IMG/VR virus record: IMGVR_UViG_3300010158_000027
Span: 62,001-126,000 of that record
Length of the DNA: 64,000 bases
Strand: one strand, 5' to 3'
Part shown: one piece after another, positions 1 through 64,000 of the stretch
Layout: the number at the start of each line of letters is the position of its first letter
Position numbering within the stretch: position 1 is the first letter of the stretch
Translations under genes and position numbers: made by a program
Notes under the pieces: model-generated
The model's database searches: none
Seen by the model: only the letters and a program-made list of their open reading frames with translations
What the model was told of the DNA's origin: nothing

Positions 1-1
1 A

Positions 2-181
2 CTATCAGTTAAGTCTGAAATCGGAAGGCTTAGTGAAAGTAATTCACAATCGGACGCAGCGTTATCCATTATGGAAAACTATGAAGGGGCTAAGTTCATT
101 GGAAAAACGAATAAAGATAATTTAATATTTGTGATTGAAGATAAACAATACAAAGTAACACCAGCAGGAAGAATTTTATGA
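2..181 (+). CDS. 3' end of a hypothetical protein, truncated by the window edge
   Basis: Open frame from nt 2 (LSVKSEIGRLSES...YKVTPAGRIL) to TGA at 179-181, overlapping the next ATG. Confidence 0.7.
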   Translation, partial: LSVKSEIGRLSESNSQSDAALSIMENYEGAKFIGKTNKDNLIFVIEDKQYKVTPAGRIL

Positions 182-597
182 TTTTAGTTTATGTAAACGA
201 GTTAGGACCAAACTATAAAGGCGATAATATATATGAATTTATATTTTCAGATTTAGATGATGTTTGGGGTGAGGATTGGGATTCGGAACCAGCAGCTGGA
301 AAACCGTTACCTCCTGAAATGAATTACATAAAAAAAGTTGGGGTTTTAAAGAACTCAGAAATTGAGTTAAACCTTATACAAAATTCAGATTTTTTTGGGG
401 TTTATGATGCAATTGATGGAGTTATATCGTTGGCGTGGGAAAGATCCGATAGTGATGATATATTAATACATAAAAGAAAACGATTAGTATTTCAATATGG
501 AGATAGTGTTGAAATAGTTGAGAATAAATTATACGAAAGAGATATCGTATTAAAATGGGAAAAAAACTTAGTACAAGATGAAACATATGAATCCTAA
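178..597 (+). CDS. hypothetical phage protein
   Basis: 139-aa ORF coupled to both neighbours; no recognised motif. Confidence 0.7.
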   Translation: MILVYVNELGPNYKGDNIYEFIFSDLDDVWGEDWDSEPAAGKPLPPEMNYIKKVGVLKNSEIELNLIQNSDFFGVYDAIDGVISLAWERSDSDDILIHKRKRLVFQYGDSVEIVENKLYERDIVLKWEKNLVQDETYES

Positions 598-1135
598 ATT
601 ATCAAAACTTCTTCATGAAGGTTTTTCAATTAATACACTTGAGTCGTTAAATGACTCTCAATTGAATGTTTTATACGAAAGAGTTAAAGGTTCAAAAAAA
701 GAAACAAAGGAGGAGGTAACTAAAACTACCACAACGACTTCATATAACCCACAAGAAGTCAAAGGTAAGACATTCTCTAAAACTGATGATGTTAATGTTA
801 CCATAAAACAAGATGGTTCTGTCGACGTAACTAAAGAAGGTGAGGTAACTGAAAAGGCAATATCCAAAAAACAACAAGAATTTTTTGGACTCGTTAGAGG
901 AATGCAAAAAGGAACTACACCAAAAAAAGGTAAAGCTGGTGAAGCGGCAAAAGAAATGAAAAAGAAAGATGTGAAAGATTTCGCATCAACAAAACACAAA
1001 GGGTTACCAACTAAAGTTAAAGAAAAGGATAACGTAAAAAAATTAGAGGAAAGTATTTTACGTTTAATCGAATCACACTTACCTCCCCACACAACTAAAG
1101 GGGAACTTTTAAGTGTGATAAATAAAAAAAAGTGA
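578..1135 (+). CDS. hypothetical protein with DUF3008-like motif
   Basis: KAISKKQQEFFG...EMKKKDVKDFASTKHKGLP resembles the DUF3008-type motif (recognised from memory). Confidence 0.55.
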   Translation: MKHMNPKLSKLLHEGFSINTLESLNDSQLNVLYERVKGSKKETKEEVTKTTTTTSYNPQEVKGKTFSKTDDVNVTIKQDGSVDVTKEGEVTEKAISKKQQEFFGLVRGMQKGTTPKKGKAGEAAKEMKKKDVKDFASTKHKGLPTKVKEKDNVKKLEESILRLIESHLPPHTTKGELLSVINKKK

Positions 1136-1138
1136 TGA

Positions 1139-2917
1139 ATGAGTCTTACAAGGGAGCAAGCATTATTAGAATACGCTAAATGTGTAAAAGATACCCCTTA
1201 CGCACTTAAAACTTATTTACAAACTTACGATAATACCCAATCACAATACGTACCCTTAGAGTTATTTAATGATCAAGTAACGTTAGTTAATGACTATGAT
1301 ACTTGTGAAGAGAATATCGCATTAAAATACAGACAAGCTGGAGTATCAACCGTAACGTCAGCATGGGCATCCAAAAGATTGGTATTCGCCAGTAAAAAGA
1401 AACCTGAAAAAATTCTAATCATTGCAAACAAAATGGATACCGCCCAAGAGATGGGAAATAAGGTTCGAGCGTTTGTTGATCAATGGCCAAAATGGTTGGG
1501 TGTTGGTTTTTCTGTAGAAAAAAACTCCCAGAGACATTTTAAACTAACTAACGGTTGTGAAGTAAAGGCGGTTGCAACATCTAAAGATGCTTTACGTGGA
1601 TATACCCCAACGATATTAATATTCGATGAGGCGGCATATATCAATGCCGATGAGGACTTTTGGTCAGCATGTATGGCTTCCCTATCTACAGGGGGTAAAG
1701 TTATCGTAATATCAACACCAAATGGATTTGATCCAATTTACTATTCAATTTATAGTCAAGCGGTAAAAGGAATGAACGACTTTAAGATTACAGAAATGTA
1801 TTGGTTTAGAGATCCGAGATATTCTAAAGATTTAAAACTAATTAAATGTAATGATATTATTCATTACATGCTAAATAGAGGTGATTACGTCGATTCTGAC
1901 ATTACATTAGATTATAGTAACATTAAAGTTAGTGATCGTGATTTTAAAGAAATAAAAAATAGAGTAGAAAACGAAGGATACAAAGCCTATAGTTCGTGGT
2001 TTGAGTCTATGGCTAAAAAGTTAAAATTCGATAAAAGAAAAATATCACAAGAGTTAGAGTGTAACTTTTTAGGATCTGGGGATAGTGTTATCCCTTCTGA
2101 AACTATGAAAAAAATAAAGGAAACTCACATTAAAGAACCTATAAACAAACATATGGGTGGGGCTCTTTGGCAATGGAAAGAACCGGTGGCTGGTCACAGA
2201 TATATTTTAGGGGCTGACGTTTCTCGTGGTGATAGTGAGGATTTTAGTACCTTATGTATTATTGATTTTGACGCTAGGGAACAGGTATTAGAATATATCG
2301 GTAAAATACCCCCCGATGTGTTGGCTGAAATTGCTTTTAAATGGGGAACTATGTATGGGGCTTTTATTGTTACAGATATCACTGGAGGTATGGGTGTTTC
2401 CACTTCAAGAAAACTACAAGAATTAGGATATAAGAATTTATACGTTGATGGGGTTAACCCTGCAGATAAATGGAAATGGGATCCAAAAAACCAAGATAAG
2501 ATTCCAGGAATTAACTTTAACTCAAAACGAGTTCTAATCGTTCAAGCATTAGAGGAGGCATTAAGATTTGATTTCTCCATGAGGTCCCAAAGATTATTTA
2601 ATGAACTAAATACTTTTGTGTATGTGAACGGTAGACCCGATCACCAAAAAGGGCAACACGATGATTTAATTATGGCAATAGCCATGGCAATATATGTCGG
2701 TGAAACCTCATTTGCACAATTAGAAAAAGCAACAGAACAAACAAAGACACTATTGGACTCTTGGACTACAGATAGTAATACGTTTGCTGACTCCCATCAA
2801 AATTTTAACCCCGGAATACCTGTTGATCCGTACGGTAGTTATGGACAACAAAGGAACGCCATAACTAAAAGCGACTATGAGCAGTATTTATGGTTATTCG
2901 GAAATAAAAGAGTTTAA
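1139..2917 (+). CDS. gp17: terminase large subunit, T4 gp17-like
   Basis: Walker A-like KYRQAGVST, Walker B ILIFDEAA, ISTPNG coupling motif, nuclease GADVSRG and HDDLIMA. Confidence 0.95.
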   Translation: MSLTREQALLEYAKCVKDTPYALKTYLQTYDNTQSQYVPLELFNDQVTLVNDYDTCEENIALKYRQAGVSTVTSAWASKRLVFASKKKPEKILIIANKMDTAQEMGNKVRAFVDQWPKWLGVGFSVEKNSQRHFKLTNGCEVKAVATSKDALRGYTPTILIFDEAAYINADEDFWSACMASLSTGGKVIVISTPNGFDPIYYSIYSQAVKGMNDFKITEMYWFRDPRYSKDLKLIKCNDIIHYMLNRGDYVDSDITLDYSNIKVSDRDFKEIKNRVENEGYKAYSSWFESMAKKLKFDKRKISQELECNFLGSGDSVIPSETMKKIKETHIKEPINKHMGGALWQWKEPVAGHRYILGADVSRGDSEDFSTLCIIDFDAREQVLEYIGKIPPDVLAEIAFKWGTMYGAFIVTDITGGMGVSTSRKLQELGYKNLYVDGVNPADKWKWDPKNQDKIPGINFNSKRVLIVQALEEALRFDFSMRSQRLFNELNTFVYVNGRPDHQKGQHDDLIMAIAMAIYVGETSFAQLEKATEQTKTLLDSWTTDSNTFADSHQNFNPGIPVDPYGSYGQQRNAITKSDYEQYLWLFGNKRV

Positions 2918-2956
2918 TTTTATTATTTCCGCACTACTTTTAAAATAAAAACAATT

Positions 2957-5734
2957 ATGGCACAAGAGAAATTTACGGTTTGGCAAAGGTTAGGTAGAGT
3001 GTTTGGACCGAACGCAACTTTAGATCAACAATCACCCGTATTTAAATTTGATAAGAAAGAACTTTTAAAAACGACAGATAAGCAGGAATACGAGACTGAA
3101 AAACTGCAAGCTCAGCAAACCATGTATATCGGCAAGCAATGGCAAAAAGTCGAAAGCAATCTATACCAACAGGCGGTTTATTATGAACCAACACGGATGG
3201 CATCATATTATGATTACGAAAGTATGGAATATTGCATTGCAGGAGAAACTAAAATAGCGACTCCGAATGGTTTTATTACCATAAAAGAGTTGGCCGATAA
3301 GGGTAGGGATTATGAATTCATAACTTATGCTTATGATCATAATGAAAAAAAGGTGGTACCAGCAATGGCAAGAAATGCTCATTATACCCGTGATGAGATG
3401 ACATATAAAATTACTTTTGATGATGGGACTCACATTATTACGACTTGGGAACATCAATTAATGAAACGAGACGGTTCGTTTGAACGTGTTATGAATCTTA
3501 AATCAGGCGATTCTATGATGCCGTTTTATAGAAAATCATTTTATAATAATGAAAAATATAATTGGGTATACACATGTAATTCAAATGAAGGACATAATGG
3601 GTGGATTTCTGAACATAATATTATTGCTGAATGGTTTTATGATAAAAAAATAAATAAAGACGAAGAAGTTCATCACATAGATTTTAATGGTAAAAATAAT
3701 TTACCTGAAAATTTACAAATAATGAACATTTCTGAACATCGTTCTTACCACGCAAAACTCAATAATGAGAAATTGTGGTCAAACCCTGAATTTAGAGCAA
3801 AAATGTCAGAAGTTGCAAAAAGAAAAGGTAAGATGTCTTGGGGTGGTAAAAGGAGTGGCATTAATAATCCCGCTTATATTAAATTACCATTTGATAATAT
3901 TATTGAAAACGCTAGAAAATTTAAAGCATTAAAGAAAACTGCGGATTCATTAAATGTTTCTTACCGTAAATTACAACGAGAAATTATTAATTCAGGGTAT
4001 AAAGATTGGTCAACATTTTTGGATGCTTATGGGATTAAAAAATCACCCTATTCAACGGCAACAGCTAAAGGGGATAAAATAGTTGTTAACCATAAAATAG
4101 TTTCAATAGAACCTCATGGTGTGATACCTGTTTATGATTTAACAGTCCCTGGTTATAAAAACTTTGCAACAGATACCATATTCTCACATAATACTCCTGA
4201 AATTTCGGCAGCATTAGATATATATGCTGAAGAATCCACAACTCCCGACCAAGACGGACACATCATTAAAATTTATTCAGAATCAAAAAGAATAAAACAA
4301 GTCTTAACGGATTTATTTGTTTCCAAACTTGATATAAATACGAACTTACCCATGTGGACAAGAAACACATGTAAATTTGGTGATAATTTTATTTATTTAA
4401 AGTTAGACACTGAAAAAGGTGTGGTTGGTTGTCAACAATTACCAAATATCCAAATAGAGAGACTAGAGAGGGGTATGAGATTCCAACCCGATAAGTATTC
4501 TCAGGAAATGGAGAACGACGCATTAAAATTCGTTTGGAAAGAGAAGAACATGGAATTCAATACTTGGGAGGTTGGACACTTTAGATTATTGGGTGACGAT
4601 AGAAAATTACCATATGGTACATCTATGTTAGAAAAGGCAAGACGTATTTGGAAACAATTATTACTTTGTGAAGATGCGATGTTAATATATAGAGTTTCTA
4701 GAGCTCCCGAAAGACGGGTGTTTAAAGTATTCGTGGGTAACATGGACGATAAAGATGTTGATGCTTACGTACAAAGAGTTGCAAATAAATTTAAAAGAGA
4801 TCAGGTTGTTGATAATAAAACGGGTAATGTCGATATGAGATATAATCAATTGGCGGTTGATCAAGATTTCTTTATCCCTGTTCGTGATCCAGCAGCAACA
4901 AACCCTATCGAGACATTACCTGGAGCACAAAACTTAGCTGAAATTGCGGATATTGAATACATACAGAAAAAACTTGTAACCGCTCTAAGAATACCTAAAG
5001 CTTATTTAGGGTTTGAAGAGGCTATCGGAGGTGGTAATAATTTATCATTACTTGATATCCGTTTTGCTAGAACAATCAATAAAATTCAAAAATCAATGTT
5101 AGCTGAATTAAATAAAATAGCAATCATTCATTTATTTTTATTGGGGTTTGAGGATGAATTAACGAATTTTAGTTTAGGACTTAACAATCCATCTAAACAA
5201 GGTGAACTATTATCACTTGAGGTATGGAAAGAAAAGATATTACTTTACAAGGATGCGGTTGCTGAGATACCTAATTCAGTTGGCGCCGTATCAGCATCTT
5301 GGGGTAAGAAACATATTTTAGGTTTCTCTGATGAGGAGATTAAACTTGATATACAACAACAACGAATTGAAAGGGCGGTATCTGCAGAATTAACTAAAAC
5401 TGCTGAGGTAATAACTAAAACGGGGTTATTCGATAATATAGATAAACTTTATGGTACTAAGGTTGCTGCACCAGCACCCGAAGGTGCACCATCAGAAGAT
5501 GGGGGGGAACCATCCGAAATGGGAGGATTAACACCACCACCATCATCTGGACCTGAAGAACCGGCCCCACCACCTGAAATGGGGGGATTGACACCTGAAA
5601 GATTAGTGAGAAATGATTTAAATATGCTCTTAGAGGAAACATTAATAAACGGATCAGACTACATGGATTTATCTAAAGGTAGAGTTTCTTTAGGGTTAAT
5701 CGATGAAAAATTGAGACAAATGCTAGATAAGTAA
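2957..5734 (+). CDS. gp20: portal protein, T4 gp20-like, containing an intein
   Basis: PEISAALDIYAEE, PYGTSMLEKARRIWKQL, YRVSRAPERRVF, DFFIPVR and ALRIPKAYL are gp20-family motifs; follows terminase. Confidence 0.95.
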   Translation: MAQEKFTVWQRLGRVFGPNATLDQQSPVFKFDKKELLKTTDKQEYETEKLQAQQTMYIGKQWQKVESNLYQQAVYYEPTRMASYYDYESMEYCIAGETKIATPNGFITIKELADKGRDYEFITYAYDHNEKKVVPAMARNAHYTRDEMTYKITFDDGTHIITTWEHQLMKRDGSFERVMNLKSGDSMMPFYRKSFYNNEKYNWVYTCNSNEGHNGWISEHNIIAEWFYDKKINKDEEVHHIDFNGKNNLPENLQIMNISEHRSYHAKLNNEKLWSNPEFRAKMSEVAKRKGKMSWGGKRSGINNPAYIKLPFDNIIENARKFKALKKTADSLNVSYRKLQREIINSGYKDWSTFLDAYGIKKSPYSTATAKGDKIVVNHKIVSIEPHGVIPVYDLTVPGYKNFATDTIFSHNTPEISAALDIYAEESTTPDQDGHIIKIYSESKRIKQVLTDLFVSKLDINTNLPMWTRNTCKFGDNFIYLKLDTEKGVVGCQQLPNIQIERLERGMRFQPDKYSQEMENDALKFVWKEKNMEFNTWEVGHFRLLGDDRKLPYGTSMLEKARRIWKQLLLCEDAMLIYRVSRAPERRVFKVFVGNMDDKDVDAYVQRVANKFKRDQVVDNKTGNVDMRYNQLAVDQDFFIPVRDPAATNPIETLPGAQNLAEIADIEYIQKKLVTALRIPKAYLGFEEAIGGGNNLSLLDIRFARTINKIQKSMLAELNKIAIIHLFLLGFEDELTNFSLGLNNPSKQGELLSLEVWKEKILLYKDAVAEIPNSVGAVSASWGKKHILGFSDEEIKLDIQQQRIERAVSAELTKTAEVITKTGLFDNIDKLYGTKVAAPAPEGAPSEDGGEPSEMGGLTPPPSSGPEEPAPPPEMGGLTPERLVRNDLNMLLEETLINGSDYMDLSKGRVSLGLIDEKLRQMLDK
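3233..4192 (+). mobile_element. intein (320 aa) with HNH homing endonuclease, inserted in portal
   Basis: Starts CIAGETKIATPNG (block A), ends VYDLTVPGYKNFATDTIFSHN (blocks F/G) followed by Thr+1; internal EVHHIDFNGKNNLPENL HNH motif; excision restores SMEY-TPEISAALD. Confidence 0.93.
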
Positions 5735-5753
5735 TATTTATATATAAAACATT

Positions 5754-6482
5754 ATGAATACATTTGGTACAATTAAAACGAAAATAGAAAACGTAGCTGT
5801 AGAATTAGCGAAAGACAAATCCTTTAAAAGATTTATTTTTGAATTTAATGGATTGGTTTTAAACAATAAAGACATATCTGAGTTGTATTATATCTATGAT
5901 GATTTATCTTCAAATAGAGGTGTACCTGCGGATTTGGCTAATGATTATATAAACGAATCTATCGAGTATTCACAAATACTATTAGAGAGCCAAACAAAAA
6001 ACATTCGTAATTTAAATACTTGGATTAATGCTTGGGATAAATCTACGGATAACAATTACTCTAACATCGATAACGTAATTTACAATACTGGAATAAGAAA
6101 TTTAGAGTCTATTTTAGAATCTAAAAAATTAATTAAAAATACGTTAATTAAAGAGTCCACAAAACAAATAAAAGAGAGTAGTTTCCTACCTTTATCCTCA
6201 ATGGTGAAGATAGGGAATGATTCACTCAATAAAGAATTCTCAAACATAAGTGAATCGGATAAAAAGGAATTAAATTCAATACTATCTTTAAGTAGTGATG
6301 AGGTTAAAACTGAAATGAACTCACTTAAGGAATCAGTTATTAATAACCTAAAAACCAACTTAAATGAGTCCAAAGATGATTCATTGAACGATTCTATTGG
6401 TGATACAATTAAAAAAATTAACGATTCTAAAGTTGATCATTATAACCTATATAAATTAAGAAAATTATACAATGGGTTATGA
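5754..6482 (+). CDS. hypothetical protein, head cluster
   Basis: 242-aa helical ORF preceded by TATTTATA. Confidence 0.75.
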   Translation: MNTFGTIKTKIENVAVELAKDKSFKRFIFEFNGLVLNNKDISELYYIYDDLSSNRGVPADLANDYINESIEYSQILLESQTKNIRNLNTWINAWDKSTDNNYSNIDNVIYNTGIRNLESILESKKLIKNTLIKESTKQIKESSFLPLSSMVKIGNDSLNKEFSNISESDKKELNSILSLSSDEVKTEMNSLKESVINNLKTNLNESKDDSLNDSIGDTIKKINDSKVDHYNLYKLRKLYNGL

Positions 6483-6796
6483 GTGGGAAAAAGTACTTTT
6501 TTGGTTGGTCTAATATAAAAAAGGGGATAACTGAAATAATAAAAATCTATTCATTTAAATCGTCGTTTTTTTCCAAAAAGAGAATTGAGTCTGGAATTGC
6601 CTTTATGGTTGCCCAATGGGGAATGATATTTTTTTTAATTCATAAATACCCTGATTTAGGAATGACTGATATAGTTATGTGGGCATCAGTGGAATTCGCA
6701 ATCTCTGGGTATATCCTACATCAGATACAAAAAGAAAAAATCGTAGACGACACTAAGGACGATAGTAAGGACGAGAACCAGGAACCTACCGTATAA
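6479..6796 (+). CDS. small membrane protein, possibly holin-like
   Basis: Two hydrophobic segments and a highly charged C-terminal tail. Confidence 0.45.
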   Translation: MSGKKYFFGWSNIKKGITEIIKIYSFKSSFFSKKRIESGIAFMVAQWGMIFFLIHKYPDLGMTDIVMWASVEFAISGYILHQIQKEKIVDDTKDDSKDENQEPTV

Positions 6797-7001
6797 GATT
6801 TCTTTTAGTTTTAATATTTTTATATCTTTTATTACTTTTTACTTTTTTTCTACTACTTCTAATCTTTTGTTGGGTTGATCTACTTTTTTTATCGTACTTA
6901 ATCATTGTTTTATTTTGTTCGATTATATTTTGTTCGTGAACCGAATAAGTTTTACAAGAAGATAACAGCAAAACTATGATTAATATTTTAAACGTACTCA
7001 T
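6786..7001 (-). CDS. small putative lipoprotein
   Basis: From ATG 7001: MSTFKILIIVLLLSSC is a lipobox-like signal followed by a basic tail; the ORF-track start at 7058 is probably too far upstream. Confidence 0.5.
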   Translation of the reverse strand: MSTFKILIIVLLLSSCKTYSVHEQNIIEQNKTMIKYDKKSRSTQQKIRSSRKKVKSNKRYKNIKTKRNLIR

Positions 7002-7050
7002 TTTAATTTTTAATTCCTTTTTATTATAAATATAAGTTATTTTTTTAAAT

Positions 7051-7083
7051 TTTGACAAGTAGGTAAAGTTTTTTTATATTTAA
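7051..7083 (+). promoter_or_regulatory. host-sigma-type promoter
   Basis: TTTGACAAGT...TATATTTAA; TTGACA-17-TATATT, also readable as TTTG-N20-TAnnTTT; same ends as the site at 59516. Confidence 0.6.
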
Positions 7084-7112
7084 ATAAACAATAAATTTTT
7101 AAGTTATGAAAA

Positions 7113-7562
7113 ATGAAAAAAGGGAAAACATCAAAATTAAACATTTTTGATGATGCTAAGTGCCATTATGGTACTGTGGACTCAAAAGAATTGAAATCAA
7201 TATATTTGGTACTACAAACATGGATTGAACCCATAGATGATTTTGAGAGGTGGGATAGAATAGTTGGTGAAATCAAAAGACAAATGTTACACACACTTTT
7301 AGAGGTTGTGGATAAAACCACATTCGAGAGAAAGCAAATTGTGGATTTAGATTTAAGGACAAGTGGGGTACAGAAGAATAAAAAAAGTTTTTTAAATTTA
7401 GAAATAACCTTATTTGTAAACGATAAATCCACCGACTTCAAATCCCCCCTATTACGAGGAAAAATTAAAAATATTTTACAATCAATTTACAGATATGATT
7501 TAAAAAACTCAAAGTATTTTATATTAAGTAAGACAAAATTGAAAGAAACGGTAACTATATAA
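7113..7562 (+). CDS. hypothetical protein
   Basis: 149-aa ORF downstream of the promoter-like site. Confidence 0.75.
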   Translation: MKKGKTSKLNIFDDAKCHYGTVDSKELKSIYLVLQTWIEPIDDFERWDRIVGEIKRQMLHTLLEVVDKTTFERKQIVDLDLRTSGVQKNKKSFLNLEITLFVNDKSTDFKSPLLRGKIKNILQSIYRYDLKNSKYFILSKTKLKETVTI

Positions 7563-7582
7563 TATTTATTATTAAAAGAATT

Positions 7583-8293
7583 ATGAAAATATTAGGTCCG
7601 AACGATTTAGGTAAAGGTATTCTAGTTGAGTGGGATGCTGGAATTATTAGTCCAACAGAACATAGAAACAGCCAAGTTATAAAGGAATCTTATGGTGAAT
7701 TAGATCATTCTAAACCGTTTATATTCTACGCCACTTTACAAAAATACGGTGTACCAAATAGAAACGGAAGGGTTTATCCTGAAAAGATATTAAAAAGAGA
7801 AGCTGAAAGATATAAAGAAATGATAAATCGTGGGATGTCCATTTCTGAACTTAACCACCCCGAATCATCACTTATAGATTTAGATAGAGTTGCTCATTTA
7901 ATCACTGAAGTATGGTGGGAAGATAATGTATTGATGGGTAAGATAAAACTATTAACTACTCCGGGTTTCCATGAAAGAGGTATTGTTTCTTCTAAAGGTG
8001 ATATCGCAGCGAACATGATGAGACAGGGTGTAACTATGGGTGTTTCTTCTCGTGGCGTTGGTTCATTGGTGAAAAAAGGTGAACAAAATGAAGTTCAAGA
8101 TGATTTCGAATTGATTTGTTTTGATTTAGTTTCATCACCATCTACCCCTGGGGCGTATCTATATGTTAATAAAGATGATAGATCGAAGTATGAAGAAAAA
8201 CTTACAGAACACGAAAATATTGACAAAACACCTAATCCTTTAAATAAATCTGTTGACTTAATGAGAAGATTATCCGATTATTTGGATAAATAA
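7583..8293 (+). CDS. gp21: prohead core protease, T4 gp21-like
   Basis: NRNGRVYP, ELNHP (catalytic His), GVSSRGVGS (catalytic Ser), FDLVSSPSTPGAY. Confidence 0.95.
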   Translation: MKILGPNDLGKGILVEWDAGIISPTEHRNSQVIKESYGELDHSKPFIFYATLQKYGVPNRNGRVYPEKILKREAERYKEMINRGMSISELNHPESSLIDLDRVAHLITEVWWEDNVLMGKIKLLTTPGFHERGIVSSKGDIAANMMRQGVTMGVSSRGVGSLVKKGEQNEVQDDFELICFDLVSSPSTPGAYLYVNKDDRSKYEEKLTEHENIDKTPNPLNKSVDLMRRLSDYLDK

Positions 8294-8305
8294 AAAATTT
8301 AAGAC

Positions 8306-8515
8306 ATGGATGAAAAGTATTTTGTAGCGAGAGTAACTACCGATATCGTAGATGAGACTACTGGAAAGGTAAAAAAAATTAGAGAAGAAAAATTAGTTAA
8401 AGCCTTCTCACCAACTGACGTCGAAGCTAAAGTGACGAAAGTTTATGAAACGTACACAATGGATTGGAGAATCACCGCAATTGTCGAAAGTAAGATAGAT
8501 GAAGTGATTGAATAA
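8306..8515 (+). CDS. small hypothetical protein
   Basis: 69-aa ORF with genome-typical codons, followed by a terminator. Confidence 0.75.
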   Translation: MDEKYFVARVTTDIVDETTGKVKKIREEKLVKAFSPTDVEAKVTKVYETYTMDWRITAIVESKIDEVIE

Positions 8516-8537
8516 TCTAAATTTTAACTAAAAAACT

Positions 8538-8569
8538 AAAAAGAATACCATACGGTATTCTTTTTTTTT
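8538..8569 (+). terminator. intrinsic terminator
   Basis: AAAAAGAATACC-ATAC-GGTATTCTTTTT stem-loop followed by a T run. Confidence 0.8.
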
Positions 8570-8665
8570 GTCCTAACAGTATTAAAAATAAACTTTTTTT
8601 AGGCTTTTTTATAACATCAACATATTTATTTAAGAAATAAACGATAAACGTATTAATTTTTATTA

Positions 8666-10153
8666 ATGTATACTGAAAATAACAAGTCAATAGTGGAGAC
8701 AGCTTTACTGCAAATTAAGGCAGTTGAGGACGCTATTAGTGAAAACGCAAAAGGAATACTTGCTTCAACGATGAAGGAAGAAATCAGTGAATTAGTTAGA
8801 GAATCACTAGTTGGTTCTAAAAAAACAAAATTACGTGAACAAGAAGAACAAGACCCTAATTTAGAGGTGGATGTAGAAGATGACGTTGACGTAGAAGACC
8901 CTGAAATGTCGGATGAGGAGGAACCTGAAACGGAACCTGAAGATCTAGAAACGGAACCTGAAGATGGTATGCCGTCTTTTGGTGATTTTAACTTATCAGA
9001 TGAAGGTGATAATCAAGAAATGCCTCCGTTAGATATGACTCAAGCACCAATTGGCGATGTACTTAAAGTATTTAGAGCAATGGGTGATGAAGACGGTATT
9101 ATTGTTGCTAAAGATAATGATGACATTTATCTTAAAGATGGTGACCATGAATACATTATTAGAACGGGAGCTGAAGAAACAAATACTCAAGAAATGATGG
9201 GAGACCAAATGAAAGAGGACGTTTTATATGAATTAGTTTTGGAAGACGAAGATGAAGATGGTGAGACTTTCGAATCCTATTTAGATGAAGAAGAAGAAAC
9301 TTATGAAAATGATTACGAAGAATTTAGAGAGTCGGCTAAAGTCGATGAACCTATGTTCGAAGATGAAGATGAAGATGAAACTGTTTACGAATTAGACGTT
9401 AACGAGATTGAATCTGTTATGGAAACTTTTAAAGCTAAAGGTATCGGAATGGGTAAAGCTGGAAACGGAATGAGTAAAGCTTCAGTAAACCTTAAAGGGT
9501 TTAAAGAAGATAAAAAATCAGGAGGTAGAGGAATCACAGGTAAAGGACCAAACTTCAAGTACCCTTCAATCAAACACGGAGTTACCGAAACAGACATGGA
9601 TGATGAGGAATTCAATGAGTGGGAAGAGGAAAGTAATGAGGGTATCGTGGATACTGAAACGACTGAATCGTCAAGAACCTTAGGTAAAGGAAGGTCTCAC
9701 GGACGTAATGGGTTACCTAAACCAAGAACATATTCATCACATGTAAGAAAAGAGTCAGTTGAGACAGAAATGAATCAGTTAAGAGAAAAAAATGATGAAT
9801 ATAAAAAAGCATTAGACTTCTTTAGAACAAAATTAAATGAGGTGGCGGTTTTCAATTCTAACTTAGCTTACTCAACAAGATTGTTTACTGAGCATTCTAC
9901 AACAAAACAAGAGAAAATAAATATACTTAGAAGATTCGATACTGTTGAATCTATTAAGGAATCTAAAAATCTTTACCAATCAATCAAAAAAGACTTAGAC
10001 GGAAAAGGTACAAGTGAAGTGGTTACTGAATCTATTCAGAATAAAGTAACTAGAACACCTCAAACCGGATCATCATCTAATTTGATTGAAAGTAAAACGT
10101 ACGAGAATCCTCAATTCATGAGAATGAAGGATTTAATGACAAAAATAAAATAA
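8666..10153 (+). CDS. gp22: prohead scaffold, T4 gp22-like
   Basis: Lies between protease and MCP; extremely acidic; C-terminal coiled coil KLNEVAVFNSNLAY...ESIKESKNLY. Confidence 0.8.
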   Translation: MYTENNKSIVETALLQIKAVEDAISENAKGILASTMKEEISELVRESLVGSKKTKLREQEEQDPNLEVDVEDDVDVEDPEMSDEEEPETEPEDLETEPEDGMPSFGDFNLSDEGDNQEMPPLDMTQAPIGDVLKVFRAMGDEDGIIVAKDNDDIYLKDGDHEYIIRTGAEETNTQEMMGDQMKEDVLYELVLEDEDEDGETFESYLDEEEETYENDYEEFRESAKVDEPMFEDEDEDETVYELDVNEIESVMETFKAKGIGMGKAGNGMSKASVNLKGFKEDKKSGGRGITGKGPNFKYPSIKHGVTETDMDDEEFNEWEEESNEGIVDTETTESSRTLGKGRSHGRNGLPKPRTYSSHVRKESVETEMNQLREKNDEYKKALDFFRTKLNEVAVFNSNLAYSTRLFTEHSTTKQEKINILRRFDTVESIKESKNLYQSIKKDLDGKGTSEVVTESIQNKVTRTPQTGSSSNLIESKTYENPQFMRMKDLMTKIK

Positions 10154-10179
10154 AATAAACTCAATTAAAAAATAAAAAA

Positions 10180-11982
10180 ATGGGAGCATTATTAGAATCA
10201 GGTCTTGTTGGTAACATCGGGTTAAAACACCTTAAAGTTATCAAAGAAGATACAATTAACAAATGGGATCGTTTAGGATTCCTAGATGGTTTGAAAGGAC
10301 ACATCAAAGAAAACATGGCGCAATTATATGAAAATCAAGCGTCTCACTTAATAAATGAAGCATCATCTACAGATAGCTCAGGTTCATTCGAAACTGTAGT
10401 TTTTCCTATCGTTAGACGTGTATTCTCTAAATTGTTGGCTAACGATTTAGTATCTGTACAAGCAATGAACTTACCTATCGGTAAATTGTTCTACTTCGTA
10501 CCTAAAATTCAAGGATACCAAGCTGCAGGAACTAATGAAACTGCACATTACGGACCTATTGGAGCTGATGGTGGACCAACACAAGCTCAAGCTCAGGCTG
10601 GTTACGGTGCGAATGACAAAAACCTTTACGATAGATTTTATGAAGGTAATGAACCAGGATTAGATCCAGCAGGTCTTTTTGATTATTCAAAAGGTTCTTT
10701 CACAGCAATTACTTCAAGTAATGTTGGTACTGTTGCTTGGTCAAACGGTCAATTAGTTGCTTCAGGTTACGGAGCAAGTAATGAGTATAGAAAAGTACTT
10801 ATTGGAATGTCTGGATTCTCTAACGCAGGAGCTGGTAAATTAATCGGACCTGATGGTCAAGAAATGGATAACGAATCTTTCTTAACTGATTTAAGGGTTA
10901 ATGCGGTTTCAACAGGAGCGTTTTCTGGAATGGGTTCAGGTGATGTACTTTTTAGAGTTGTTACTCAAAAATATGGTAAAGGTATCGTACAATACGGAAC
11001 ACAAACAAACACTACTTGGTCTTCTACCGGTAACGGTGGAGCATACGATAACATCTGTTCTCAAGATGGTATCATTTATTTAGAAGTTGACTGTCAAGTT
11101 CCTTGTTCAGTTGGAGCTAACTCAATCGACGGATATTCAGGACTTACTACGTCAGTTGCTGGTACTGGCGCTGCTGGATCTCAATTTACTTGTACCTTCA
11201 AAAGATACAAAGAATTAGAATTTGAAGATCAAATTGGTGAAGTTTCTTTTGACCTTGAGTCAGTTACTGTATCTGTTACAGAAAGAAAATTAAGAGCACA
11301 ATGGTCTCCAGAATTAGCACAAGACGTTTCTGCATTCCACAACATCGATGCTGAAGCTGAATTAACGGCTTTATTGTCTGAACAAGTGGCTGCTGAGATT
11401 GACCGTGAGATTTTACGTGATTTACGTAAAGGTGCGGCTTGGACACTACGTTGGGATTACAACGGATGGAAAAGAGGTACTGCGGCTAACCCGTTAACTC
11501 AATACACACAAAAAGATTGGAATCAAACTTTGATTACTGCGATTAACCAAATTTCAGCACAAATCCACAAATCTACATTGAGAGGTGGAGCTAACTGGAT
11601 CGTAGTTTCTTCTGAGATTTCAGCTATCTTTGACGATTTAGAATACTTCCACGTATCTAACGCGTCTCCTGAACAAGACCAATATAACATGGGTATTGAA
11701 AGAGTTGGTACTCTTGCAGGACGTTACCAAGTGTTTAGAGACCCTTACTTCCCACCAAACACAATCTTGTTGGGTCACAAAGGAACTTCATTGTTAGATA
11801 CAGGGTACGTTTACGCACCATATGTACCGTTACAATTGACACCTACAATGTATAACCCATTCAACTTCACTCCGATTAAAGGAATTATGACGAGATACGC
11901 GAAAAAAATGGTAAACAACCGTTTCTATGGTAGAATTACTGTTGATGGTGTTCGTACATTTGACTTAAGAGAATTGAGATAA
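10180..11982 (+). CDS. gp23: major capsid protein, T4 gp23-like
   Basis: LVSVQAMNLPIGKLFY, RKLRAQWSPELAQD, DAEAELTALLSEQVAAEIDREI, GYVYAPYVPL, P.KGIMTRY; strong codon bias. Confidence 0.97.
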   Translation: MGALLESGLVGNIGLKHLKVIKEDTINKWDRLGFLDGLKGHIKENMAQLYENQASHLINEASSTDSSGSFETVVFPIVRRVFSKLLANDLVSVQAMNLPIGKLFYFVPKIQGYQAAGTNETAHYGPIGADGGPTQAQAQAGYGANDKNLYDRFYEGNEPGLDPAGLFDYSKGSFTAITSSNVGTVAWSNGQLVASGYGASNEYRKVLIGMSGFSNAGAGKLIGPDGQEMDNESFLTDLRVNAVSTGAFSGMGSGDVLFRVVTQKYGKGIVQYGTQTNTTWSSTGNGGAYDNICSQDGIIYLEVDCQVPCSVGANSIDGYSGLTTSVAGTGAAGSQFTCTFKRYKELEFEDQIGEVSFDLESVTVSVTERKLRAQWSPELAQDVSAFHNIDAEAELTALLSEQVAAEIDREILRDLRKGAAWTLRWDYNGWKRGTAANPLTQYTQKDWNQTLITAINQISAQIHKSTLRGGANWIVVSSEISAIFDDLEYFHVSNASPEQDQYNMGIERVGTLAGRYQVFRDPYFPPNTILLGHKGTSLLDTGYVYAPYVPLQLTPTMYNPFNFTPIKGIMTRYAKKMVNNRFYGRITVDGVRTFDLRELR

Positions 11983-12007
11983 TCAAAAATCTTACGATAA
12001 TAACACT

Positions 12008-12035
12008 AAAGGGACAAGAAATTGTCCCTTTTTTT
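12008..12035 (+). terminator. intrinsic terminator after MCP
   Basis: AAAGGGACAA-GAAA-TTGTCCCTTT followed by a T run. Confidence 0.85.
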
Positions 12036-12117
12036 GGTTAAAGAAAAATGGTGAGTGGGTTAAAAATAAATGGGTTATAAATTGACTTTTTATATATTTT
12101 TATTATATTTATATAAA

Positions 12118-13845
12118 ATGTTCGTAATGAAAACTAAATTAACTCCCGATAATATATTAACAATTATTGAATTATATCAGACTGAAATACCAAGTACTCA
12201 TAAATTAGCGGAAAAGTTTAAAGTTGGACATAAAAAAATTAATCAATTATTAAAAGAGAATAATATTCAGATTAATAAAAAAGGGGGGCAAACTCAAATG
12301 GGTAATAGTCTCGAGATAGAATCGACTAAGAGTAAAATGTATTCTACTTCAGAAACAAAAGAATTAGTCGCTCAATGTGTCAAAACAAATATCATTATAA
12401 AAGACCCAAATAATCTATCGGGTAAATTAACAAAACATATTATTGAATTATATGGAGATGTTTGGCTACCAGCAAACACCTACCAAAGAAAAAAATATGA
12501 ACACATTAATGGTAAAAAATGGTTTGAAGATTATTTTAAGATAATAGAGGTTAATAAATCAATAAATAGAACTTGTAAGTTGTGTGAATGGACAACTACT
12601 GATACATCCAATAAAACAGGTGGTTTTGAGAATCATTTAGTTAATAGTCATAATTTACCATTAAATGATTATTTATCTAAATTCCCCGAAGATATTATAT
12701 ATCACCCAACCCATTCTAAAAAATTAGAGTTAACAAAATTTTTATCAATTAATTCAAATTTTGTTACTTGTAATTTATGTGGTGAAAAAATGAAAAGTAT
12801 TTCTAACACACATTTAAAGAGTAAACATAATATTACAACATTAGAATATAAACTAAAATACCCAAACAATAAAATTGTATCAACCTCTGTTTCAAAAAAA
12901 CTAAGCGACTTAGTTAAAATTACTAATATTAATATGACACCTACATGGACATCAAAGGGTGAAACTGAGATTAAAGAGTTTATTGAGAGTCTTGGGTTCG
13001 TAACAAATAAAGGTAAAAACCGAAAAATATTAGACGGTAAAGAGATTGATTTAATAATTGAAGGGACTAATATATGTATTGAATATAATGGATTGTATTA
13101 TCATACGGAAAGTATGGGTAAAAATAGTTCCTATCATTTAAATAAAACAATTGATTGTAATCAGATTGGTTATAAACTATTTCACATTTTTGAAGATGAA
13201 TGGAAAACAAACGAAGAGTTGGTTAAAAGGAAATTGAAGCATTTATTAAACGTTAATGATGGGATTAGAATTGGTGGGAGAAACGTTAAAATACAAAGTA
13301 TTACTTCCGAAGATAAATCATTTTTTCTAAAAAATAATCACATTCAAGGATCGGACAAATCTAACATATCATACGGAGCGTACTATAATGATGAATTAGT
13401 TGGTGTTATGACATTTAATAATAAGAGAAACATGACTAAAACCGCCAATGGGGAATTTGAGTTAAGTAGATTCGCTACTAAACAGAATTATGTTATTAGT
13501 GGTTTGGCATCAAAAATATTAAAACGTTTCGTTAAAGACCATTCACCAACGAGTATTGTTAGTTTTGCAGATAGAAGATGGACAATAGATGGTGATAATA
13601 ACTTATACACTAATTTAGGGTTTACTTTAGTGTCCATTACAAAACCAACGTACTATTATTATAATTCTAAGGTTAGTCGGTATAAAAGATTTCACAAATT
13701 TGGTTTCGGTAAAAATAATCTTAAAAAAAGATTTCCAGAATTAGATTATACTAAGACAGAAAAAGTATTAACTACCGAGTTGGGATATGACAGAATATGG
13801 GATTGTGGACTATTTAAGTATCAATTATTCATAAATAATAACTAG
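12118..13845 (+). CDS. putative free-standing homing endonuclease (Hef-like; HTH, zinc fingers, PD-(D/E)xK-type nuclease, GNAT-like tail)
   Basis: EIDLII...ICIEYNGLYYH nuclease motif; Cys/His fingers CKLCEW...HLVNSH and CNLCGE...HLKSKH; ELSRFA...SFADRRW...RIWDCG tail; start placed at ATG 12118. Confidence 0.7.
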   Translation: MFVMKTKLTPDNILTIIELYQTEIPSTHKLAEKFKVGHKKINQLLKENNIQINKKGGQTQMGNSLEIESTKSKMYSTSETKELVAQCVKTNIIIKDPNNLSGKLTKHIIELYGDVWLPANTYQRKKYEHINGKKWFEDYFKIIEVNKSINRTCKLCEWTTTDTSNKTGGFENHLVNSHNLPLNDYLSKFPEDIIYHPTHSKKLELTKFLSINSNFVTCNLCGEKMKSISNTHLKSKHNITTLEYKLKYPNNKIVSTSVSKKLSDLVKITNINMTPTWTSKGETEIKEFIESLGFVTNKGKNRKILDGKEIDLIIEGTNICIEYNGLYYHTESMGKNSSYHLNKTIDCNQIGYKLFHIFEDEWKTNEELVKRKLKHLLNVNDGIRIGGRNVKIQSITSEDKSFFLKNNHIQGSDKSNISYGAYYNDELVGVMTFNNKRNMTKTANGEFELSRFATKQNYVISGLASKILKRFVKDHSPTSIVSFADRRWTIDGDNNLYTNLGFTLVSITKPTYYYYNSKVSRYKRFHKFGFGKNNLKKRFPELDYTKTEKVLTTELGYDRIWDCGLFKYQLFINNN

Positions 13846-13925
13846 AAAGGGGTATTTATACATTCATATAGTTTTTTCATTATATTATTGTTTTAATGCT
13901 GTATATTTATAGTAAAATACATGTC

Positions 13926-16900
13926 ATGAAAAAAATACTATTTATTATCACTTTTTTATGGGCATTTGGTTTGTCCCATTCACAAGTCTCAACCAACTAC
14001 ACGTTTTCAGAAACCACTGGAACGTATGTCGCAGTAACATTGGGTACTCAGTTAGTAACAACAACTGCTGGAGCAACCTCATATGATACCGACGGTAGTT
14101 ATATCACATTATCATCAGGAAATCAATTCACATTTAATGGAACTACGATCACATCTGTTAATATGACGGCTGATGGAGCTCTTTGGTTAAATCCTGGAAC
14201 TTCAACAACAGGAAATGCTGTTACTGGTTCCATAACTTCAACAGCGACAGCTACTGGTGTTATATGTCCATTGAATATGGATTTAAGAAGTACTTCAGTT
14301 GCTTCAACCGTATATGAAAGAAGATGGTATGATGATGGAACTGAAGATATTTTTCAATGGCAAAATTGTGCTAGATATTTGCAAACTACTGAGAAAATTT
14401 CATTCCAAATTCGTATTAATAAATCTACCGGTGTAATACGTGTGGTATATGGTGCTATGACTGTAACTACATCTGTTACGTATCAACCATATGTTGGTTT
14501 AAGGGGGAGCGCAAATACTGACTTTAATAATAGACAATTAAGTGCAACAGTACCAGATGCCAGCCCAAACTGGGGGGCACCTAGTGGTACGGGTGCCGGA
14601 GCATCAAACGCTAACACATGTAGATTCCTTAGTACAGCATCATGTTTCCCATCGTCTGGGTTAATATTCATATGGACACCAAAACCGGTTATAACACCAT
14701 CGGTTTCTACATTATCGGCGTTTTCATCATGTTCAGGTAGCGTGTCTAGTACCCAAAACTTCACAGTAACGGGGTCTAATATGTTAGCTGGTATAACAAT
14801 AACACCCCCAGTTGGGTTCGAAGTATCGACAAGTTCCACATTTGCAAGTAGTGTTGGTACAAGTTCATCATCGTTAGTGGTAGGTGCTTCTGGTACAATT
14901 GCGTCAACAACAATATATGTTAGATTACAATCTACAGCATCAACAGGAACACCATCAGGAAACATAACATTAGCTAGTACTAGTGCAACAACCATGAATG
15001 TCGCAGTATCAGGAAATGTAGGTGTTAATCTATCTGCTGTGGTTGTGTCATCAAGTACTACCCAATCAATATGTTTAGGTAGTAATGGAACATCTGTATC
15101 TGTCGCTGAAACGGGTGGTGGAACAATCACCGCAAGACAATGGGGTAGACGATCAATTTCGGGTGGAGCAATAACTAATGTCACAGGAACCTCATCTTCA
15201 TATACACCATTAGGTACGGATTTCACAACGGTTGGTACGTATTATTTAGTATGTACATCAACACCTACTTGTGGGTCAGCTACGGTTTCAAATGAAGTTA
15301 CAATCACAATAGTTGGTTCTCCATCAGCCCCCGGCATACCAACAACCAATTCACCACAATGTGTATCTCCTGGTGTAACGTTAACGGCAAATGGTTCGGC
15401 ACCGGCTGGAGAAACTTGGTATTGGCAAACAACAAGTACTGGAGTTGCAACCACAAGTTTTGCAAGTACATATGTTGTTACAACATCAGGAACTTATTAT
15501 ATAAGATCTCAATACACATCAGGTGGTTGCTGGGGAAGTGCGTCGTCAGCAGCAATTGTTATTAGTACTGTACCATCGGCTCCTTCATTAACATCACCAA
15601 CTACAGCGGCTACTGGGGTAAGTTTAACACCAACATTAACTTGGGGTGCAGTTGCTGGAGCTACAAGTTATGATGTGTATATCGGAACAACCTTACCTGG
15701 AAGTCCGACAGCAAACGTATTAACCAATTCATATACACCATCTACATTGGCGGCATCAACAGGACATTCATGGAAAGTGATCGCTAAAAATGCGTGTGGT
15801 TCAAGTGTTGCGTCGTCCACATATACATTTACAACAACATGTGCGTCAGTTGCGTTAACATATACACAATTATTTAATGCCGCTACTACACCTTCATGTT
15901 GGTCAACATCTATTGCTGCTGTTCAAACCGGAACTAAGATATCGTATGTTACATCTTCAACATATCTGACAGCGTCACCTCAAGAAGGGACATATTTTGT
16001 AAAATATTATTCATATAGTAATTCAAATGGTGGATCTGGATCGGAAGAAAGATTAATTACACCATCAATTGTTACTACAAGTACATCAAGTGTTGATGTT
16101 GAATTTTATTGGTTTCAAGATAACAGTGCGTCATATAATAGTGGGTCTTATTTAAATGAAGGTGTAACGGTTGAATGGTCAACTAACGGAACAACTTGGA
16201 CGACATCAACATTTTATCCGAGACACGTAAGTTCGGCTTCGGCTACGGGTGAATGGTCCAAAAAAACAATAACATTACCTTCGGGAGCTGGAAATATCGC
16301 AACTTTATATGTGGCGTTTAAATTCCATTCTGAATATGGTTATAATATGTATATAGATAATGTTGTGATTAAACCAACACCAAGTTGTGCTGAGCCCACT
16401 TCATTAACTTCTTCATCTATTACTTCTACAACATCAACAATTTCATGGACAGCATCATCGTCATCACCATCGGGTGGGTATGACTATTATTTATCTACTT
16501 CATCAACCGCACCAACTGGTAGTTCAACACCAACAGGATCCGTCGGTTCGGGTGTGGTAACAACTAATTTAAGTAGTTTAACTAACTCAACATTATATTA
16601 TTATTGGGTTCGTTCAAATTGTGGTAGTTCAACTTATTCAACATGGGCCGGATCATCATTTACTACTCTAATACCAAATGACAATAGTGGTGGTGCTATC
16701 GACTTAACAATAAATCCAAGCACTACCTGTACAACCACAACTACAGGCACTAGTATTGGCGCAACTCAAACATTGGCGGCACAATCATTATATGGTACAG
16801 CTGATGATGATGTATGGTATAAATTTACAGCAACAGCCGTTAATTTAACTATGACAGTTGCTCGAGGTACTATGGGTGATTTGGTTGTTGAGGGATATAA

Positions 16901-17888
16901 TAGCTCATTAGTGTCTATGGGTGTCGTTGATGCTACTACTGGAACTGAAACTATAAATTGGACGGTAACTGTTGGGAATGTATATTATATTAGAGTTTAT
17001 AGTTATAGTTCATTAAGTAGTACTCGAGGAACATTTACTATCTGTATAACAACACCAACTCAGCCCCCAGTAAATGATAACGCATCCGGAGCTATAACGT
17101 TAATCGTTAATAACCCATACATAACAGGAACTAATGACGGGGCAACCTCATCGTCAACCGCACCAACACCAACAGGTCCATCTTATTATGGTGGAGATGT
17201 TTGGTATAAAGTGGTTGTACCCTCTGGTGGAACTTTTCAAATCAGAACATCGGCATTGGTATTAACAGATATCGTTATAGAGATATATTCGGGTACATCT
17301 TCAGCATTAACATATATAACATACAATGATGATAGTTCATCAGTAAATTCAATGTCATATTTAGAGGTAACCGGTAGAACTGTAGGTGAAACAATATGGA
17401 TTAGAGTTTGGGACTATAGTGGGGACAATACTGGAACATTCCAAATTAGAGTATCAACACCAGTCTCGTTACCTATTAGTTTAATATCATTTACGGGTCA
17501 CAATACGGTTGATGGTAATTCGTTGGAATGGAAAACAGCGTCTGAAGTTAACAGTGATTATTTCACATTGTCAAGGGGACTATATAGAGATGGTTCTGTC
17601 GAATGGTTAGAGTTACAATTTGTTAATGGTGCTGGTAATTCAAATATTATTAACACATACGGGTATTTCGATTTAGACTACCCAAACGATATAAATTATT
17701 ACCAATTAACTCAAACAGATTATGACGGTAATTCGGTAACATATGATATGATTTCTATCGATAATAGAATAAATAGTAAAATAATATCATCTATGGTAAA
17801 TTTACTTGGACAAGAGGTAAATGAAAACTATAGGGGAATTGTGGTTGTAACATACACAGATGGTTCTGTGGAAAAAATAATGAAATGA
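13926..17888 (+). CDS. secreted Ser/Thr-rich multidomain adhesin-like protein (Ig/FN3/PPC-like) with a Bacteroidota T9SS-like C-terminus
   Basis: Signal peptide [19 protein letters not shown]; FN3-like CAEPTSL...ISWT...YDYY; two ND...DVWYK modules; [10 protein letters not shown]...[14 protein letters not shown]...[11 protein letters not shown]; tail NLLGQEV...YTDGSVEK. Confidence 0.8.
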
Positions 17889-19171
17889 AAAAATTAATAA
17901 TAGTATTATCCTTTATTTTAAATTCAATATTAACCCTTGCTCAACCATCAAACGATGATTGTAGTGGAGCTCAGAATCTAGGAACATTACCAACACCCTC
18001 GGCATGTCCAAGTGGTGTTGGTTCTTTTGTTAATGTGGTGGGTACCACAATAAACGCAACCTCACCATCTCCTTATACCTATTTATTGGGTTGTCAAACG
18101 GGTGGTAATCAACCTGCACCTGCATTAGATGTATGGTATAAATTCGTCGCTTCAGGTACTCAAGTTAATATAAATATAACACCAGGATCAGCTCCCGTTT
18201 TACAAAGTCCATCAATAACATTATGGATCGGAACAAATTGTTCAACTCTTTCAGGGGTTAACTGTGATAATAATGGAACGGTTGCTGGTAATAATAGTGT
18301 AACTTTCCAACCATTAATTCCTGGAACAACATACTACATACAAGTTAGTGGAATGACTTCAGGTGGGTCAGGTAATTTTAACATGTCCGTTAATAGTACA
18401 AACGATTGTAATAATTGTTTACAAACGTCAAGTCTTACATCAATACCATCACCCACAAATGGAGCGTTTTTACCAAATCAGTCCGTATCTTTTTCTTATA
18501 CAATAACTACATACACACAAGTATCCGCCAATTGGTTACATGGAGTTATTCCAACATTTGGTAATGGGTGGGATTTATCAACACTAGTGAATGTTGCTGC
18601 TATCTCATGTTCGGGTAGTGGTACGTGGATTTGGTATAATAGTAATACTAGTACCGCAACTGGTACTACCACAGGACCTGGGTTTTACTATAATTATCCT
18701 GGTGGAACTGCCGGTAATAACTACGGTGATAATAACTCTTCTGGAGCATGTACTTGGACATTTTTCTGGGCAATTAAAACAAAACCAAACTGCACGTCGG
18801 GAACTAACTTAAACATTTCCATTAATACAACCGCTGATGGTGAGACTGGGTCTTGGACAAGCGTTGCTTGTTTGGGGGATCCTAATTATAGTTTTGGTGC
18901 TGTTTTAAATTGTTGTACCACTACAGCAACTTTCACAAACCCCACTTGTAATAATGGTACTAATGGAACGGCAACTGCTGTACCGAACGGAATCGCACCT
19001 TATACATATTCATGGAATACATCACCAATTCAAACAACACAAACAGCAACAAATCTACCATCAGGTACGTACACAGTTACAGTAACAGACGCATCTGGAT
19101 GTGTATCAACAGCGACAGTAACGATCATAAATCCAAGTCCAATAGTTGTTGGCAACATAATACATAATTAA
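17885..19171 (+). CDS. secreted protein with a C-terminal SprB repeat
   Basis: Signal peptide; ND.C...DVWYKF module; [13 protein letters not shown]...APYTYSW...[19 protein letters not shown] is an SprB-type repeat. Confidence 0.8.
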
Positions 19172-19183
19172 AAATAAAAAGTC

Positions 19184-19747
19184 ATGAAAAAATTATTAAT
19201 CTTAGCTCTATCATTAATATCCTTAGTCGGATATTCTCAATCAACAGTAAATCCTGACACAGTTTGTTATCAAACAAATGGATCAACATACACGGTACCA
19301 TCTTTAGGTGCTGGGTATACGTATACATGGACAATCGCTTCACCTGGTGTGATAACTGCAGGACAAACAACGAATTCAATAGTTGTGGATTGGTCGACAG
19401 CATCTCCTGGTTTAATAAACAGTGGTGTAAGTGTTGTTGCTTCAAGTGCTAGTGGATGTTTAAGTACTCCCGTAACATTAAATGTTTTAATATACCAAGT
19501 ACTTCCAACGATTACCCCTATCGGGCCTTTCTGTACTGGCGCTGCTTGTGTTACTTTAGTTGGAACACCAATTGGTGGTGTATTTACAGGTACTGGGGTT
19601 GTCGGTAATCAATTTTGTCCTGTCACATCAGGTGTAGGAACATTTACATTAACTTATACTGTTACATCGTCTGGTTGTACGTTCACAACAACTACATCAG
19701 TTACGGTAACACCAATTCTAACACTATCTCCGATACAACATAATTAA
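19184..19747 (+). CDS. secreted PKD/Ig-like protein
   Basis: Signal peptide; YTYTWT...GQTTNSIVVDW and GGVFTGTGV...FCP...GVGTFTLTYT are typical of Bacteroidota Ig-like repeats. Confidence 0.75.
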   Translation: MKKLLILALSLISLVGYSQSTVNPDTVCYQTNGSTYTVPSLGAGYTYTWTIASPGVITAGQTTNSIVVDWSTASPGLINSGVSVVASSASGCLSTPVTLNVLIYQVLPTITPIGPFCTGAACVTLVGTPIGGVFTGTGVVGNQFCPVTSGVGTFTLTYTVTSSGCTFTTTTSVTVTPILTLSPIQHN

Positions 19748-19748
19748 A

Positions 19749-20321
19749 ATGAAATTAATTTTAACAATATTATTTTTAACAGGTTTCTTCACATATTCTC
19801 AACAAGTCATTGAGATATGTGAGGGAGAATCTGTGTCTTATACATATTCGATTAATTCACAAATACCTATGAATTTTGATTGGGTAGTTAATGGCGATCA
19901 CTATTTGGTGGATGAGTTAACTATGGATTGGTCGGTTGCTGGGACATATGATATATCAGTAACAGGTTATTCCGTTAACGGAGATTGTCCATCTGATACC
20001 CAAAACTATAATGTTGTTGTTATTTTTTGTGAAGAAATGGTGTATTGGGTTCCTAATACATTTACACCAGACGATGATGAACATAATCAATATTTCTATC
20101 CTGTAATAACGGATGGTATTGATATTAATGATTTTACCTTTTTGATTTTTAATAGGTGGGGTGAGGTTATATGGGAATCTCATGATACCTCAGCTAAATG
20201 GGATGGGTATTATAAGGGAAAAAAATGTCAAGATGGGGTTTATATATGGAAGATGGTGTTTGGTATTAGTAGTAGTGATAAGAGAATCGATACACACGGA
20301 CATTTAAATATATTAAGATAA
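19749..20321 (+). CDS. secreted protein with gliding-motility-associated (T9SS type B, CHU_C-like) C-terminal domain
   Basis: Signal peptide; WVPNTFTPDDDEHNQYF...IFNRWGEVIWES...WDGYY...QDGVYIW. Confidence 0.88.
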   Translation: MKLILTILFLTGFFTYSQQVIEICEGESVSYTYSINSQIPMNFDWVVNGDHYLVDELTMDWSVAGTYDISVTGYSVNGDCPSDTQNYNVVVIFCEEMVYWVPNTFTPDDDEHNQYFYPVITDGIDINDFTFLIFNRWGEVIWESHDTSAKWDGYYKGKKCQDGVYIWKMVFGISSSDKRIDTHGHLNILR

Positions 20322-20330
20322 AATTAATGT

Positions 20331-20717
20331 GTGAGTTTTCCTAACCGACACATATTTATATGTATGGAAAAGAAAAATAAGGTTGGTGGCGGTGGAAATA
20401 GACTAGCATACGAAAATGGACTTCTTAAATATATTAAATCTATTAGATTAACAAATGATGAAGTTTTTGTTGAAAACTCAACATACGCAAGACACCACAT
20501 TAAAAGACGAATAATTGAAGAGAATCTAGTTGATTACAAGTGTGATGAATGTGGTAATGTGGGTAGTTGGAATAATAAACCACTACCGTTGATTTTAGAC
20601 CACATAAATGGTATAAATAACGATAATAGGTTGGAAAATCTAAGATTTGTTTGTAGTAACTGCGATTCTCAATTACCAACCTATAAAAATAGGAGAGGTA
20701 GTAAAGGAAAAAAGTGA
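20331..20717 (+). CDS. HNH endonuclease
   Basis: CDEC...LILDHINGINNDNRLENLRFVCSNCD; start may be ATG 20364. Confidence 0.9.
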   Translation: MSFPNRHIFICMEKKNKVGGGGNRLAYENGLLKYIKSIRLTNDEVFVENSTYARHHIKRRIIEENLVDYKCDECGNVGSWNNKPLPLILDHINGINNDNRLENLRFVCSNCDSQLPTYKNRRGSKGKK

Positions 20718-20780
20718 TTGGGGGATGAAATTAATAGTCTGGTTTTATAAAACTAGGATATTTATATAAACAATAACTTC

Positions 20781-20867
20781 GGAGAGTTGTCAGAGCCTGG
20801 TTTATCGAGACAGACTTGAAATCTGTTGTACTGAAAGGTACCGTAGGTTCGAATCCTACACTCTCCG
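20781..20867 (+). tRNA. trnS: tRNA-Ser(UGA)
   Basis: GGAGAGT/ACTCTCC acceptor, ACAGA-CTTGAAA-TCTGT anticodon arm, long variable arm, GTTCGAATC; CCA not encoded. Confidence 0.95.
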
Positions 20868-20885
20868 CTGAAGTACATCTAAATT

Positions 20886-20959
20886 GGGGGATTAGCTCAG
20901 CTGGCTAGAGCACCTGCCTTGCACGCAGGGGGTCAACGGTTCGACTCCGTTATCCTCCA
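20886..20959 (+). tRNA. trnA: tRNA-Ala(UGC)
   Basis: GGGGGAT/ATCCTCC acceptor with G3:U70, CCTGC-CTTGCAC-GCAGG anticodon arm, GTTCGACTC; CCA not encoded. Confidence 0.95.
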
Positions 20960-20990
20960 CTTTTAACCTTAAAAAGGATATTTATTACAT

Positions 20991-21716
20991 ATGATTGATG
21001 ATATTATAAGAAAAGCAATAAGGGAAGCAACATCTACGTCAGGGTCTGGTAGGGGTTCATACATCGCGCCCCTAACTAACGGCATTCGTAAATTTAAAGA
21101 TATCGATAATCAACCGTTCACCATACAGGTATCCAAATACGATTCACCATTTTTAGAATATGATAGTTACGATGGGTCAATGTCGACACCAAAAAAACAA
21201 ATCAAAAAAATAGAAAAACAGGCAGAAAAAATTACCAATTATATTACAAACCATCCTTACGCAACATTTAGTGATGATGACGGTAATGTTATAAATCAAA
21301 CGCCAGGTAAAGGTAAAAAATTCGTACCAATTAATGAGTGGGTTGATTTAAATAGTATTAATTTAAATGAGGATTTAGGTGTTTGGTTTGGTACTAAGAA
21401 AAAACCGAAGGGGTCTAAACAACCAAAAGGGCCGTGGGTTAATATATGTAGAAAAGTCGATGGTAAACATCCCCCTTGTGGTAGGTCAGAAACGGATAGT
21501 GGTGGATACCCTAAATGTCGAGCTGCCGGTGTTGCAGGAAAAATGTCTGACTCAGAAAAAAAATCAGCATGTCAACAAAAAAGAAGTGCAGAGAAAAAAG
21601 ATACACAAACAGGAAAGGGACAAAAACCTGTAATGACCCATTACGAACCAAAAAAGAAAAAGACTCAAAATGAGTCTTTAGAAATGATTGTTAGAAATAT
21701 TTTAAATAGTTTTTAA
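20991..21716 (+). CDS. hypothetical protein with a Cys-containing WF...PCGRS...YPKC domain (DUF5872-like)
   Basis: DLGVWFG...WVNIC...PCGRS...GYPKCR...MSDSEKKSA motif recalled from viral proteins. Confidence 0.5.
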   Translation: MIDDIIRKAIREATSTSGSGRGSYIAPLTNGIRKFKDIDNQPFTIQVSKYDSPFLEYDSYDGSMSTPKKQIKKIEKQAEKITNYITNHPYATFSDDDGNVINQTPGKGKKFVPINEWVDLNSINLNEDLGVWFGTKKKPKGSKQPKGPWVNICRKVDGKHPPCGRSETDSGGYPKCRAAGVAGKMSDSEKKSACQQKRSAEKKDTQTGKGQKPVMTHYEPKKKKTQNESLEMIVRNILNSF

Positions 21717-22174
21717 CAGTAAGCTCCCGAACAATGTCTTTTACCGTCTAACCCTTTAATTTTTCCTTTACAGACTTGTACAGCGTGTCCATTTGAATAA
21801 GCTGAGGGCCAAACATCATATTTAGCTTTAGCCGATGCGATACCTCTCGAACAAAGTTTAGTTCCCACTTTCTTTTTACCCTCCTTAACCATATCTTTAT
21901 CATCAATATCCATTGATAATTCCATACCGTCTTTCTTGGTTTCATTCATTAAAAAATCAAATACTTGATCCATATTGTTTTTTGATTCAGAAATATGATC
22001 TTGAGCCCAATCATGACCATTGTCTAAGATTTTTTCAACCATACTTTCATCTAAATCTAAAAGTAAATCACACTGTCTTCTCATTTGTTCTAAATTAGAA
22101 AAAAACATATATCTGGATGATCCGTCATGTTCTTCTTTTAAAACTTTTTTAATTATTTTTGATAAATTGTCCAT
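21713..22174 (-). CDS. hypothetical protein with a KYDVWPSAY motif
   Basis: C-terminal LCSRGIASAKAKYDVWPSAYSNGHAVQVCKG; converges on the previous gene. Confidence 0.6.
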   Translation of the reverse strand: MDNLSKIIKKVLKEEHDGSSRYMFFSNLEQMRRQCDLLLDLDESMVEKILDNGHDWAQDHISESKNNMDQVFDFLMNETKKDGMELSMDIDDKDMVKEGKKKVGTKLCSRGIASAKAKYDVWPSAYSNGHAVQVCKGKIKGLDGKRHCSGAYC

Positions 22175-22175
22175 A

Positions 22176-23657
22176 TTATTTCTTGTTTACTATTTGGAAT
22201 TTTAATTCCCTTTTATACGTATCAACATTTCTATCCGTGTTAACTTTAATATCTATAAAATATTCATTAGGTATTTTATCTTTAGTGTCAAAAATAAAAT
22301 AATACCCATCAGATGTCTTATTTATCTGTGTCCAATCTTGGACTTGGACTTCAGTTTTACCACCCTCCTTAACGTAAATTCTGTAATATGCCTCAACTTT
22401 GTTTAAGAGTTGATTTGATGTATAGGCTTCTTTAATTGTTACATTAACTTTTCTAATGTCAGTATTGAGTATTTTTTCATCTTGTTTTATTCCGTCAAAA
22501 CTAAAACCATATATCTTAGGTTTAGAGTTTGTTGTACCGATTTGAAAGTTACCTCCCGTTTCTAAAAGTGCGAATTCGTTTTCAACATCACTAATAACTG
22601 TTCCGTTAATAGTTAAACCTTTCCAAGTGTCGTAATATAAACAAGGTACCAATGTTGAGGTTAATCCACTTACGTTAACCTTATAAACCCCCTTAGTTAC
22701 TAAACACGTTGATAGTGATGTGTATCCAGTTAAGACATTACCATTCATATCACTTATGTCGACAGTAGGTGGTGTATCTAAATTAATTGGGTTTCCGTTA
22801 TCAAACGCATATAAATAAAGATTATTATCGTTTCCTGCGTAAAATGAATTTCTATCGTCAAGTATTAAATCATCATATGATGTTTCTAAAAATGGTTCAT
22901 AAAAAGTTTGGGTGTGGGGTGAGAAAAATCCGACAGAGTAATTTTCAGTTAATCCTGATATGTTCTCAACTTGTGGGTAATATGCGACTCCCCATCCCGT
23001 CACTCCAGTAATCGAACCATCCAATACTCCGTTAATTTCGTTTGTCATATTAAATTCAATATCCTCATCTCCGAATTCAAAATGTTGTATATCAACTATA
23101 GTTAATGCCGAGTAATTAACGCCACTACCCGTTAACGTATTGTCGTTTTCATATATTCCATTTGTTGACCACCCACTAATAGTTGTTCTTTCAAACCAAT
23201 TTGTTGGTCTTTGTGAGAATGATCTATCATTAAGATTTGTAACCCCAAAATCAGTATAATCATACCCAACACCACTATCCCAAATTTGTGGGACTCCGGT
23301 TGATCCGGAAGTGTTAGGGATTCTAAATAATAATAAATCAAATGAGATAGCTCGTCTTCTACCTTGTGAGGTTTTATCATTAATAAGTTCGTTATCGAAA
23401 AACGAAGTATTCGTCATTCTAAGGGTGTGAGTTAAACCCGAATAACCATAACAATCTGTTGATATGGTACCACCGCTAATTTTATCTTGTAACCCATCTA
23501 AATCAACATTAAAAATGTAACGACTGTAACCCAATGGTATTGCGACATTATCGACCCTACCATAAAATAATTCAACAATGGGATTTCTACTCGTATTGGT
23601 ATACGAATTATAAATTAACGTGTTTGATTTGTTAAAATATGATTTGTGAATAGACAT
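22176..23657 (-). CDS. hypothetical, probably virion structural protein
   Basis: 493-aa beta-rich ORF, TATTTATA 14 nt upstream, next to the gp5-like gene. Confidence 0.65.
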   Translation of the reverse strand: MSIHKSYFNKSNTLIYNSYTNTSRNPIVELFYGRVDNVAIPLGYSRYIFNVDLDGLQDKISGGTISTDCYGYSGLTHTLRMTNTSFFDNELINDKTSQGRRRAISFDLLLFRIPNTSGSTGVPQIWDSGVGYDYTDFGVTNLNDRSFSQRPTNWFERTTISGWSTNGIYENDNTLTGSGVNYSALTIVDIQHFEFGDEDIEFNMTNEINGVLDGSITGVTGWGVAYYPQVENISGLTENYSVGFFSPHTQTFYEPFLETSYDDLILDDRNSFYAGNDNNLYLYAFDNGNPINLDTPPTVDISDMNGNVLTGYTSLSTCLVTKGVYKVNVSGLTSTLVPCLYYDTWKGLTINGTVISDVENEFALLETGGNFQIGTTNSKPKIYGFSFDGIKQDEKILNTDIRKVNVTIKEAYTSNQLLNKVEAYYRIYVKEGGKTEVQVQDWTQINKTSDGYYFIFDTKDKIPNEYFIDIKVNTDRNVDTYKRELKFQIVNKK

Positions 23658-23680
23658 TAAAGTATTTTTATTATAAATAC

Positions 23681-25258
23681 TTAGTTAATCCGAATATTAC
23701 CATTTAACACTTTGATATATGCTTCTTGCATTTTTTTAAGTACGTCATCAGTTGAAATTCCAGACCCTCGACTTATTGGGCTTGGGGGTAACATTGGGTA
23801 TGGGTGATCGTGAGTAATTAAAAAATTAACAATAATTTGTAATAGTTCCATCAATTCTTCCCCCCTAACCATCGAAGACGTGTTAGGTTCAATTACGTCC
23901 GTAAAGGTATTGCCCGTTATACCGTATATGGATTCGTCCAATACTATACTATCTTTGCCGGGTATTGATGTTTTATGACTTAAAAGGTAAAGTTGATCAG
24001 CTCCAAGAGTTGCTACGGTATTATCCGATTTTTCAAATTTAACTGGAACTATAACTTCATTCACCTCATCATATGGTAGTGGAGTTTTAAATCCCTTATA
24101 TACCGAACCATAACCTGGAGTTAAATCGGTTGGTGTAACCATAACCTCATTAATCAAACGAGACATATTTTCAACGGAGACTAAATCGATATTCCCCGAA
24201 AGGTCCGTTAACACGTTTCTAATTTGTTCATTTGGTCGATAATAAAAAGGAAATTGACTGTCTTTTTGTATATCACATATTTTTGTTGGGTCGGAATGAA
24301 ATTGTTTAATTACCCCCACTATGGTTTTTTTAAAATCATCAAAAGATAGTGCCTGTACGTTTAAATTATAAACAATCCCATACGAACTTTGCCCTGTTAA
24401 TGTGGTATCATAATCAAAAAACCCAACTTGAGTTTCATATGAGTTGGTCGTTGGTAACTGTATAATTCTTATACCCCCACTAAATATCCCAACACTTGAA
24501 TTCATTGTTGTACAATAATACTCAATTAAATATTTTAATTGGTCCTTTCTATCTACTAATTTTTTAAAGGATTCGGGTTCACCAAATTTTTGTATTTTAT
24601 CTAATTTAGAGAGCTGTAAAAACGCTCTGTTATTATTAACTGCCGGTACCTCACCTCTTTGAGCTTCTTTATGTTTTCCAGCCCTTAAAAGGATATCGTC
24701 TTTTTTAACTATTATATCGGCAGTATCTCGACCCTTTATTGCTATATCCATTGGTTCCGCAAATACCCCACGTTTGTATGGGTCTTTATATGTGCCGCCC
24801 GTGTTTTTAATGTTTGGTATACTTTGTAATGAATTATCATGCCCATCATCTAAACCACTTTTAGATGATCTATAATCTTCTTCTAAAATTGTCATTGGTG
24901 ATGAAAACGGACCAACCATATAGAATTTATTTCTACCTGTTGTTCTTTTTCTGTCGAAATATAAAATCATAACCCTTTCCGTTGGTTTGGGTACTTGATT
25001 TATAAAATAAGGTAAGAAGGGTAAAAACACAAATGGGTCTTTTGGTGACCACGGACCGTCCTTTTCTGACGTACTGTCGGGATTAAATCCATTTTTTATC
25101 GCTGACTTTTCAACCTGATCGACATTTTTTACTAATGGTTTAACCCTAACTCTTCCTATCATTAATGGGTCTTCATTATCCACACATACGCCCCAATAAA
25201 AATTTTGGGTCATATCTTGTGAAAATGAATCTACTTGTAGTATTTCGCCTTTAGACAT
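23681..25258 (-). CDS. gp5: baseplate hub/spike protein with a gp5-like OB-fold N-terminus
   Basis: YWGVCVDNEDPLMIGRVRVK is a gp5/VgrG OB motif; C-terminal THDHP; no lysozyme motif seen. Confidence 0.65.
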   Translation of the reverse strand: MSKGEILQVDSFSQDMTQNFYWGVCVDNEDPLMIGRVRVKPLVKNVDQVEKSAIKNGFNPDSTSEKDGPWSPKDPFVFLPFLPYFINQVPKPTERVMILYFDRKRTTGRNKFYMVGPFSSPMTILEEDYRSSKSGLDDGHDNSLQSIPNIKNTGGTYKDPYKRGVFAEPMDIAIKGRDTADIIVKKDDILLRAGKHKEAQRGEVPAVNNNRAFLQLSKLDKIQKFGEPESFKKLVDRKDQLKYLIEYYCTTMNSSVGIFSGGIRIIQLPTTNSYETQVGFFDYDTTLTGQSSYGIVYNLNVQALSFDDFKKTIVGVIKQFHSDPTKICDIQKDSQFPFYYRPNEQIRNVLTDLSGNIDLVSVENMSRLINEVMVTPTDLTPGYGSVYKGFKTPLPYDEVNEVIVPVKFEKSDNTVATLGADQLYLLSHKTSIPGKDSIVLDESIYGITGNTFTDVIEPNTSSMVRGEELMELLQIIVNFLITHDHPYPMLPPSPISRGSGISTDDVLKKMQEAYIKVLNGNIRIN

Positions 25259-25454
25259 TGCTTGTTCTCTTATTTATTTCTTCTAATATTTTATTATAAC
25301 TGTTTTCTGTGGATTCTAAATGGTATGTTAATTTTAATAATAAGTCTTTTGTTTTTTCAAAATCATTTTTTAAAAAATCCAATGTATTAACCAAATCTTT
25401 ATTTGATTTATTTCTATAGTCTTTAAGTATTTCTAAAATTTCTTCGTTTTTCAT
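25251..25454 (-). CDS. small coiled-coil hypothetical protein
   Basis: MKNEEILEILKDY... from ATG 25454. Confidence 0.65.
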   Translation of the reverse strand: MKNEEILEILKDYRNKSNKDLVNTLDFLKNDFEKTKDLLLKLTYHLESTENSYNKILEEINKRTSNV

Positions 25455-25455
25455 T

Positions 25456-27447
25456 TTAATAAGATTTACCATATGATTTAACAGGTTTAGTTATTCCTGG
25501 ACCAGCGCCTAATGGTGGTACAAACACGGTTAAAGGTGGAATATATACCTCAGTTTTTCCGTTTTCAGCCTGTTCTTTAGTTTGTCCCTTCATCATCCCT
25601 AACATGGCAGCATTCATTAAGTTCTGCGACCCATCAGCGTTGGCGTCGGTAGGTAACCCCGATTTTTGTAAATTCTCAATTGTATTTGAAAAAGCACGGG
25701 TATCTGACACTCCACCTAAAAATTTAGCGCCAGCAAGCACAAACATGGGTAACCCTAACCCTAATTGACTTAATCCTAAATTTAATAACTTTAAAAGTTC
25801 ATCAATAATACTTTTACAGTTTCTATAATCGATTACAGCCTCACCTACCATCAGTAATATATAAATTATTGAGGCGTACATTGACAACTGTTTACTCTTA
25901 GCTTCTTTAACGATGTCTAATAAAATGGACTCAACTAAATGGGATATATTTTTTTTTATCAATGAAAAAATCTCATCAATAAAAAGTGAAATCATTCTTC
26001 TACCGAAGTTTACGATAAATTTTTTAAATTTTTTAAAGAACTCGGTAATATCCTCAAAGAACGCATCTAAAAACACTCCACCATTTTTGATGGACGCTTT
26101 AATCATAATCATAAATCCTAACATTACTTTTGGTGAAAGTATCGATTTTACTAGTAACATCGGTAAATTAGTTAACACTTCAGACAATACCGCACCATTT
26201 ATGTTAACGTCGGGACCCAATAAATTACTCCATCTTGGATCGTTAGACATACTATCAATACCATTAAAAAATAAATTTACCTTTGCCGCTGCCTTATGTT
26301 CGCTTATCACATCATTAAGTGTTTGTATTGTTGCTAATACGTTTAAGGGTAAGTTAATGGTATCACAATCCTCAAAGGTGATTAACCCATTTACTGTCTT
26401 CTCACATTTTTCTTCAATCTCCCTTAGTTCTTGTGGACTTATATCGAAAAATGAATCATCAATTAAATCTAAATCACTAAACTTCGCCGATCCGGATATA
26501 TCAATTTTTTTTGATGGGTCAGAACATAACCCCATAATTCTTTTCATAAAACGGATAAATGTTTCGATACCCGTTAAATCGTCTAGTGGTTTATTCATTG
26601 CGAACTCGAGAGACCCGAATAATTGTGATAAAATTGTTTGTATTAATGAATCCAAAGAAAAAACCTCGATACTACTAAAATAATCCCTTAAAAAGTCACT
26701 AACCTTTGTTTTACCACTCGGTTGGTTTAATAGAGTTATTTTAAAAAAGTCGTCATACTCCGTTAAACTGGTTACTGGGTCAACATAATTATCAACATAT
26801 TGTATATTCATTAACTGAGAACCTGAGGCTCCGATATATGACTGTCCGTATTGTGATTGAAAGGACTGACTAGAAACTAATCTTGAATACAGCTCTCTAT
26901 TCATTGAGTATGGTATTTGCCCATTTGGCGTGGTTTCAGATTCATAATAAAACTTACCGTTTTCATCCTCAAACGATACTTGTAATATTTTAAATAAATC
27001 AATATGTTTTAACTTAACGTATATATCTACGTCAACCATATTTTCATATGATTGTTCTTCAGAACACCCTATAGTCGTTATGATTTCGTCTATAAGTATT
27101 TCAGATATCTTATTTTTAGTGTTCTCAACTGCCATCATAAAAATAGTACCTAACTGATTAAAAGTTTGTGAGCTTTGTTTGGTATTACTTTGTAGTGTGG
27201 ACTTATATAACCCTAATAACTGATCAAATATCCCTGTTGTGTTATTTTTTCTTTTATTTTGTGATTTTGAATTTTTTTCTTTTAACTCTTTAACTTGTTT
27301 TGTTGTCTCACTTTTTTTCTTATCTATTTTTTCGCGTGACGACACCTTCTGTTTTTTTTTCTCCAGATCTTGATTCTCAACAACTGTTTGAAGTGCTGCG
27401 ACTTTGCCTTTTACTTTTTCGAATCCATCTTCATTATCTATACCCAT
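25456..27447 (-). CDS. hypothetical protein, tail/baseplate neighbourhood
   Basis: 663-aa ORF co-oriented with the gp5-like gene. Confidence 0.7.
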   Translation of the reverse strand: MGIDNEDGFEKVKGKVAALQTVVENQDLEKKKQKVSSREKIDKKKSETTKQVKELKEKNSKSQNKRKNNTTGIFDQLLGLYKSTLQSNTKQSSQTFNQLGTIFMMAVENTKNKISEILIDEIITTIGCSEEQSYENMVDVDIYVKLKHIDLFKILQVSFEDENGKFYYESETTPNGQIPYSMNRELYSRLVSSQSFQSQYGQSYIGASGSQLMNIQYVDNYVDPVTSLTEYDDFFKITLLNQPSGKTKVSDFLRDYFSSIEVFSLDSLIQTILSQLFGSLEFAMNKPLDDLTGIETFIRFMKRIMGLCSDPSKKIDISGSAKFSDLDLIDDSFFDISPQELREIEEKCEKTVNGLITFEDCDTINLPLNVLATIQTLNDVISEHKAAAKVNLFFNGIDSMSNDPRWSNLLGPDVNINGAVLSEVLTNLPMLLVKSILSPKVMLGFMIMIKASIKNGGVFLDAFFEDITEFFKKFKKFIVNFGRRMISLFIDEIFSLIKKNISHLVESILLDIVKEAKSKQLSMYASIIYILLMVGEAVIDYRNCKSIIDELLKLLNLGLSQLGLGLPMFVLAGAKFLGGVSDTRAFSNTIENLQKSGLPTDANADGSQNLMNAAMLGMMKGQTKEQAENGKTEVYIPPLTVFVPPLGAGPGITKPVKSYGKSY

Positions 27448-27455
27448 AAGTAAAA

Positions 27456-27821
27456 TTATAATTTATAATTTTTATCGCCTGATTCTGTGTCTTTTTTAAT
27501 TAAACTTTGTAATAAATCATCATCCATATCTGACAAATTAAAACTCTCATCTTTAGATGACGATTGTTTTTCCCAAATGGTTGATTGTAATTTAGAAAGT
27601 GTTAATTTTTTTTCTATAGTGTCATTAACTATTTTTTGTTGTTCTTTAATGACTGGACCGATCAGTGTCATGTCCTCAGGGTCTTTTAGCATGGCTAACA
27701 TCTTATTTTGAATTCTAAGAGCTGTCGCCCTTTGTTCTACCAATTCATTATATATTTCCTGCATTAAAGACAATACGGAATCTTTATTTAATGAAATTTC
27801 TTTTTTTCTTGATCTACTCAT
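27456..27821 (-). CDS. hypothetical coiled-coil protein
   Basis: 121-aa ORF preceded by TATTTATT. Confidence 0.7.
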   Translation of the reverse strand: MSRSRKKEISLNKDSVLSLMQEIYNELVEQRATALRIQNKMLAMLKDPEDMTLIGPVIKEQQKIVNDTIEKKLTLSKLQSTIWEKQSSSKDESFNLSDMDDDLLQSLIKKDTESGDKNYKL

Positions 27822-27842
27822 AATAAATAAATATTTGAGAAT

Positions 27843-28589
27843 TTAATATTCGTTATTTATTTTTCTTATAGTTTCTAAATACAGTGTCTTATATTTTTTA
27901 AGATATATCCTGATTTCCTTTGTATTGAGATTTGTCATTTCTCTTATCGCTAAGAGTACGATATTTTTGTTAAATTTATTATTATCGTTACCTATAAAAA
28001 TATTACCGTAGTTTTCAAATAATTCGATCAATGCGTTCCCTAATTTGAATTCATTATCATTTAACTTTGTCCCATCTACGTAGTTTTTTAAGTCCGTTAA
28101 AAAAATGTCTATTATTTTTTGAGCGTCCATTTTTTCAAACTCTATGTAGTATATCATATCAGGACGATTCTCTAAAGTTGCCGAAATGTCTTCGTATGAA
28201 ATTTTTCTATTTGTGTCTTTTTGATCCTTTTGTATTTGACCCATTAAATAGTTCTTACAAATGGTACCGAAATACGAATATGCTTTCTTATTTTTAGCGG
28301 GTTTAAACTTATCTACCTTTGTCATAAGAAATGAATGTGTGTCAGCATGAACATCAACATATTCCATATTTTTTCTGTAGAGTTTATATCTTCGTATGAT
28401 AGATTCTATCATCTTATCTAGCGGCTCTTTAAGAAATTTATTATAAATCTCTTCTTTTTCTTCGTAAGATTCGGCAGTGATATATCTTTTCACTGCCTCC
28501 TCCTCACGAACATCAAAGTAATTGGTTTTGTTTTTTTTTACTTCCTTTTGCGTTTCACTATCTTGAGTATCTTTTACATCTAAAATCAT
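27843..28589 (-). CDS. gp55: late-transcription sigma factor, T4 gp55-like
   Basis: KFKPAKNKKAYSYFGTICKNYL resembles the gp55 region-2 motif FDPEK..NPFAYFTQI. Confidence 0.65.
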   Translation of the reverse strand: MILDVKDTQDSETQKEVKKNKTNYFDVREEEAVKRYITAESYEEKEEIYNKFLKEPLDKMIESIIRRYKLYRKNMEYVDVHADTHSFLMTKVDKFKPAKNKKAYSYFGTICKNYLMGQIQKDQKDTNRKISYEDISATLENRPDMIYYIEFEKMDAQKIIDIFLTDLKNYVDGTKLNDNEFKLGNALIELFENYGNIFIGNDNNKFNKNIVLLAIREMTNLNTKEIRIYLKKYKTLYLETIRKINNEY

Positions 28590-29401
28590 TAAACGTTTTG
28601 TAGTTCATATTTTATATTTCTATCAGATGTGAAGAAATGTTCTTTTTTTGCTGACTCTAACCAAAACGTAACCTCGTCATCTGAGATTTTTTCTTCACCA
28701 AATTTATAATTCCAAAAAATAGAACCTTCTCTCATATTGGTGTGTTTGTACCCAATTCTCGGTATTGTCATAATTTTAACAGAATTATATGTCAATCTAA
28801 GTAAGAATTCATATACAAATGTTAATTTGATTGATGGTTTAAATCCTCCGTTATCTTCGTACACTGATTTTTTTATAACTATTCCACTTGATTGGAAATT
28901 TTGGTATGTCAATAAAACGTCATTTGTTAAGTATCCTATCTCACTATTCAAACTAACTGCGAATGTCGCCTCATTAGTGAATCCAGCAAATACTCCTTTA
29001 TCGTCAGTATCAACAACCAAAGGTAGGAACGATTCAACTTCAGGATATGCTTCAATAAATCGATTCACATTTTTAAACCAAATAGATGAATATTCGTCAT
29101 CAAATTCTAAAATTGATACCCACTTACTTTTTGCGTTTTTAACACCAAAATTAACCTGAGTTGCGAAATCTTTATCCCCCGTGTTTTCTACTATGTTAAC
29201 ATCCAACCCTTCGAAATCGTAAGTAGATAAATAGTTTTTAAGTGTCTCCTCACCAGTATGAACAATAACCAACTCATTAATACCTACCGTTTGGTTCTGT
29301 ACCGATTTAATCGATCTCTCAAATAATTCTTCAAATGATCTGTGTTTAGCTGAATCAATCGGTAATATAACCGATACGTCTAATTTTAATTTCTCCTCCA
29401 T
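28589..29401 (-). CDS. glycosyltransferase family 2
   Basis: VSVILPI, VNFGV...WVSILEFDDEY, YEFLLR. Confidence 0.85.
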   Translation of the reverse strand: MEEKLKLDVSVILPIDSAKHRSFEELFERSIKSVQNQTVGINELVIVHTGEETLKNYLSTYDFEGLDVNIVENTGDKDFATQVNFGVKNAKSKWVSILEFDDEYSSIWFKNVNRFIEAYPEVESFLPLVVDTDDKGVFAGFTNEATFAVSLNSEIGYLTNDVLLTYQNFQSSGIVIKKSVYEDNGGFKPSIKLTFVYEFLLRLTYNSVKIMTIPRIGYKHTNMREGSIFWNYKFGEEKISDDEVTFWLESAKKEHFFTSDRNIKYELQNV

Positions 29402-29402
29402 A

Positions 29403-30467
29403 TTAGTTTTCTTCTGTTATTTTTAGTTTATCTAGTTGTTCTGAGAATAATTTATGTCTTATTTCAAAATACTCCCCAAATGTTAATAGTACTTCATCTT
29501 TAAATTTTTCCTCGTCTCTATATTTTGAAGATGTAGTTTCCATTTCAACATATAAATCATCATTTATGTTATCCTCTAACCAGTTTTGAGTAAAATTCGC
29601 AACCACATCAACGATATCATTTATTTCTTGAGTCCATACACCGTTAGTGTCGCTCATCCATTCAGGTCTTAGTGCTGGTATTTTACCAATTACTGGTGTA
29701 CCGCACGACATTGACTCTAATGGGAAAGTACCGAATCCTGATTCATAATCAACCCAAACTGAAAGATATGTTTCTTTTAAAAATTTAGCAAAATCATCTT
29801 GTTTAATCCCTCTCATATCTCTAAAAGTAATCCATCTATATTGTGGGTATTTTAAGTAAAAAGTTTTAATAATTTTTGCAGTATCTCTCGGTTCTCTAGT
29901 GTGGATAGAAATGATAGGTTTAGATGGTTTCTCTTTTTTACTAAACACACTTGGTAATGTTGGTTGGATAATGTCCAAACTAACCCCTTTCATTACATCA
30001 GAAATGTATTTTTTCTGAGGTTCTGACGTTGTTATACATTTTAAGAACCCATATTGTGACCAAGATAATCCAGGAGGTAACGTTTCTAACATGTGATCAT
30101 ATGCTTGACATAAAACAATTTTACCACAAGGGAAGTTTTTAATCTGATCCATAACGTGACCGTAAACTTCTGGAATTACAATTAAATCTTCTGGTGAGAT
30201 TGCTAAATTTTGTCCTTCGATTGATTGGTGGGGTAAATCCATATATGTCTCATCTAACCAATCAGACACTCCTTTGTAATCATTACTCTCATGAATAATA
30301 ATCGGATTGTATCCATTATTTTTTAGTTTTAATGCGATATCATAGATGTATCTAACACCAGCCTTTGGGTTACCTTTAGTGTCCTGCACCAAGAAATAAA
30401 CCCTAGCGTTTTTATCCTCTAAGTTTTTTAGGGACTGCTCAATCTTTTCAATTTTTTCTAATTCCAT
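29403..30467 (-). CDS. GT-B fold glycosyltransferase
   Basis: ESGFGTFPLESMSCGTPVIG is an E-X7-E-type donor-binding motif. Confidence 0.8.
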   Translation of the reverse strand: MELEKIEKIEQSLKNLEDKNARVYFLVQDTKGNPKAGVRYIYDIALKLKNNGYNPIIIHESNDYKGVSDWLDETYMDLPHQSIEGQNLAISPEDLIVIPEVYGHVMDQIKNFPCGKIVLCQAYDHMLETLPPGLSWSQYGFLKCITTSEPQKKYISDVMKGVSLDIIQPTLPSVFSKKEKPSKPIISIHTREPRDTAKIIKTFYLKYPQYRWITFRDMRGIKQDDFAKFLKETYLSVWVDYESGFGTFPLESMSCGTPVIGKIPALRPEWMSDTNGVWTQEINDIVDVVANFTQNWLEDNINDDLYVEMETTSSKYRDEEKFKDEVLLTFGEYFEIRHKLFSEQLDKLKITEEN

Positions 30468-30470
30468 TTT

Positions 30471-30755
30471 TTAAAGTGTTTTTAATATGTTGTTTATTAA
30501 TAGTGTATTGAATGCAATTTTAAAAGGTATTGTTAAATTCTTCGATGCGTGCATACCCAAACCTTCATCGAGTTCCTCCCTTTCAGTTAAAATCACCTCA
30601 ACTAATGTTTTAAATGATTCGTATCTTGTTACACTTATTTGTTGATCACCCGGTTCGGGAGTTCCCGAAAACGGTAATATTGATTTTTCGTAACTAACCT
30701 GTCTTTCAAGTTCATTTATGTCCAAATAGTAATTCTCGCCTAAAAATTTTAACAT
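30471..30755 (-). CDS. hypothetical protein
   Basis: 94-aa ORF within the operon. Confidence 0.7.
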   Translation of the reverse strand: MLKFLGENYYLDINELERQVSYEKSILPFSGTPEPGDQQISVTRYESFKTLVEVILTEREELDEGLGMHASKNLTIPFKIAFNTLLINNILKTL

Positions 30756-31399
30756 ACGTTTAATTTTTGTAATACTTCGTCAAACTCTTCTAATGTATCA
30801 ATTACATAATCACAGTCAACATTTTTATTATATATTGTCGTATATTTCACAACAATTTTATCGTTTGGTTTATTTAATAGTAAGCTAGGGTTTGATGTAA
30901 GTAAAATGTCAATTTCATTCCACATTGAATTAATTGTAGAATTTGAGTAAAATTTTACCTTTTCTAACTGACATCCGAATTTTGATAGGAAAAAAAGTGA
31001 TGCGGGTTTTGATTTACCCATTTCATCTGATACGATTAAGAGTTCATTATTATCCCTATATTTTGTATATATTTCGTTAAGTTGATTAAAGGTGAAGGTT
31101 TCTGTTGATCCCGCATGTCCAAATAATTCCATGGCAAAATCCTCATACATAAAAGAGTATAATTCGTTGTCATCAATAAATTTAAAATGTTCCATTAAGT
31201 TAAGTGACGTAACATCACTTAAAATTTTATATTCGATTTGTTCGGGGGTTGGTATTGCCTCAGTATTACCCGATAAGTCGAGTTCAAAAGTTTTACCATC
31301 AAATTCTGACTCTTCAATCTTGTGTTTTTCATACACTTGCGTGAACTTACTAATGGTGTCTCGTAACACTCCATTAATTTCAATCCCTATTCTCTTCAT
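30749..31399 (-). CDS. HAD-fold 5'(3')-nucleotidase-like protein with degenerate motif I
   Basis: MKRIGIEINGVLRDT matches the NT5C-type N-terminus, but DxD is replaced by ExN. Confidence 0.6.
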   Translation of the reverse strand: MKRIGIEINGVLRDTISKFTQVYEKHKIEESEFDGKTFELDLSGNTEAIPTPEQIEYKILSDVTSLNLMEHFKFIDDNELYSFMYEDFAMELFGHAGSTETFTFNQLNEIYTKYRDNNELLIVSDEMGKSKPASLFFLSKFGCQLEKVKFYSNSTINSMWNEIDILLTSNPSLLLNKPNDKIVVKYTTIYNKNVDCDYVIDTLEEFDEVLQKLNVC

Positions 31400-32117
31400 A
31401 TTTTTTTAAGATTTTACTAATTAGGGGGTTTCTCACAATATCATCATCACCAAACTCAAACACACCGACATCGTGAACGTCTTTAAACTTTTGTGTTGCG
31501 TCGTATAATCCTGACTGTCTTTTATCTTTATATCTATCCGTTTGTTCGATGTCACCCGATATGAAAAATTTACTATTGAATCCGATTCTTGTTAGTAATA
31601 GTTTCATCTGGTTTGGACTCGAGTTTTGGGATTCCTCAAAAATTAAAATTGTATTGTCAATATTCATTCCTCTCATGTAGGCCAAAGCGAATACTTCAAT
31701 AATTTCACCTTCTTTTAGTTTTTCTCTTGCGTCTTTACCGATAATCTTATTAAGTAGGTAGTACGATGGAAAAATGTATGGATCTAATTTTTCTTCCAAA
31801 TTACCAGGTAGCGAACCTAATTTTTCTTCCGCCTCAACTGCCGGTCTAACAATAACCAACTTTTCGTAATGGTTGGTTGTATCCATTAATAAATCCACGG
31901 CTGCTTTCATTGCTATGTACGATTTACCGACACCTGCAGGTCCTGAACAGATAGTAATTTGGTTATTTTTTAATAAATTATAATACTCTTCTTGGTTCGT
32001 AGTTAAGAATTTGTTTTTTTGTTTTTTCTTAATGATTGAATTAATGAAGTCCTTTTTTGAGAATGGTTTAGATTCTGGTTCGTCATTTTGGGGTTGAATT
32101 GGTTTTCTTCTCGTCAT
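31380..32117 (-). CDS. phoH: PhoH family ATPase
   Basis: GPAGVGKS, LVIVRPAVE, LGSLPG, LAYMRG, ESQN, LLTRIG, SGDIEQTD. Confidence 0.95.
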   Translation of the reverse strand: MTRRKPIQPQNDEPESKPFSKKDFINSIIKKKQKNKFLTTNQEEYYNLLKNNQITICSGPAGVGKSYIAMKAAVDLLMDTTNHYEKLVIVRPAVEAEEKLGSLPGNLEEKLDPYIFPSYYLLNKIIGKDAREKLKEGEIIEVFALAYMRGMNIDNTILIFEESQNSSPNQMKLLLTRIGFNSKFFISGDIEQTDRYKDKRQSGLYDATQKFKDVHDVGVFEFGDDDIVRNPLISKILKKYEENRD

Positions 32118-32118
32118 A

Positions 32119-32220
32119 TTATTTTTTTAAAAAGATATGGTTTTTTTCAAAATATTCAATAGTTTTTTTAATACCATCGTAGCGTGTGGCAAATTTAAAG
32201 TTAGGTAAATAACGTTTTAT
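32119..32220 (-). pseudogene. start-less 3' remnant resembling the tail of an NDP-sugar epimerase/GDP-fucose synthase
   Basis: Intergenic frame reads IKRYLPNFKFATRYDGIKKTIEYFEKNHIFLKK-stop with no ATG. Confidence 0.55.
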
Positions 32221-32981
32221 TTATAAATTTCATAAAATTTATTAACAGAATTCAAAATATTTTCACATTTAATAACTTCATAAGTTATTATTTTATTGTA
32301 GTTTAACTTTTTAATATGATTAGAAAATTTAATATGAAAATCAAAATTTTTAATCATATCTAATTTATTTTCAGATATATGAATATGGTTAATATGTGAG
32401 TAATATTTTTCAAAATCAATTATTGGGTCAGAATTTTCTAAAATAATATTATGAGTATCAATCATAGTTTTTACATTATTTAGATTATTTTTAGTGATGA
32501 ATTCAACAATTTCAGATATTGTAAAAAAATATTCGCCTCCATATATTTTTGAATTTGGTTCTATTGAAATTTGTATTCCCGTTCCTTCCAAAATATGGTC
32601 TAATTCTTTAAAGGCTTTAGACAGATATTCTTCCCATCCTTCATATTTTTTTCTAAGTCCTGGCGACCCAAAAACTAAAATTTTTGAGGTCAATAATTTA
32701 GAAATTTTTATTAATCTTTTAAAGTGATTAATAAAAATATCATCATCCTTTATACCGTCACATTTGACACCGTAGAATAATGACTGTAATGATTGTATTG
32801 TAATATCTTTAGAGTTTAATATTTTCTTATATTTAATTATCTCATCATCAGATAAGTTTTCCCAAGAAGTTAGTTTTGTTAATACCCCTTCAATATTAAA
32901 AATACCTATTTTTTTTATTTCATCGAATATTATTTCAGATTCTTCATTATCCCACGCAAAATTACTTAATGACAAGTTCAT
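32217..32981 (-). CDS. sugar phosphate isomerase/epimerase (xylose-isomerase-like TIM barrel)
   Basis: LVFGSPGLR, ISIEPNS, MIDTHN, HIHISE, ITYE. Confidence 0.8.
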   Translation of the reverse strand: MNLSLSNFAWDNEESEIIFDEIKKIGIFNIEGVLTKLTSWENLSDDEIIKYKKILNSKDITIQSLQSLFYGVKCDGIKDDDIFINHFKRLIKISKLLTSKILVFGSPGLRKKYEGWEEYLSKAFKELDHILEGTGIQISIEPNSKIYGGEYFFTISEIVEFITKNNLNNVKTMIDTHNIILENSDPIIDFEKYYSHINHIHISENKLDMIKNFDFHIKFSNHIKKLNYNKIITYEVIKCENILNSVNKFYEIYK

Positions 32982-33729
32982 TTATTAATTCTTTAATTTC
33001 TGTTAATATAATTTCTTTCGTGTAAGAATAATCATTTTTTGAGAATTTTGTAGTGAAATCATAAACGATTTTATTTTCCGAAAAACTAACTTTATCCGTT
33101 AAAGACGGAAATAACTTTATTATTTCGGATGAATGTATAGGTTCAGGAAATAAATTAAAAATTGTATTATTAGGGTATAATTTTGAATACTCTATAATAT
33201 CATTAGATAACTTATTTAAGTTATACCATTGATACGTAGAATTAGAATTTATTAGTTCAATATTATTACTGTTAATCAAATCAAATAATATATTTTTTTT
33301 TATTTTATTATTAAAAAGGGATGGTAAACGAAAAATTTTTAAATCGTCAGTTTTTATAAACTCCTTAATTAAAACCTCAAATAGATATCTATTATTTCCA
33401 TAACTTAAATCCCGTATTATTGGTGTTGTGTCCTCATTTGATTTTAATTGAGCATTACTATACACATCAATAGTTGATATTAGAATAACTTTAGAAAATT
33501 TCTTATCTTTAATTAAATTAATAATATTTAACATATTTTCAAAATCCCCTGTTGGGTTTTTATTAACTAACCATTTAGTGGCGGGTAAGCAAGTTAAGTA
33601 TAGTTCCGAACCGTCTTCCACAATTTTTGGGAAATCTATTAAATTAGAACTATTAAATGTTAAATCAAAATTAATTGTTTCACACAAAGTTGTTCCCACT
33701 AAACCGGTATTACCTATTATTATTTTCAT
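32962..33729 (-). CDS. NAD-dependent epimerase/dehydratase-like (SDR)
   Basis: GNTGLVG Rossmann motif, ISTIDVY, YGNNR, FRLPSLF. Confidence 0.8.
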   Translation of the reverse strand: MKIIIGNTGLVGTTLCETINFDLTFNSSNLIDFPKIVEDGSELYLTCLPATKWLVNKNPTGDFENMLNIINLIKDKKFSKVILISTIDVYSNAQLKSNEDTTPIIRDLSYGNNRYLFEVLIKEFIKTDDLKIFRLPSLFNNKIKKNILFDLINSNNIELINSNSTYQWYNLNKLSNDIIEYSKLYPNNTIFNLFPEPIHSSEIIKLFPSLTDKVSFSENKIVYDFTTKFSKNDYSYTKEIILTEIKELINELVIK

Positions 33730-34721
33730 TAAATTAAAAATTGTATTTTTTGTTTTATGTAATCCTCAATCAAATAAATACCCTGTATTTTACCCGTAAA
33801 ACAATTAATTAAATTACCATTCTCACTAATGATGGGTGACCTATTGTCAGATAAATCATCGATTTTTGATTTTGTTGATAAAAAATATGTGTTAAATCTA
33901 AAATCATTTGTAAAATTATTATAATACTTTGTAATTCTATCCTCAATTAAAACTTGTTTTTTCTTAACAATAGTGGTGTCAAAATTTTCAATAAAAGTAT
34001 TTAATTTTTTTACCGAATTAAATTTTTTTATAGGGGTATGTTCGACATCAGTAACAGTATAATCATTATTTTTATAAGGGTAAATCGAGAACAGTTTACC
34101 GTCTACTAAAGTTAACGCATCAAAGTTAGTTGAATTTATTTTTTCGTAAATTAATGTTAGGGTTAATTCGTAAAATGATCTATCTTTATCATTATATCTT
34201 ATATGATTATTAGTACAATTTATGACTAAATCATATTCTTTTTGAAGTTTTTTAATTTTTGTTTTGTCAATATTTTTATTAATTAATAAATGGTGTAATT
34301 CTTTATTAAAGAATAAATTAGCTTTCTTAAAATCAATAAACCTTTCTTTAGTATTAACACAACCTTCAATTCTGTTTAAATCCGTAATTATGGTTTCAAT
34401 CTCATATTTATGAAAAATCTCTTGGAATGTTCCATAATCAATTGTTGAATCGTTAATAGGGATACAATATAAATTTTTTTTAAGTTCTTTAGTTAGAAAT
34501 GAATAATCTTCCATAAACCTATCAAAAGTCGTTAGACATAAATTTCTAGTTTTTAGGTTTCTTGAGTAATGAAACCCAAGATGTAATCTATTTTGATTAT
34601 TATACGAAGTTTCCTTAAATAATTCAATGTTCTTATCGTATATGGTAATGTTATGTGAATCTTTTAATTTATGAGATAAATGGCACCCCACCCATCCACC
34701 ACCAATTATTGCGATATTCAT
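33729..34721 (-). CDS. FAD-dependent oxidoreductase
   Basis: IAIIGGGWVG, ETSYNNQNRLHLGFHY, GKI. Confidence 0.8.
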   Translation of the reverse strand: MNIAIIGGGWVGCHLSHKLKDSHNITIYDKNIELFKETSYNNQNRLHLGFHYSRNLKTRNLCLTTFDRFMEDYSFLTKELKKNLYCIPINDSTIDYGTFQEIFHKYEIETIITDLNRIEGCVNTKERFIDFKKANLFFNKELHHLLINKNIDKTKIKKLQKEYDLVINCTNNHIRYNDKDRSFYELTLTLIYEKINSTNFDALTLVDGKLFSIYPYKNNDYTVTDVEHTPIKKFNSVKKLNTFIENFDTTIVKKKQVLIEDRITKYYNNFTNDFRFNTYFLSTKSKIDDLSDNRSPIISENGNLINCFTGKIQGIYLIEDYIKQKIQFLI

Positions 34722-34726
34722 AGTTA

Positions 34727-35428
34727 TTAGTATTTTATTGTTTTATAATTATCCATATCTATTGGTGTATGATTTCTAAAATGATAAATTCTAAATAGAC
34801 TATCGTCAATAGTAACTTCATTACCGTAATTAATTTGTTGATAGTCAATATGTGGTACCTTAAATTCGGTTGAAACAATGTTGTCATTTTTCATAAAATG
34901 ATGAGCATCGACACAACTAATAAAGTTTTTAGGTTTAATTATTGATTTACCTCTATATTTGTATTCGGAATTATATCTCTGTTCATCAGTCCAAACAAGG
35001 TTTGATTGTCCTAAAATTAATTTAGATTCATCGAACCCACCCTTAAAGTCCCAAGAATTAATATATAGACATTCACTATTTAGTGATTCTAAAAATACCT
35101 TAAAGTTATTATCTTTTTGCGGAAAAATAAATTCATCTACCTCAATAAAGCAAATCCAATCTAATTCAGAATAATTTTTTAAAGTAAAATCATACATCTT
35201 ATGGCTACGTTTAATCCATGAATTGACTATGTGGGTAGGTTCTACTTCTGAAGTTAAATAAATTTCGATATCAATATTTTTAATAATGGATAATATTAAG
35301 TGTGAATCATCAGTACAGTCGTCTAAAAAAATGATGAATTTATTAATGCCTAAATTATTATGATATGTAACCCATTCAACTAATCGACTACCTTGATTTT
35401 TAGTCATTGTGGCTAAACCTATATTCAT
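34727..35428 (-). CDS. glycosyltransferase (GT2/GT92-like)
   Basis: LVEWVTYH...FIIFLDDCTD, WICFIEVDEF, KSII, IYHF. Confidence 0.75.
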   Translation of the reverse strand: MNIGLATMTKNQGSRLVEWVTYHNNLGINKFIIFLDDCTDDSHLILSIIKNIDIEIYLTSEVEPTHIVNSWIKRSHKMYDFTLKNYSELDWICFIEVDEFIFPQKDNNFKVFLESLNSECLYINSWDFKGGFDESKLILGQSNLVWTDEQRYNSEYKYRGKSIIKPKNFISCVDAHHFMKNDNIVSTEFKVPHIDYQQINYGNEVTIDDSLFRIYHFRNHTPIDMDNYKTIKY

Positions 35429-35429
35429 A

Positions 35430-36119
35430 TTACTTATCTGTTAAATATTTATACACTAAATTAGAATATGTAATATCTAAATCATTTACTCTAACTTTGA
35501 TTCTTATATGTGTATTATTATTTATGTCTTCATTTGTGAAATTAGAGTTTTCATTAACAATATCAAATCTATTAATATTACCATAATTAGGTTGGATACC
35601 GTTTAATTTATTCAATACAAAACCAATAAAAATATCATCCGTCCAAGTTTCATTTAAGATATCTTTATTATCTAAAATTAGGTTAACTGATTTTGTATTT
35701 AATAAAATTCCAGCACCAGAACAAAAATAATAATCTTGATAATTCCCTACTAATCCATCGTAAACATATTTCCTATCTTTTGATATTTGTGAACAATACT
35801 CATAAAATTTATCAAAATTCATAATAGTTGAAAGATTAGTTTTAAATACTAAATCAAAATTATTTTGACTAAAATATTCAAGACCACTAATTACTTTTAA
35901 TAATAAAGCATACCAATAATCTTCAACACACTTAGTAATTAAATTATTACCTTGGATTTGATACTCTTCAGATATTTCATTATCTGAGTATAGAAATTTA
36001 AACTCAACATTAAACTTAGAAGTGTTTATATTTGAGATTTGATCATCCCAAATTCTCTTAAAGTTAGTAAAACATTCATCTTTAGTTTTATGAGACATTA
36101 TTAAAATTAATATTTTCAT
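35430..36119 (-). CDS. putative glycosyltransferase (GT31/galactosyltransferase-like)
   Basis: LLLKVISGLEY, FKTNLST, FCSGAGILL, DDIFIG. Confidence 0.6.
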   Translation of the reverse strand: MKILILIMSHKTKDECFTNFKRIWDDQISNINTSKFNVEFKFLYSDNEISEEYQIQGNNLITKCVEDYWYALLLKVISGLEYFSQNNFDLVFKTNLSTIMNFDKFYEYCSQISKDRKYVYDGLVGNYQDYYFCSGAGILLNTKSVNLILDNKDILNETWTDDIFIGFVLNKLNGIQPNYGNINRFDIVNENSNFTNEDINNNTHIRIKVRVNDLDITYSNLVYKYLTDK

Positions 36120-36122
36120 ATT

Positions 36123-36758
36123 TTATTTCAAATAATTATTTAGAACCCATATACTATCAGATTGTAAAGTCCCATCTGAGCAATATTGAAAATATATTTG
36201 AGTATAATTATGTTCAATTAAGAATTTAGCGACATCATCATAAAGTTTTTGACCTTCCCAAACTTCACGATGTTCACACTCTAAATGGAACGATTTGATT
36301 TTATTTAACTCATTCCCAAAACTACTTAAAACTTCAATAGTTAAACCCTCAACATCCACTTTACAGATATCAACGTCTTTGTTTATGTTACTTAATAATT
36401 GTTTACCTGTTATAGTTTTTACTTTAATTATATTTGTTTTTGATTCATACCAATCATCATTACGGTTAATTAATGAGCTAGTCCCAACGTCATTAGGGTC
36501 GGAACTAATAACTTGGTAAAAATCATGTTCAGTTTCCACATTAAAAATCGCATTTGGAATAATATTAAAATTAGGGTAGGACTTTTCTATAACCTTAATT
36601 TGGTTTGGGTTAGGCTCTACAACCCAAACATTTTCATTATTAAGTTGAAAATAGTTCATCAACTCGTTAGCATCATTACCATCCCTAGACCCTATTTCTA
36701 AAATTATTTGGGCAGATATTTTAGTTTTTTCAATAATATTATTGTAATAATTTTTCAT
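36123..36758 (-). CDS. FkbM family methyltransferase
   Basis: LEIGSRDG, VEPNP, GTSSL, KVDVEG. Confidence 0.85.
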   Translation of the reverse strand: MKNYYNNIIEKTKISAQIILEIGSRDGNDANELMNYFQLNNENVWVVEPNPNQIKVIEKSYPNFNIIPNAIFNVETEHDFYQVISSDPNDVGTSSLINRNDDWYESKTNIIKVKTITGKQLLSNINKDVDICKVDVEGLTIEVLSSFGNELNKIKSFHLECEHREVWEGQKLYDDVAKFLIEHNYTQIYFQYCSDGTLQSDSIWVLNNYLK

Positions 36759-37484
36759 TTAGTTTAGATAGTTTATTAATTTATTTATTTCTTCAGAATA
36801 TTGAGTATAGGGTCTTAAAGAGTGGGAATCGATATAATACCCTTCAGACACTTTAAATGGGTCATAATGCCATAATCCCCTATCTATTCGTTTACATAAC
36901 ATTTCGGACCAACCTCTTTTTAGTAAAACCGCATTATTAGTACGTGAATTGAATTCATTCACTTTTTCAAATAAATATTTTTGATCAGTAGACCACCCTT
37001 GATTTCTATTTTTCATTAAAAGAGCGAAGGACTCCCAATTTAAATCCAATTTTAGAATATTTTTAAAAGATTCACTATGTGATGAAACATAACACATAGG
37101 GTATTCATTATTGGATAAACATTCTGGATGATCGGAAGAGTATATAACAATATTATTTTTAGTTAAATGATCAGCACAATCCTCAAAATATTTAACAGAG
37201 AGTGGTATCATATCAATATCACTAATTAAACAATAACCATTTAACATTTTTGGTAAAAACAATCTAACTATCTGCGATTGTAATCCAGTATCGACACCAT
37301 TAACCGATTTAAATTTTTTAACTATACCATATTCGGATTCTTGAAATTCAGATTCTTCATCACTAATTAAACCTAAAACTGGTGTTATATTAAATTTTTC
37401 TTTCCAAACTTTTGATACTATCGGCCAAAAATCTAAATAATATGGGGATTCATTTGAGGACACTATTACGTAATCAATTTTCAT
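36759..37484 (-). CDS. putative GT-A glycosyltransferase
   Basis: ISDIDMIPL (DxD), WSTDQKYL. Confidence 0.55.
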   Translation of the reverse strand: MKIDYVIVSSNESPYYLDFWPIVSKVWKEKFNITPVLGLISDEESEFQESEYGIVKKFKSVNGVDTGLQSQIVRLFLPKMLNGYCLISDIDMIPLSVKYFEDCADHLTKNNIVIYSSDHPECLSNNEYPMCYVSSHSESFKNILKLDLNWESFALLMKNRNQGWSTDQKYLFEKVNEFNSRTNNAVLLKRGWSEMLCKRIDRGLWHYDPFKVSEGYYIDSHSLRPYTQYSEEINKLINYLN

Positions 37485-37507
37485 AGTTTTATATAAATAA
37501 TTTATGT

Positions 37508-38167
37508 TTAGTGTTGAGCGATATAATCATCTTTATATGATTTATAACTATTTAATTCATAATCAAGTAATGGCTCATCAATAAAATAACATATATATCC
37601 CAAATTGGTAATTCTTAACCACGTATCGTAATCTTCAATACCTCTTAAATGATATGATTCTGATATTAAATTCACCTCATTTAACAAATCTTTAGACACT
37701 AAAACCGATGAATTAATAATTAAATTGTGTTTTTTTAGTAATTCATAATTAAATTCATATATATTATCAGGATTTTTTTGATTCCAAACATCAATATACT
37801 TACCTTTAGCGTATAACTGATCTTCATAATATGATTCGGTACAAATAAATTTATATTTATCAGTTAAAGACATTTGTTTTTCTAACTTTTCAGACTTCCA
37901 AGTATCATCATCATCTAAAAATGCTATCCAATCACCAAGGGATTGTTTTATTCCATAATTTCTAACAATAGATGGTAAACCACTACGTTTATCTAATTTA
38001 AAGTATCTAATATTGGTTCTTGTTTCTAATTCATCGTATCTAATGTCATCCGAACAATCATTAATTACTATTATTTCAAAATCAGTATAAGTTTGGTTTA
38101 GAACTGAATTTATTGATCTTTGTACCAAGTCGAATCTATTATATGTTGGTATTATAACGCTTACCAT
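37508..38167 (-). CDS. glycosyltransferase family 2
   Basis: VSVIIPTYNR, INDCSDD, RNYGI, AFLDDDD, EDYDTWLR. Confidence 0.92.
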   Translation of the reverse strand: MVSVIIPTYNRFDLVQRSINSVLNQTYTDFEIIVINDCSDDIRYDELETRTNIRYFKLDKRSGLPSIVRNYGIKQSLGDWIAFLDDDDTWKSEKLEKQMSLTDKYKFICTESYYEDQLYAKGKYIDVWNQKNPDNIYEFNYELLKKHNLIINSSVLVSKDLLNEVNLISESYHLRGIEDYDTWLRITNLGYICYFIDEPLLDYELNSYKSYKDDYIAQH

Positions 38168-38180
38168 ATCCTTTATTTTT

Positions 38181-38324
38181 TTACATTACCAGTTTATAAT
38201 GATAATTGATGGGATTATCATTTTTGTCTATTCTTCCCCCCATAAAACTACCATCTTTTCTCTTAACGGGGAATGGTATTTTTTCATGAAGGAAGACGTC
38301 TTCTTGTTGTTGGCTATAATACAT
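38181..38324 (-). pseudogene. 47-aa chimeric scar ORF (FkbM-like start joined to a glycosyltransferase-like tail)
   Basis: MYYSQQQEDVFL-HEKIPFPVKRKDGSFMGGRIDKNDNPINYHYKLVM; the second half aligns with the tail of 38327..38974. Confidence 0.5.
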
Positions 38325-38326
38325 AA

Positions 38327-38974
38327 TTATAAATGGTTTGTGTGTTCAGGGTATAGCATTTCATCATTTTCATTAAATGCTTGTCCCACGAATGTTTTAT
38401 ATTCCCTCTCCGTTGGGAACGGTGTGTGTTCAAAGAACTCATCATGAACCACACAATTAAGTTTTACTATCGGATAAATCTTTTCTCTCAAAAAGTTTTG
38501 ATCTACTTGCCAAAAATCTCCCTTGACGTATTCGTCAATTAGTTGTTTCATTTCCTTTATGGTTCCTTTTTTTGATCCCCACATTCCCCCTAAAATTTCA
38601 GTTCCATGAGCTGGATGATCCCTCATAATATGAAATCCTTTATCTGAATTTAACCATTCATCGACAGCATATTTCTCTCTTAAGTTTACCCTTGAGTCGC
38701 AGTCTCTAACAATCACCACATCAACATCATCATCAGACGAGGGATAGAATCTCCAAAACATTCCGTCCCAATCACCCTCAACTCCCATATTAATTAGTTC
38801 AACATTATCAAACTCTTTTAATTTTTCTATGGTACTTTCTAACGTGGATGTTCCGTAATAATATCTACACACCCAATCAGGGTAAACATCTTTTGCCAAT
38901 TCAGCATTTCTAATTGCCCCTACATTATAAACGGGATTATCCCCCCATAAAGAGAATGATATTATTTTTTTCAT
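38327..38974 (-). CDS. putative glycosyltransferase (FSLWG/MFWRF/RDCDSR family)
   Basis: MKKIISFSLWG, GMFWRF, RDCDSR (DxD), HIMRDHP, GGMWG, DQNFL. Confidence 0.6.
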   Translation of the reverse strand: MKKIISFSLWGDNPVYNVGAIRNAELAKDVYPDWVCRYYYGTSTLESTIEKLKEFDNVELINMGVEGDWDGMFWRFYPSSDDDVDVVIVRDCDSRVNLREKYAVDEWLNSDKGFHIMRDHPAHGTEILGGMWGSKKGTIKEMKQLIDEYVKGDFWQVDQNFLREKIYPIVKLNCVVHDEFFEHTPFPTEREYKTFVGQAFNENDEMLYPEHTNHL

Positions 38975-39639
38975 AAATAAAAATTATTTGATTGTCTTGT
39001 TTGGTAAACATTGTTATCATGATGCCAATCCTTAACATTATTATTATGAACGTGGTCAGGTGATCCATATCCCCAATCAGGGTGTTCGTGTTTTATTATT
39101 ACAGTATCAATATAAACTTGTTTATTTAATAGATTACCCACCACCATAAATTCATTGTCTGACCAACAGGATTTATAATCAGGATGGTAAATGTAGTTAA
39201 ATCTTTTGTAGTATTCTCTTCCTAAAATACAAAGGGTGTTTAATCTATTTCCTTGGAATCCATCATTAAACCATAAAACTCCGTCCGTATCTGGGTAATT
39301 AAATGTCATGTTATCTCTTATAATGTCGTCGTAACCTTTAATTTGTGGTATCATATCATCAGATGCCAGTAATACAATATCCCACTCGTACTCCAACTCA
39401 TTTAAATCCCTATTTACAGCATCAATTTTAGATAACGAACTGCCCACAACCACTTTTGTGTTTTTATACTCATTAAGTTGGGTTATTACCTCATCTGTAT
39501 TCATTTCATCATCGTCAGCATCAATAGAAATCAAAAAAAACGTATTGTCAATATTGTTACAATACTCATGATATTTATTTAGTGTTGAAAAAAACATCTC
39601 TTTCCTTCCCCTAGTCGGGAACTTAATAAGTAATTTCAT
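38971..39639 (-). CDS. GT2-like glycosyltransferase
   Basis: KFPTRGR, LASDDM, SDNEF, IKHEH. Confidence 0.7.
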   Translation of the reverse strand: MKLLIKFPTRGRKEMFFSTLNKYHEYCNNIDNTFFLISIDADDDEMNTDEVITQLNEYKNTKVVVGSSLSKIDAVNRDLNELEYEWDIVLLASDDMIPQIKGYDDIIRDNMTFNYPDTDGVLWFNDGFQGNRLNTLCILGREYYKRFNYIYHPDYKSCWSDNEFMVVGNLLNKQVYIDTVIIKHEHPDWGYGSPDHVHNNNVKDWHHDNNVYQTRQSNNFYL

Positions 39640-41276
39640 TCGTTTATAATTTTAATATATTCCTCTTTTATTTTTTTTGCAACCTCCTCTGAATTAAATC
39701 TATTAATGTCAGATGGAATGTCAACTCTCTCTTTATTTAATATTTCCCCACTTTCATTAACGTTATAAATCCATCCGGGTTTTCCACACATCCAACCCTC
39801 AATGGTCGTTCTACCCAAGAGAATTCCCGCAGTCTCGGAACAGTTTTTAACGAACGTGCCCACCTTATTGGTTGCGTTATGGTATTTAACGTGTTGGTTA
39901 GATAACAAATCATTTAAATAATTCGATTTGTTTTCACCCACCAACCACAATTCCTTATTAATCGACTTGGAGTAATCAACTAGATCTCGTATTGAGTCTT
40001 CTCTTAAATAATCAATCGTCCCAACAAATAGGACATACCCGTCGTCTTTGGTGTTTTTAATGTTAAACTTTTTAGAATCTATTGGGTTATAAATGATTTC
40101 CGTCTTATCTTTTGGTATTTCAAAATTATCTATAATGTGTTTTTGTATTTCAGGTCGAATGCAAATATACTTTTTAATTGTTTCATTAAGTACTGGATTC
40201 TCAAGTTCAATCACTTCAGAATGTATGGTAGAAATCTTGTCTACGTTTGGATACATTTGACACATTTGATTGGTTACGGGTGTATGTTGTGTGTGGATAA
40301 TATCGAAGTCAACTTCACCCACCTTATACATCATGTTCGGTTGTGACGGTGTAACACCTTGTGGAGTATTGAATCCCCACTTCCCATCACCCAATTTATA
40401 TCCTGGAGCTGAACTAAAAGGTAAAACCTTTATCCCTTGTTTCTGAGCTAATTTGGATAGTTCCCCATCAATATCTGAAAGTACCGTAACATCACAATTT
40501 AAGTTTTTAAGTCCCCTTGCCAATTCATACACATACATTTCTGATCCGGTGTAGGTTTTAAAAAACAAACAAGACAACAATACTTTTAATGGTGATTCTA
40601 AAGTTAGATTTCTGTTAACTTTAACTGGTAAAACGTCTTTGTATTTTTCAGCAAATACTTCTCTATTTTTTTCCCATTGTTCGTTTGTCTGACCAATTGA
40701 TTTATGTGTGACTCTAACATCATACATAACCCCAATTTTAACTCCCTCAATAAAATTCCTAAAAGAAAAATCAACATCATAAAAGTGAAACCCTCCGATG
40801 TCTTGATTAAAATTTTGTTTAATCTTTTTTTTATTTATTACGATAAACAATCCATCCACCAAAACGACACTATCCAATTGGTTACCTAAATTGTTTGAGT
40901 ATTTGGATTCCCATTTTTTGCCTTCGTGTTCGTGATTGACGATACCTTTCATCTTTGAAAAATCTTCCCACCATCTGCCAGATTTTGGCATGTTTGTGGT
41001 TCCAGCTAACCCTAAAATTCCGTATTCATCGTTTCTTTTAAAATGGTTAATGATTTTTTGACCCCAATTTTTTGAATCGAAATATATATCATCATGCAGT
41101 AGCACTACGATATCGTTTGTGGATTGGTCTAAAATCCTATTATAAATTTCAGTTAAAGAGTATTCACCATTGTTTTCAAATGGAATAACTTCGGGAGACG
41201 GAACCCCCGAAGTTTTTGTTAACATTTTAATAAAATCGTTATCAATATGTCTTGTTGAGAATCCTATCGTTATCAT
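39636..41276 (-). CDS. two-domain glycosyltransferase (GT-A N-terminus plus GT-B/GT4-like C-terminus)
   Basis: N-terminal YNRIL...LLHDDI...FHFYDVD; C-terminal TGSEMYVYELARGL...GRTTIEGWMCG. Confidence 0.8.
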   Translation of the reverse strand: MITIGFSTRHIDNDFIKMLTKTSGVPSPEVIPFENNGEYSLTEIYNRILDQSTNDIVVLLHDDIYFDSKNWGQKIINHFKRNDEYGILGLAGTTNMPKSGRWWEDFSKMKGIVNHEHEGKKWESKYSNNLGNQLDSVVLVDGLFIVINKKKIKQNFNQDIGGFHFYDVDFSFRNFIEGVKIGVMYDVRVTHKSIGQTNEQWEKNREVFAEKYKDVLPVKVNRNLTLESPLKVLLSCLFFKTYTGSEMYVYELARGLKNLNCDVTVLSDIDGELSKLAQKQGIKVLPFSSAPGYKLGDGKWGFNTPQGVTPSQPNMMYKVGEVDFDIIHTQHTPVTNQMCQMYPNVDKISTIHSEVIELENPVLNETIKKYICIRPEIQKHIIDNFEIPKDKTEIIYNPIDSKKFNIKNTKDDGYVLFVGTIDYLREDSIRDLVDYSKSINKELWLVGENKSNYLNDLLSNQHVKYHNATNKVGTFVKNCSETAGILLGRTTIEGWMCGKPGWIYNVNESGEILNKERVDIPSDINRFNSEEVAKKIKEEYIKIINE

Positions 41277-41884
41277 AAACCAGTACTTCCAAAAGCATTA
41301 TCGTTTCTATCTTTTTCATCAATGTCGTCAACTTTAATCAAATCAACCCACTTGCCACATAAAACGGGACACAGAACCGCTTGAGCGATTTTTTGTCCTT
41401 TTTCTATTTTAATCCTTTCGTTTGTTGTGTTAAAAATAATGACTTTAATTTCATTTATATACCCACTATCCACCGTTCCTGGAGAATTTAAAACCATTAA
41501 TCCTTGATTTAATGCCAACCCACTTTTACTTCTGACTTGTATTTCGTACCCTAATGGAATATCAAATCTTAACCCTGTAGGTATTAGTTTTCTGTTATTT
41601 GCTTGCACCCAAACCTCCTCCGTTGATCTTAAATCAAATCCAGAATCGGACTCGTATGCATATTCTGGGTTCTGATTCTCACTGTCATTAATATATTTTA
41701 CAGGAACTTTTTGATCGACAATAGAATCTACCGGTTGATTAAATTGGTTCTCAATGTCATTAACATCAATACCCATTGAATCTAACATCGACTGAGGATC
41801 GGACATATCAATATTACTTAATTTGCCTTGTAATTCCTTAAGCATTTTCATGCTGTCCCTCATGTCTTTTATTTTTTCAAACAT
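41273..41884 (-). CDS. dut: dUTPase with N-terminal extension
   Basis: SGFDL, RSKSGLA, GTVDSGY, KIAQ, FGSTG. Confidence 0.9.
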   Translation of the reverse strand: MFEKIKDMRDSMKMLKELQGKLSNIDMSDPQSMLDSMGIDVNDIENQFNQPVDSIVDQKVPVKYINDSENQNPEYAYESDSGFDLRSTEEVWVQANNRKLIPTGLRFDIPLGYEIQVRSKSGLALNQGLMVLNSPGTVDSGYINEIKVIIFNTTNERIKIEKGQKIAQAVLCPVLCGKWVDLIKVDDIDEKDRNDNAFGSTGL

Positions 41885-42600
41885 TATTTTAAATTTTTAA
41901 GTTTAGTTATAAAATCAATTAACACTTTCACATCTTTCTCGCAATATTCAGAGATTTCTTGTAATTTCTGCTCCTCCCAATACGCACTATGTACGTTTGC
42001 TCCAGTCACTTCACCATCTTTCGGTGTGTCGATTCCCATTGATGAACAAACTAAATCTAATGATCCGATGGCGGTGTATGATCCATATTGCCAAATATCT
42101 TTGGTGTCAATTGCTTTAACCTCCCATGGCTTCGTATCGTACGATGGTAGTATCTTAGACGGTAAAATACCGTTTATTATCATCCTTTTTGCCAACATGG
42201 GTATGTCAAAATTCTTTAAGTTATGCCCACATAGATAAAAATCTAATTTGTGACATCTATCTAAGAGTGATCTCACCTGTAATAAAAGTTCCTTTTCATC
42301 ATCCCCCGAAAAGGTTTGCTTTTTAATCTCTCCGTTTTCCATAACAAATGCCATGGATACACAAATAATTTTTGCAAACTCAGGAACAAGTGCCGCACGT
42401 TTTTTAAAGATAAAATCTTTAAGTTCAGTACGAGGACTCAATACCTCGTCTTCAGGGAAACGTTTTAAAAACCAATCAAAATACTTATGGTATTGTTCGG
42501 CGATGTGGGGACTAAATCTTTCACAAGACTCTAAGTCAGGACAACCACCAACGGTTTCAATATCTAAAAACAGAATTTTGGTAATGGGTATATTAATCAT
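41884..42600 (-). CDS. stand-alone 3'-5' exonuclease (PolB-exo-like)
   Basis: FLDIETV, GHNLKNFDIP, YCEKDV. Confidence 0.85.
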   Translation of the reverse strand: MINIPITKILFLDIETVGGCPDLESCERFSPHIAEQYHKYFDWFLKRFPEDEVLSPRTELKDFIFKKRAALVPEFAKIICVSMAFVMENGEIKKQTFSGDDEKELLLQVRSLLDRCHKLDFYLCGHNLKNFDIPMLAKRMIINGILPSKILPSYDTKPWEVKAIDTKDIWQYGSYTAIGSLDLVCSSMGIDTPKDGEVTGANVHSAYWEEQKLQEISEYCEKDVKVLIDFITKLKNLK

Positions 42601-43814
42601 TTTACTAAGGATTTGTATAGAATTGCTCTATCGTTTGTTACTTTATTTAAATCATATGTGTCTTTAACTGTTTCATAAAGACGTTGTCCCAAGTCGTATG
42701 CGAAATTAGGGTTGTCAATTAATTTTTTCATATATTTCGACCAATCACTGTGGTTTCTTGCTTCATCCACCAAAAGAGCATTACCATCAGTAAATTCACC
42801 ATTTTTTAATGAGTGTTTTAAATCAATCGTGTAAGGACCAATGTTTGATGCGATGATTGCCTTTTTGTAGAATCCCGCCTCAATTACTTTAAGTTGTGAT
42901 TTAACTCTATTGAATATGTGATTTTTAATCGGAGCCAAAGATACGTCAAATAATCTATAATTCGTAGCGTAACTTGTTACAGGTTTAGTCCATACTCGAT
43001 TATAAAACGGTGAACTATCTGAAACATACTCCTCCTCTTTAAATTTCATAAGGAAGTCTTTATGTTTCGGATCAACCATATCATAATTATTTGTAAAAAT
43101 CTCCTCGTATTTCGCCCATACAGTTTCATCGGGGTTAATCGGTCTCTGTTTTTGTTCTCCCGTTTGTTGGTTAATTTCCGTAACGGTACCACGAGTATCA
43201 AACCCACAAAGAGACATACTGAATTTATCTTTATATGGTTTTAATTTAGATATAGTTCCGTCTAATAATTTTAAATCATGTAAATGTGACGATCCACCTA
43301 ACCATCCGAAACGTAATCTATCTGATGGTATTGTCTCTGCCATGAACTGAGGTTCTTTAGGGTTGATGGCATTAGGTAAAACAAAAACATTTTTGTTAAA
43401 CTTCATCATCTCATCAGCAAACACCGTAGTTGTTGTTGTCACACATGACGCAACTTTTAAATTCTCAATAATTTTTTTATGTAAATTATTTTGAATCACC
43501 AATTGGTGTACAGGATGTTCCTTAGTCGGCAACCAATAGTCATCTAAGTCCATGATTGTTACTATCCCAAGAGCGTTAAGTCTTTGGATTAAACCCACTG
43601 AATTGTCGTACTCATGTCCTATCGTTCTATGGAAATGGACGATGTCATATTGTTTCCAATAGTTAATGTCGTTTACTCTTGGTTCGTAGTCAATGTCTAC
43701 GTGAAAGTCATCGCTGTGGTTATTTTGTAAACACACGTGCGGATCAATAGAGCGAAATTTTCCACAGCCGGTACGGTCGCTAGGGGTTACTAAAACCCTA
43801 ATTTTTTTTGACAT
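42597..43814 (-). CDS. GT-B fold glycosyltransferase
   Basis: DRTGCGKFRS, MDLDDYW, GWLGGSSH, FNRVKSQLKVIEAG. Confidence 0.85.
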   Translation of the reverse strand: MSKKIRVLVTPSDRTGCGKFRSIDPHVCLQNNHSDDFHVDIDYEPRVNDINYWKQYDIVHFHRTIGHEYDNSVGLIQRLNALGIVTIMDLDDYWLPTKEHPVHQLVIQNNLHKKIIENLKVASCVTTTTTVFADEMMKFNKNVFVLPNAINPKEPQFMAETIPSDRLRFGWLGGSSHLHDLKLLDGTISKLKPYKDKFSMSLCGFDTRGTVTEINQQTGEQKQRPINPDETVWAKYEEIFTNNYDMVDPKHKDFLMKFKEEEYVSDSSPFYNRVWTKPVTSYATNYRLFDVSLAPIKNHIFNRVKSQLKVIEAGFYKKAIIASNIGPYTIDLKHSLKNGEFTDGNALLVDEARNHSDWSKYMKKLIDNPNFAYDLGQRLYETVKDTYDLNKVTNDRAILYKSLVK

Positions 43815-43968
43815 ATTTTTTTATAATTTGGTTTATTAATTTTGGGTTTTGGTTATAATCATATTCCCATAATACTTCTAAAGTATAACCATTTCTTTTT
43901 ATTAAGTCAATTTTAATATTGTCACGTTCCCATATTTCTTTTGCTGTTTTTTTCTTTATTTTATGGTA
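43798..43968 (-). pseudogene. start-less remnant of a Vsr/DUF559-type homing endonuclease C-terminus
   Basis: Reads YHKIKKKTAKEIWERDNIKIDLIKRNGYTLEVLWEYDYNQNPKLINQIIKKYVKKN-stop; the frame runs back to a TAA with no ATG. Confidence 0.65.
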
Positions 43969-43971
43969 AAT

Positions 43972-43998
43972 AAAAAATCCACCCTTTTGAGGTGGATT
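43972..43998 (-). terminator. intrinsic terminator
   Basis: Minus strand AATCCACC-TCAAAAG-GGTGGATT-TTTT. Confidence 0.75.
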
Positions 43999-44018
43999 AA
44001 CATTATAAGTTTAAAATA

Positions 44019-44663
44019 TTATTTTTCTAATTTTTTAATTTTTGTAACCTTACCAATGAACAAGTGTTGTCCGACTTTAAACTGTATCACTTCGTTGGCT
44101 TCTTGTGTTGACTCGACTAACATTCCCGCATCTTTTAGTTCTTCTCTAACAACATCTCTAACCGTATCTCTAACAACATCTCTAATCATAGTTTTGATTT
44201 CGTTCATGTTTATATTTTGTGTTTGTTGTTTTTCTGTTACGACATTAGTTTGTTCATTAACTACCCTATCTTTATTATCTAAAGATTTGTTTGGGTTTAA
44301 ATTCATTAGTCTCTGTGCTCCTTGTATTACTTCTTCTGAAATTCCAGCAGAACCACCAGCGACACTTGGTTGTACAATTGGTTGATCGATCATTAACCTT
44401 TTAATCTCATCGGGTAATTTTGAACTTCGAATTCTACCTTCATCCAATGGTTGTGTTGGATCAGAAACCGTCCTTGTTTGTTCGTTTTCGGGTAAATATT
44501 CCGAAGGTAAATTATACGATGCGTTTACAGGTGAAAAATCTTCAACTATTGGCATGTTTATTTTTCTAGTGTCTAAACCTGAAGTGGATTTAATTTGTTC
44601 CGATCTCTCCATTATTTTTTTAGACACTGCTAGTCTTTGCATTAAATCTTCAGCTCCTACCAT
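44019..44663 (-). CDS. hypothetical protein
   Basis: 214-aa ORF within the operon. Confidence 0.7.
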   Translation of the reverse strand: MVGAEDLMQRLAVSKKIMERSEQIKSTSGLDTRKINMPIVEDFSPVNASYNLPSEYLPENEQTRTVSDPTQPLDEGRIRSSKLPDEIKRLMIDQPIVQPSVAGGSAGISEEVIQGAQRLMNLNPNKSLDNKDRVVNEQTNVVTEKQQTQNINMNEIKTMIRDVVRDTVRDVVREELKDAGMLVESTQEANEVIQFKVGQHLFIGKVTKIKKLEK

Positions 44664-44664
44664 A

Positions 44665-45072
44665 TTACGTTATATTATTATCATTATTATTATCAAATTT
44701 AGCGTTAACTATAACACTCTCCATTGACTTATCGCCATTAGGGTTGTAGTTCGGTCTCATTTCATAAAATTTATCTAATGTGTCTTTAAAAGTAAAGATT
44801 TTATCTAATCTAAAAAATCTCCATCCCGGTAAAACATTCCCTTCGTTACTTGACGACCAAGATGCCCCCTCAACTTCCCACGCCCTAAGTACTAAGTTGC
44901 CTCTTTTACTATAACCCAAACAGAGTGGTTCGATTAATCTATACCCTTTACCCCCATTATCATTACCGTCGTAATAAATCATTACAATTTTTTTTTGTTT
45001 AATTGCCGATTGCACATCGTCAATAGATGCGATTTCGGTAATTATGGTTTTTAAACTCCGTAAAAGTTTCAT
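44665..45072 (-). CDS. stand-alone WYL-domain-like protein
   Basis: MIYYDG...RLIEPLCLG...LRAW...WRFFRLDKI. Confidence 0.7.
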   Translation of the reverse strand: MKLLRSLKTIITEIASIDDVQSAIKQKKIVMIYYDGNDNGGKGYRLIEPLCLGYSKRGNLVLRAWEVEGASWSSSNEGNVLPGWRFFRLDKIFTFKDTLDKFYEMRPNYNPNGDKSMESVIVNAKFDNNNDNNIT

Positions 45073-45362
45073 TTAACGTTATAATATGGGTTATTTGTTG
45101 AGTATTTATTAACTTTTAACTCTTCTTTTCTAAATGCGATATCATCACTGGTACCCGCTTTATTATTGTAAATATCTAAATCCCCTCCAGTACCTCTACC
45201 TATCTTATCTCCCGTTGCCAAAGCATCAGGATGGACAGTCGAATATGGGTCGGTAGGTTTAAAATCATTTCTTGGGAATAACCTTTGTCTTTGTTCGTCA
45301 GCGACTTTAGTCAGCATGTTGTCAGGTTGAGTAAAATCTAATTTGTCAGATTGTATTGCCAT
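45069..45362 (-). CDS. hypothetical protein
   Basis: 97-aa ORF. Confidence 0.7.
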   Translation of the reverse strand: MAIQSDKLDFTQPDNMLTKVADEQRQRLFPRNDFKPTDPYSTVHPDALATGDKIGRGTGGDLDIYNNKAGTSDDIAFRKEELKVNKYSTNNPYYNVK

Positions 45363-45816
45363 TTTGAGATGTGTAATTTATTAGTTTATTTATTTTTTTA
45401 ATTGATTGTTCGACTTTTAACTTATCTGCCGTACTTACGTGTGTGTCTGACAAGTTGTCAGTATTTTTTCCATGTCGATGTAAATACTGGTTTTCCATTC
45501 CTGTGTCTTTTTTAAGTTTTTTACTTGTTTCGTCGTCACCTCTCCATACTCGTAAAACCTCATCACACCATTTTTTCATTCTATCACCACCGTTTAATAT
45601 AAATGGTGCGTCCTCTTTATTACCACCATAACTATCAAACCAATTTTTAATTCGTTTTATTTGTTGGTATGTAATGTGATCTGAACCGGTTAGTTCTTTA
45701 TTTCTATTAAACCCTTCGGTGTTACTATTCGCATCAACCGAAGAAAAACATTTTTTAAGATGATTTATTAACTCTTCGGGTAACTTAGCCTTTCTATCGT
45801 ATAAGTTACTGTTCAT
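45346..45816 (-). CDS. hypothetical protein
   Basis: 156-aa ORF. Confidence 0.7.
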   Translation of the reverse strand: MNSNLYDRKAKLPEELINHLKKCFSSVDANSNTEGFNRNKELTGSDHITYQQIKRIKNWFDSYGGNKEDAPFILNGGDRMKKWCDEVLRVWRGDDETSKKLKKDTGMENQYLHRHGKNTDNLSDTHVSTADKLKVEQSIKKINKLINYTSQNGNTI

Positions 45817-46549
45817 CGTTTAATAGTCTTATTATGTCTTGCGTTGATAAACCATTTTGGCTTGCCATCGTTTTTATTTGTTTTAAATTTCTTTTTAATA
45901 GAGATTTGATAACCTCATTATTTTTGTGGTCTTTAGGTTGCTTATCCAAAATGATATCCTCATCTATTTCTTCACTCTCATCCAATCCCTTCTCTTTTAA
46001 AATTAACCTATCAATAAAATTATTTTTATCTTTTATTTTTTTAGGTACTTTTTTATGTAGGTTAGGTTTTTTACCTTGTTGTAATGTCCTTTCTTCTGCG
46101 GAATCTTTATCCAATCCCAACTCATCTTTATAGTATTTTACGGTGTCTTTGTAACCCATAAATTTAGTAGCTTCAAATCCAAAGGCATCCTCCATATCTT
46201 CCTCTGCAACCACACCTTCACCGTAATATCCGTACCACCCTCTTAATAGTGGATCTCTTGGATTTCTAGCCATCCCAACGGTTTTATCCATAGTTGTTGA
46301 TCCTTTAACGGTAGATGCCGGATCTAATATCGGAATGTCAGATGAATTCCATGTTCCGTCAAGTCCAACTAATTCCGTAACCTCCTCCTCATTTCCTTCT
46401 TTTTTTGTTTTTGATTTAAAAATTTCATGACTTTTACATGGCATATATTTTCTATTACCATCTTCATTGTGATAGTGTGATCCACTACAGTTTAAAGTTT
46501 TGGCAACCCTTTCGGCTCTTTCCTTTGTAGAATATTTATATGATTTCAT
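45806..46549 (-). CDS. hypothetical protein with an N-terminal Cys/His motif
   Basis: AKTLNCSGSHYH...YMPCKSH may bind metal; preceded by TATTTATA. Confidence 0.7.
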   Translation of the reverse strand: MKSYKYSTKERAERVAKTLNCSGSHYHNEDGNRKYMPCKSHEIFKSKTKKEGNEEEVTELVGLDGTWNSSDIPILDPASTVKGSTTMDKTVGMARNPRDPLLRGWYGYYGEGVVAEEDMEDAFGFEATKFMGYKDTVKYYKDELGLDKDSAEERTLQQGKKPNLHKKVPKKIKDKNNFIDRLILKEKGLDESEEIDEDIILDKQPKDHKNNEVIKSLLKRNLKQIKTMASQNGLSTQDIIRLLNDEQ

Positions 46550-46562
46550 ATCCGCTTTTACC

Positions 46563-46590
46563 TATAAATACTGCGAACAAACTATTTATC
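46563..46590. promoter_or_regulatory. back-to-back putative late promoters
   Basis: TATAAATA (46563-70, reading TATTTATA on minus) and TATTTATC (46583-90), 13 and 11 nt from divergent ATGs. Confidence 0.55.
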
Positions 46591-46601
46591 ATAAAAAAAG
46601 A

Positions 46602-49271
46602 ATGCCGAGCCAAAACATAAATTCATATTATTACCCAAAATATCGAACAAAATTAAACTATGGACATTATTTTGATCTTACCTTGGCTTCTGACGAAAGA
46701 GGATACGATGAGGAGGTGGTGTTCTCAAATAAGTTAATCGGGGAGGATGACGGTAATAGGTTACCTATATTTATAGATTTAAACAACACATTAACAACTA
46801 CCCAACCCTTTATTAATTTTGGTGATTATATTTCAGGTAACACTTTAGTATCTAAAAATTATTATAATCCAAACAGTTTAGATTTAACTTGTTTAACGGC
46901 ATATACAAGTACATGTGATATTGGGCTTGTGGGAACCGATAATGGATTATATACCGAACTAACGGGTCAACCGTTACAATATACTATGGGTGTAGATGAT
47001 ACCCATAAATTCGATCCTCATTATAGAGACAGACGATTTAAAATGCATCCAGTGACGGGATATACTCAACCACCTAATGTTGTTTTTTCGGGTCGACCAA
47101 AAGATTCTATTTATAACATGGTTTATAAATCTGATCCGGTTATCGGTTATTACCAAGAACTTTATGGTGGATTCTATCAGGGGTTTTATAAATTAAACGG
47201 ATATGATTATGAAGTTTTTCCTGAGAGAATAAATAAGGGGTGGTCGGTAGAGATGGTTTTAAAACCGAGAACCAACGATGAATATTTTATTAACAACTCA
47301 ACTGAAGAATATTTAAACAACAAATACCCAAATAATAGTGGAACTTTCTTTTATTTTGGTACAAGAGCTGAAAACAAATTTTACCATAATGCTGAGGGTT
47401 CACCAAGTTCCGATAGTGGATATACAAGAAATACTGAAGATTTAACTTGTTTATCATCTTGTGCTTGTACCAACACTGGGGTCACAAACGCCAATTGTGT
47501 TGATATATATCCAAGTAGTGGGTTCACTACCATACATAATGTTGGGTGTAATTGTGGATGTGCTAGTACTGAGCGAGTACCGTTTCCTGAGACTAATCCA
47601 ATGTTCGATGTTTTATCAAACGCACTTTCGTTTAGATTTAATGGTTGTTCGGAGAATCCAAGTATCGGGGTTAAATATATTAAAATTACTGGATCATGTG
47701 TAACCACCGGAACATGTGAAACAACGGGAACCACATTCCAAACGGGATATACGATAACTGAAGTGTTTTCGGATCCAATCTACGACATATGTGGAATTGA
47801 GTGTGGTGATCTTATACCTGATAGATGGGTTATGATTAGTGCGGTTTTTGAGAGATATCGCACCATAGAGGATTGTGATTTACAAAATCTGGGGGGATTA
47901 AACGATATGCGAACGGTAACTACCCAATCATCTTTAGATGGTAATTCATATAGACTAATCAGTCCACCCCAAACACATACAGGATCAATTCTCGAACCTG
48001 AAATCCACAAAATTAATTTTAAAACTAAATGGTTCGATGATTTAAAATATAGATTGGGAACTTTAAAACTATACGTAAACGGTTATCTGTTTATGATAAT
48101 TGAAGATTTTGAAGAGGTTATCCCAAGAGAATTAAATACAGAAAAAGAAAAACAAGTCGGGGTTCCGTTTAACATTTCTTTTGGTGGGGGAACGCAAGGA
48201 TTACATGATCATTTAATTTTTTCAGGGTGTTCACAACCTAACGGACCATACACACAAGATCCCGAGTTATTTCCAAATAATATATTAAGTGGAACAACAT
48301 TGAGTGGGTTATCAACAAATATTTTACTGGAAGAGAATTTTGGTGGAACATTTATGGGGGGGATATCTCAATTTAGAATGTATACCGAACCGTTGGATTT
48401 TACGCAGATACAACACAATACTAGAATATTAAAAGATAAATTCGGTTTATTTGATTATTATTGCCCATCATGTTATGACGGTTATATAGTATTAAACATT
48501 CATACTGTTATTAACGTATATAGTGGTAGTATCATTTCAAATATTACTGTTAATAATGATTTCCCAGTACCTTCAGATACGACTGTTGGGTATGATGTTA
48601 CCTTAAACGTAATAAGTGGATCACCAATCAATCTTAAAGGTGAAATCATCATACCTAAAGGTCAGATGACAGCATCTAAATTAATAACGATAGACGACTC
48701 GTACGGTAGATTGGTTAATGATGCGATAATAAAACCTCCATTTGTTACTATGGGTAATAATAATATTAGAGTTAATCACGTAATAGAAAGGGATATGATA
48801 ATATACGAATCTCCAGTATTACCTAAACCAACACCAATACCTACGGCAACACCTACGTCGACACCAACAACAACACCGACAGGTACTTTAACATCGACAC
48901 CAACAATGACACCTACACCAACGCCGACACCGACTCCGATGTTAGGGGTTGCGTATTATGGTAAAATTAATAAGAAAAATATTAACCAAACTGATGTTGG
49001 GTTATTGGATGAATTGTTAACGAACGATATATTATCAACACACATAAATTATGTGGATGAACAAGGTTATTGTTATTTATTAATTCCAGAAACATTTACT
49101 CAACCTGAAACATTTAGAGACAGTGAAGAGGGTTGTGATGGATTTATTATTCCGTTTATTCAGACGGAAACTTTAAATATTTCTGACGATTTCGGAAATG
49201 TGATTATTTATTATGTATATAGATCATTTGTGTCCACTTATTCAAGTGTGGATGTATGGGTTTGTAATTAA
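46602..49271 (+). CDS. large virion-like protein, LamG/ConA-like, Cys-rich, with a Pro/Thr linker
   Basis: GWSVEMVLK...FFYFG, LKLYVNG, NISFGGG, FMGGISQFRMY resemble LamG strands; PT tract at 48822-48938; start placed at ATG 46602. Confidence 0.6.
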   Translation: MPSQNINSYYYPKYRTKLNYGHYFDLTLASDERGYDEEVVFSNKLIGEDDGNRLPIFIDLNNTLTTTQPFINFGDYISGNTLVSKNYYNPNSLDLTCLTAYTSTCDIGLVGTDNGLYTELTGQPLQYTMGVDDTHKFDPHYRDRRFKMHPVTGYTQPPNVVFSGRPKDSIYNMVYKSDPVIGYYQELYGGFYQGFYKLNGYDYEVFPERINKGWSVEMVLKPRTNDEYFINNSTEEYLNNKYPNNSGTFFYFGTRAENKFYHNAEGSPSSDSGYTRNTEDLTCLSSCACTNTGVTNANCVDIYPSSGFTTIHNVGCNCGCASTERVPFPETNPMFDVLSNALSFRFNGCSENPSIGVKYIKITGSCVTTGTCETTGTTFQTGYTITEVFSDPIYDICGIECGDLIPDRWVMISAVFERYRTIEDCDLQNLGGLNDMRTVTTQSSLDGNSYRLISPPQTHTGSILEPEIHKINFKTKWFDDLKYRLGTLKLYVNGYLFMIIEDFEEVIPRELNTEKEKQVGVPFNISFGGGTQGLHDHLIFSGCSQPNGPYTQDPELFPNNILSGTTLSGLSTNILLEENFGGTFMGGISQFRMYTEPLDFTQIQHNTRILKDKFGLFDYYCPSCYDGYIVLNIHTVINVYSGSIISNITVNNDFPVPSDTTVGYDVTLNVISGSPINLKGEIIIPKGQMTASKLITIDDSYGRLVNDAIIKPPFVTMGNNNIRVNHVIERDMIIYESPVLPKPTPIPTATPTSTPTTTPTGTLTSTPTMTPTPTPTPTPMLGVAYYGKINKKNINQTDVGLLDELLTNDILSTHINYVDEQGYCYLLIPETFTQPETFRDSEEGCDGFIIPFIQTETLNISDDFGNVIIYYVYRSFVSTYSSVDVWVCN

Positions 49272-49284
49272 AATTTATATGTGA

Positions 49285-49779
49285 ATGGTAAAATTTAACA
49301 CTAGTGGTGGAATTGGCGTAATGGGCTTTATTAGTCCAATGGACTCTAGGGACACATATGCGGTTGTTGACCCATTATATGGTATTGACGGGTTAAGAAA
49401 CGTTGACACATTAGACGATTTAAACGAGATTCCTGAGGACAGACGACGTTCGGGGATGATTGTCGGTGTTAGTGGTGGTACCGTATATTATAAATTAAAA
49501 GATGTAGAGTGGATAGGTGAAATTATTGATTGGATTGAAATCGATTTCACAAAAATAACACATGTAGATAAGGAATCACCAATTGGATTAATCGACGGAA
49601 TTAATAATACTTTTGAATTATTATATGACCCAATACCAAATTCCGAACATTTATATTTAAATGGATTATTAAACGATTCGGGGGTAGATGAGGACTATTT
49701 AATCGATGGTAAAGTAATTTATTTCTCAATTCCTCCAGATATTGGTATGAAAATTAAGTGCAGTTACAGAACTTTTTAA
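49285..49779 (+). CDS. tail-fibre-associated module protein
   Basis: N-terminal LNEIPEDRRRSGMIV; C-terminal LYLNGLL...DY...F.IPP is shared with the 1127-aa protein. Confidence 0.55.
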   Translation: MVKFNTSGGIGVMGFISPMDSRDTYAVVDPLYGIDGLRNVDTLDDLNEIPEDRRRSGMIVGVSGGTVYYKLKDVEWIGEIIDWIEIDFTKITHVDKESPIGLIDGINNTFELLYDPIPNSEHLYLNGLLNDSGVDEDYLIDGKVIYFSIPPDIGMKIKCSYRTF

Positions 49780-49800
49780 GGTAGCCCACTATTTAATAGT

Positions 49801-50076
49801 ATGGGAGAATCCAGTGACATAAAAAAAATAGAGACAAAAATGGAAGACAGTAAAACATATATCACATCAGACTTATACTTAACAGCCTACTTAAAGGTTA
49901 AAGGACATAAATATTCAGTGGATAGAGTTAAATCAAAATCAAATTTTGTTTTTGAAAAGTCGTCCGATTTATTATCCGACGTAAACGATTATTTATCGGA
50001 GTCTGGATCTTGTGAACCCTTAATCTATACAAACGCAATTAAGAACTTAAAAAATCTATTATATAATAATCGATAA
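49801..50076 (+). CDS. small protein, DUF5659-like
   Basis: YITSDLYLTAYLK.KG...FVF pattern (recognised from memory). Confidence 0.45.
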   Translation: MGESSDIKKIETKMEDSKTYITSDLYLTAYLKVKGHKYSVDRVKSKSNFVFEKSSDLLSDVNDYLSESGSCEPLIYTNAIKNLKNLLYNNR

Positions 50077-50335
50077 TTTTTTTTATCGATTTTGGGCTTT
50101 TGCGAAAGTTCATGATATTTATATAAAAATGATTTTACCGTTTGGTAAAACGATTACTATTTATATTTAAAAATCTTATTTAAAATCCTTATTTACAACC
50201 CTTATTTGTATTCCGTGAGATCGCACGAATATTTTTTTCATGCCCTCTAAGTCCATTATTTATATTTATCATTCAAGGATTTTTCCTACTCGTGTAAAGT
50301 TCACATAATAAATAAATAATTAAAAACAAATTTTT

Positions 50336-53300
50336 ATGTCAAATACTAAAATTGTCTTAAATAGACAGTCCGATTTAATATTGGACAATGCGGAAATTAC
50401 ATCACCAGTTGGTATCGTCTTAGCTGACATCGCTGGAGCTACTGATGCAATATCTGCTGAAGAATCATTAAGAATAGCTGGTGTTGAACAAGTAACTCAA
50501 CTGGTAAAAACGGAACAAGATACTCGCGTCGCTGCTGTATCTACTGAAGAGTCTGCTCGTATCGCTGGTGATGCTAACCTTCAAAACCAAATCGACAATG
50601 TACTATCTAATGTTGATGGTGCTGCTTTGGATTCATTAACTGAAATCGTTGGAGCATTCCAATCTGCTGATGATGACTTGAATGGTGCTATCACACTTTT
50701 AGCTAACACTGCAAGTTCTGCATTGTCAACTGAAGTTGAAGCTCGTATCTCTGATGTTGATGCTGAACAAGCAAGAGCTGAATCAGCTGAAGCTGTATTG
50801 ACTGCTGATTTATCTGCTGAAGTTTCTCGTGCAATGGCTGCTGAAGACGCAATGGATAATAGATACTCTACAGAAATCTCTAATGAAGAGTATGCACGTA
50901 TCGCTGCTATAAACGCAGAAGAATCTGCTCGTATCGCTGCTGTTGATGCTGAACAAGCAAGAGCAATGGATGCTGAAGCTAGTTTATTCGATTCTATCCT
51001 TTCTGAAGAAGGTAGAGCAATGGATGCTGAAGCTAGTTTAGCTACATTTATCGCTGCTGAACACAGTGAACACATCGCAAACGAATTATCTATCGTTACG
51101 GCAATGGATGCTGCTGATTCAGCTGAAGCATCTGCTCGTATCGCTGGTGATGCATCTTTAACTGCTGATTTGTCTGCTGAAGTTGCTGCTCGTGGAACTG
51201 CTGTTGATGCTGAAGAATCTGCAAGAATTGAACAATTTAAGTTTTTAGATTATAAACATAACGTACGTGAATCTGAATTGACTTCTGATTTATCAAGTGA
51301 AGTTGCTGCTAGAGGAAATGCTATCGATAATGAAGCATCTGCAAGAATCGATGGTGACCAATCACTACAAAACCAAATTGATTTCATCACAGACAACACT
51401 GATGCTGCTGCAATTGATTCATTAACTGAAATCGTTGCTGCTTTCCAAAGTGCTGACGGAGAAATCAATGGTGCAATTACTACATTAGCTGATGCTGCTG
51501 GAGCTAACTTGTCAACTGAAGTTGCTCGTGCTACAAGTGCTGAAGGTGTATTAACTGCTGATTTATCTTCTGAAGTTGCTGCAAGAGAAGCTGCTGTTTC
51601 TATGGAAGAAGCTGCTCGTATTGCTGATGTTGATGCTGAAGAGTCAAGAGCTATCGCTGCTGAAGGTGTATTAACTGCCGATTTATCTACTGAAGTTGCT
51701 GCTCGTATCGCTGATGTTGATGCTGAAGAGTCTCGTGCTATTGCTGCTGATGAGTCAATCGCTGCTGGTTTATTTGATGAAATCGTTGATAGAGCTGCTG
51801 CGGTTTCTACTGAAACATCTGCACGTATTGCTGACGTTGATGCTGAAGAATCTCGTGCTATTGCTGCTGAAGGTGTATTAACTGCCGATTTATCTGCTGA
51901 AGCATCTACTAGATATGCTAACGATTACAAATTGACATCTGATTTAAATTCAGAAATCACAAACAGAGGAAATGCTGTTGATGCTGAAGCGTCTTACAGA
52001 GTTGCTGGAGATTTATCTCTACAAAACCAAATTGACTTCATCACAGAAAACATCGACCCAGTTGCTATCGATTCATTAACTGAAATCGTTGCTGCTTTCC
52101 AAACTGCTGATGGTGATATTAACGGAGCAATTACTACATTAGCTGATGCTGCTGCTGCTGGTTTATCAACTGAGGTTGAAAGAGCTACAAGTGCTGAAGG
52201 TGTATTAACTGCTGATTTGTCTACTGAAGTTGCGGCTCGTATTGCTGATGTTGATGCTGAAGAATCTGCTCGTATCGCTGCTGTAAATGCTGAAGCGTCT
52301 ACTGCTAGAGCTGCTGAAGGTGTATTAACTGCTGATTTATCAAGTGAAGTATCTGCAAGAATCGCTGACGTTGATGCTGAAGAAGCAAGAGCAATGTCTG
52401 CTGAGTTAGTTTTAACAAACGATTTATCTGCTGAAGTTTCTAACAGAATAGCTGATGTTGATGCTGAAGAATCAAGAGCTACTGCTGCTGAAGCGGTATT
52501 GACTGCTGATTTATCAAGTGAAATGTCTGCACGTATTGCTGACGTTGATGCTGAAGAAGCAAGTAGAGTTAAAGCTGATGCATTTATTACTAAAGAATTA
52601 TCTTCTGAAGTTTCTAACAGAGGAACTGCTGTAACTGCTGAAGCATCTTACCGTGTTTCAGGTGATTTGTCACTTCAAAACCAAATTGACTTCATTACAT
52701 CTAACGTTGATGCTGCGGCAATCGATTCATTAACTGAAATCGTTTCTGCATTCCAATCTGCTGATGGTGATATCAACAACGCAATCACTACATTAGCTGA
52801 TGCTGCTGGTGCTAACTTGTCAACTGAAGTTGCAAGAGCTGAAAGTGCTGAAGGTGTATTGACTGCTGATTTATCAAGTGAAGTATCTGCTCGTTTAGCT
52901 CAAATCCAATCAGTGGGTAATGATATTGATGATGAAAAAGCATCAAGACAAGCCGCTGTTTCTGCTGAAGTATCTGCTCGTATCTCTGATGTTGATGCTG
53001 AAGAATCAAGAGCTATCGCTGCTGAAGGTGTTTTAACATCAGATTTATCTTCTGAAGTTGCTAACAGAGAAGCTGCAATATCTGCTGAAGAATCAATGAG
53101 AGTTGAAGCTGATGCATCTATCGCTGCTGAATTGTCTTCTGACATTGCTGGATTAGCTGATGTTGATGGAACAACTATCGTTCTTAACGGTGGTACTAAC
53201 CAAATCGAATTAGCTGACGAAGTTGCTGCTGGTGCTGGTGGAAATAGAACGTTCTTAGGTGAAATCGATATCGAAACAATCTTGAAAGTAGGTGGTGTTG

Positions 53301-53719
53301 ATGTAATGGCTGAAATTAGTTCAGAAATTGCAAGAGCTGAAGCTGCTGAAGCGTCTATCGCTGAAGAATTGTCTACTGAAGTATCTTACTTAATCGCTAA
53401 CACAGATTTAGGTTCAATTGACTCATTCGCTGAGATGGTTGATACATTAAACTCTGAAATATCTCGTGCTGAAAGTGCTGAAGTTAGTATGACTGCGGAT
53501 TTCGTAAATATCTACGCTAAACACGTTGGAATCGAAGCTCCAAATGGTACTAAAACACTTTTCGTTCTTGGTACTCCAGTTAGAACAGGTTCAGAATTAG
53601 TATACTTGAATGGTTTGTTATTGACTCCATCTGAAGATTATACTATGAATGGAAATGATGTTGAATTCTCTATCGCTCCTGCAGCAACTGATACAATCAG
53701 TGCTTACGGTGTATGTTAA
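50336..53719 (+). CDS. long Ala/Glu-rich coiled-coil fibre protein with nested repeats
   Basis: About 29-aa units EVAARIADVDAEESRAIAAEGVLTADLSS; four LQNQID...DSLTEIV.AF blocks; strong GCT/GAA codon bias. Confidence 0.75.
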   Translation: MSNTKIVLNRQSDLILDNAEITSPVGIVLADIAGATDAISAEESLRIAGVEQVTQLVKTEQDTRVAAVSTEESARIAGDANLQNQIDNVLSNVDGAALDSLTEIVGAFQSADDDLNGAITLLANTASSALSTEVEARISDVDAEQARAESAEAVLTADLSAEVSRAMAAEDAMDNRYSTEISNEEYARIAAINAEESARIAAVDAEQARAMDAEASLFDSILSEEGRAMDAEASLATFIAAEHSEHIANELSIVTAMDAADSAEASARIAGDASLTADLSAEVAARGTAVDAEESARIEQFKFLDYKHNVRESELTSDLSSEVAARGNAIDNEASARIDGDQSLQNQIDFITDNTDAAAIDSLTEIVAAFQSADGEINGAITTLADAAGANLSTEVARATSAEGVLTADLSSEVAAREAAVSMEEAARIADVDAEESRAIAAEGVLTADLSTEVAARIADVDAEESRAIAADESIAAGLFDEIVDRAAAVSTETSARIADVDAEESRAIAAEGVLTADLSAEASTRYANDYKLTSDLNSEITNRGNAVDAEASYRVAGDLSLQNQIDFITENIDPVAIDSLTEIVAAFQTADGDINGAITTLADAAAAGLSTEVERATSAEGVLTADLSTEVAARIADVDAEESARIAAVNAEASTARAAEGVLTADLSSEVSARIADVDAEEARAMSAELVLTNDLSAEVSNRIADVDAEESRATAAEAVLTADLSSEMSARIADVDAEEASRVKADAFITKELSSEVSNRGTAVTAEASYRVSGDLSLQNQIDFITSNVDAAAIDSLTEIVSAFQSADGDINNAITTLADAAGANLSTEVARAESAEGVLTADLSSEVSARLAQIQSVGNDIDDEKASRQAAVSAEVSARISDVDAEESRAIAAEGVLTSDLSSEVANREAAISAEESMRVEADASIAAELSSDIAGLADVDGTTIVLNGGTNQIELADEVAAGAGGNRTFLGEIDIETILKVGGVDVMAEISSEIARAEAAEASIAEELSTEVSYLIANTDLGSIDSFAEMVDTLNSEISRAESAEVSMTADFVNIYAKHVGIEAPNGTKTLFVLGTPVRTGSELVYLNGLLLTPSEDYTMNGNDVEFSIAPAATDTISAYGVC
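50570..53100 (+). repeat. nested coding repeats in the fibre gene
   Basis: LQNQID blocks begin near 50578, 51364, 52018 and 52673; the last three are about 654 nt apart. Confidence 0.85.
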
Positions 53720-53744
53720 TTCATCATTAAAATAATGAAACGCA

Positions 53745-53778
53745 AATGGGGGAGGTTTACCTCCCCTATTGTGTTTTT
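53745..53778 (+). terminator. intrinsic terminator
   Basis: AATGGGGGAGG-TTTA-CCTCCCCTATT followed by GTGTTTTT. Confidence 0.7.
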
Positions 53779-53811
53779 ATAATAAACAATTAAAAATTAA
53801 AAAATTAAAAA

Positions 53812-54225
53812 ATGACACAGAATAAACTTAGAGTGAAAGGTGTTAATAGTGGTGGTGGAACATATCCATCTATGTTATATAACATTGACGCAATTAATGA
53901 TGGTCCATTCCAATTCAATCATATTCGTTATGATGCAAATCAACCTCAAATCTTAACTAACGTATTACAAATTAGTACCATGGGTAGAAATGGTGATAAC
54001 TTTGATTTATTACAAATCATCCAAACCAATCAATTAATTCGAATTACACAAGAAGGTAATCCATCAATTTACCAACAATTCCGAGTTATGGGTGGAGGTC
54101 AGATTACGAAAGGAACGAATGGTGTTTCACCTATATCACCATATATTACATACCCAGTAGCATTTGATGTATTCACTATATCGGATTTTCCACATGATAT
54201 ACCAGTAATCGTTACTGTAGTATAA
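53812..54225 (+). CDS. hypothetical protein starting with a KLRVKGV tag
   Basis: MTQNKLRVKGV...; shares a 16-nt leader with the LRR genes. Confidence 0.75.
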   Translation: MTQNKLRVKGVNSGGGTYPSMLYNIDAINDGPFQFNHIRYDANQPQILTNVLQISTMGRNGDNFDLLQIIQTNQLIRITQEGNPSIYQQFRVMGGGQITKGTNGVSPISPYITYPVAFDVFTISDFPHDIPVIVTVV

Positions 54226-54256
54226 ATAAACAATTAAAAATAAAAAATAAAAAATT

Positions 54257-55732
54257 ATGGCAACATTCATAACATCCAAATCAGTTGGACAAACAATCAA
54301 CATTTGGGTTCAAACATCAACTGGATTTTGGAAATATAATCACGATGGAAGTGATTCAAGTGTATTTGACCAAGATGATGGTTGGGCAAACAATATACCA
54401 GTTATAAACGCAAACGGTGAATTCACAATTATATCATGTTTATCTGATGGTACAGTTAGTGGAGATATAACTCAGTTGAATTTAGAAAATAACCAATTAA
54501 CATCATTTGACGGAACTGGTTTAGAGAGTTTAACTAATTTATATTTACCTAGTAATCAATTAACATCATTGGATGGATTTATTTTTCCAACAAGTTTAAC
54601 TACTTTTATTTTAGCAAATAACCTCTTTACATCATTTGATGGAACTGGATTAAGTGGTCTACGTCTTTTGAATTTAACTGATAACCAATTAACATCATTT
54701 GACGGAACTGGTTTAACAAGTTTATTTGAGTTGTATTTAGAAAATAACCAATTAACATCAATTGATGTGACTGGTTTATCTAGTTTACTACGTTTGCGTT
54801 TACAAAATAACCAATTCACATCAATTGATGTGACTGGTTTATCTAGTTTAGTCGGTTTGAATTTAAATCAGAACCAATTAACATCATTTGATGGAACTGG
54901 TTTATCTAGTTTACTTGAATTGAGTTTAGATAATAACCAATTCACATCAATTGATGTGACTGGTTTATCTAGTTTAACTTGGTTGGGTTTACAACAAAAC
55001 CAATTAACATCATTTGATGGAACTGGTTTATCCGGTTTACTTCAATTATATTTATCTAGTAACCTTTTAACTTCATTTGATGGAACTGAGTTAGTGAGTT
55101 TAACACGATTGGGGTTAAGTATTAACCAATTAACATCATTTGACGGAACTGGTTTAGTGAGTTTAACTTGGTTAGACTTAAATAGTAACCAATTAACATC
55201 ATTTGATGGGACAGATTTAACAAATTTAACTGAGTTGTCTTTAGGTGTTAACCAATTAACATCATTAGATGGGTTTATTTTACCAACAAGTTTAATTAAT
55301 TTGGATTTAAACAATAACCAATTAACATCATTTGATGGTAATGGACTATCTAGTTTACATGTTTTAAATATTAATAGCAACCAATTAACATCATTTGACG
55401 GAACTGGTTTAGTGAGTTTAACTCAATTGTATTTATCTAATAACCTTTTAACATCACTTGATGTTACTGATTTAGTGAGTTTAGTTGGTTTGTATTTAAC
55501 TGATCTTAAAATAGGTAGTAATCCAATTACACCGTTATCAAACAATCAAATCATACATCAACTTAACCAACATAATGTACAATATGGTCAATTTTATTCA
55601 AATGGTGGTAGAACATCTGCAGGCGATGCTGATTATGATAACTTAGTAAGTTTAGGTTGGAATTTCTATGGTTTAGATTTAATCATTGTTGGAAGTGGTA
55701 AACTAAGAGTAAAAGGTGTAACAACTATTTAA
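54257..55732 (+). CDS. leucine-rich repeat protein (16 full repeats plus one partial)
   Basis: 21-22-aa LxxLxLxxNQLTSFDGTGLSS units between conserved caps; ends GSGKLRVKGVTTI; no signal peptide. Confidence 0.92.
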   Translation: MATFITSKSVGQTINIWVQTSTGFWKYNHDGSDSSVFDQDDGWANNIPVINANGEFTIISCLSDGTVSGDITQLNLENNQLTSFDGTGLESLTNLYLPSNQLTSLDGFIFPTSLTTFILANNLFTSFDGTGLSGLRLLNLTDNQLTSFDGTGLTSLFELYLENNQLTSIDVTGLSSLLRLRLQNNQFTSIDVTGLSSLVGLNLNQNQLTSFDGTGLSSLLELSLDNNQFTSIDVTGLSSLTWLGLQQNQLTSFDGTGLSGLLQLYLSSNLLTSFDGTELVSLTRLGLSINQLTSFDGTGLVSLTWLDLNSNQLTSFDGTDLTNLTELSLGVNQLTSLDGFILPTSLINLDLNNNQLTSFDGNGLSSLHVLNINSNQLTSFDGTGLVSLTQLYLSNNLLTSLDVTDLVSLVGLYLTDLKIGSNPITPLSNNQIIHQLNQHNVQYGQFYSNGGRTSAGDADYDNLVSLGWNFYGLDLIIVGSGKLRVKGVTTI

Positions 55733-55763
55733 AATAAACAATTAAAAATTAAATAAAAAAATT

Positions 55764-56660
55764 ATGGCAACATTCATAACATCCAAAGCAGTTGGAGAAT
55801 CAATCAACATTTATGTTCAAACATCAACTGGATTTTGGAAATATAATCACGATGGAAGTGATTCAAGTGTAAAGGCAAATGGTTGGGTAGAATATATACC
55901 AGTAGCGAACATAAACGGTGAATTCACAATCATTTCATGTGATTCAGATGGTACAGTTAGTGGTGATATAACTAATTTACATTTAAATGATAACCAATTA
56001 ACATCATTTGACGGAACTGGTTTATCTAGTTTAAATATTTTGAATTTAAATAGTAACCAACTAACATCATTTGACGGAACTGGTTTATCTAGTTTAACTG
56101 ATTTGAATTTATATAATAACCCATTAACATCATTTGATGGAACTGGTTTATCTAGTTTAACTGAGTTGAATTTACGTAATAACCAATTAACATCATTTGA
56201 CGGAACTGGTTTATCCAGTTTAACTACTTTGAATTTAAGTGGACCTAGAGGTGGTGGTGGGACACTAACCTCAGTTAGTAACCTTCCATCAAGTTTAATT
56301 AATTTAAATTTACAAAGTAACCAATTAACATCATTTGATGGAACTGGTTTATCTAGTTTAACTCATTTATATTTATCTAGTAACCAATTAACATCATTTG
56401 ACGGAACTGGTTTATCTAGTTTAACTTATTTGTATTTATTTGGTAATCCAATAAACCAATCATCCGTAAACAATCAAATCCTAAATCAACTTAATCAAAA
56501 TGGATTATCTGGTGGTTATTTTGAATCTAACAATGGTAGAACATCGGCAAGTAACACTGATTATGATAACTTAATAAGTTTAGGTTGGAGTTTTAATGGT
56601 TTAGATTTAATCATTGTTGGAAGTGGTAAACTAAGAGTTAAAGGTGTAACAACTATTTAA
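55764..56660 (+). CDS. leucine-rich repeat protein paralogue (7 repeats plus one partial)
   Basis: Same N-cap (MATFITSK...TGFWKYNHDGSDSS) and C-cap as the neighbour. Confidence 0.92.
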   Translation: MATFITSKAVGESINIYVQTSTGFWKYNHDGSDSSVKANGWVEYIPVANINGEFTIISCDSDGTVSGDITNLHLNDNQLTSFDGTGLSSLNILNLNSNQLTSFDGTGLSSLTDLNLYNNPLTSFDGTGLSSLTELNLRNNQLTSFDGTGLSSLTTLNLSGPRGGGGTLTSVSNLPSSLINLNLQSNQLTSFDGTGLSSLTHLYLSSNQLTSFDGTGLSSLTYLYLFGNPINQSSVNNQILNQLNQNGLSGGYFESNNGRTSASNTDYDNLISLGWSFNGLDLIIVGSGKLRVKGVTTI

Positions 56661-56689
56661 AATAAATACTCAAATTAACACAACAAAAG

Positions 56690-56716
56690 AAGGGACTCAA
56701 ATCGAGTCCCTTTTTT
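56690..56716. terminator. probably bidirectional intrinsic terminator
   Basis: AAGGGACTC-AAATC-GAGTCCCTT-TTTT between convergent genes. Confidence 0.8.
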
Positions 56717-56735
56717 ATATTATAAAAATCATATT

Positions 56736-57935
56736 TCATTTTAAGTTTTTATACAAATTTGTTTTCGGATTATATTCCAAACCATCATTACCCCCATTAA
56801 ACAAGTTATGAATTAATTTATCATATGTTTTAACCAATTTCATATTATCCGCATGATATCTCATCAATACCTTATCGTTACGTTCATTATACGAGTCAAT
56901 ATTCTTATCATGCTCAGTTAATATGTAATCCAATTGTTTAGCACCATCAACGGTATCTGAACCTTCATAGTAATAACCCAAATCTTTACACATCGGAGCG
57001 TTATGTAATACTGGATATCCCATATACGCAGCATCCAAATAAATGTAATTTAATGGATTTAATATTTGATGACAGATTAATACGTCAATATGTTGGGTTA
57101 ATATAAATGCTGTTTGATATCTACTTTCGGATGTTATTTTATTGTCTTTAAATAAATCAAAAGTCCTAATCATTCCCATGAACTCCTTGTGTTTAGCAAC
57201 TTTCTCGGAATTGGTTAACATTAATTTATCTATATGTTCTTTACCTATATCTCCACGATACGATTCTTCGGCAATCATTGCTGGTATAAGACAAAATTTA
57301 ACCATGTTAAGGTTCGGTTCCATCACACCCAATCGTTTCTTTTCTTTACCGATGTTGTATCGATAATCTTTTTTAAATGAACCCTTTTTAAATCCTTTTT
57401 CAATATCAACAAGAGCCTCTAGTAGATATTGGTGATGCCATATGAAAGGGACGATAAACGCTTTAGACCGATATAGTGTATGATAATAACCACAATTAGT
57501 TTCATGTTGTTGAGGTATATACCATATTTCATCATATGCTTCATCGAATTGATAAACTTTTTTCTCATCTTCTTTAAACAGGATGTTTTCAGCACTTAGA
57601 ATATAATTGTTACCACATTTGTATGCAATTATTTTTTTATTCGGTTTTGATTTAAACTTCTCAATTTCAGATTTATTAATCTGAGCTCCCATAACGATTA
57701 ACAAATCCATGTCTTCGTAATGGTCTTTAAAGTTGCAAATGTTAACATCGGTTAAATAACTTGGTTTAGTCGACCAATCAACATCGATTGTGTTTAATAA
57801 AGTTATTTCATATTTCTCATTCGAGTTTTTTAACAACTTAGTTAACATCAATATGTTTTGTTTAATTCCGTTTGTCCAAATCGACTCTTTATTATCTTTT
57901 AGACCGAGTGTAATTCCAATTTTTAAATTTTTCAT
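56736..57935 (-). CDS. DUF2827-like putative glycosyltransferase
   Basis: SIWTNGIKQN, CGNNY, HQILNPLNYIYLDAAYMGYPVLHN...GYYY pattern recalled from DUF2827. Confidence 0.65.
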   Translation of the reverse strand: MKNLKIGITLGLKDNKESIWTNGIKQNILMLTKLLKNSNEKYEITLLNTIDVDWSTKPSYLTDVNICNFKDHYEDMDLLIVMGAQINKSEIEKFKSKPNKKIIAYKCGNNYILSAENILFKEDEKKVYQFDEAYDEIWYIPQQHETNCGYYHTLYRSKAFIVPFIWHHQYLLEALVDIEKGFKKGSFKKDYRYNIGKEKKRLGVMEPNLNMVKFCLIPAMIAEESYRGDIGKEHIDKLMLTNSEKVAKHKEFMGMIRTFDLFKDNKITSESRYQTAFILTQHIDVLICHQILNPLNYIYLDAAYMGYPVLHNAPMCKDLGYYYEGSDTVDGAKQLDYILTEHDKNIDSYNERNDKVLMRYHADNMKLVKTYDKLIHNLFNGGNDGLEYNPKTNLYKNLK

Positions 57936-58507
57936 TTTGTTATATTTACGTGTTTGTTTATAAATTTTAATACTACTTCATCTTTTATTTCTTGCGTCGG
58001 AGCATGTACCCACAACCATAGAAATGATGTCTCTAAGTCCGACATCTCTTTTCGTTTTAATAAAATAACCTCCATTATGTTTTCCACATCTTCACCTTCC
58101 AATTCGACATCGATATTTAACTCAACACATATCATATATAACTCAAGTAGGTTGTTATCTGCATATGATTCCTTGGCTTTAATATATGTGTCTAACATTT
58201 CTTCAGAATCTATTTTATCAGGATGCGTAACTTTTACGATGTCCCTATAGATTTTTTTCATCTTACGTTTGGTGTGATCATTGACGTTTTTAATTTTGGG
58301 TTCCTTTTCTACCTTATCTTTAGGTTCGGTAGGTATTTCAGGTTCAGGTGACGACACACCCAACTCTTTTTTCTTATCCTCTATCGATTTTAAAAACTCA
58401 CTACGGTTATCTCCAATCACTTCTCTTTTATATTCGTCATCAATCAACAAGAAATTATATTCCTGTAGTAGTTTTTTAATCTCTAATTTTTTTATTTTAT
58501 CACTCAT
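57932..58507 (-). CDS. J-domain (DnaJ-like) protein
   Basis: KKIYRDIVKVTHPDK: helix II plus HPD motif. Confidence 0.7.
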   Translation of the reverse strand: MSDKIKKLEIKKLLQEYNFLLIDDEYKREVIGDNRSEFLKSIEDKKKELGVSSPEPEIPTEPKDKVEKEPKIKNVNDHTKRKMKKIYRDIVKVTHPDKIDSEEMLDTYIKAKESYADNNLLELYMICVELNIDVELEGEDVENIMEVILLKRKEMSDLETSFLWLWVHAPTQEIKDEVVLKFINKHVNITK

Positions 58508-58587
58508 CCACCAATGGTGTTTTTAAATTTATCGTCCTGATACTATAAATATTAGAGATAGCCGGATATTTATAGTAAAAAGGTGTT

Positions 58588-58779
58588 ATGAAAGTATTAT
58601 TACATATATTCCATTTGGTTCCGATTATCGGGCTTGGAATTTTAGGGTTTCTTTATCCAGGGTGGTATCAAGATGGTTACTTAAACGACTGGTACCCTAG
58701 AATTGGGGCGTTCGTATCGATTTACGGTGGGTTTATCGGATCATTAATATGGTATATACAAAATTTCAAGAACTTATGA
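58588..58779 (+). CDS. small membrane protein
   Basis: Two hydrophobic segments; TATTTATA 13 nt upstream. Confidence 0.65.
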   Translation: MKVLLHIFHLVPIIGLGILGFLYPGWYQDGYLNDWYPRIGAFVSIYGGFIGSLIWYIQNFKNL

Positions 58780-59162
58780 TGGTGTTTATCGGATTGTTTT
58801 GTTTCATATTGGCTGGTGTTTTTGAAGGAATAATGGATACATTACAATTTCACTTTTCTAGTTCGTCGTTTTTTCATTTTAAAAATAAACTTTTTTGGAA
58901 TCCAGAGATTTCTTGGAAAAATAAATATAAAGATGGTGACCCAATGGGTGGACCTAAATTCCCGTTCTCAACGAATCTATTAGTGGGGATTACCGATGGA
59001 TGGCATCTATTTAAATTGTTAAGGACATTTTTTATCTTCGCTGGAGTATTTTTTATTTTTATCCCCTGTCAAACAACAATGATATGTTTAATGTATGTAT
59101 TTATATCTAGAATATTATACGGAGCGGCATTTAGTTTATCTTACGATTATTTATTTAAATAA
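58776..59162 (+). CDS. membrane protein
   Basis: Hydrophobic ends flanking FWNPEISWKNKY...TDGWHLFK; start placed at ATG 58776. Confidence 0.7.
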   Translation: MMVFIGLFCFILAGVFEGIMDTLQFHFSSSSFFHFKNKLFWNPEISWKNKYKDGDPMGGPKFPFSTNLLVGITDGWHLFKLLRTFFIFAGVFFIFIPCQTTMICLMYVFISRILYGAAFSLSYDYLFK

Positions 59163-59166
59163 CATT

Positions 59167-59520
59167 ATGGAATTTTTTATAGCAAAGGACTCATCATTAC
59201 CCATTTTAAAAATGGATGTTGTTAAAGACGGTAGAACTGACTCGTCAAAAAACTTCTATGACAGTATGGTGAATTCAAAAGTTAGGTTTTCAATGAAAAA
59301 CGAAGAAAACGGAATACAAAAAATCTTCATGCAAGACGCCATTTTTGTTCGAAAAACAAAATCGAACCCCGATTCCAATAATGAATATTATGTGGTGTAT
59401 AAATGGAAAAATAGGGACACCAAAACAAAAGGTAGATACATCGGTGAGTTTTTGGTGGTATTAGAAAGTGGTGAGTTAATTTCACCCATCCGAGAGAATC
59501 TTTACATAAATATTGTTTGA
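59167..59520 (+). CDS. hypothetical Ig-like (BppU-N-like) protein
   Basis: MEFFIAKDSSLPIL...VRFSM...VYKW...DT...G.Y.GEF; start placed at ATG 59167. Confidence 0.5.
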   Translation: MEFFIAKDSSLPILKMDVVKDGRTDSSKNFYDSMVNSKVRFSMKNEENGIQKIFMQDAIFVRKTKSNPDSNNEYYVVYKWKNRDTKTKGRYIGEFLVVLESGELISPIRENLYINIV

Positions 59521-59548
59521 CAAGTGTAATTTTTACATGTATATTTAA
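59516..59548 (+). promoter_or_regulatory. host-sigma-type promoter of DNA polymerase
   Basis: TTTGACAAGT...TATATTTAA with the same spacing as 7051-7083. Confidence 0.65.
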
Positions 59549-59560
59549 GACGAAGGTAAA

Positions 59561-59578
59561 TGTCACCCTTATGTGACA
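59561..59578 (+). promoter_or_regulatory. leader hairpin upstream of polB, candidate translational operator
   Basis: TGTCAC-CCTTAT-GTGACA perfect 6-bp stem, 30 nt before ATG 59609. Confidence 0.5.
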
Positions 59579-59608
59579 GCTAATACACCAAACTTAAAAA
59601 ATACGAAT

Positions 59609-62509
59609 ATGGTTGAGCAAGAAGAAATTGTAAGCTTTTTACATGGCGAAGACGATGAAAAATACATTGTCGCATTAGAATACGATTATAGATCGGATAA
59701 AATATTTAAAGTAATCCAAGACCCAATCAAGGGTAAGCTTTTGAGAATGGACACGTTTACCCCATTCGCATGGGTTGGCGATTTAAAAGAGAAAAACTTT
59801 TATAAGGGTAGCAAGGAATTCCAAAAAAAGGCAATGTCTGAAAACGGCATCATCATAGAAAAATTATTGGATCACGGAGACGAAAGACTAAAAAATGGAT
59901 TAACGTTTTTAGTAAAAACCACAAAATCATATTCAAATCTTGTAAACTTTTTTAAAGGTGGAGGTTTAGATCCGTGGGATAGAGAGAATTCAGACGCAAT
60001 TACAATACTATCTCCTGTTGAACAATACCTAATACAAAAAAATAAAAGACTTTTTAAAGGGTTCGATGAGTATGATGAAATACATAGATTCGTATTCGAT
60101 ATTGAAACCACAGGGTTAGATCCAAAAACAAGCAAGATGTTTTTAATTGGGATGAAAGACAATCGTGGTTTTATAAAATTGTTGTCGGCACAAAATGAAG
60201 AGGAGGAAAGACAAATGATTATCGAATTTTTTGAGACTATCGATAAACTAAAACCTTCACTTGTGGGTGGGTACAACTCGGCATTTTTCGATTTCCCATA
60301 CATTCTAAAACGTGCGGAAATATTAAAACTAAACATTAAAAAAATCGCAAAGACTTTAAACCCTGACTACTCTTTAAAACAAAAAGATGGGATGTTAAAG
60401 TTGGCAAATGAAATGGAACCATACGTTCAAACACAAATGTGGGGTTACAACATTATCGATATTGCTCACGCAGTTCGTAGAGCACAAGCAATCAATTCAG
60501 ACATTAAAAGTTGGTCGTTAAAGTACATCACCAAGTTTATTGAAGCAGAAAGAGAGAATCGTGTGTATGTGGATGGAGATAAGATTGGTAAAATTTATTT
60601 TGACAATGAAGAGTATTGGATGAATAAAGAAAACGGTAACTACAAAAAAGTTGGGTTTAACGAAAAAATAGATGACATTTGTTCAAGAAGAGATGACATT
60701 TACACCAAAACAACTGGATCAAAAATCATTGAGGGGTATCTCGACGACGATTTATATGAAACTATGGTTGTTGATGAACAGTTTAATCAAGCGAACTTTT
60801 TGCTTTCAAAATTAGTACCCACAACCTATGAACGATTATCAACAATGGGTACGGCAACGTTATGGAAGATGATTATGTGTGCTTGGTCGTATAAAAACAA
60901 TTTGGCGCTACCGAGAAAAAAAGAGAAACGTAAATTCACGGGGGGACTTTCTCGTTTGGTTCAGGTTGGGTATTCGAGAAACGTTTTAAAGCTCGATTAC
61001 TCGTCACTTTACCCATCAATCCAATTGGTTCACGATATATTTCCAGCATGTGATGTAACGGGGGCGATGAAAAGTATGTTAAAGTATTTCCGTGATACTC
61101 GTATTAAATACAAAAACTTGGCTGAAGAGTATAAAACAATAGACATGAAGGCGTCCATTTCGTACAATAGAAAGCAATTACCAATTAAAATATTTATCAA
61201 CGCATTTTTTGGTTCGTTGTCAGCTCCACATGTATTTCCGTGGGGGGATATCGATATGGGTGAACAAATCACATGTACGGGTAGACAATATCTTCGTCAG
61301 ATGATTATGTACTTTACGAATCGGGGGTATGTTCCATTGGTAATGGATACGGATGGTGTGAATTTTGAAACTCCACCAGATAGAGAATCATACACATATG
61401 TAGGGAAGGGACTAAACGAATTGGTGGTTGAGGGTAAAGAGTATACGGGTTCGGCAGCTGACGTTGCGGAATATAATGACTTGTTTATGAGAGATGAAAT
61501 GGGGCTCGATATCGACGGTGTGTGGCCGGCAACCATTAACGTGGCACGTAAAAACTACGCATTACTTACTGACAAGGGTAAAGTAAAACTTACAGGTAAC
61601 TCCATTAAATCTAAAAAACTTCAAACCTATGTTGCGGAATTTTTGGATAAAGGACTTAGAATGTTACTCGACGGTAAGGGTGGTGAATTTTTAGATTTTT
61701 ACTACGAGTACGTTAGTAAAATCTACAATAAAGAAATCCCACTATCTAAGATGGCAAACAAGGCGAGAGTAAAACAATCTGTTAGTGATTATAAAATTCA
61801 CGTCACAAAAACGACAAGATCTGGAAGTTTAATGTCAAGACAAGCTCACATGGAACTTTTAATTAATTTAGGTAAAAATCCTGGTTTAGGGGATACCATC
61901 TTTTATGTTAACAACGGTGAAAAAAAATCACATGGTGATGTGCAAAGAAAGACGACTAAAATGACTAAAAAACAAATAGACGACTACATGACTATTCACG
62001 GAGCGGTTCCTGTGGGAATGTTATCAAAAAGTGAAATTATTTTAAATTGTTATTTGATTGATGAAAAAGAAATAGAAAACAATCCCGACTTATTGGGGGA
62101 TTATAACGTACCAAGATATTTGGCAGCATTTAATAAAAGGATCGAACCATTACTTGTAGTTTATTCTCCTGAAATAAGAAAGGACATTTTAATTGAGGAT
62201 CCAAAAGACCAACCGATATTCACTAAATCACAAACTGAATTAGGTAGAGGATTCCCAATGAAAGAAAAAGATCAGGACATGATAGATGAGGTATTAACTT
62301 TATCGGACATGGAGATTAATTTTTGGCAAACTGTCGGAATCGATCCTTATTATATGTATATAGATGATACCATCAACTTAGTCGATATTGGGAGGGTTAA
62401 CCATAATAGAGAATTAATGAATAAGGTGACTAAAGTTGCGAAGGTAGATTCCGACGAATATTATGAGTTCGACGTAGATGGGGATTTAATTTCTTTAATA
62501 CACGATTAA
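59609..62509 (+). CDS. polB: family B DNA polymerase
   Basis: Exo I FDIETTG, Exo II GYNSAFFDFPYI, Pol A DYSSLYPS, Pol B KIFINAFFG, Pol C DTDG; ATG 59609 preferred over GTG 59573. Confidence 0.95.
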   Translation: MVEQEEIVSFLHGEDDEKYIVALEYDYRSDKIFKVIQDPIKGKLLRMDTFTPFAWVGDLKEKNFYKGSKEFQKKAMSENGIIIEKLLDHGDERLKNGLTFLVKTTKSYSNLVNFFKGGGLDPWDRENSDAITILSPVEQYLIQKNKRLFKGFDEYDEIHRFVFDIETTGLDPKTSKMFLIGMKDNRGFIKLLSAQNEEEERQMIIEFFETIDKLKPSLVGGYNSAFFDFPYILKRAEILKLNIKKIAKTLNPDYSLKQKDGMLKLANEMEPYVQTQMWGYNIIDIAHAVRRAQAINSDIKSWSLKYITKFIEAERENRVYVDGDKIGKIYFDNEEYWMNKENGNYKKVGFNEKIDDICSRRDDIYTKTTGSKIIEGYLDDDLYETMVVDEQFNQANFLLSKLVPTTYERLSTMGTATLWKMIMCAWSYKNNLALPRKKEKRKFTGGLSRLVQVGYSRNVLKLDYSSLYPSIQLVHDIFPACDVTGAMKSMLKYFRDTRIKYKNLAEEYKTIDMKASISYNRKQLPIKIFINAFFGSLSAPHVFPWGDIDMGEQITCTGRQYLRQMIMYFTNRGYVPLVMDTDGVNFETPPDRESYTYVGKGLNELVVEGKEYTGSAADVAEYNDLFMRDEMGLDIDGVWPATINVARKNYALLTDKGKVKLTGNSIKSKKLQTYVAEFLDKGLRMLLDGKGGEFLDFYYEYVSKIYNKEIPLSKMANKARVKQSVSDYKIHVTKTTRSGSLMSRQAHMELLINLGKNPGLGDTIFYVNNGEKKSHGDVQRKTTKMTKKQIDDYMTIHGAVPVGMLSKSEIILNCYLIDEKEIENNPDLLGDYNVPRYLAAFNKRIEPLLVVYSPEIRKDILIEDPKDQPIFTKSQTELGRGFPMKEKDQDMIDEVLTLSDMEINFWQTVGIDPYYMYIDDTINLVDIGRVNHNRELMNKVTKVAKVDSDEYYEFDVDGDLISLIHD

Positions 62510-62838
62510 GAGTCCTTCATACCATCAGAAGAAAGTATATACCAAAAGGATCCTATGAACATAAATTCAACACAGGATCCTTTTGTTAATTCTACCTCAT
62601 TAAATTCCTCATCTATTAATTCCTTTGATTTAACTAAAACGTTTGTTAATGCTTTAATTACTATGTGATCGGTACTTGTTGAGTCCAAATAGATAGTACA
62701 ATTGTCAATACCCTTAATAATTAACGCATATTCGCCGTTAGTAGTATACGACTCATTAGTTACAATTGCGGATTCAGAGGTTTCAACCTCATGCCCGTTA
62801 ATGATCCTTTTAGATGGGATTGATCTAAATATTGCCAT
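62506..62838 (-). CDS. hypothetical beta-rich protein
   Basis: 110-aa ORF downstream of the neck gene. Confidence 0.7.
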   Translation of the reverse strand: MAIFRSIPSKRIINGHEVETSESAIVTNESYTTNGEYALIIKGIDNCTIYLDSTSTDHIVIKALTNVLVKSKELIDEEFNEVELTKGSCVEFMFIGSFWYILSSDGMKDS

Positions 62839-62844
62839 AAAAAG

Positions 62845-63963
62845 TTATATGATGTTATACGGACTTTGGAATGCCCTAAATTTCAATAGTTTATTAAGGT
62901 TTTCGGCTTGTAATGCCTTTTGTTCCATTTGTTTTTCGGGTCTTAACCTTTCTAATCTGAGCCTTAGTTCTTCAGTTAGTGATACTTTTTCATCTTTCGC
63001 TTCAGTTTGTAATGTGGTATATTCTAAAGTTAATTCAGAATCGGGAGTTTTTAAGTTACCGCTATATTTACCCCTAACTCTTGCCAAGGCTTCTTTACAA
63101 TATGCAGTAAACCACCTTCTAACCCAAGTTTGTCCTGGTGAATTCAATTCGTCCCATTTCATCTCATCAATAGGGACATCGGATGGTAGTCGCACAATGT
63201 CTGGATTTTTTGCCAAACAATCAGCTCTATCGTTTGTTTCATAATACCAATACCATACTTTATATCCTTTATTTTTCATATTTCCAAAATCGAATTTACC
63301 ACCAGGGGTATTCATTAAATGGATTGCTTTTTTTCCTTCAGGTAGCGCAGTAATTCTATACGTTAACTCGCCGGTGATAATCCTTCGTTTCATGCTGATA
63401 TCCGACATCCTTAAAAGGATATCAAATGCTGGTGTCACAAAATAGTTTCCTGAAGTTCCCATTTGTGAGAACCCAGCACCACCACCAAGTCCAACACCAC
63501 CTGCTCCACCAAAACCACCCATGAATGGGTCGAAATATGCAGCATCCAATTCAGAACGACTGAACCATAACAATTCGTTAATTTCTCTACCTGCCGGCAC
63601 CTCGTATATTTGTTGATTGGGTATTAAATCGATATAATCCTTTTTTAATACGTAATCACCACCCGTTTGTAGTCCGACGATTTTAGAATATGCGTAGGTA
63701 TATTGGGTTTCCCAATCCATACTTCTGGTGGTTAAAGCCCTTGTTAATGATTGCTCATCTAAATTTAAACCATATAGAGACGACCACTGACTTTCAATTA
63801 GCCAGTCATTAACATATTGAGCATAATCTTGGATGGACATTTCTAAAAGGGAGTCCATCATTTCGTCCTCTATTTCGACAGAACGTAAAGGGGCACCCAA
63901 AAGATGTTTAATTCTTTTATATAATTTACTTCTTTCAGGTTCTTGGATTATTATAGTAGACAT
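62845..63963 (-). CDS. gp13: neck protein, T4 gp13-like
   Basis: IKHLLGAP...VEI...D...SIQDY and WVRRWFTAYCK...RGKYSG...L...A..E match gp13-type ends. Confidence 0.7.
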   Translation of the reverse strand: MSTIIIQEPERSKLYKRIKHLLGAPLRSVEIEDEMMDSLLEMSIQDYAQYVNDWLIESQWSSLYGLNLDEQSLTRALTTRSMDWETQYTYAYSKIVGLQTGGDYVLKKDYIDLIPNQQIYEVPAGREINELLWFSRSELDAAYFDPFMGGFGGAGGVGLGGGAGFSQMGTSGNYFVTPAFDILLRMSDISMKRRIITGELTYRITALPEGKKAIHLMNTPGGKFDFGNMKNKGYKVWYWYYETNDRADCLAKNPDIVRLPSDVPIDEMKWDELNSPGQTWVRRWFTAYCKEALARVRGKYSGNLKTPDSELTLEYTTLQTEAKDEKVSLTEELRLRLERLRPEKQMEQKALQAENLNKLLKFRAFQSPYNII

Positions 63964-64000
63964 AAAGATATTTTTAATATAAATATCATCTACCTTTAAA

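What the first reader, a model, noticed from the sequence alone, without database searches (positions are those of the whole stretch)
53812..56660. Shared KLRVKGV tag at the N-terminus of one protein and the C-termini of two others
Seen: 53812..54225 begins MTQNKLRVKGV, and both LRR proteins end GSGKLRVKGVTTI. The 137-aa protein is otherwise unrelated to the LRRs. Inference: this is a position-independent docking peptide that attaches different payload domains to a common partner, plausibly the adjacent fibre, giving a plug-in accessory system.
Basis: partly seen in the sequence, partly recalled or inferred. Interest (0 to 1): 0.7.

Follow-up and report, generated by a model that had tools for sequence, protein, structure and literature searches.

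The report
Movable docking tag on phage fibre accessories
A seven-residue basic peptide (KLRVKGV), set between flexible linkers, is conserved at the start, middle or end of many unrelated binding proteins encoded just after the fibre gene of an uncultured giant phage lineage, and most likely clips these modules onto the virion, although the binding partner is not shown.

Summary
KLRVKGV occurs three times in the 281-kb genome: residues 5-11 of the 137-aa protein and the last residues of both LRR proteins. A lone shared 7-mer is not rare here (about 14 per shuffled genome). Its position and its conservation are what make it real.

- In the 137-aa family the tag region is invariant down to 42% identity. 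AlphaFold2 places it in a disordered tail outside the fold.
- 35 distinct contexts were collected from related contigs: 15 N-terminal, 15 internal, 5 C-terminal.
- Payloads include LRR, DUF285, CBM5/12, an arabinofuranosidase-like domain and a fibre-knob-like domain.
- The tag is often flanked by Pro/Thr/Gly linkers. In some proteins it ends a 25-35-residue linker with nothing after it.
- Codons vary while the residues do not.
- In every locus with enough flank, tagged genes directly follow the coiled-coil fibre gene.
- The fibre's acidic C-terminal domain models as a T4 gp10-like XD2/XD3 docking module.

This looks like a variant of the known branching-domain plus conserved-peptide systems for receptor-binding proteins. 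The new feature is that the tag's position is free. Binding to the fibre is inferred only: the one co-fold gave no answer.

The parts
49285..49779 (+). 164-aa protein. Its N-terminal domain is shared with large fibre-like paralogues elsewhere in the genome. Its C-terminal ~65 aa (49582-49776) is the same XD-like domain as the fibre C-terminus, making it a candidate second acceptor.
   Evidence: hhalign against the fibre C-terminal alignment: probability 95%, E 3.5e-8. One of only two copies of this domain in the genome. Shares 7-mers with the 846-aa ORF at genome 27907-30444. Homologues give weak PHROG 'tail fiber protein' hits.
50336..53719 (+). 1127-aa, very acidic (net charge -155) coiled-coil fibre. 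Conserved N-terminus, repetitive helical shaft, and a C-terminal ~67-aa beta domain (about 53507-53716) that is the candidate acceptor.
53745..53770 (+). Terminator-like GC hairpin plus T-run between the fibre gene and the 137-aa gene.
   Evidence: The hairpin and downstream leader are near-identical in related contig L001.
53782..53797 (+). 16-nt upstream element ATAAACAATTAAAAAT, copy 1 of 3 exact copies (others at 54226-54241 and 55734-55749), one before each tagged gene. A 2-mismatch copy lies at 50312-50327 before the fibre gene.
   Evidence: 3 exact copies, all 15-22 nt upstream of the ATGs. With up to 2 mismatches there are 6 matches in the window, against 1.6 expected.
53812..54225 (+). 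137-aa protein: MTQN leader, tag, NSGGG linker, then a ~118-aa beta-sandwich 'knob' domain.
   Evidence: AF2 model: residues 1-18 have pLDDT below 50 and no secondary structure; residues 20-137 have pLDDT 74-91. Foldseek against BFVD matches the terminal globular domain of collagen-repeat phage fibre proteins (E about 1e-7, TM 0.65-0.72). In-frame stops lie 2 codons upstream of the ATG.
53824..53844 (+). Tag copy 1 (KLRVKGV), N-terminal.
   Evidence: Invariant in family alignment A1 down to 42% identity.
54257..55732 (+). 491-aa LRR protein: conserved MATFITSK N-terminal domain, LRR_4/LRR_8 repeats, C-cap, GSG, tag, TTI-stop.
   Evidence: Pfam LRR_4 E 5e-42; sequence.
55700..55720 (+). Tag copy 2, C-terminal.
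55764..56660 (+). 298-aa LRR protein, a paralogue of LRR491 with the same N-terminal domain, C-cap and C-terminal tag.
   Evidence: Pfam LRR_4 E 9e-26. 56% identical over its whole length to residues 1-321 of the fusion protein P0008.
56628..56648 (+). Tag copy 3, C-terminal.
56690..56712 (.). Terminator-like hairpin closing the cassette, between LRR298 and the convergent DUF2827 gene.
   Evidence: sequence.
56736..57935 (-). DUF2827 protein (399 aa), the conserved right-hand border of the variable cassette.
   Evidence: Pfam PF10933 E 1.8e-99. 65-99% identical homologues border the cassette in L007, L011, L016, L009, L020 and L051.

Best explanation
KLRVKGV (consensus G/N-K-L-R-V/I-K-G-V-N/T-S/T-G-G) is a short linear docking motif. 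It is a basic, amphipathic, beta-strand-like heptapeptide held between flexible Gly/Pro/Thr linkers. It attaches interchangeable binding modules non-covalently to the virion. The modules seen are LRR solenoids, DUF285/BspA-type repeats, a CBM5/12-type domain, an arabinofuranosidase-like beta-sandwich and the fibre-knob-like 137-aa domain. The most likely acceptor is the acidic T4 gp10-like (XD2/XD3-type) beta-jellyroll at the C-terminus of the coiled-coil fibre encoded immediately upstream. The homologous domain of the 164-aa protein is a possible second acceptor. Because the tag is a self-contained peptide on a leash, it works at an N-terminus, at a C-terminus or between two domains. Its coding segment is the constant boundary at which payloads are swapped between related phages. 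Shown: the motif's distribution, its amino-acid-level conservation, its disorder in the model, the synteny, the acceptor-like fold and the recombination breakpoint. Inferred: that it binds anything, and that the partner is the fibre domain.
For: (1) Conservation. M[TS]QN-KLRVKGV-NSGG is invariant in seven homologues of the 137-aa protein down to 42% identity. A 45%-identical member has KTRVKGV.
(2) The tag lies outside the fold. AF2 gives residues 1-18 pLDDT below 50 and no secondary structure, while the domain scores 74-91.
(3) Position independence. There are 35 distinct contexts: 15 N-terminal, 15 internal, 5 C-terminal, on at least seven unrelated payload types (Pfam).
(4) A tag on a leash. 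P0025-27 have the LRR cap, then 25-35 residues of Thr/Pro linker, then GSG-tag-TTSI-stop. Several internal copies sit between PPPSGNG and a poly-Thr run. The C-terminal form persists between LRR proteins only 41-46% identical in the cap.
(5) Selection acts on the protein. Across 17 distinct DNA copies Leu uses 5 codons, V/I 6, Gly 3, Val 3 and Arg 2, and the only amino-acid change is V/I.
(6) The tag is not a generic linker. Tandem LRR modules in P0021 and P0023 are joined without it.
(7) Synteny. Every locus with enough flank has the tagged genes directly after the fibre homologue and before DUF2827. Several loci have a single tagged protein (L016, L007, L051), so another tagged protein is not needed in the locus.
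(9) Charge. The domain carries net -3 to -7, against +3 for the tag. Charge complementarity is reported for G7C and CBA120 (PMC6872550, PMC8825819).
(10) Precedent. Conserved docking peptides of 7-11 residues bind T4gp10-like domains in K1E/K1-5/SP6 and Klebsiella phages (PMC6872550), and this was validated experimentally (PMC13352976).
(11) Payload swap. The window and L001 are DNA-identical from the upstream hairpin through ATG, tag and GGG (48 nt of CDS), then unrelated.
Against: No binding evidence exists. The co-fold of the fibre C-terminus x3 with the 137-aa protein x3 scored 0.00, which the tool states is no answer.
Many motif copies were found with a motif-based DNA pattern, so invariance of the core in those copies is partly by construction. 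The unbiased sets are.
Known docking peptides are N-terminal. Internal and C-terminal use has no precedent that I know of.
The LRR proteins also have their own conserved N-terminal domain, which could be their real anchor.
The fold of the window LRR C-terminus was not modelled. There the tag might pair with the preceding LDLIIV strand.
Confidence: 0.5

Rival explanations
1. Tag-to-tag association. The heptapeptide is a self-pairing strand, forming a beta-zipper or small oligomer, through which tagged proteins bind each other. Split halves (LRR-tag and tag-137-aa domain) would then reassemble into the equivalent of the fused protein, or tagged proteins would oligomerise.
For: P0008 is a natural fusion: LRR298-like (56% identity, E 4e-93) and 137-aa-like (60% identity) joined by one tag. 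This is a Rosetta-stone argument that the window's LRR and 137-aa proteins work together. At split sites both halves keep a copy. In L042, one gene ends tag-NTSR-stop and the next gene starts MALG-tag about 30 nt later. The window has exactly three tagged proteins.
Against: Loci with only one tagged protein between the fibre and DUF2827 genes (L016, L007, L051) would require homo-oligomerisation. A strand with three basic residues on one face is a poor candidate for self-association without an acidic partner. There is no structural test.
Confidence: 0.17
2. Recombination junction only. The motif is a conserved linker whose coding sequence serves as the crossover point for shuffling modules, as conserved motifs do in T-even adhesin genes. 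It would then have no binding role of its own, and its presence at N-, C- and internal positions would simply record past crossovers.
For: The homology breakpoint lies exactly after tag-GGG between the window and L001. All architectures can be derived from each other by crossovers at the tag.
Against: Copies within and between genomes differ at synonymous sites, and the longest exact runs are about 8-10 nt, while the amino acids are invariant. That indicates protein-level selection, not DNA identity. The C-terminal tag is kept at the end of a long Thr/Pro linker with no payload after it, in proteins only 41-46% identical to the window's. The N-terminal tag is as conserved as the core strands of the 137-aa family although it is disordered in the model.
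Confidence: 0.12
3. Processing or modification site. The basic motif is recognised by a protease, a transpeptidase or a modifying enzyme. Glycosyl- and sulfotransferases are encoded in the same cassette region in relatives. The result would be cleavage of leaders or domains, or modification of the linker.
For: An exposed, conserved, basic motif in flexible linkers is what enzyme recognition sites look like. Glycosyltransferase, sulfotransferase and APS-kinase genes sit beside tagged genes in L051; syntenic unannotated ORFs occupy the same position in L009 and L020. DUF2827 always flanks the cassette.
Against: No other protein in the genome carries the motif, so a dedicated enzyme would have three substrates. 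Cleavage at a tag 3-4 residues from the C-terminus or 4-7 from the N-terminus would achieve little. The motif has no Ser/Thr/Asn acceptor in its invariant core. There is no resemblance to known phage prohead-protease sites (my own knowledge).
Confidence: 0.08

Closest known systems
Branched receptor-binding-protein systems: a T4 gp10-like (XD2/XD3) branching domain plus a conserved docking peptide (phages K1E/K1-5/SP6, Klebsiella KP32/KP34 groups, G7C, CBA120; PMC6872550, PMC13352976, PMC8825819)
   Same: A short conserved peptide (as short as 7 residues) is carried by interchangeable secondary proteins. A small beta-jellyroll docking module sits on a primary fibre or spike encoded next to them. 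The payload is hypervariable with recombination breakpoints at the tag boundary. Flexible Gly-rich linkers are present. The charge complementarity resembles G7C and CBA120.
   Different: Here the peptide also occurs at C-termini and internally between two domains; known ones are N-terminal. The candidate docking module is at the C-terminus of a ~1100-aa coiled-coil fibre and of a 164-aa protein, not near the N-terminus of a tailspike. The payloads are LRR/DUF285/CBM/knob binding modules rather than depolymerase beta-helices, and LRR payloads are probably monomeric. The interaction itself is untested.
Cohesin-dockerin assembly of cellulosomes (my own knowledge)
   Same: A plug-in logic: diverse modules carry a common tag, joined by Pro/Thr-rich linkers to a scaffold, and the tag is usually terminal but is found at either end.
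   Different: Dockerin is a ~70-residue Ca-binding domain, not a heptapeptide. There is no sequence or Pfam similarity.
Conserved motifs as crossover points in T-even distal tail-fibre and adhesin genes (my own knowledge)
   Same: Short conserved segments mark the boundaries at which specificity modules are exchanged. A breakpoint at the tag is seen here.
   Different: Copies here are not conserved at the DNA level, and the tag persists where nothing follows it.
T4 fibritin-type coiled-coil whiskers (my own knowledge)
   Same: A long segmented trimeric-looking coiled coil with a small terminal domain. In relative L010 it is encoded close to a gene with a weak head-tail adaptor (connector) PHROG hit.
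   Different: No sequence match was found. The C-terminal domain is XD-like, not a foldon.

Membership tests
Branched RBP system (branching domain + conserved docking peptide) | The primary fibre or spike carries a T4 gp10 XD2/XD3-type beta-jellyroll docking module. | tested here: met
Branched RBP system (branching domain + conserved docking peptide) | Secondary proteins share a short conserved peptide at the N-terminus, followed by divergent payloads. | tested here: met
   15 N-terminal contexts on at least 6 payload types. The first 16 residues are 100% identical between the 137-aa protein and the unrelated 511-aa protein of L001. Twenty further contexts are internal or C-terminal, which the family definition does not include.
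Branched RBP system (branching domain + conserved docking peptide) | The peptide physically binds the branching domain and is needed for incorporation into the virion. | tested here: inconclusive
   Complex prediction with fibre C-terminus x3 and the 137-aa protein x3 scored 0.00. The tool states this is no evidence for or against. Experiments are needed.
Branched RBP system (branching domain + conserved docking peptide) | The tagged proteins are virion receptor-binding proteins. | not testable with these tools
   The payloads are binding-type domains (LRR_4/LRR_8, DUF285, CBM_5_12, fibre-knob-like fold). No virion proteome or host is available, because the lineage is uncultured.
Leucine-rich repeat proteins (Pfam LRR_4 / LRR_8) | Tandem LRR units score above the Pfam gathering threshold. 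| tested here: met
   LRR491: LRR_4 at 141 bits and LRR_8 at 105 bits. LRR298: 90 and 66 bits. The cut-off is 27.
Cohesin-dockerin | A dockerin domain (~70 aa, duplicated Ca-binding loop-helix) on the payloads. | tested here: not met
   No dockerin or cohesin Pfam hit in any of the 19 proteins scanned. The conserved element is 7-12 residues long.
DNA-level recombination motif (T-even adhesin type) | Copies share enough nucleotide identity to act as homologous crossover sites. | tested here: inconclusive
   Within the window the copies differ at 3 of 7 codons. Between the window and L001, however, the orthologous 5' segment is identical and the breakpoint falls right after the tag linker.
Isopeptide tag/catcher pairs | A reactive Lys/Asp/Asn triad in a split Ig-like domain, completed by the tag strand. 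| not tested
   Considered only because the tag has two invariant lysines. No catcher-like split domain was identified.

The most novel reading that the evidence does not exclude
The heptapeptide is a natural, orientation-free 'plug' that works at either terminus or in mid-chain. A single acceptor module on a phage fibre could then be loaded with any mixture of adhesin modules. Internally tagged proteins would project two different binding domains from one docking point. This would amount to a phage equivalent of a cellulosome, built from a 7-residue tag rather than a domain, and would be directly usable as a minimal protein-assembly tag.
Probability: 0.3. Interest if true: 0.75.

Novelty: new variant of a known kind. 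Interest (0 to 1): 0.6.

Why it matters
If the tag docks as proposed, it extends the 'branching domain plus conserved peptide' principle of phage host-range modules in three ways. It reaches an uncultured jumbo-phage lineage. It covers non-enzymatic payloads (LRR, DUF285, CBM, knob). It frees the tag's position to be N-terminal, C-terminal or internal. That would explain how these phages exchange and combine adhesin modules by swapping anything next to a 7-residue constant segment. It would also offer a very small natural tag-acceptor pair for protein assembly, and it gives an annotation rule for finding virion-associated accessory proteins in metagenomic phage contigs of this group.

Tried and rejected
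- Chance. Isolated shared 7-mers are common genome-wide, about 14 per shuffle. Chance was rejected on position, adjacency and conservation in homologues.
- A genome-wide tag system. Rejected: there are only three copies, all in this cassette.
- A DNA repeat or recombinase site. The copies are direct but differ at synonymous sites, and no long DNA identity exists between them.
- Read-through or frameshift fusion of the fibre to the 137-aa protein. Rejected: a terminator hairpin, a 92-nt gap and in-frame stops lie 2 codons before the ATG.
- The tag as part of the 137-aa fold. Rejected by the AF2 model.
- The tag as a universal inter-module linker. Rejected by P0021 and P0023.
- Searches that led nowhere: tblastn of the 137-aa protein and of the LRR C-cap against GenBank phages; Pfam and PHROG scans of the 137-aa protein; Foldseek of the 137-aa model against PDB; full-text search for the motif strings.
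- The co-fold gave no answer.
- DNA for several metagenome contigs, including those encoding P0002, P0003 and P0008, could not be fetched.
- Pattern hits in GC-rich or short frames (L013, L019, L021, L026, L028, L030, L031, L036, L045, L047, L048, L050) were treated as chance.
Full report
**Observation**

The window is positions 62001-126000 of a single 281,269-bp virus record estimated 96% complete. Its G+C content is about 33%. It has no close cultured relative. Its family-B DNA polymerase is only 24-26% identical to those of Salinibacter phages. The only DNA-level hits are LRR repeats of Tenacibaculum phages.

- 53812-54225 encodes a 137-aa protein beginning MTQN-KLRVKGV-NSGGG.
- 54257-55732 (491 aa) and 55764-56660 (298 aa) are LRR proteins ending GSG-KLRVKGV-TTI.
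- A six-frame scan of the whole genome finds just these three copies.
- Apart from the heptapeptide, the 137-aa protein and the LRR proteins do not align.

I will call the heptapeptide the tag.

**Is it more than chance?**

Taken alone, no. Shuffled proteomes of this genome share 8-23 7-mers between different ORFs, and the real genome has about two dozen such singletons. Three things make it real.
- Position. It lies within 11 residues of an N-terminus and 10 of a C-terminus.
- Adjacency. The genes carrying it are neighbours.
- Comparative data, described below.

**Conservation in homologues**

The 137-aa protein has seven homologues of 126-138 aa in metagenomes. M[TS]QN-KLRVKGV-NSGG is invariant down to 42% overall identity. 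An exhaustive profile-free search added two more:
- a 45%-identical member with KTRVKGV;
- a 442-aa protein, P0008.

P0008 is the important one. Its residues 1-321 are a full-length homologue of LRR298 (56% identity, E 4e-93). Its residues 312-441 are a homologue of the 137-aa protein (60% identity). The two parts are joined by one tag (GNG-KLRIKGV-TTGVGS). The window's LRR and 137-aa proteins are therefore split versions of an architecture that also exists fused, and in the split version both halves keep a copy of the tag.

**Distribution**

Pattern scans of viral, metagenome and genome collections, plus a homology search with the LRR C-cap, gave 35 distinct tag contexts: 15 N-terminal, 15 internal and 5 C-terminal.

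N-terminal tags follow 3-7-residue leaders (MTQN, MPINxxG, MALG, MAINIYG). They precede:
- the 137-aa domain;
- an unknown domain plus LRRs (L001, 511 aa; its first 16 residues are identical to the window protein's);
- DUF285 repeat proteins (PF03382, E 1e-66 to 1e-159);
- a 178-aa family;
- an arabinofuranosidase-B-like domain;
- a complete LRR protein.

Internal tags lie between the LRR C-cap and one of the following:
- a ~45-aa CBM_5_12 domain;
- the 137-aa domain;
- larger unknown domains.

C-terminal tags end LRR proteins with TTI, TTSI, TTGI or NTSR before the stop.

Three features argue for a self-contained linear motif.
- The tag is often isolated between flexible segments, for example PPPSGNG-tag-NSGGG-poly-Thr.
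- In P0025-27 it sits at the very end of a 25-35-residue Thr/Pro linker with nothing after it. Those proteins are only 41-46% identical to the window's in the cap region.
- Tandem LRR modules can be joined without it (P0021, P0023), so it is not a generic linker.

One caveat applies. Copies found with the DNA pattern are invariant in the core by construction. The homology-ascertained sets show the true variation: KTRVKGV, KLRVKGF, KLRVRGV and KKLRIRGV.

**Level of selection**

Across 17 distinct DNA copies, Leu uses five codons, the V/I position six, Gly three, Val three and Arg two. The only amino-acid change is V/I. The constraint is on the peptide, not on the DNA.

**Structure**

An AlphaFold2 model of the 137-aa protein (9-sequence alignment) has mean pLDDT 76.5.
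- Residues 1-18 (leader, tag and Gly linker) score below 50 and have no secondary structure.
- Residues 20-137 form a beta-sandwich at pLDDT 74-91.
- The domain matches the terminal globular domain of collagen-repeat fibre proteins of uncultured phages and cyanophages in BFVD (E about 1e-7, TM 0.65-0.72).
- Nothing in the PDB matches significantly.

So the 137-aa protein is a fibre-tip-type knob with no shaft of its own, only the tag.

**Genomic context**

In every locus with enough flank, the tagged genes lie directly downstream of a homologue of the 1127-aa coiled-coil fibre. They lie upstream of a convergent DUF2827 gene. Between these conserved borders the content is hypervariable.

Several loci have a single tagged protein: L016 (tag-DUF285), L007 (LRR-tag-CBM) and L051 (LRR-linker-tag).

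Between the window and the closely related L001, the DNA is identical from the terminator hairpin after the fibre gene through the ATG, tag and GGG codons. It is then unrelated. The payload was swapped with the breakpoint right after the tag linker.

In the window, an exact 16-nt element precedes each of the three tagged genes, and a 2-mismatch copy precedes the fibre gene.

**A candidate acceptor**

The fibre's last ~67 residues are conserved across all loci (alignment A3). They are homologous to the C-terminus of the 164-aa protein encoded two genes upstream (hhalign 95%, E 3.5e-8). These are the only two copies in the genome.

The AF2 model (domain pLDDT 85-92) gives these structural matches:

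|---|---|---|
| CBA120 TSP4 XD2 (187-250) | 8.6 | rmsd 2.0 A |
| CBA120 TSP4 XD3 (265-333) | 8.2 | rmsd 2.0 A |
| Phage LME-1 portal-tail chain | 8.8 | |
| T7 gp17 N-terminal domain | 6.0 | |

Other phage fibre-attachment modules also match.

In CBA120 and T4 gp10, the XD2/XD3 jellyrolls are the platforms on which other trimeric tail proteins dock (PMC8825819). In K1E/K1-5/SP6 and Klebsiella phages, secondary receptor-binding proteins dock on T4gp10-like domains through conserved N-terminal peptides as short as seven residues (PMC6872550). This has now been confirmed by engineering (PMC13352976).

The domain here is acidic (net -3 to -7). The 164-aa copy is -6 and the whole fibre -155. The tag is +3 within otherwise acidic proteins.

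**Direct test**

The one available co-fold used the fibre C-terminus x3 with the 137-aa protein x3. It scored 0.00, which the tool defines as no evidence either way.

**Interpretation**

I rank the readings as follows.

| Reading | Confidence |
|---|---|
| Short linear docking motif; I would put the fibre and 164-aa XD-like domain specifically as the acceptor at about one in three | ~0.5 |
| Tag-to-tag pairing that reunites split halves | ~0.17 |
| Crossover junction with no binding role | ~0.12 |
| Processing or modification site | ~0.08 |

- Docking motif: the tag plugs interchangeable binding modules onto the virion.
- Tag-to-tag pairing: supported by the P0008 fusion and by the L042 split, where one gene ends with the tag and the next begins with it. 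Weakened by loci with a single tagged protein.
- Crossover junction only: supported by the breakpoint. Contradicted by synonymous variation under strict amino-acid conservation, and by terminal tags on leashes.
- Processing or modification site: glycosyl- and sulfotransferase genes neighbour the cassette in L051. But only three substrates exist in the genome, and terminal cleavage would achieve little.

**Comparison and novelty**

Functionally this resembles the known anchor-branch receptor-binding complexes. It meets two of their defining features: an XD-type module at the level of predicted structure, and a conserved short peptide on divergent secondary proteins. The third feature, the physical interaction, is untested.

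It departs from them in four ways: tag position (C-terminal and internal as well as N-terminal), location of the acceptor (C-terminus of a long coiled coil and of a 164-aa protein), payload type (LRR, DUF285, CBM, knob), and lineage. I therefore rate it a new variant of a known kind, of moderate to high interest.

Noticed in passing
window 53782-53797, 54226-54241, 55734-55749; variant at 50312-50327: An exact 16-nt AT-rich element (ATAAACAATTAAAAAT) sits 15-22 nt upstream of the ATG of each of the three tagged genes. A 2-mismatch copy precedes the fibre gene. It is probably a shared late promoter or translation leader. TATAAATA overlaps the stop codon of the 137-aa gene.
   Followed up: partly
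window 49285-49779 and genome G000:C1 27907-30444, 40723-43119, 43449-45335, 183835-185136 (outside the window): The N-terminal part of the 164-aa protein shares 7-mers (DPLYGID, VGVSGGT) with the 846-aa ORF at 27907-30444. That ORF belongs to a family of four large paralogous ORFs (846, 799, 629 and 434 aa). This suggests a common anchor domain on several fibre-like proteins.
   Followed up: no
genome G000:C1 1523, 14150, 224433, 254488, 273075 (ORF starts, outside the window); also 142, 2973, 58376, 189793, 229365, 233772, 235172: Other short motifs recur in otherwise separate ORFs. MKIIITE(SQ) is shared by five ORFs. RLTESDL or LTESDLT occurs in at least seven ORFs. These may be paralogue families or further shared tags.
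   Followed up: no
L051 8928-11428; L009 5975-7789; L020 3494-5314: In L051 the cassette next to the tagged genes carries Glyco_transf_25, two sulfotransferase-like genes and an APS kinase. L009 and L020 have unannotated ORFs of the same sizes (204, 188 and 217 aa) at the same position. Together with poly-Thr/Pro linkers and the flanking DUF2827, this hints at glycosylation or sulfation of fibre-associated proteins.
   Followed up: no
L009 9186-11126; L020 6740-9037: Some relatives encode a second, shorter fibre paralogue (MAETKIVLNRQSDLILDN..., ending ...TITIYGVYDNRMLP). Its XD-like domain is uncharged rather than acidic.
   Followed up: no
window 50336-53719: The fibre has net charge -155 and is built of recurring helical blocks (ADVDAEESRA..AAEGVLTADLS) separated by conserved NQIDFIT...IDSLTEIV..FQSADG segments. 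Long antisense ORFs inside it look like composition artefacts.
   Followed up: no
window 46500-49271: A 923-aa protein with a ~40-residue Pro/Thr linker. Its Cys-containing C-terminal domain (ending ...VDVWVCN) is also found on a 428-aa protein in L001 (3822-5108). This is another modular structural protein just upstream of the cassette.
   Followed up: no
L001 9543-9917 / L002 6140-6514: The close relative has an extra 124-aa ORF between the fibre gene and the first tagged gene that is absent from the window.
   Followed up: no
L042 (contig CANGUP010000043.1, 22.5 kb, labelled a Flavobacteriaceae MAG): A contig binned as a Flavobacteriaceae genome carries the same fibre and tagged-LRR cassette. 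It may be a phage contig or a prophage, and it is the only hint of the host group.
   Followed up: no

What the first reader, a model, noticed from the sequence alone, without database searches (positions are those of the whole stretch)
54257..56660. Paired LRR genes varying only at the concave face, resembling variable lymphocyte receptors
Seen: in about 25 repeats the NQLTSFDGTGLSS framework is nearly fixed even at DNA level (aaccaattaacatcatttgacggaactggttta), while the five x positions of LxxLxLxxN differ in almost every repeat. The paralogues share N- and C-caps but have 16 versus 7 full repeats. Known: those x positions form the ligand-binding face of LRR solenoids, as in lamprey VLRs and internalins. 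Inference: recombination among the 63-nt units generates a repertoire of binders, either receptor-binding tips or inhibitors of host defence proteins.
Basis: partly seen in the sequence, partly recalled or inferred. Interest (0 to 1): 0.8.

Follow-up and report, generated by a model that had tools for sequence, protein, structure and literature searches.

The report
Hypervariable LRR adhesin modules beside phage fibre
A large freshwater phage carries, next to its fibre gene, two leucine-rich-repeat proteins whose predicted binding face has changed far faster than the rest of the protein; they are most likely interchangeable virion adhesins, not a lamprey-style self-rearranging receptor system.

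Summary
ORF A (54257-55732, 491 aa) and ORF B (55764-56660, 298 aa) are Pfam-significant LRR proteins. They have 21-aa/63-nt units (16 versus 6 regular plus 1 interrupted), shared caps and identical C-termini. Unit positions 2, 3, 5, 7 and 8 differ in 70-93% of unit pairs, the framework in 0-45%. dN at the x positions is 2.6 times dS of the linked framework.

The window is part of a ~281-296 kb freshwater jumbo phage. Relatives carry one to six such modules, separate or fused in one ORF of up to 1569 aa, always after the same fibre gene. A short motif, KLRVKGV, links the modules to CBM5/12, ConA-like lectin, DUF285 or fibre-knob domains. It also heads the neighbouring 137-aa ORF.

There is no programmed diversification. 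Array A is identical in five samples. No DGR reverse transcriptase, template repeat or spare cassettes were found, and 319 of 352 x-signatures are unique. Change comes from substitution, unit duplication and framework-mediated recombination. One otherwise identical genome has at least three extra modules, with the switch point inside an LRR unit.

Best reading: virion-displayed adhesins under diversifying selection. This is inferred, not shown.

The parts
50336..53719 (+). 1127-aa acidic, alpha-helical repeat fibre-like protein. It heads the locus in the window and in relatives.
   Evidence: ORF; internal 87/174-nt repeats; the homologous fibre precedes the LRR genes in L003, L014-L016 and L050; upstream element ATAAATAATTAAAAAC at 50312-50327.
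53745..53770 (+). Terminator-like hairpin after the fibre gene.
   Evidence: 11-bp stem, 6 GC pairs, T-run.
53782..53797 (+). 16-nt upstream element ATAAACAATTAAAAAT, copy 1, before the 137-aa ORF.
   Evidence: exact copies lie only before p137, A and B, with a 2-mismatch variant before the fibre gene; 0.09 expected by chance. The same element precedes the homologous genes in relatives.
53812..54225 (+). 137-aa ORF (p137). It has an N-terminal KLRVKGVNSGGG junction motif (53824-53844) followed by a fibre-knob-like beta domain.
   Evidence: The atlas structure search places residues 13-137 with C-terminal domains of collagen-like, T4 gp9/10-like and Phage_fiber_rpt proteins, TM 0.70-0.77.
54226..54241 (+). 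16-nt upstream element, copy 2, before A.
54257..55732 (+). LRR gene A, 491 aa. N-cap is aa 1-70 (54257-54466). Sixteen 21/22-aa units span 54467-55480. The C-cap follows. KLRVKGV lies at 55700-55720, then TTI and stop.
   Evidence: The exact protein is found on 5 contigs.
55734..55749 (+). 16-nt upstream element, copy 3, before B.
55764..56660 (+). LRR gene B, 298 aa. N-cap is aa 1-68 (55764-55967). Units span 55968-56483: 6 regular, 1 with a GPRGGGG insert, and 1 capping. The C-cap follows. KLRVKGV lies at 56628-56648, then TTI and stop.
   Evidence: AF2 model has pLDDT 90.5, with the tail 284-298 disordered. The exact protein is found on 3 contigs.
56427..56614 (+). Stretch where the otherwise identical genome Ga0209084_1000005 (L019) switches to a paralogous 'internal' C-cap and then continues into at least 3 further in-frame modules.
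   Evidence: Zero differences over 46257-56426, mosaic differences from 56427, complete divergence after 56614.
56690..56712 (.). Hairpin terminator shared by B (+) and the convergent DUF2827 gene (-).
   Evidence: The same sequence follows the LRR gene in L003.

Best explanation
A and B are two members of a phage-specific family of modular LRR binding proteins. Each module is a small beta-sandwich N-cap, a run of 21-residue IRREKO-like LRRs, and an alpha/beta C-cap. Modules occur singly or strung together. They are joined through a short Gly-flanked amphipathic basic strand, KLRVKGV, to nothing or to a carbohydrate-binding or knob domain. The genes sit directly behind the fibre gene and share its upstream element. 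The proteins are therefore most likely made late and displayed on the virion as accessory adhesins or receptor-binding modules that recognise host-surface structures through the concave LRR face. That face evolves under diversifying selection. Arrays grow, shrink and fuse by duplication and by homologous recombination within the conserved 63-nt framework, on an evolutionary timescale and not within an infection. Shown here: the LRR fold, the position-specific hypervariability with dN above linked dS, the module architecture and its variation among genomes, the fusion partners, and the stability across samples. Inferred: extracellular virion display and host binding. Speculative: KLRVKGV is the docking peptide that plugs each module onto a common acceptor such as the fibre.
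For: LRR family and fold: Pfam; AF2 pLDDT 90.5 and pTM 0.88 with strands at unit positions 3-5 and 13-15; Foldseek hits to NgR, GPIb-alpha, LIC10831, InlJ, IpaH3 and VLRs. Hypervariable face: (352 units; entropy 2.9-3.6 bits at positions 3, 5, 7, 8). The residues there are mainly Y, N, D, S and G. dN_x/dS_framework is 2.6 (1.7-3.9) and above 1 in 18 of 21 loci. Caps are under purifying or relaxed selection, dN/dS 0.3-1.0. Context: the fibre gene lies upstream in all longer loci. The 16-nt element is shared only by the fibre, p137, A and B genes. p137 resembles a fibre knob. Extracellular-type partners follow KLRVKGV: CBM_5_12, Laminin_G_3 and DUF285, and poly-Thr linkers. CBM_5_12 is annotated on many homologues. 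The motif is a family hallmark, present in 84 of the 120 best homologues: 59 within 10 aa of the C-terminus and 25 internal. It is N-terminal in p137 and in L015, L016, L026 and L050 proteins. Its variants are conservative at protein level (KLRIKGA, KIRVKGI, RLAIRGI). It is disordered in the monomer model. The same architecture occurs fused and split: L028 is fused and L015 is split, and both halves of the split form keep the motif. Recombination: the switch point at 56427; runs X2 and X3 hold the locus but not the extra modules, while X1 and X4 hold both; three perfectly identical adjacent units in L015. Phage specificity: 78 clusters in 1.84 billion representatives, and one phage-like contig among 185,579 species genomes.
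Against: There is no proteomic, expression or binding evidence, so virion location rests on synteny and fusion partners only. PHROGs gives only 'unknown function' families. dS of the framework could be lowered by gene conversion or codon bias, which would inflate the ratio. Three marine relatives (L034, L035, L039) have a ratio at or below 1 and fairly uniform x positions. A seven-residue docking peptide is unusually short, and its acceptor is unidentified. The module-number polymorphism rests on assembled contigs. Read mapping failed, so assembly collapse is not fully excluded.
Confidence: 0.55

Rival explanations
1. The virion-displayed LRR modules are adhesins for non-host surfaces such as chitinous particles, mucus-like matrices or biofilm polymers. 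They would enrich the phage where hosts live, in the way described for Hoc/Ig-like 'adherence' domains, and would not be the infection-triggering receptor binders.
For: CBM_5_12 (a chitin/cellulose-binding family), ConA-like lectin and DUF285 partners. Many copies and modules per genome. The only genomic hit lies in a Flavobacteriaceae MAG, a particle-associated group.
Against: Diversifying selection on the LRR face is more typical of an arms race with a variable host target than of binding to invariant polymers. The genes are placed next to the fibre and knob genes.
Confidence: 0.17
2. The x positions are simply unconstrained surface residues on a structurally constrained scaffold. The pattern reflects relaxed constraint plus homogenisation of the framework by gene conversion, not selection for new specificities.
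For: Framework blocks are long enough (39-45 nt identical) to support conversion. The ratio falls to 1 or below in L034, L035 and L039. The whole family, caps included, has low synonymous divergence.
Against: dN_x (1.0) exceeds dS of the framework (0.34) and of the caps (0.19-0.34). Neutrality predicts dN at or below dS. x-position composition is strongly skewed to Y, N, D, S and G with few aliphatics. The same five positions are affected across 21 loci.
Confidence: 0.13
3. A and B are intracellular binders that neutralise host defence or take over host proteins. This would resemble the LRR families of giant viruses or bacterial LRR effectors.
For: LRRs are generic protein binders. BFVD hits include many giant-virus LRR proteins. 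There is no signal peptide. No virion data exist.
Against: No effector domain is present, such as NEL or F-box. Homologues are fused to carbohydrate-binding and poly-Thr extracellular-type modules. The genes share an upstream element and a locus with the fibre and a knob protein.
Confidence: 0.1
4. Programmed diversification occurs, either VLR-like copy-choice assembly or DGR-like mutagenic retrohoming, and generates variants within a population.
For: Variation is confined to defined codons. AAT is the commonest x codon. The architecture resembles VLRs.
Against: A is identical in five samples. The closest variant differs by 5 synonymous SNPs, none at the x positions. L002 and L003 differ at 1 of 12,695 nt. 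No extra unit copy or template exists in the 64 kb window. phmmer finds no Brt or Avd homologue in the window or in any fetched locus. x codons include CAG, GAA, TGG and CGA, which adenine-only mutagenesis of AAY cannot give.
Confidence: 0.03

Closest known systems
Agnathan variable lymphocyte receptors (VLR-A/B/C)
   Same: Capped LRR solenoid with a variable number of units and diversity concentrated at the x positions of LxxLxLxxN on the concave face. VLR structures appear among the Foldseek hits (5ufb, 2o6s, 4k5u, E about 5e-5).
   Different: Units are 21 residues, not 24. The caps are a novel beta sandwich and an alpha/beta cap, not Cys-rich LRRNT/LRRCT. The genes are complete, with no flanking cassette library. 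No somatic assembly is seen and arrays are stable across samples. The carrier is a phage, not a lymphocyte.
IRREKO-class bacterial LRR proteins (Matsushima et al. 2010, PMC2946307), e.g. Listeria InlJ and Leptospira LIC10831
   Same: 21-residue unit with F/L14-D15 in the second half. Beta strands are predicted on both the concave and convex sides. 4u06 and 3bz5 are among the top structural matches. They are surface adhesins.
   Different: Position 16 is Gly rather than Leu. The N-cap and C-cap are different. There is no signal peptide or cell-wall anchor. The genes are phage-encoded, the modules are concatenated, and the KLRVKGV junction is present.
T-even phage adhesin gp38 / distal fibre gp37 (conserved glycine-rich motifs separating hypervariable segments; from general knowledge)
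   Same: A phage host-recognition protein in which a conserved framework alternates with short hypervariable segments. The conserved DNA can serve as a recombination substrate.
   Different: The fold is entirely different (LRR solenoid versus polyglycine sandwich). Here there is a multi-module tandem family rather than a single tip.
DGR-diversified phage receptor-binding protein Mtd of Bordetella phage BPP-1
   Same: A phage tail-associated binding protein with site-restricted hypervariability.
   Different: No RT, Avd or template repeat is present. The variation is not adenine-specific. The scaffold is LRR, not a C-type lectin fold.
DUF7941 'fibre cloud' proteins of the jumbo phage Goslar (preprint 10.64898/2026.04.21.720040)
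   Same: A jumbo-phage family of virion-associated modular proteins that carry carbohydrate-binding, hydrolase or LRR/beta-helix domains. A disordered segment is proposed to dock onto a partner domain.
   Different: There is no DUF7941 module here. The docking element proposed here is a 7-residue strand. The phage lineage is different, and no structural or proteomic data exist.

Membership tests
Leucine-rich repeat superfamily (Pfam LRR_4 / LRR_8) | Tandem LxxLxLxxN/CxL motifs scoring above the Pfam gathering thresholds | tested here: met
   A: LRR_4 141 bits, LRR_8 105 bits. B: 90 and 66 bits. The cut-off is 27.
Leucine-rich repeat superfamily (Pfam LRR_4 / LRR_8) | Curved solenoid with one short beta strand per unit forming the concave sheet | tested here: met
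   AF2 model of B: pLDDT 90.5, with strands at unit positions 3-5 in every unit. 134 PDB LRR matches at E <= 1e-3.
IRREKO LRR class | 21-residue unit | tested here: met
   Period 63 nt. Unit spacing is 21 aa in 19 of 21 intervals.
IRREKO LRR class | Consensus LxxLxLxxNxLxxLDLxx(N/L/Q/x)xx with nested 10/11-residue periodicity (PMC2946307) | tested here: inconclusive
   The unit is LxxLxLxxNQLTSFDGTGLSS. F14 and D15 fit, but position 16 is Gly (79%), not Leu.
IRREKO LRR class | Beta strands on both concave and convex faces | tested here: met
   DSSP on the model shows strands at unit positions 3-5 and 13-15. This is a model only.
Variable lymphocyte receptors | Cys-rich LRRNT and LRRCT caps and 24-residue LRRV units | tested here: not met
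   The N-cap is a 68-aa beta sandwich with one Cys and no PDB match at E < 0.3. Units are 21 aa.
Variable lymphocyte receptors | Incomplete germline gene completed from flanking LRR cassettes by copy choice, giving many variants per population | tested here: not met
   The ORFs are complete. No units lie outside the two genes. Arrays are identical in 5 samples.
Variable lymphocyte receptors | Hypervariability at concave-face x positions | tested here: met
Variable lymphocyte receptors | AID/APOBEC-type cytidine deaminase driving assembly | not tested
   No deaminase search of the whole ~290 kb genome was made. Only part of the window was scanned with Pfam.
Diversity-generating retroelement targets | Nearby reverse transcriptase (and Avd) | tested here: not met
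   phmmer with BPP-1 Brt and Avd against all six-frame ORFs of the window and all fetched loci gave no hit at E <= 10. The rest of the genome was not seen.
Diversity-generating retroelement targets | Template repeat differing from the variable repeat only at adenines | tested here: not met
   There is no additional copy of the unit in the window. The x codons are not restricted to NNY.
Internalins | Alpha-helical N-cap, 22-residue LRRs, Ig-like inter-repeat domain | tested here: not met
   The N-cap is all-beta, units are 21 residues, and the C-cap is alpha/beta.
NEL-type LRR effectors (IpaH / SlrP) | C-terminal NEL E3-ligase domain and 20-residue LPxLPxx units | tested here: not met
   Pfam finds only LRR families in A and B. 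The unit consensus lacks LPxLP. The IpaH3 Foldseek hit covers the LRR part only.
Phage receptor-binding / fibre-associated proteins | Encoded in the fibre/structural locus and co-regulated with it | tested here: met
   The genes lie directly downstream of the fibre gene in the window and in relatives. The 16-nt upstream element is shared.
Phage receptor-binding / fibre-associated proteins | Physical presence in the virion and binding to a host-surface receptor | not testable with these tools
   This needs virion proteomics, cryo-EM and adsorption assays.

The most novel reading that the evidence does not exclude
KLRVKGV is a universal plug. It would be a seven-residue amphipathic basic strand, usable at either end of a polypeptide, that docks any binding module (LRR arrays, lectins, CBMs, knobs) onto one acceptor on the fibre. 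A clade of freshwater jumbo phages would then display a mix-and-match, antibody-like panel of LRR binders, whose arrays expand, contract and fuse by recombination in the conserved framework. That would be a phage-borne, germline-encoded analogue of an LRR-based recognition repertoire and a natural protein-display scaffold.
Probability: 0.25. Interest if true: 0.8.

Novelty: new variant of a known kind. Interest (0 to 1): 0.6.

Why it matters
Phage host recognition is usually built on beta-helical spikes, trimeric fibres or Ig/lectin tips. An LRR solenoid with a positively selected concave face, repeated up to six modules per protein and exchangeable through a tiny conserved junction, would be a different solution to the same arms race. 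It converges on the logic of VLRs, plant R proteins and internalins. If virion display is confirmed, it gives a handle on host range in uncultured freshwater jumbo phages. It would also offer a naturally evolvable, Cys-poor 21-residue LRR scaffold with a short docking tag for binder engineering. Finally, it is a clean natural example of framework-mediated recombination changing repeat and module number.

Tried and rejected
No read-level test of unit-number variants or of the 56427 junction was therefore possible.
2. DGR idea (my own, prompted by AAT-rich x codons). It was rejected: no RT or Avd, no template copy, non-NNY x codons, and stable arrays.
3. VLR-like cassette shuffling. It was rejected: x-signatures are nearly all unique (319 of 352; 343 expected if the positions were independent), and the duplicates are local tandem copies or the same phage.
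4. The idea that framework DNA conservation is special to the repeats. It was rejected: the N-cap shows the same position-specific codon conservation.
5. Near-identical DNA in GenBank phages: none. tblastn found only generic LRR hits in Tenacibaculum PTm1/PTm5 and Listeria phage contigs.
6. PHROGs: only unknown-function families.
7. N-cap fold search: no PDB match better than E 0.3.
8. Exact search for the two junctions of the long variant in IMG/VR: none.
9. Search for relatives at intermediate divergence (90-99.9%) for a polymorphism-versus-divergence test: none available.
10. The low-GC ORF series at 30.7-42.6 kb was tested for paralogy: none.
Full report
**What is in the sequence**

Two adjacent + strand ORFs, A (54257-55732, 491 aa) and B (55764-56660, 298 aa), are made almost entirely of 63-nt/21-aa repeats. 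Both score far above the Pfam thresholds for LRR_4 and LRR_8. Chance expectation is 0.02.

A has 16 units. Two of them are a 22-aa LDGFIxPTS variant. B has six regular units, one interrupted by GPRGGGG, and a degenerate capping unit. Both proteins share a ~68-aa N-cap (about 80% identity), a ~60-aa C-cap and an identical end, IIVGSGKLRVKGVTTI.

**Position-wise variation**

Among the 22 regular units, pairwise amino-acid difference is 0.70-0.93 at positions 2, 3, 5, 7 and 8. It is 0-0.45 in the framework, except 0.63 at position 20.

Framework codons are position-specific. Asn9 is AAC in 21 of 22 units, while the consensus Asn residues at the x positions are AAT in all but one of 26 cases. T12 is ACA but T17 is ACT. 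G16 is GGA but G18 is GGT. The identity is therefore by descent or homogenisation and not by codon bias.

Nei-Gojobori estimates give dN = 1.0 at the x codons, against dS = 0.34 and dN = 0.14 in the linked framework. The dN_x/dS_framework ratio is 2.6, with a bootstrap range over units of 1.7-3.9. It exceeds 1 in 18 of 21 related loci.

Across 352 distinct units from about 25 loci, entropy peaks at positions 3, 5, 7 and 8 (2.9-3.6 bits). The residues there are mainly Tyr, Asn, Asp, Ser and Gly.

The N-cap shows the same kind of position-specific codon conservation. Low synonymous divergence is thus a property of the whole family and not of the framework alone. The caps evolve with dN/dS of 0.3-1.0.

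**Structure**

The AlphaFold2 model of B is confident (pLDDT 90.5, pTM 0.88). It shows an all-beta N-cap (residues 1-60) and a solenoid with strands at unit positions 3-5 (concave face) and 13-15. The C-cap has a helix/strand/helix/strand order. The tail 284-298, which contains KLRVKGV, is disordered.

Foldseek returns generic LRR ectodomains and adhesins at E 1e-6 to 1e-4. These include Nogo receptor, GPIb-alpha, Leptospira LIC10831, InlJ, IpaH3 and VLRs. It also returns phage PKD-domain proteins and giant-virus LRR proteins. The isolated N-cap has no significant PDB match.

The 21-residue unit with F14-D15 and two strands per unit is closest to the IRREKO class (PMC2946307), although position 16 is Gly.

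**Genomic context**

The window belongs to IMG/VR contig 3300010158_000027 (281 kb). It is 100% identical over 13.5 kb to a 296-kb contig from another sample. All sequencing runs that hold it are freshwater. Terminase, portal, major capsid and DNA polymerase genes identify a large tailed phage.

Immediately upstream lies a 1127-aa acidic repeat fibre protein. A terminator follows it, then a 137-aa ORF (p137), then A and B. A hairpin terminator shared with a convergent DUF2827 gene closes the locus.

A 16-nt element, ATAAAYAATTAAAAAY, sits 24-31 nt before the start codons of the fibre, p137, A and B genes. It occurs with no mismatch nowhere else in the 64 kb. It precedes the homologous genes in relatives.

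The predicted fold of p137 matches the C-terminal knobs of collagen-like, T4 gp9/10-like and fibre-repeat proteins.

**The family**

The N-cap profile finds only 78 clusters among 1.84 billion representatives. Many of these have 2-6 N-caps per protein. Among 185,579 species genomes there is one hit, a phage-like contig binned with a Flavobacteriaceae MAG. The LRR part finds at least 819 metagenome proteins, named at most 'LRR protein'.

In related loci the same position after the fibre gene holds 1-6 modules with 1-20 units each. L003 encodes a single 1569-aa protein with six modules fused in frame.

**The KLRVKGV junction**

A short motif, KLRVKGV, with conservative variants KLRIKGA, KIRVKGI and RLAIRGI, is present in 84 of the 120 best homologues.
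- It lies within 10 residues of the C-terminus in 59 of them.
- It is followed by a further domain in 25.

Those further domains are CBM_5_12, ConA-like Laminin_G_3, DUF285 repeats, or unknown beta domains behind poly-Thr linkers.

The same motif heads non-LRR neighbours, namely p137 and proteins in L015, L016 and L026. In L050 it heads an LRR module. L028 carries LRR-motif-DUF285 as one protein. L015 carries the same parts as two proteins, and both keep the motif.

The motif is thus the one constant of all proteins of the locus. It can sit at either end, it is flanked by Gly/Ser, and it alternates basic and hydrophobic residues. I read it as a docking strand. This is inference.

**Dynamics**

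Arrays are stable in the short term.
- The exact A protein is on five contigs from five samples, and exact B on three.
- The only near variant (L046) has five SNPs, all synonymous, and none at an x position.
- L002 and L003, from two samples, differ at 1 of 12,695 nt.
- L009 and L011 differ by two synonymous changes.

Contig Ga0209084_1000005 has zero differences from the window over 46257-56426. It then switches inside the last LRR unit of B to a paralogous internal C-cap and continues into at least three further modules. The extra 2.6 kb is held by runs X1 and X4, but not by X2 and X3. All four runs hold the window locus. This favours a real presence/absence polymorphism, but read mapping failed.

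L015 contains three letter-identical adjacent units and duplicated two-unit blocks, so tandem duplication is ongoing.

319 of 352 x-signatures are unique. Diversity is therefore created by substitution after duplication and not by re-assorting a cassette pool. No DGR components are present.

**Conclusion**

The VLR analogy holds for architecture and for where the variation lies. It does not hold for mechanism or membership.

The best-supported reading is a phage-specific family of modular, probably virion-displayed LRR adhesins. They are under diversifying selection and are remodelled by framework-mediated recombination (confidence about 0.55). Rival readings are non-host adhesion, neutral surface drift with conversion, intracellular binders, and programmed diversification. 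I rank them in that order.

No step had to be referred. The genes are intact and carry no toxin or effector domain.

Noticed in passing
window 56736-57935 (-) versus L003 6986-8185: The DUF2827 protein next to the LRR locus is about 99% identical (dN 0.006, dS 0.21) between the window phage and the L003 phage. Their DNA polymerases are only 57% identical. This suggests the fibre/LRR/DUF2827 region is exchanged horizontally between divergent jumbo phages.
   Followed up: partly
window 32000-41300 (- strand): A low-GC island (23-27% GC at 32-38 kb) encodes a glycan-synthesis set: three GT2-type glycosyltransferases, a GT2_5/GT4 fusion, an FkbM methyltransferase, a xylose-isomerase-like TIM barrel and an FAD oxidoreductase. 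A PhoH gene lies next to it. It may serve virion or host-surface glycosylation. The poly-Thr linkers in relatives' adhesins would be candidate acceptors.
   Followed up: partly
window 2957-5734 and 10180-13845: The portal ORF (925 aa) carries an HNH endonuclease domain at about residues 114-278, ahead of the portal domain. The 600-aa major capsid ORF matches capsid profiles only in residues 334-577. It is followed by a 591-aa homing/HNH endonuclease gene.
   Followed up: no
window 50312-50327, 53782-53797, 54226-54241, 55734-55749 (and 19160-19175 with 1 mismatch): The 16-nt A/T-rich element ATAAAYAATTAAAAAY lies 24-31 nt upstream of the start codons of the fibre, p137, A and B genes. It is conserved before the homologous genes in relatives and is a candidate late promoter or regulatory site.
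   Followed up: partly
window 56220-56294 (B unit 5); also L003 module 6, L019 modules, P0015: A conserved irregular unit with a Gly-rich insert, GP(R/K)GGGGTLTSVSNLP(S/T)S, interrupts the arrays of several modules in different phages. It may be a built-in kink or loop in the solenoid.
   Followed up: no
L034, L035, L039 (marine / other metagenomes): In these more distant relatives the concave x positions are fairly uniform (LTYLNLYGN recurring), and variation shifts to unit positions 13-18. Their dN_x/dS_framework ratio is at or below 1.
   Followed up: no
L050 (CANGUP010000043.1, Flavobacteriaceae MAG): This is the only hit among 185,579 species genomes. It is a 22.5-kb contig with the same fibre gene plus two LRR genes, one of which has the KLRIKGV motif at its N-terminus. 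It is a possible host clue or a mis-binned phage contig.
   Followed up: partly
window 20781-20960: tRNA-Ser(TGA) and tRNA-Ala(TGC) genes lie between the structural block and the minus-strand block.
   Followed up: no
window 54816-54833 and 54942-54959: The IDVTGLSS unit variant (A5, A6, A8) contains an 18-nt perfect palindrome, TCACATCAATTGATGTGA. The terminator scan flags it on both strands. It is probably incidental to the repeat.
   Followed up: no
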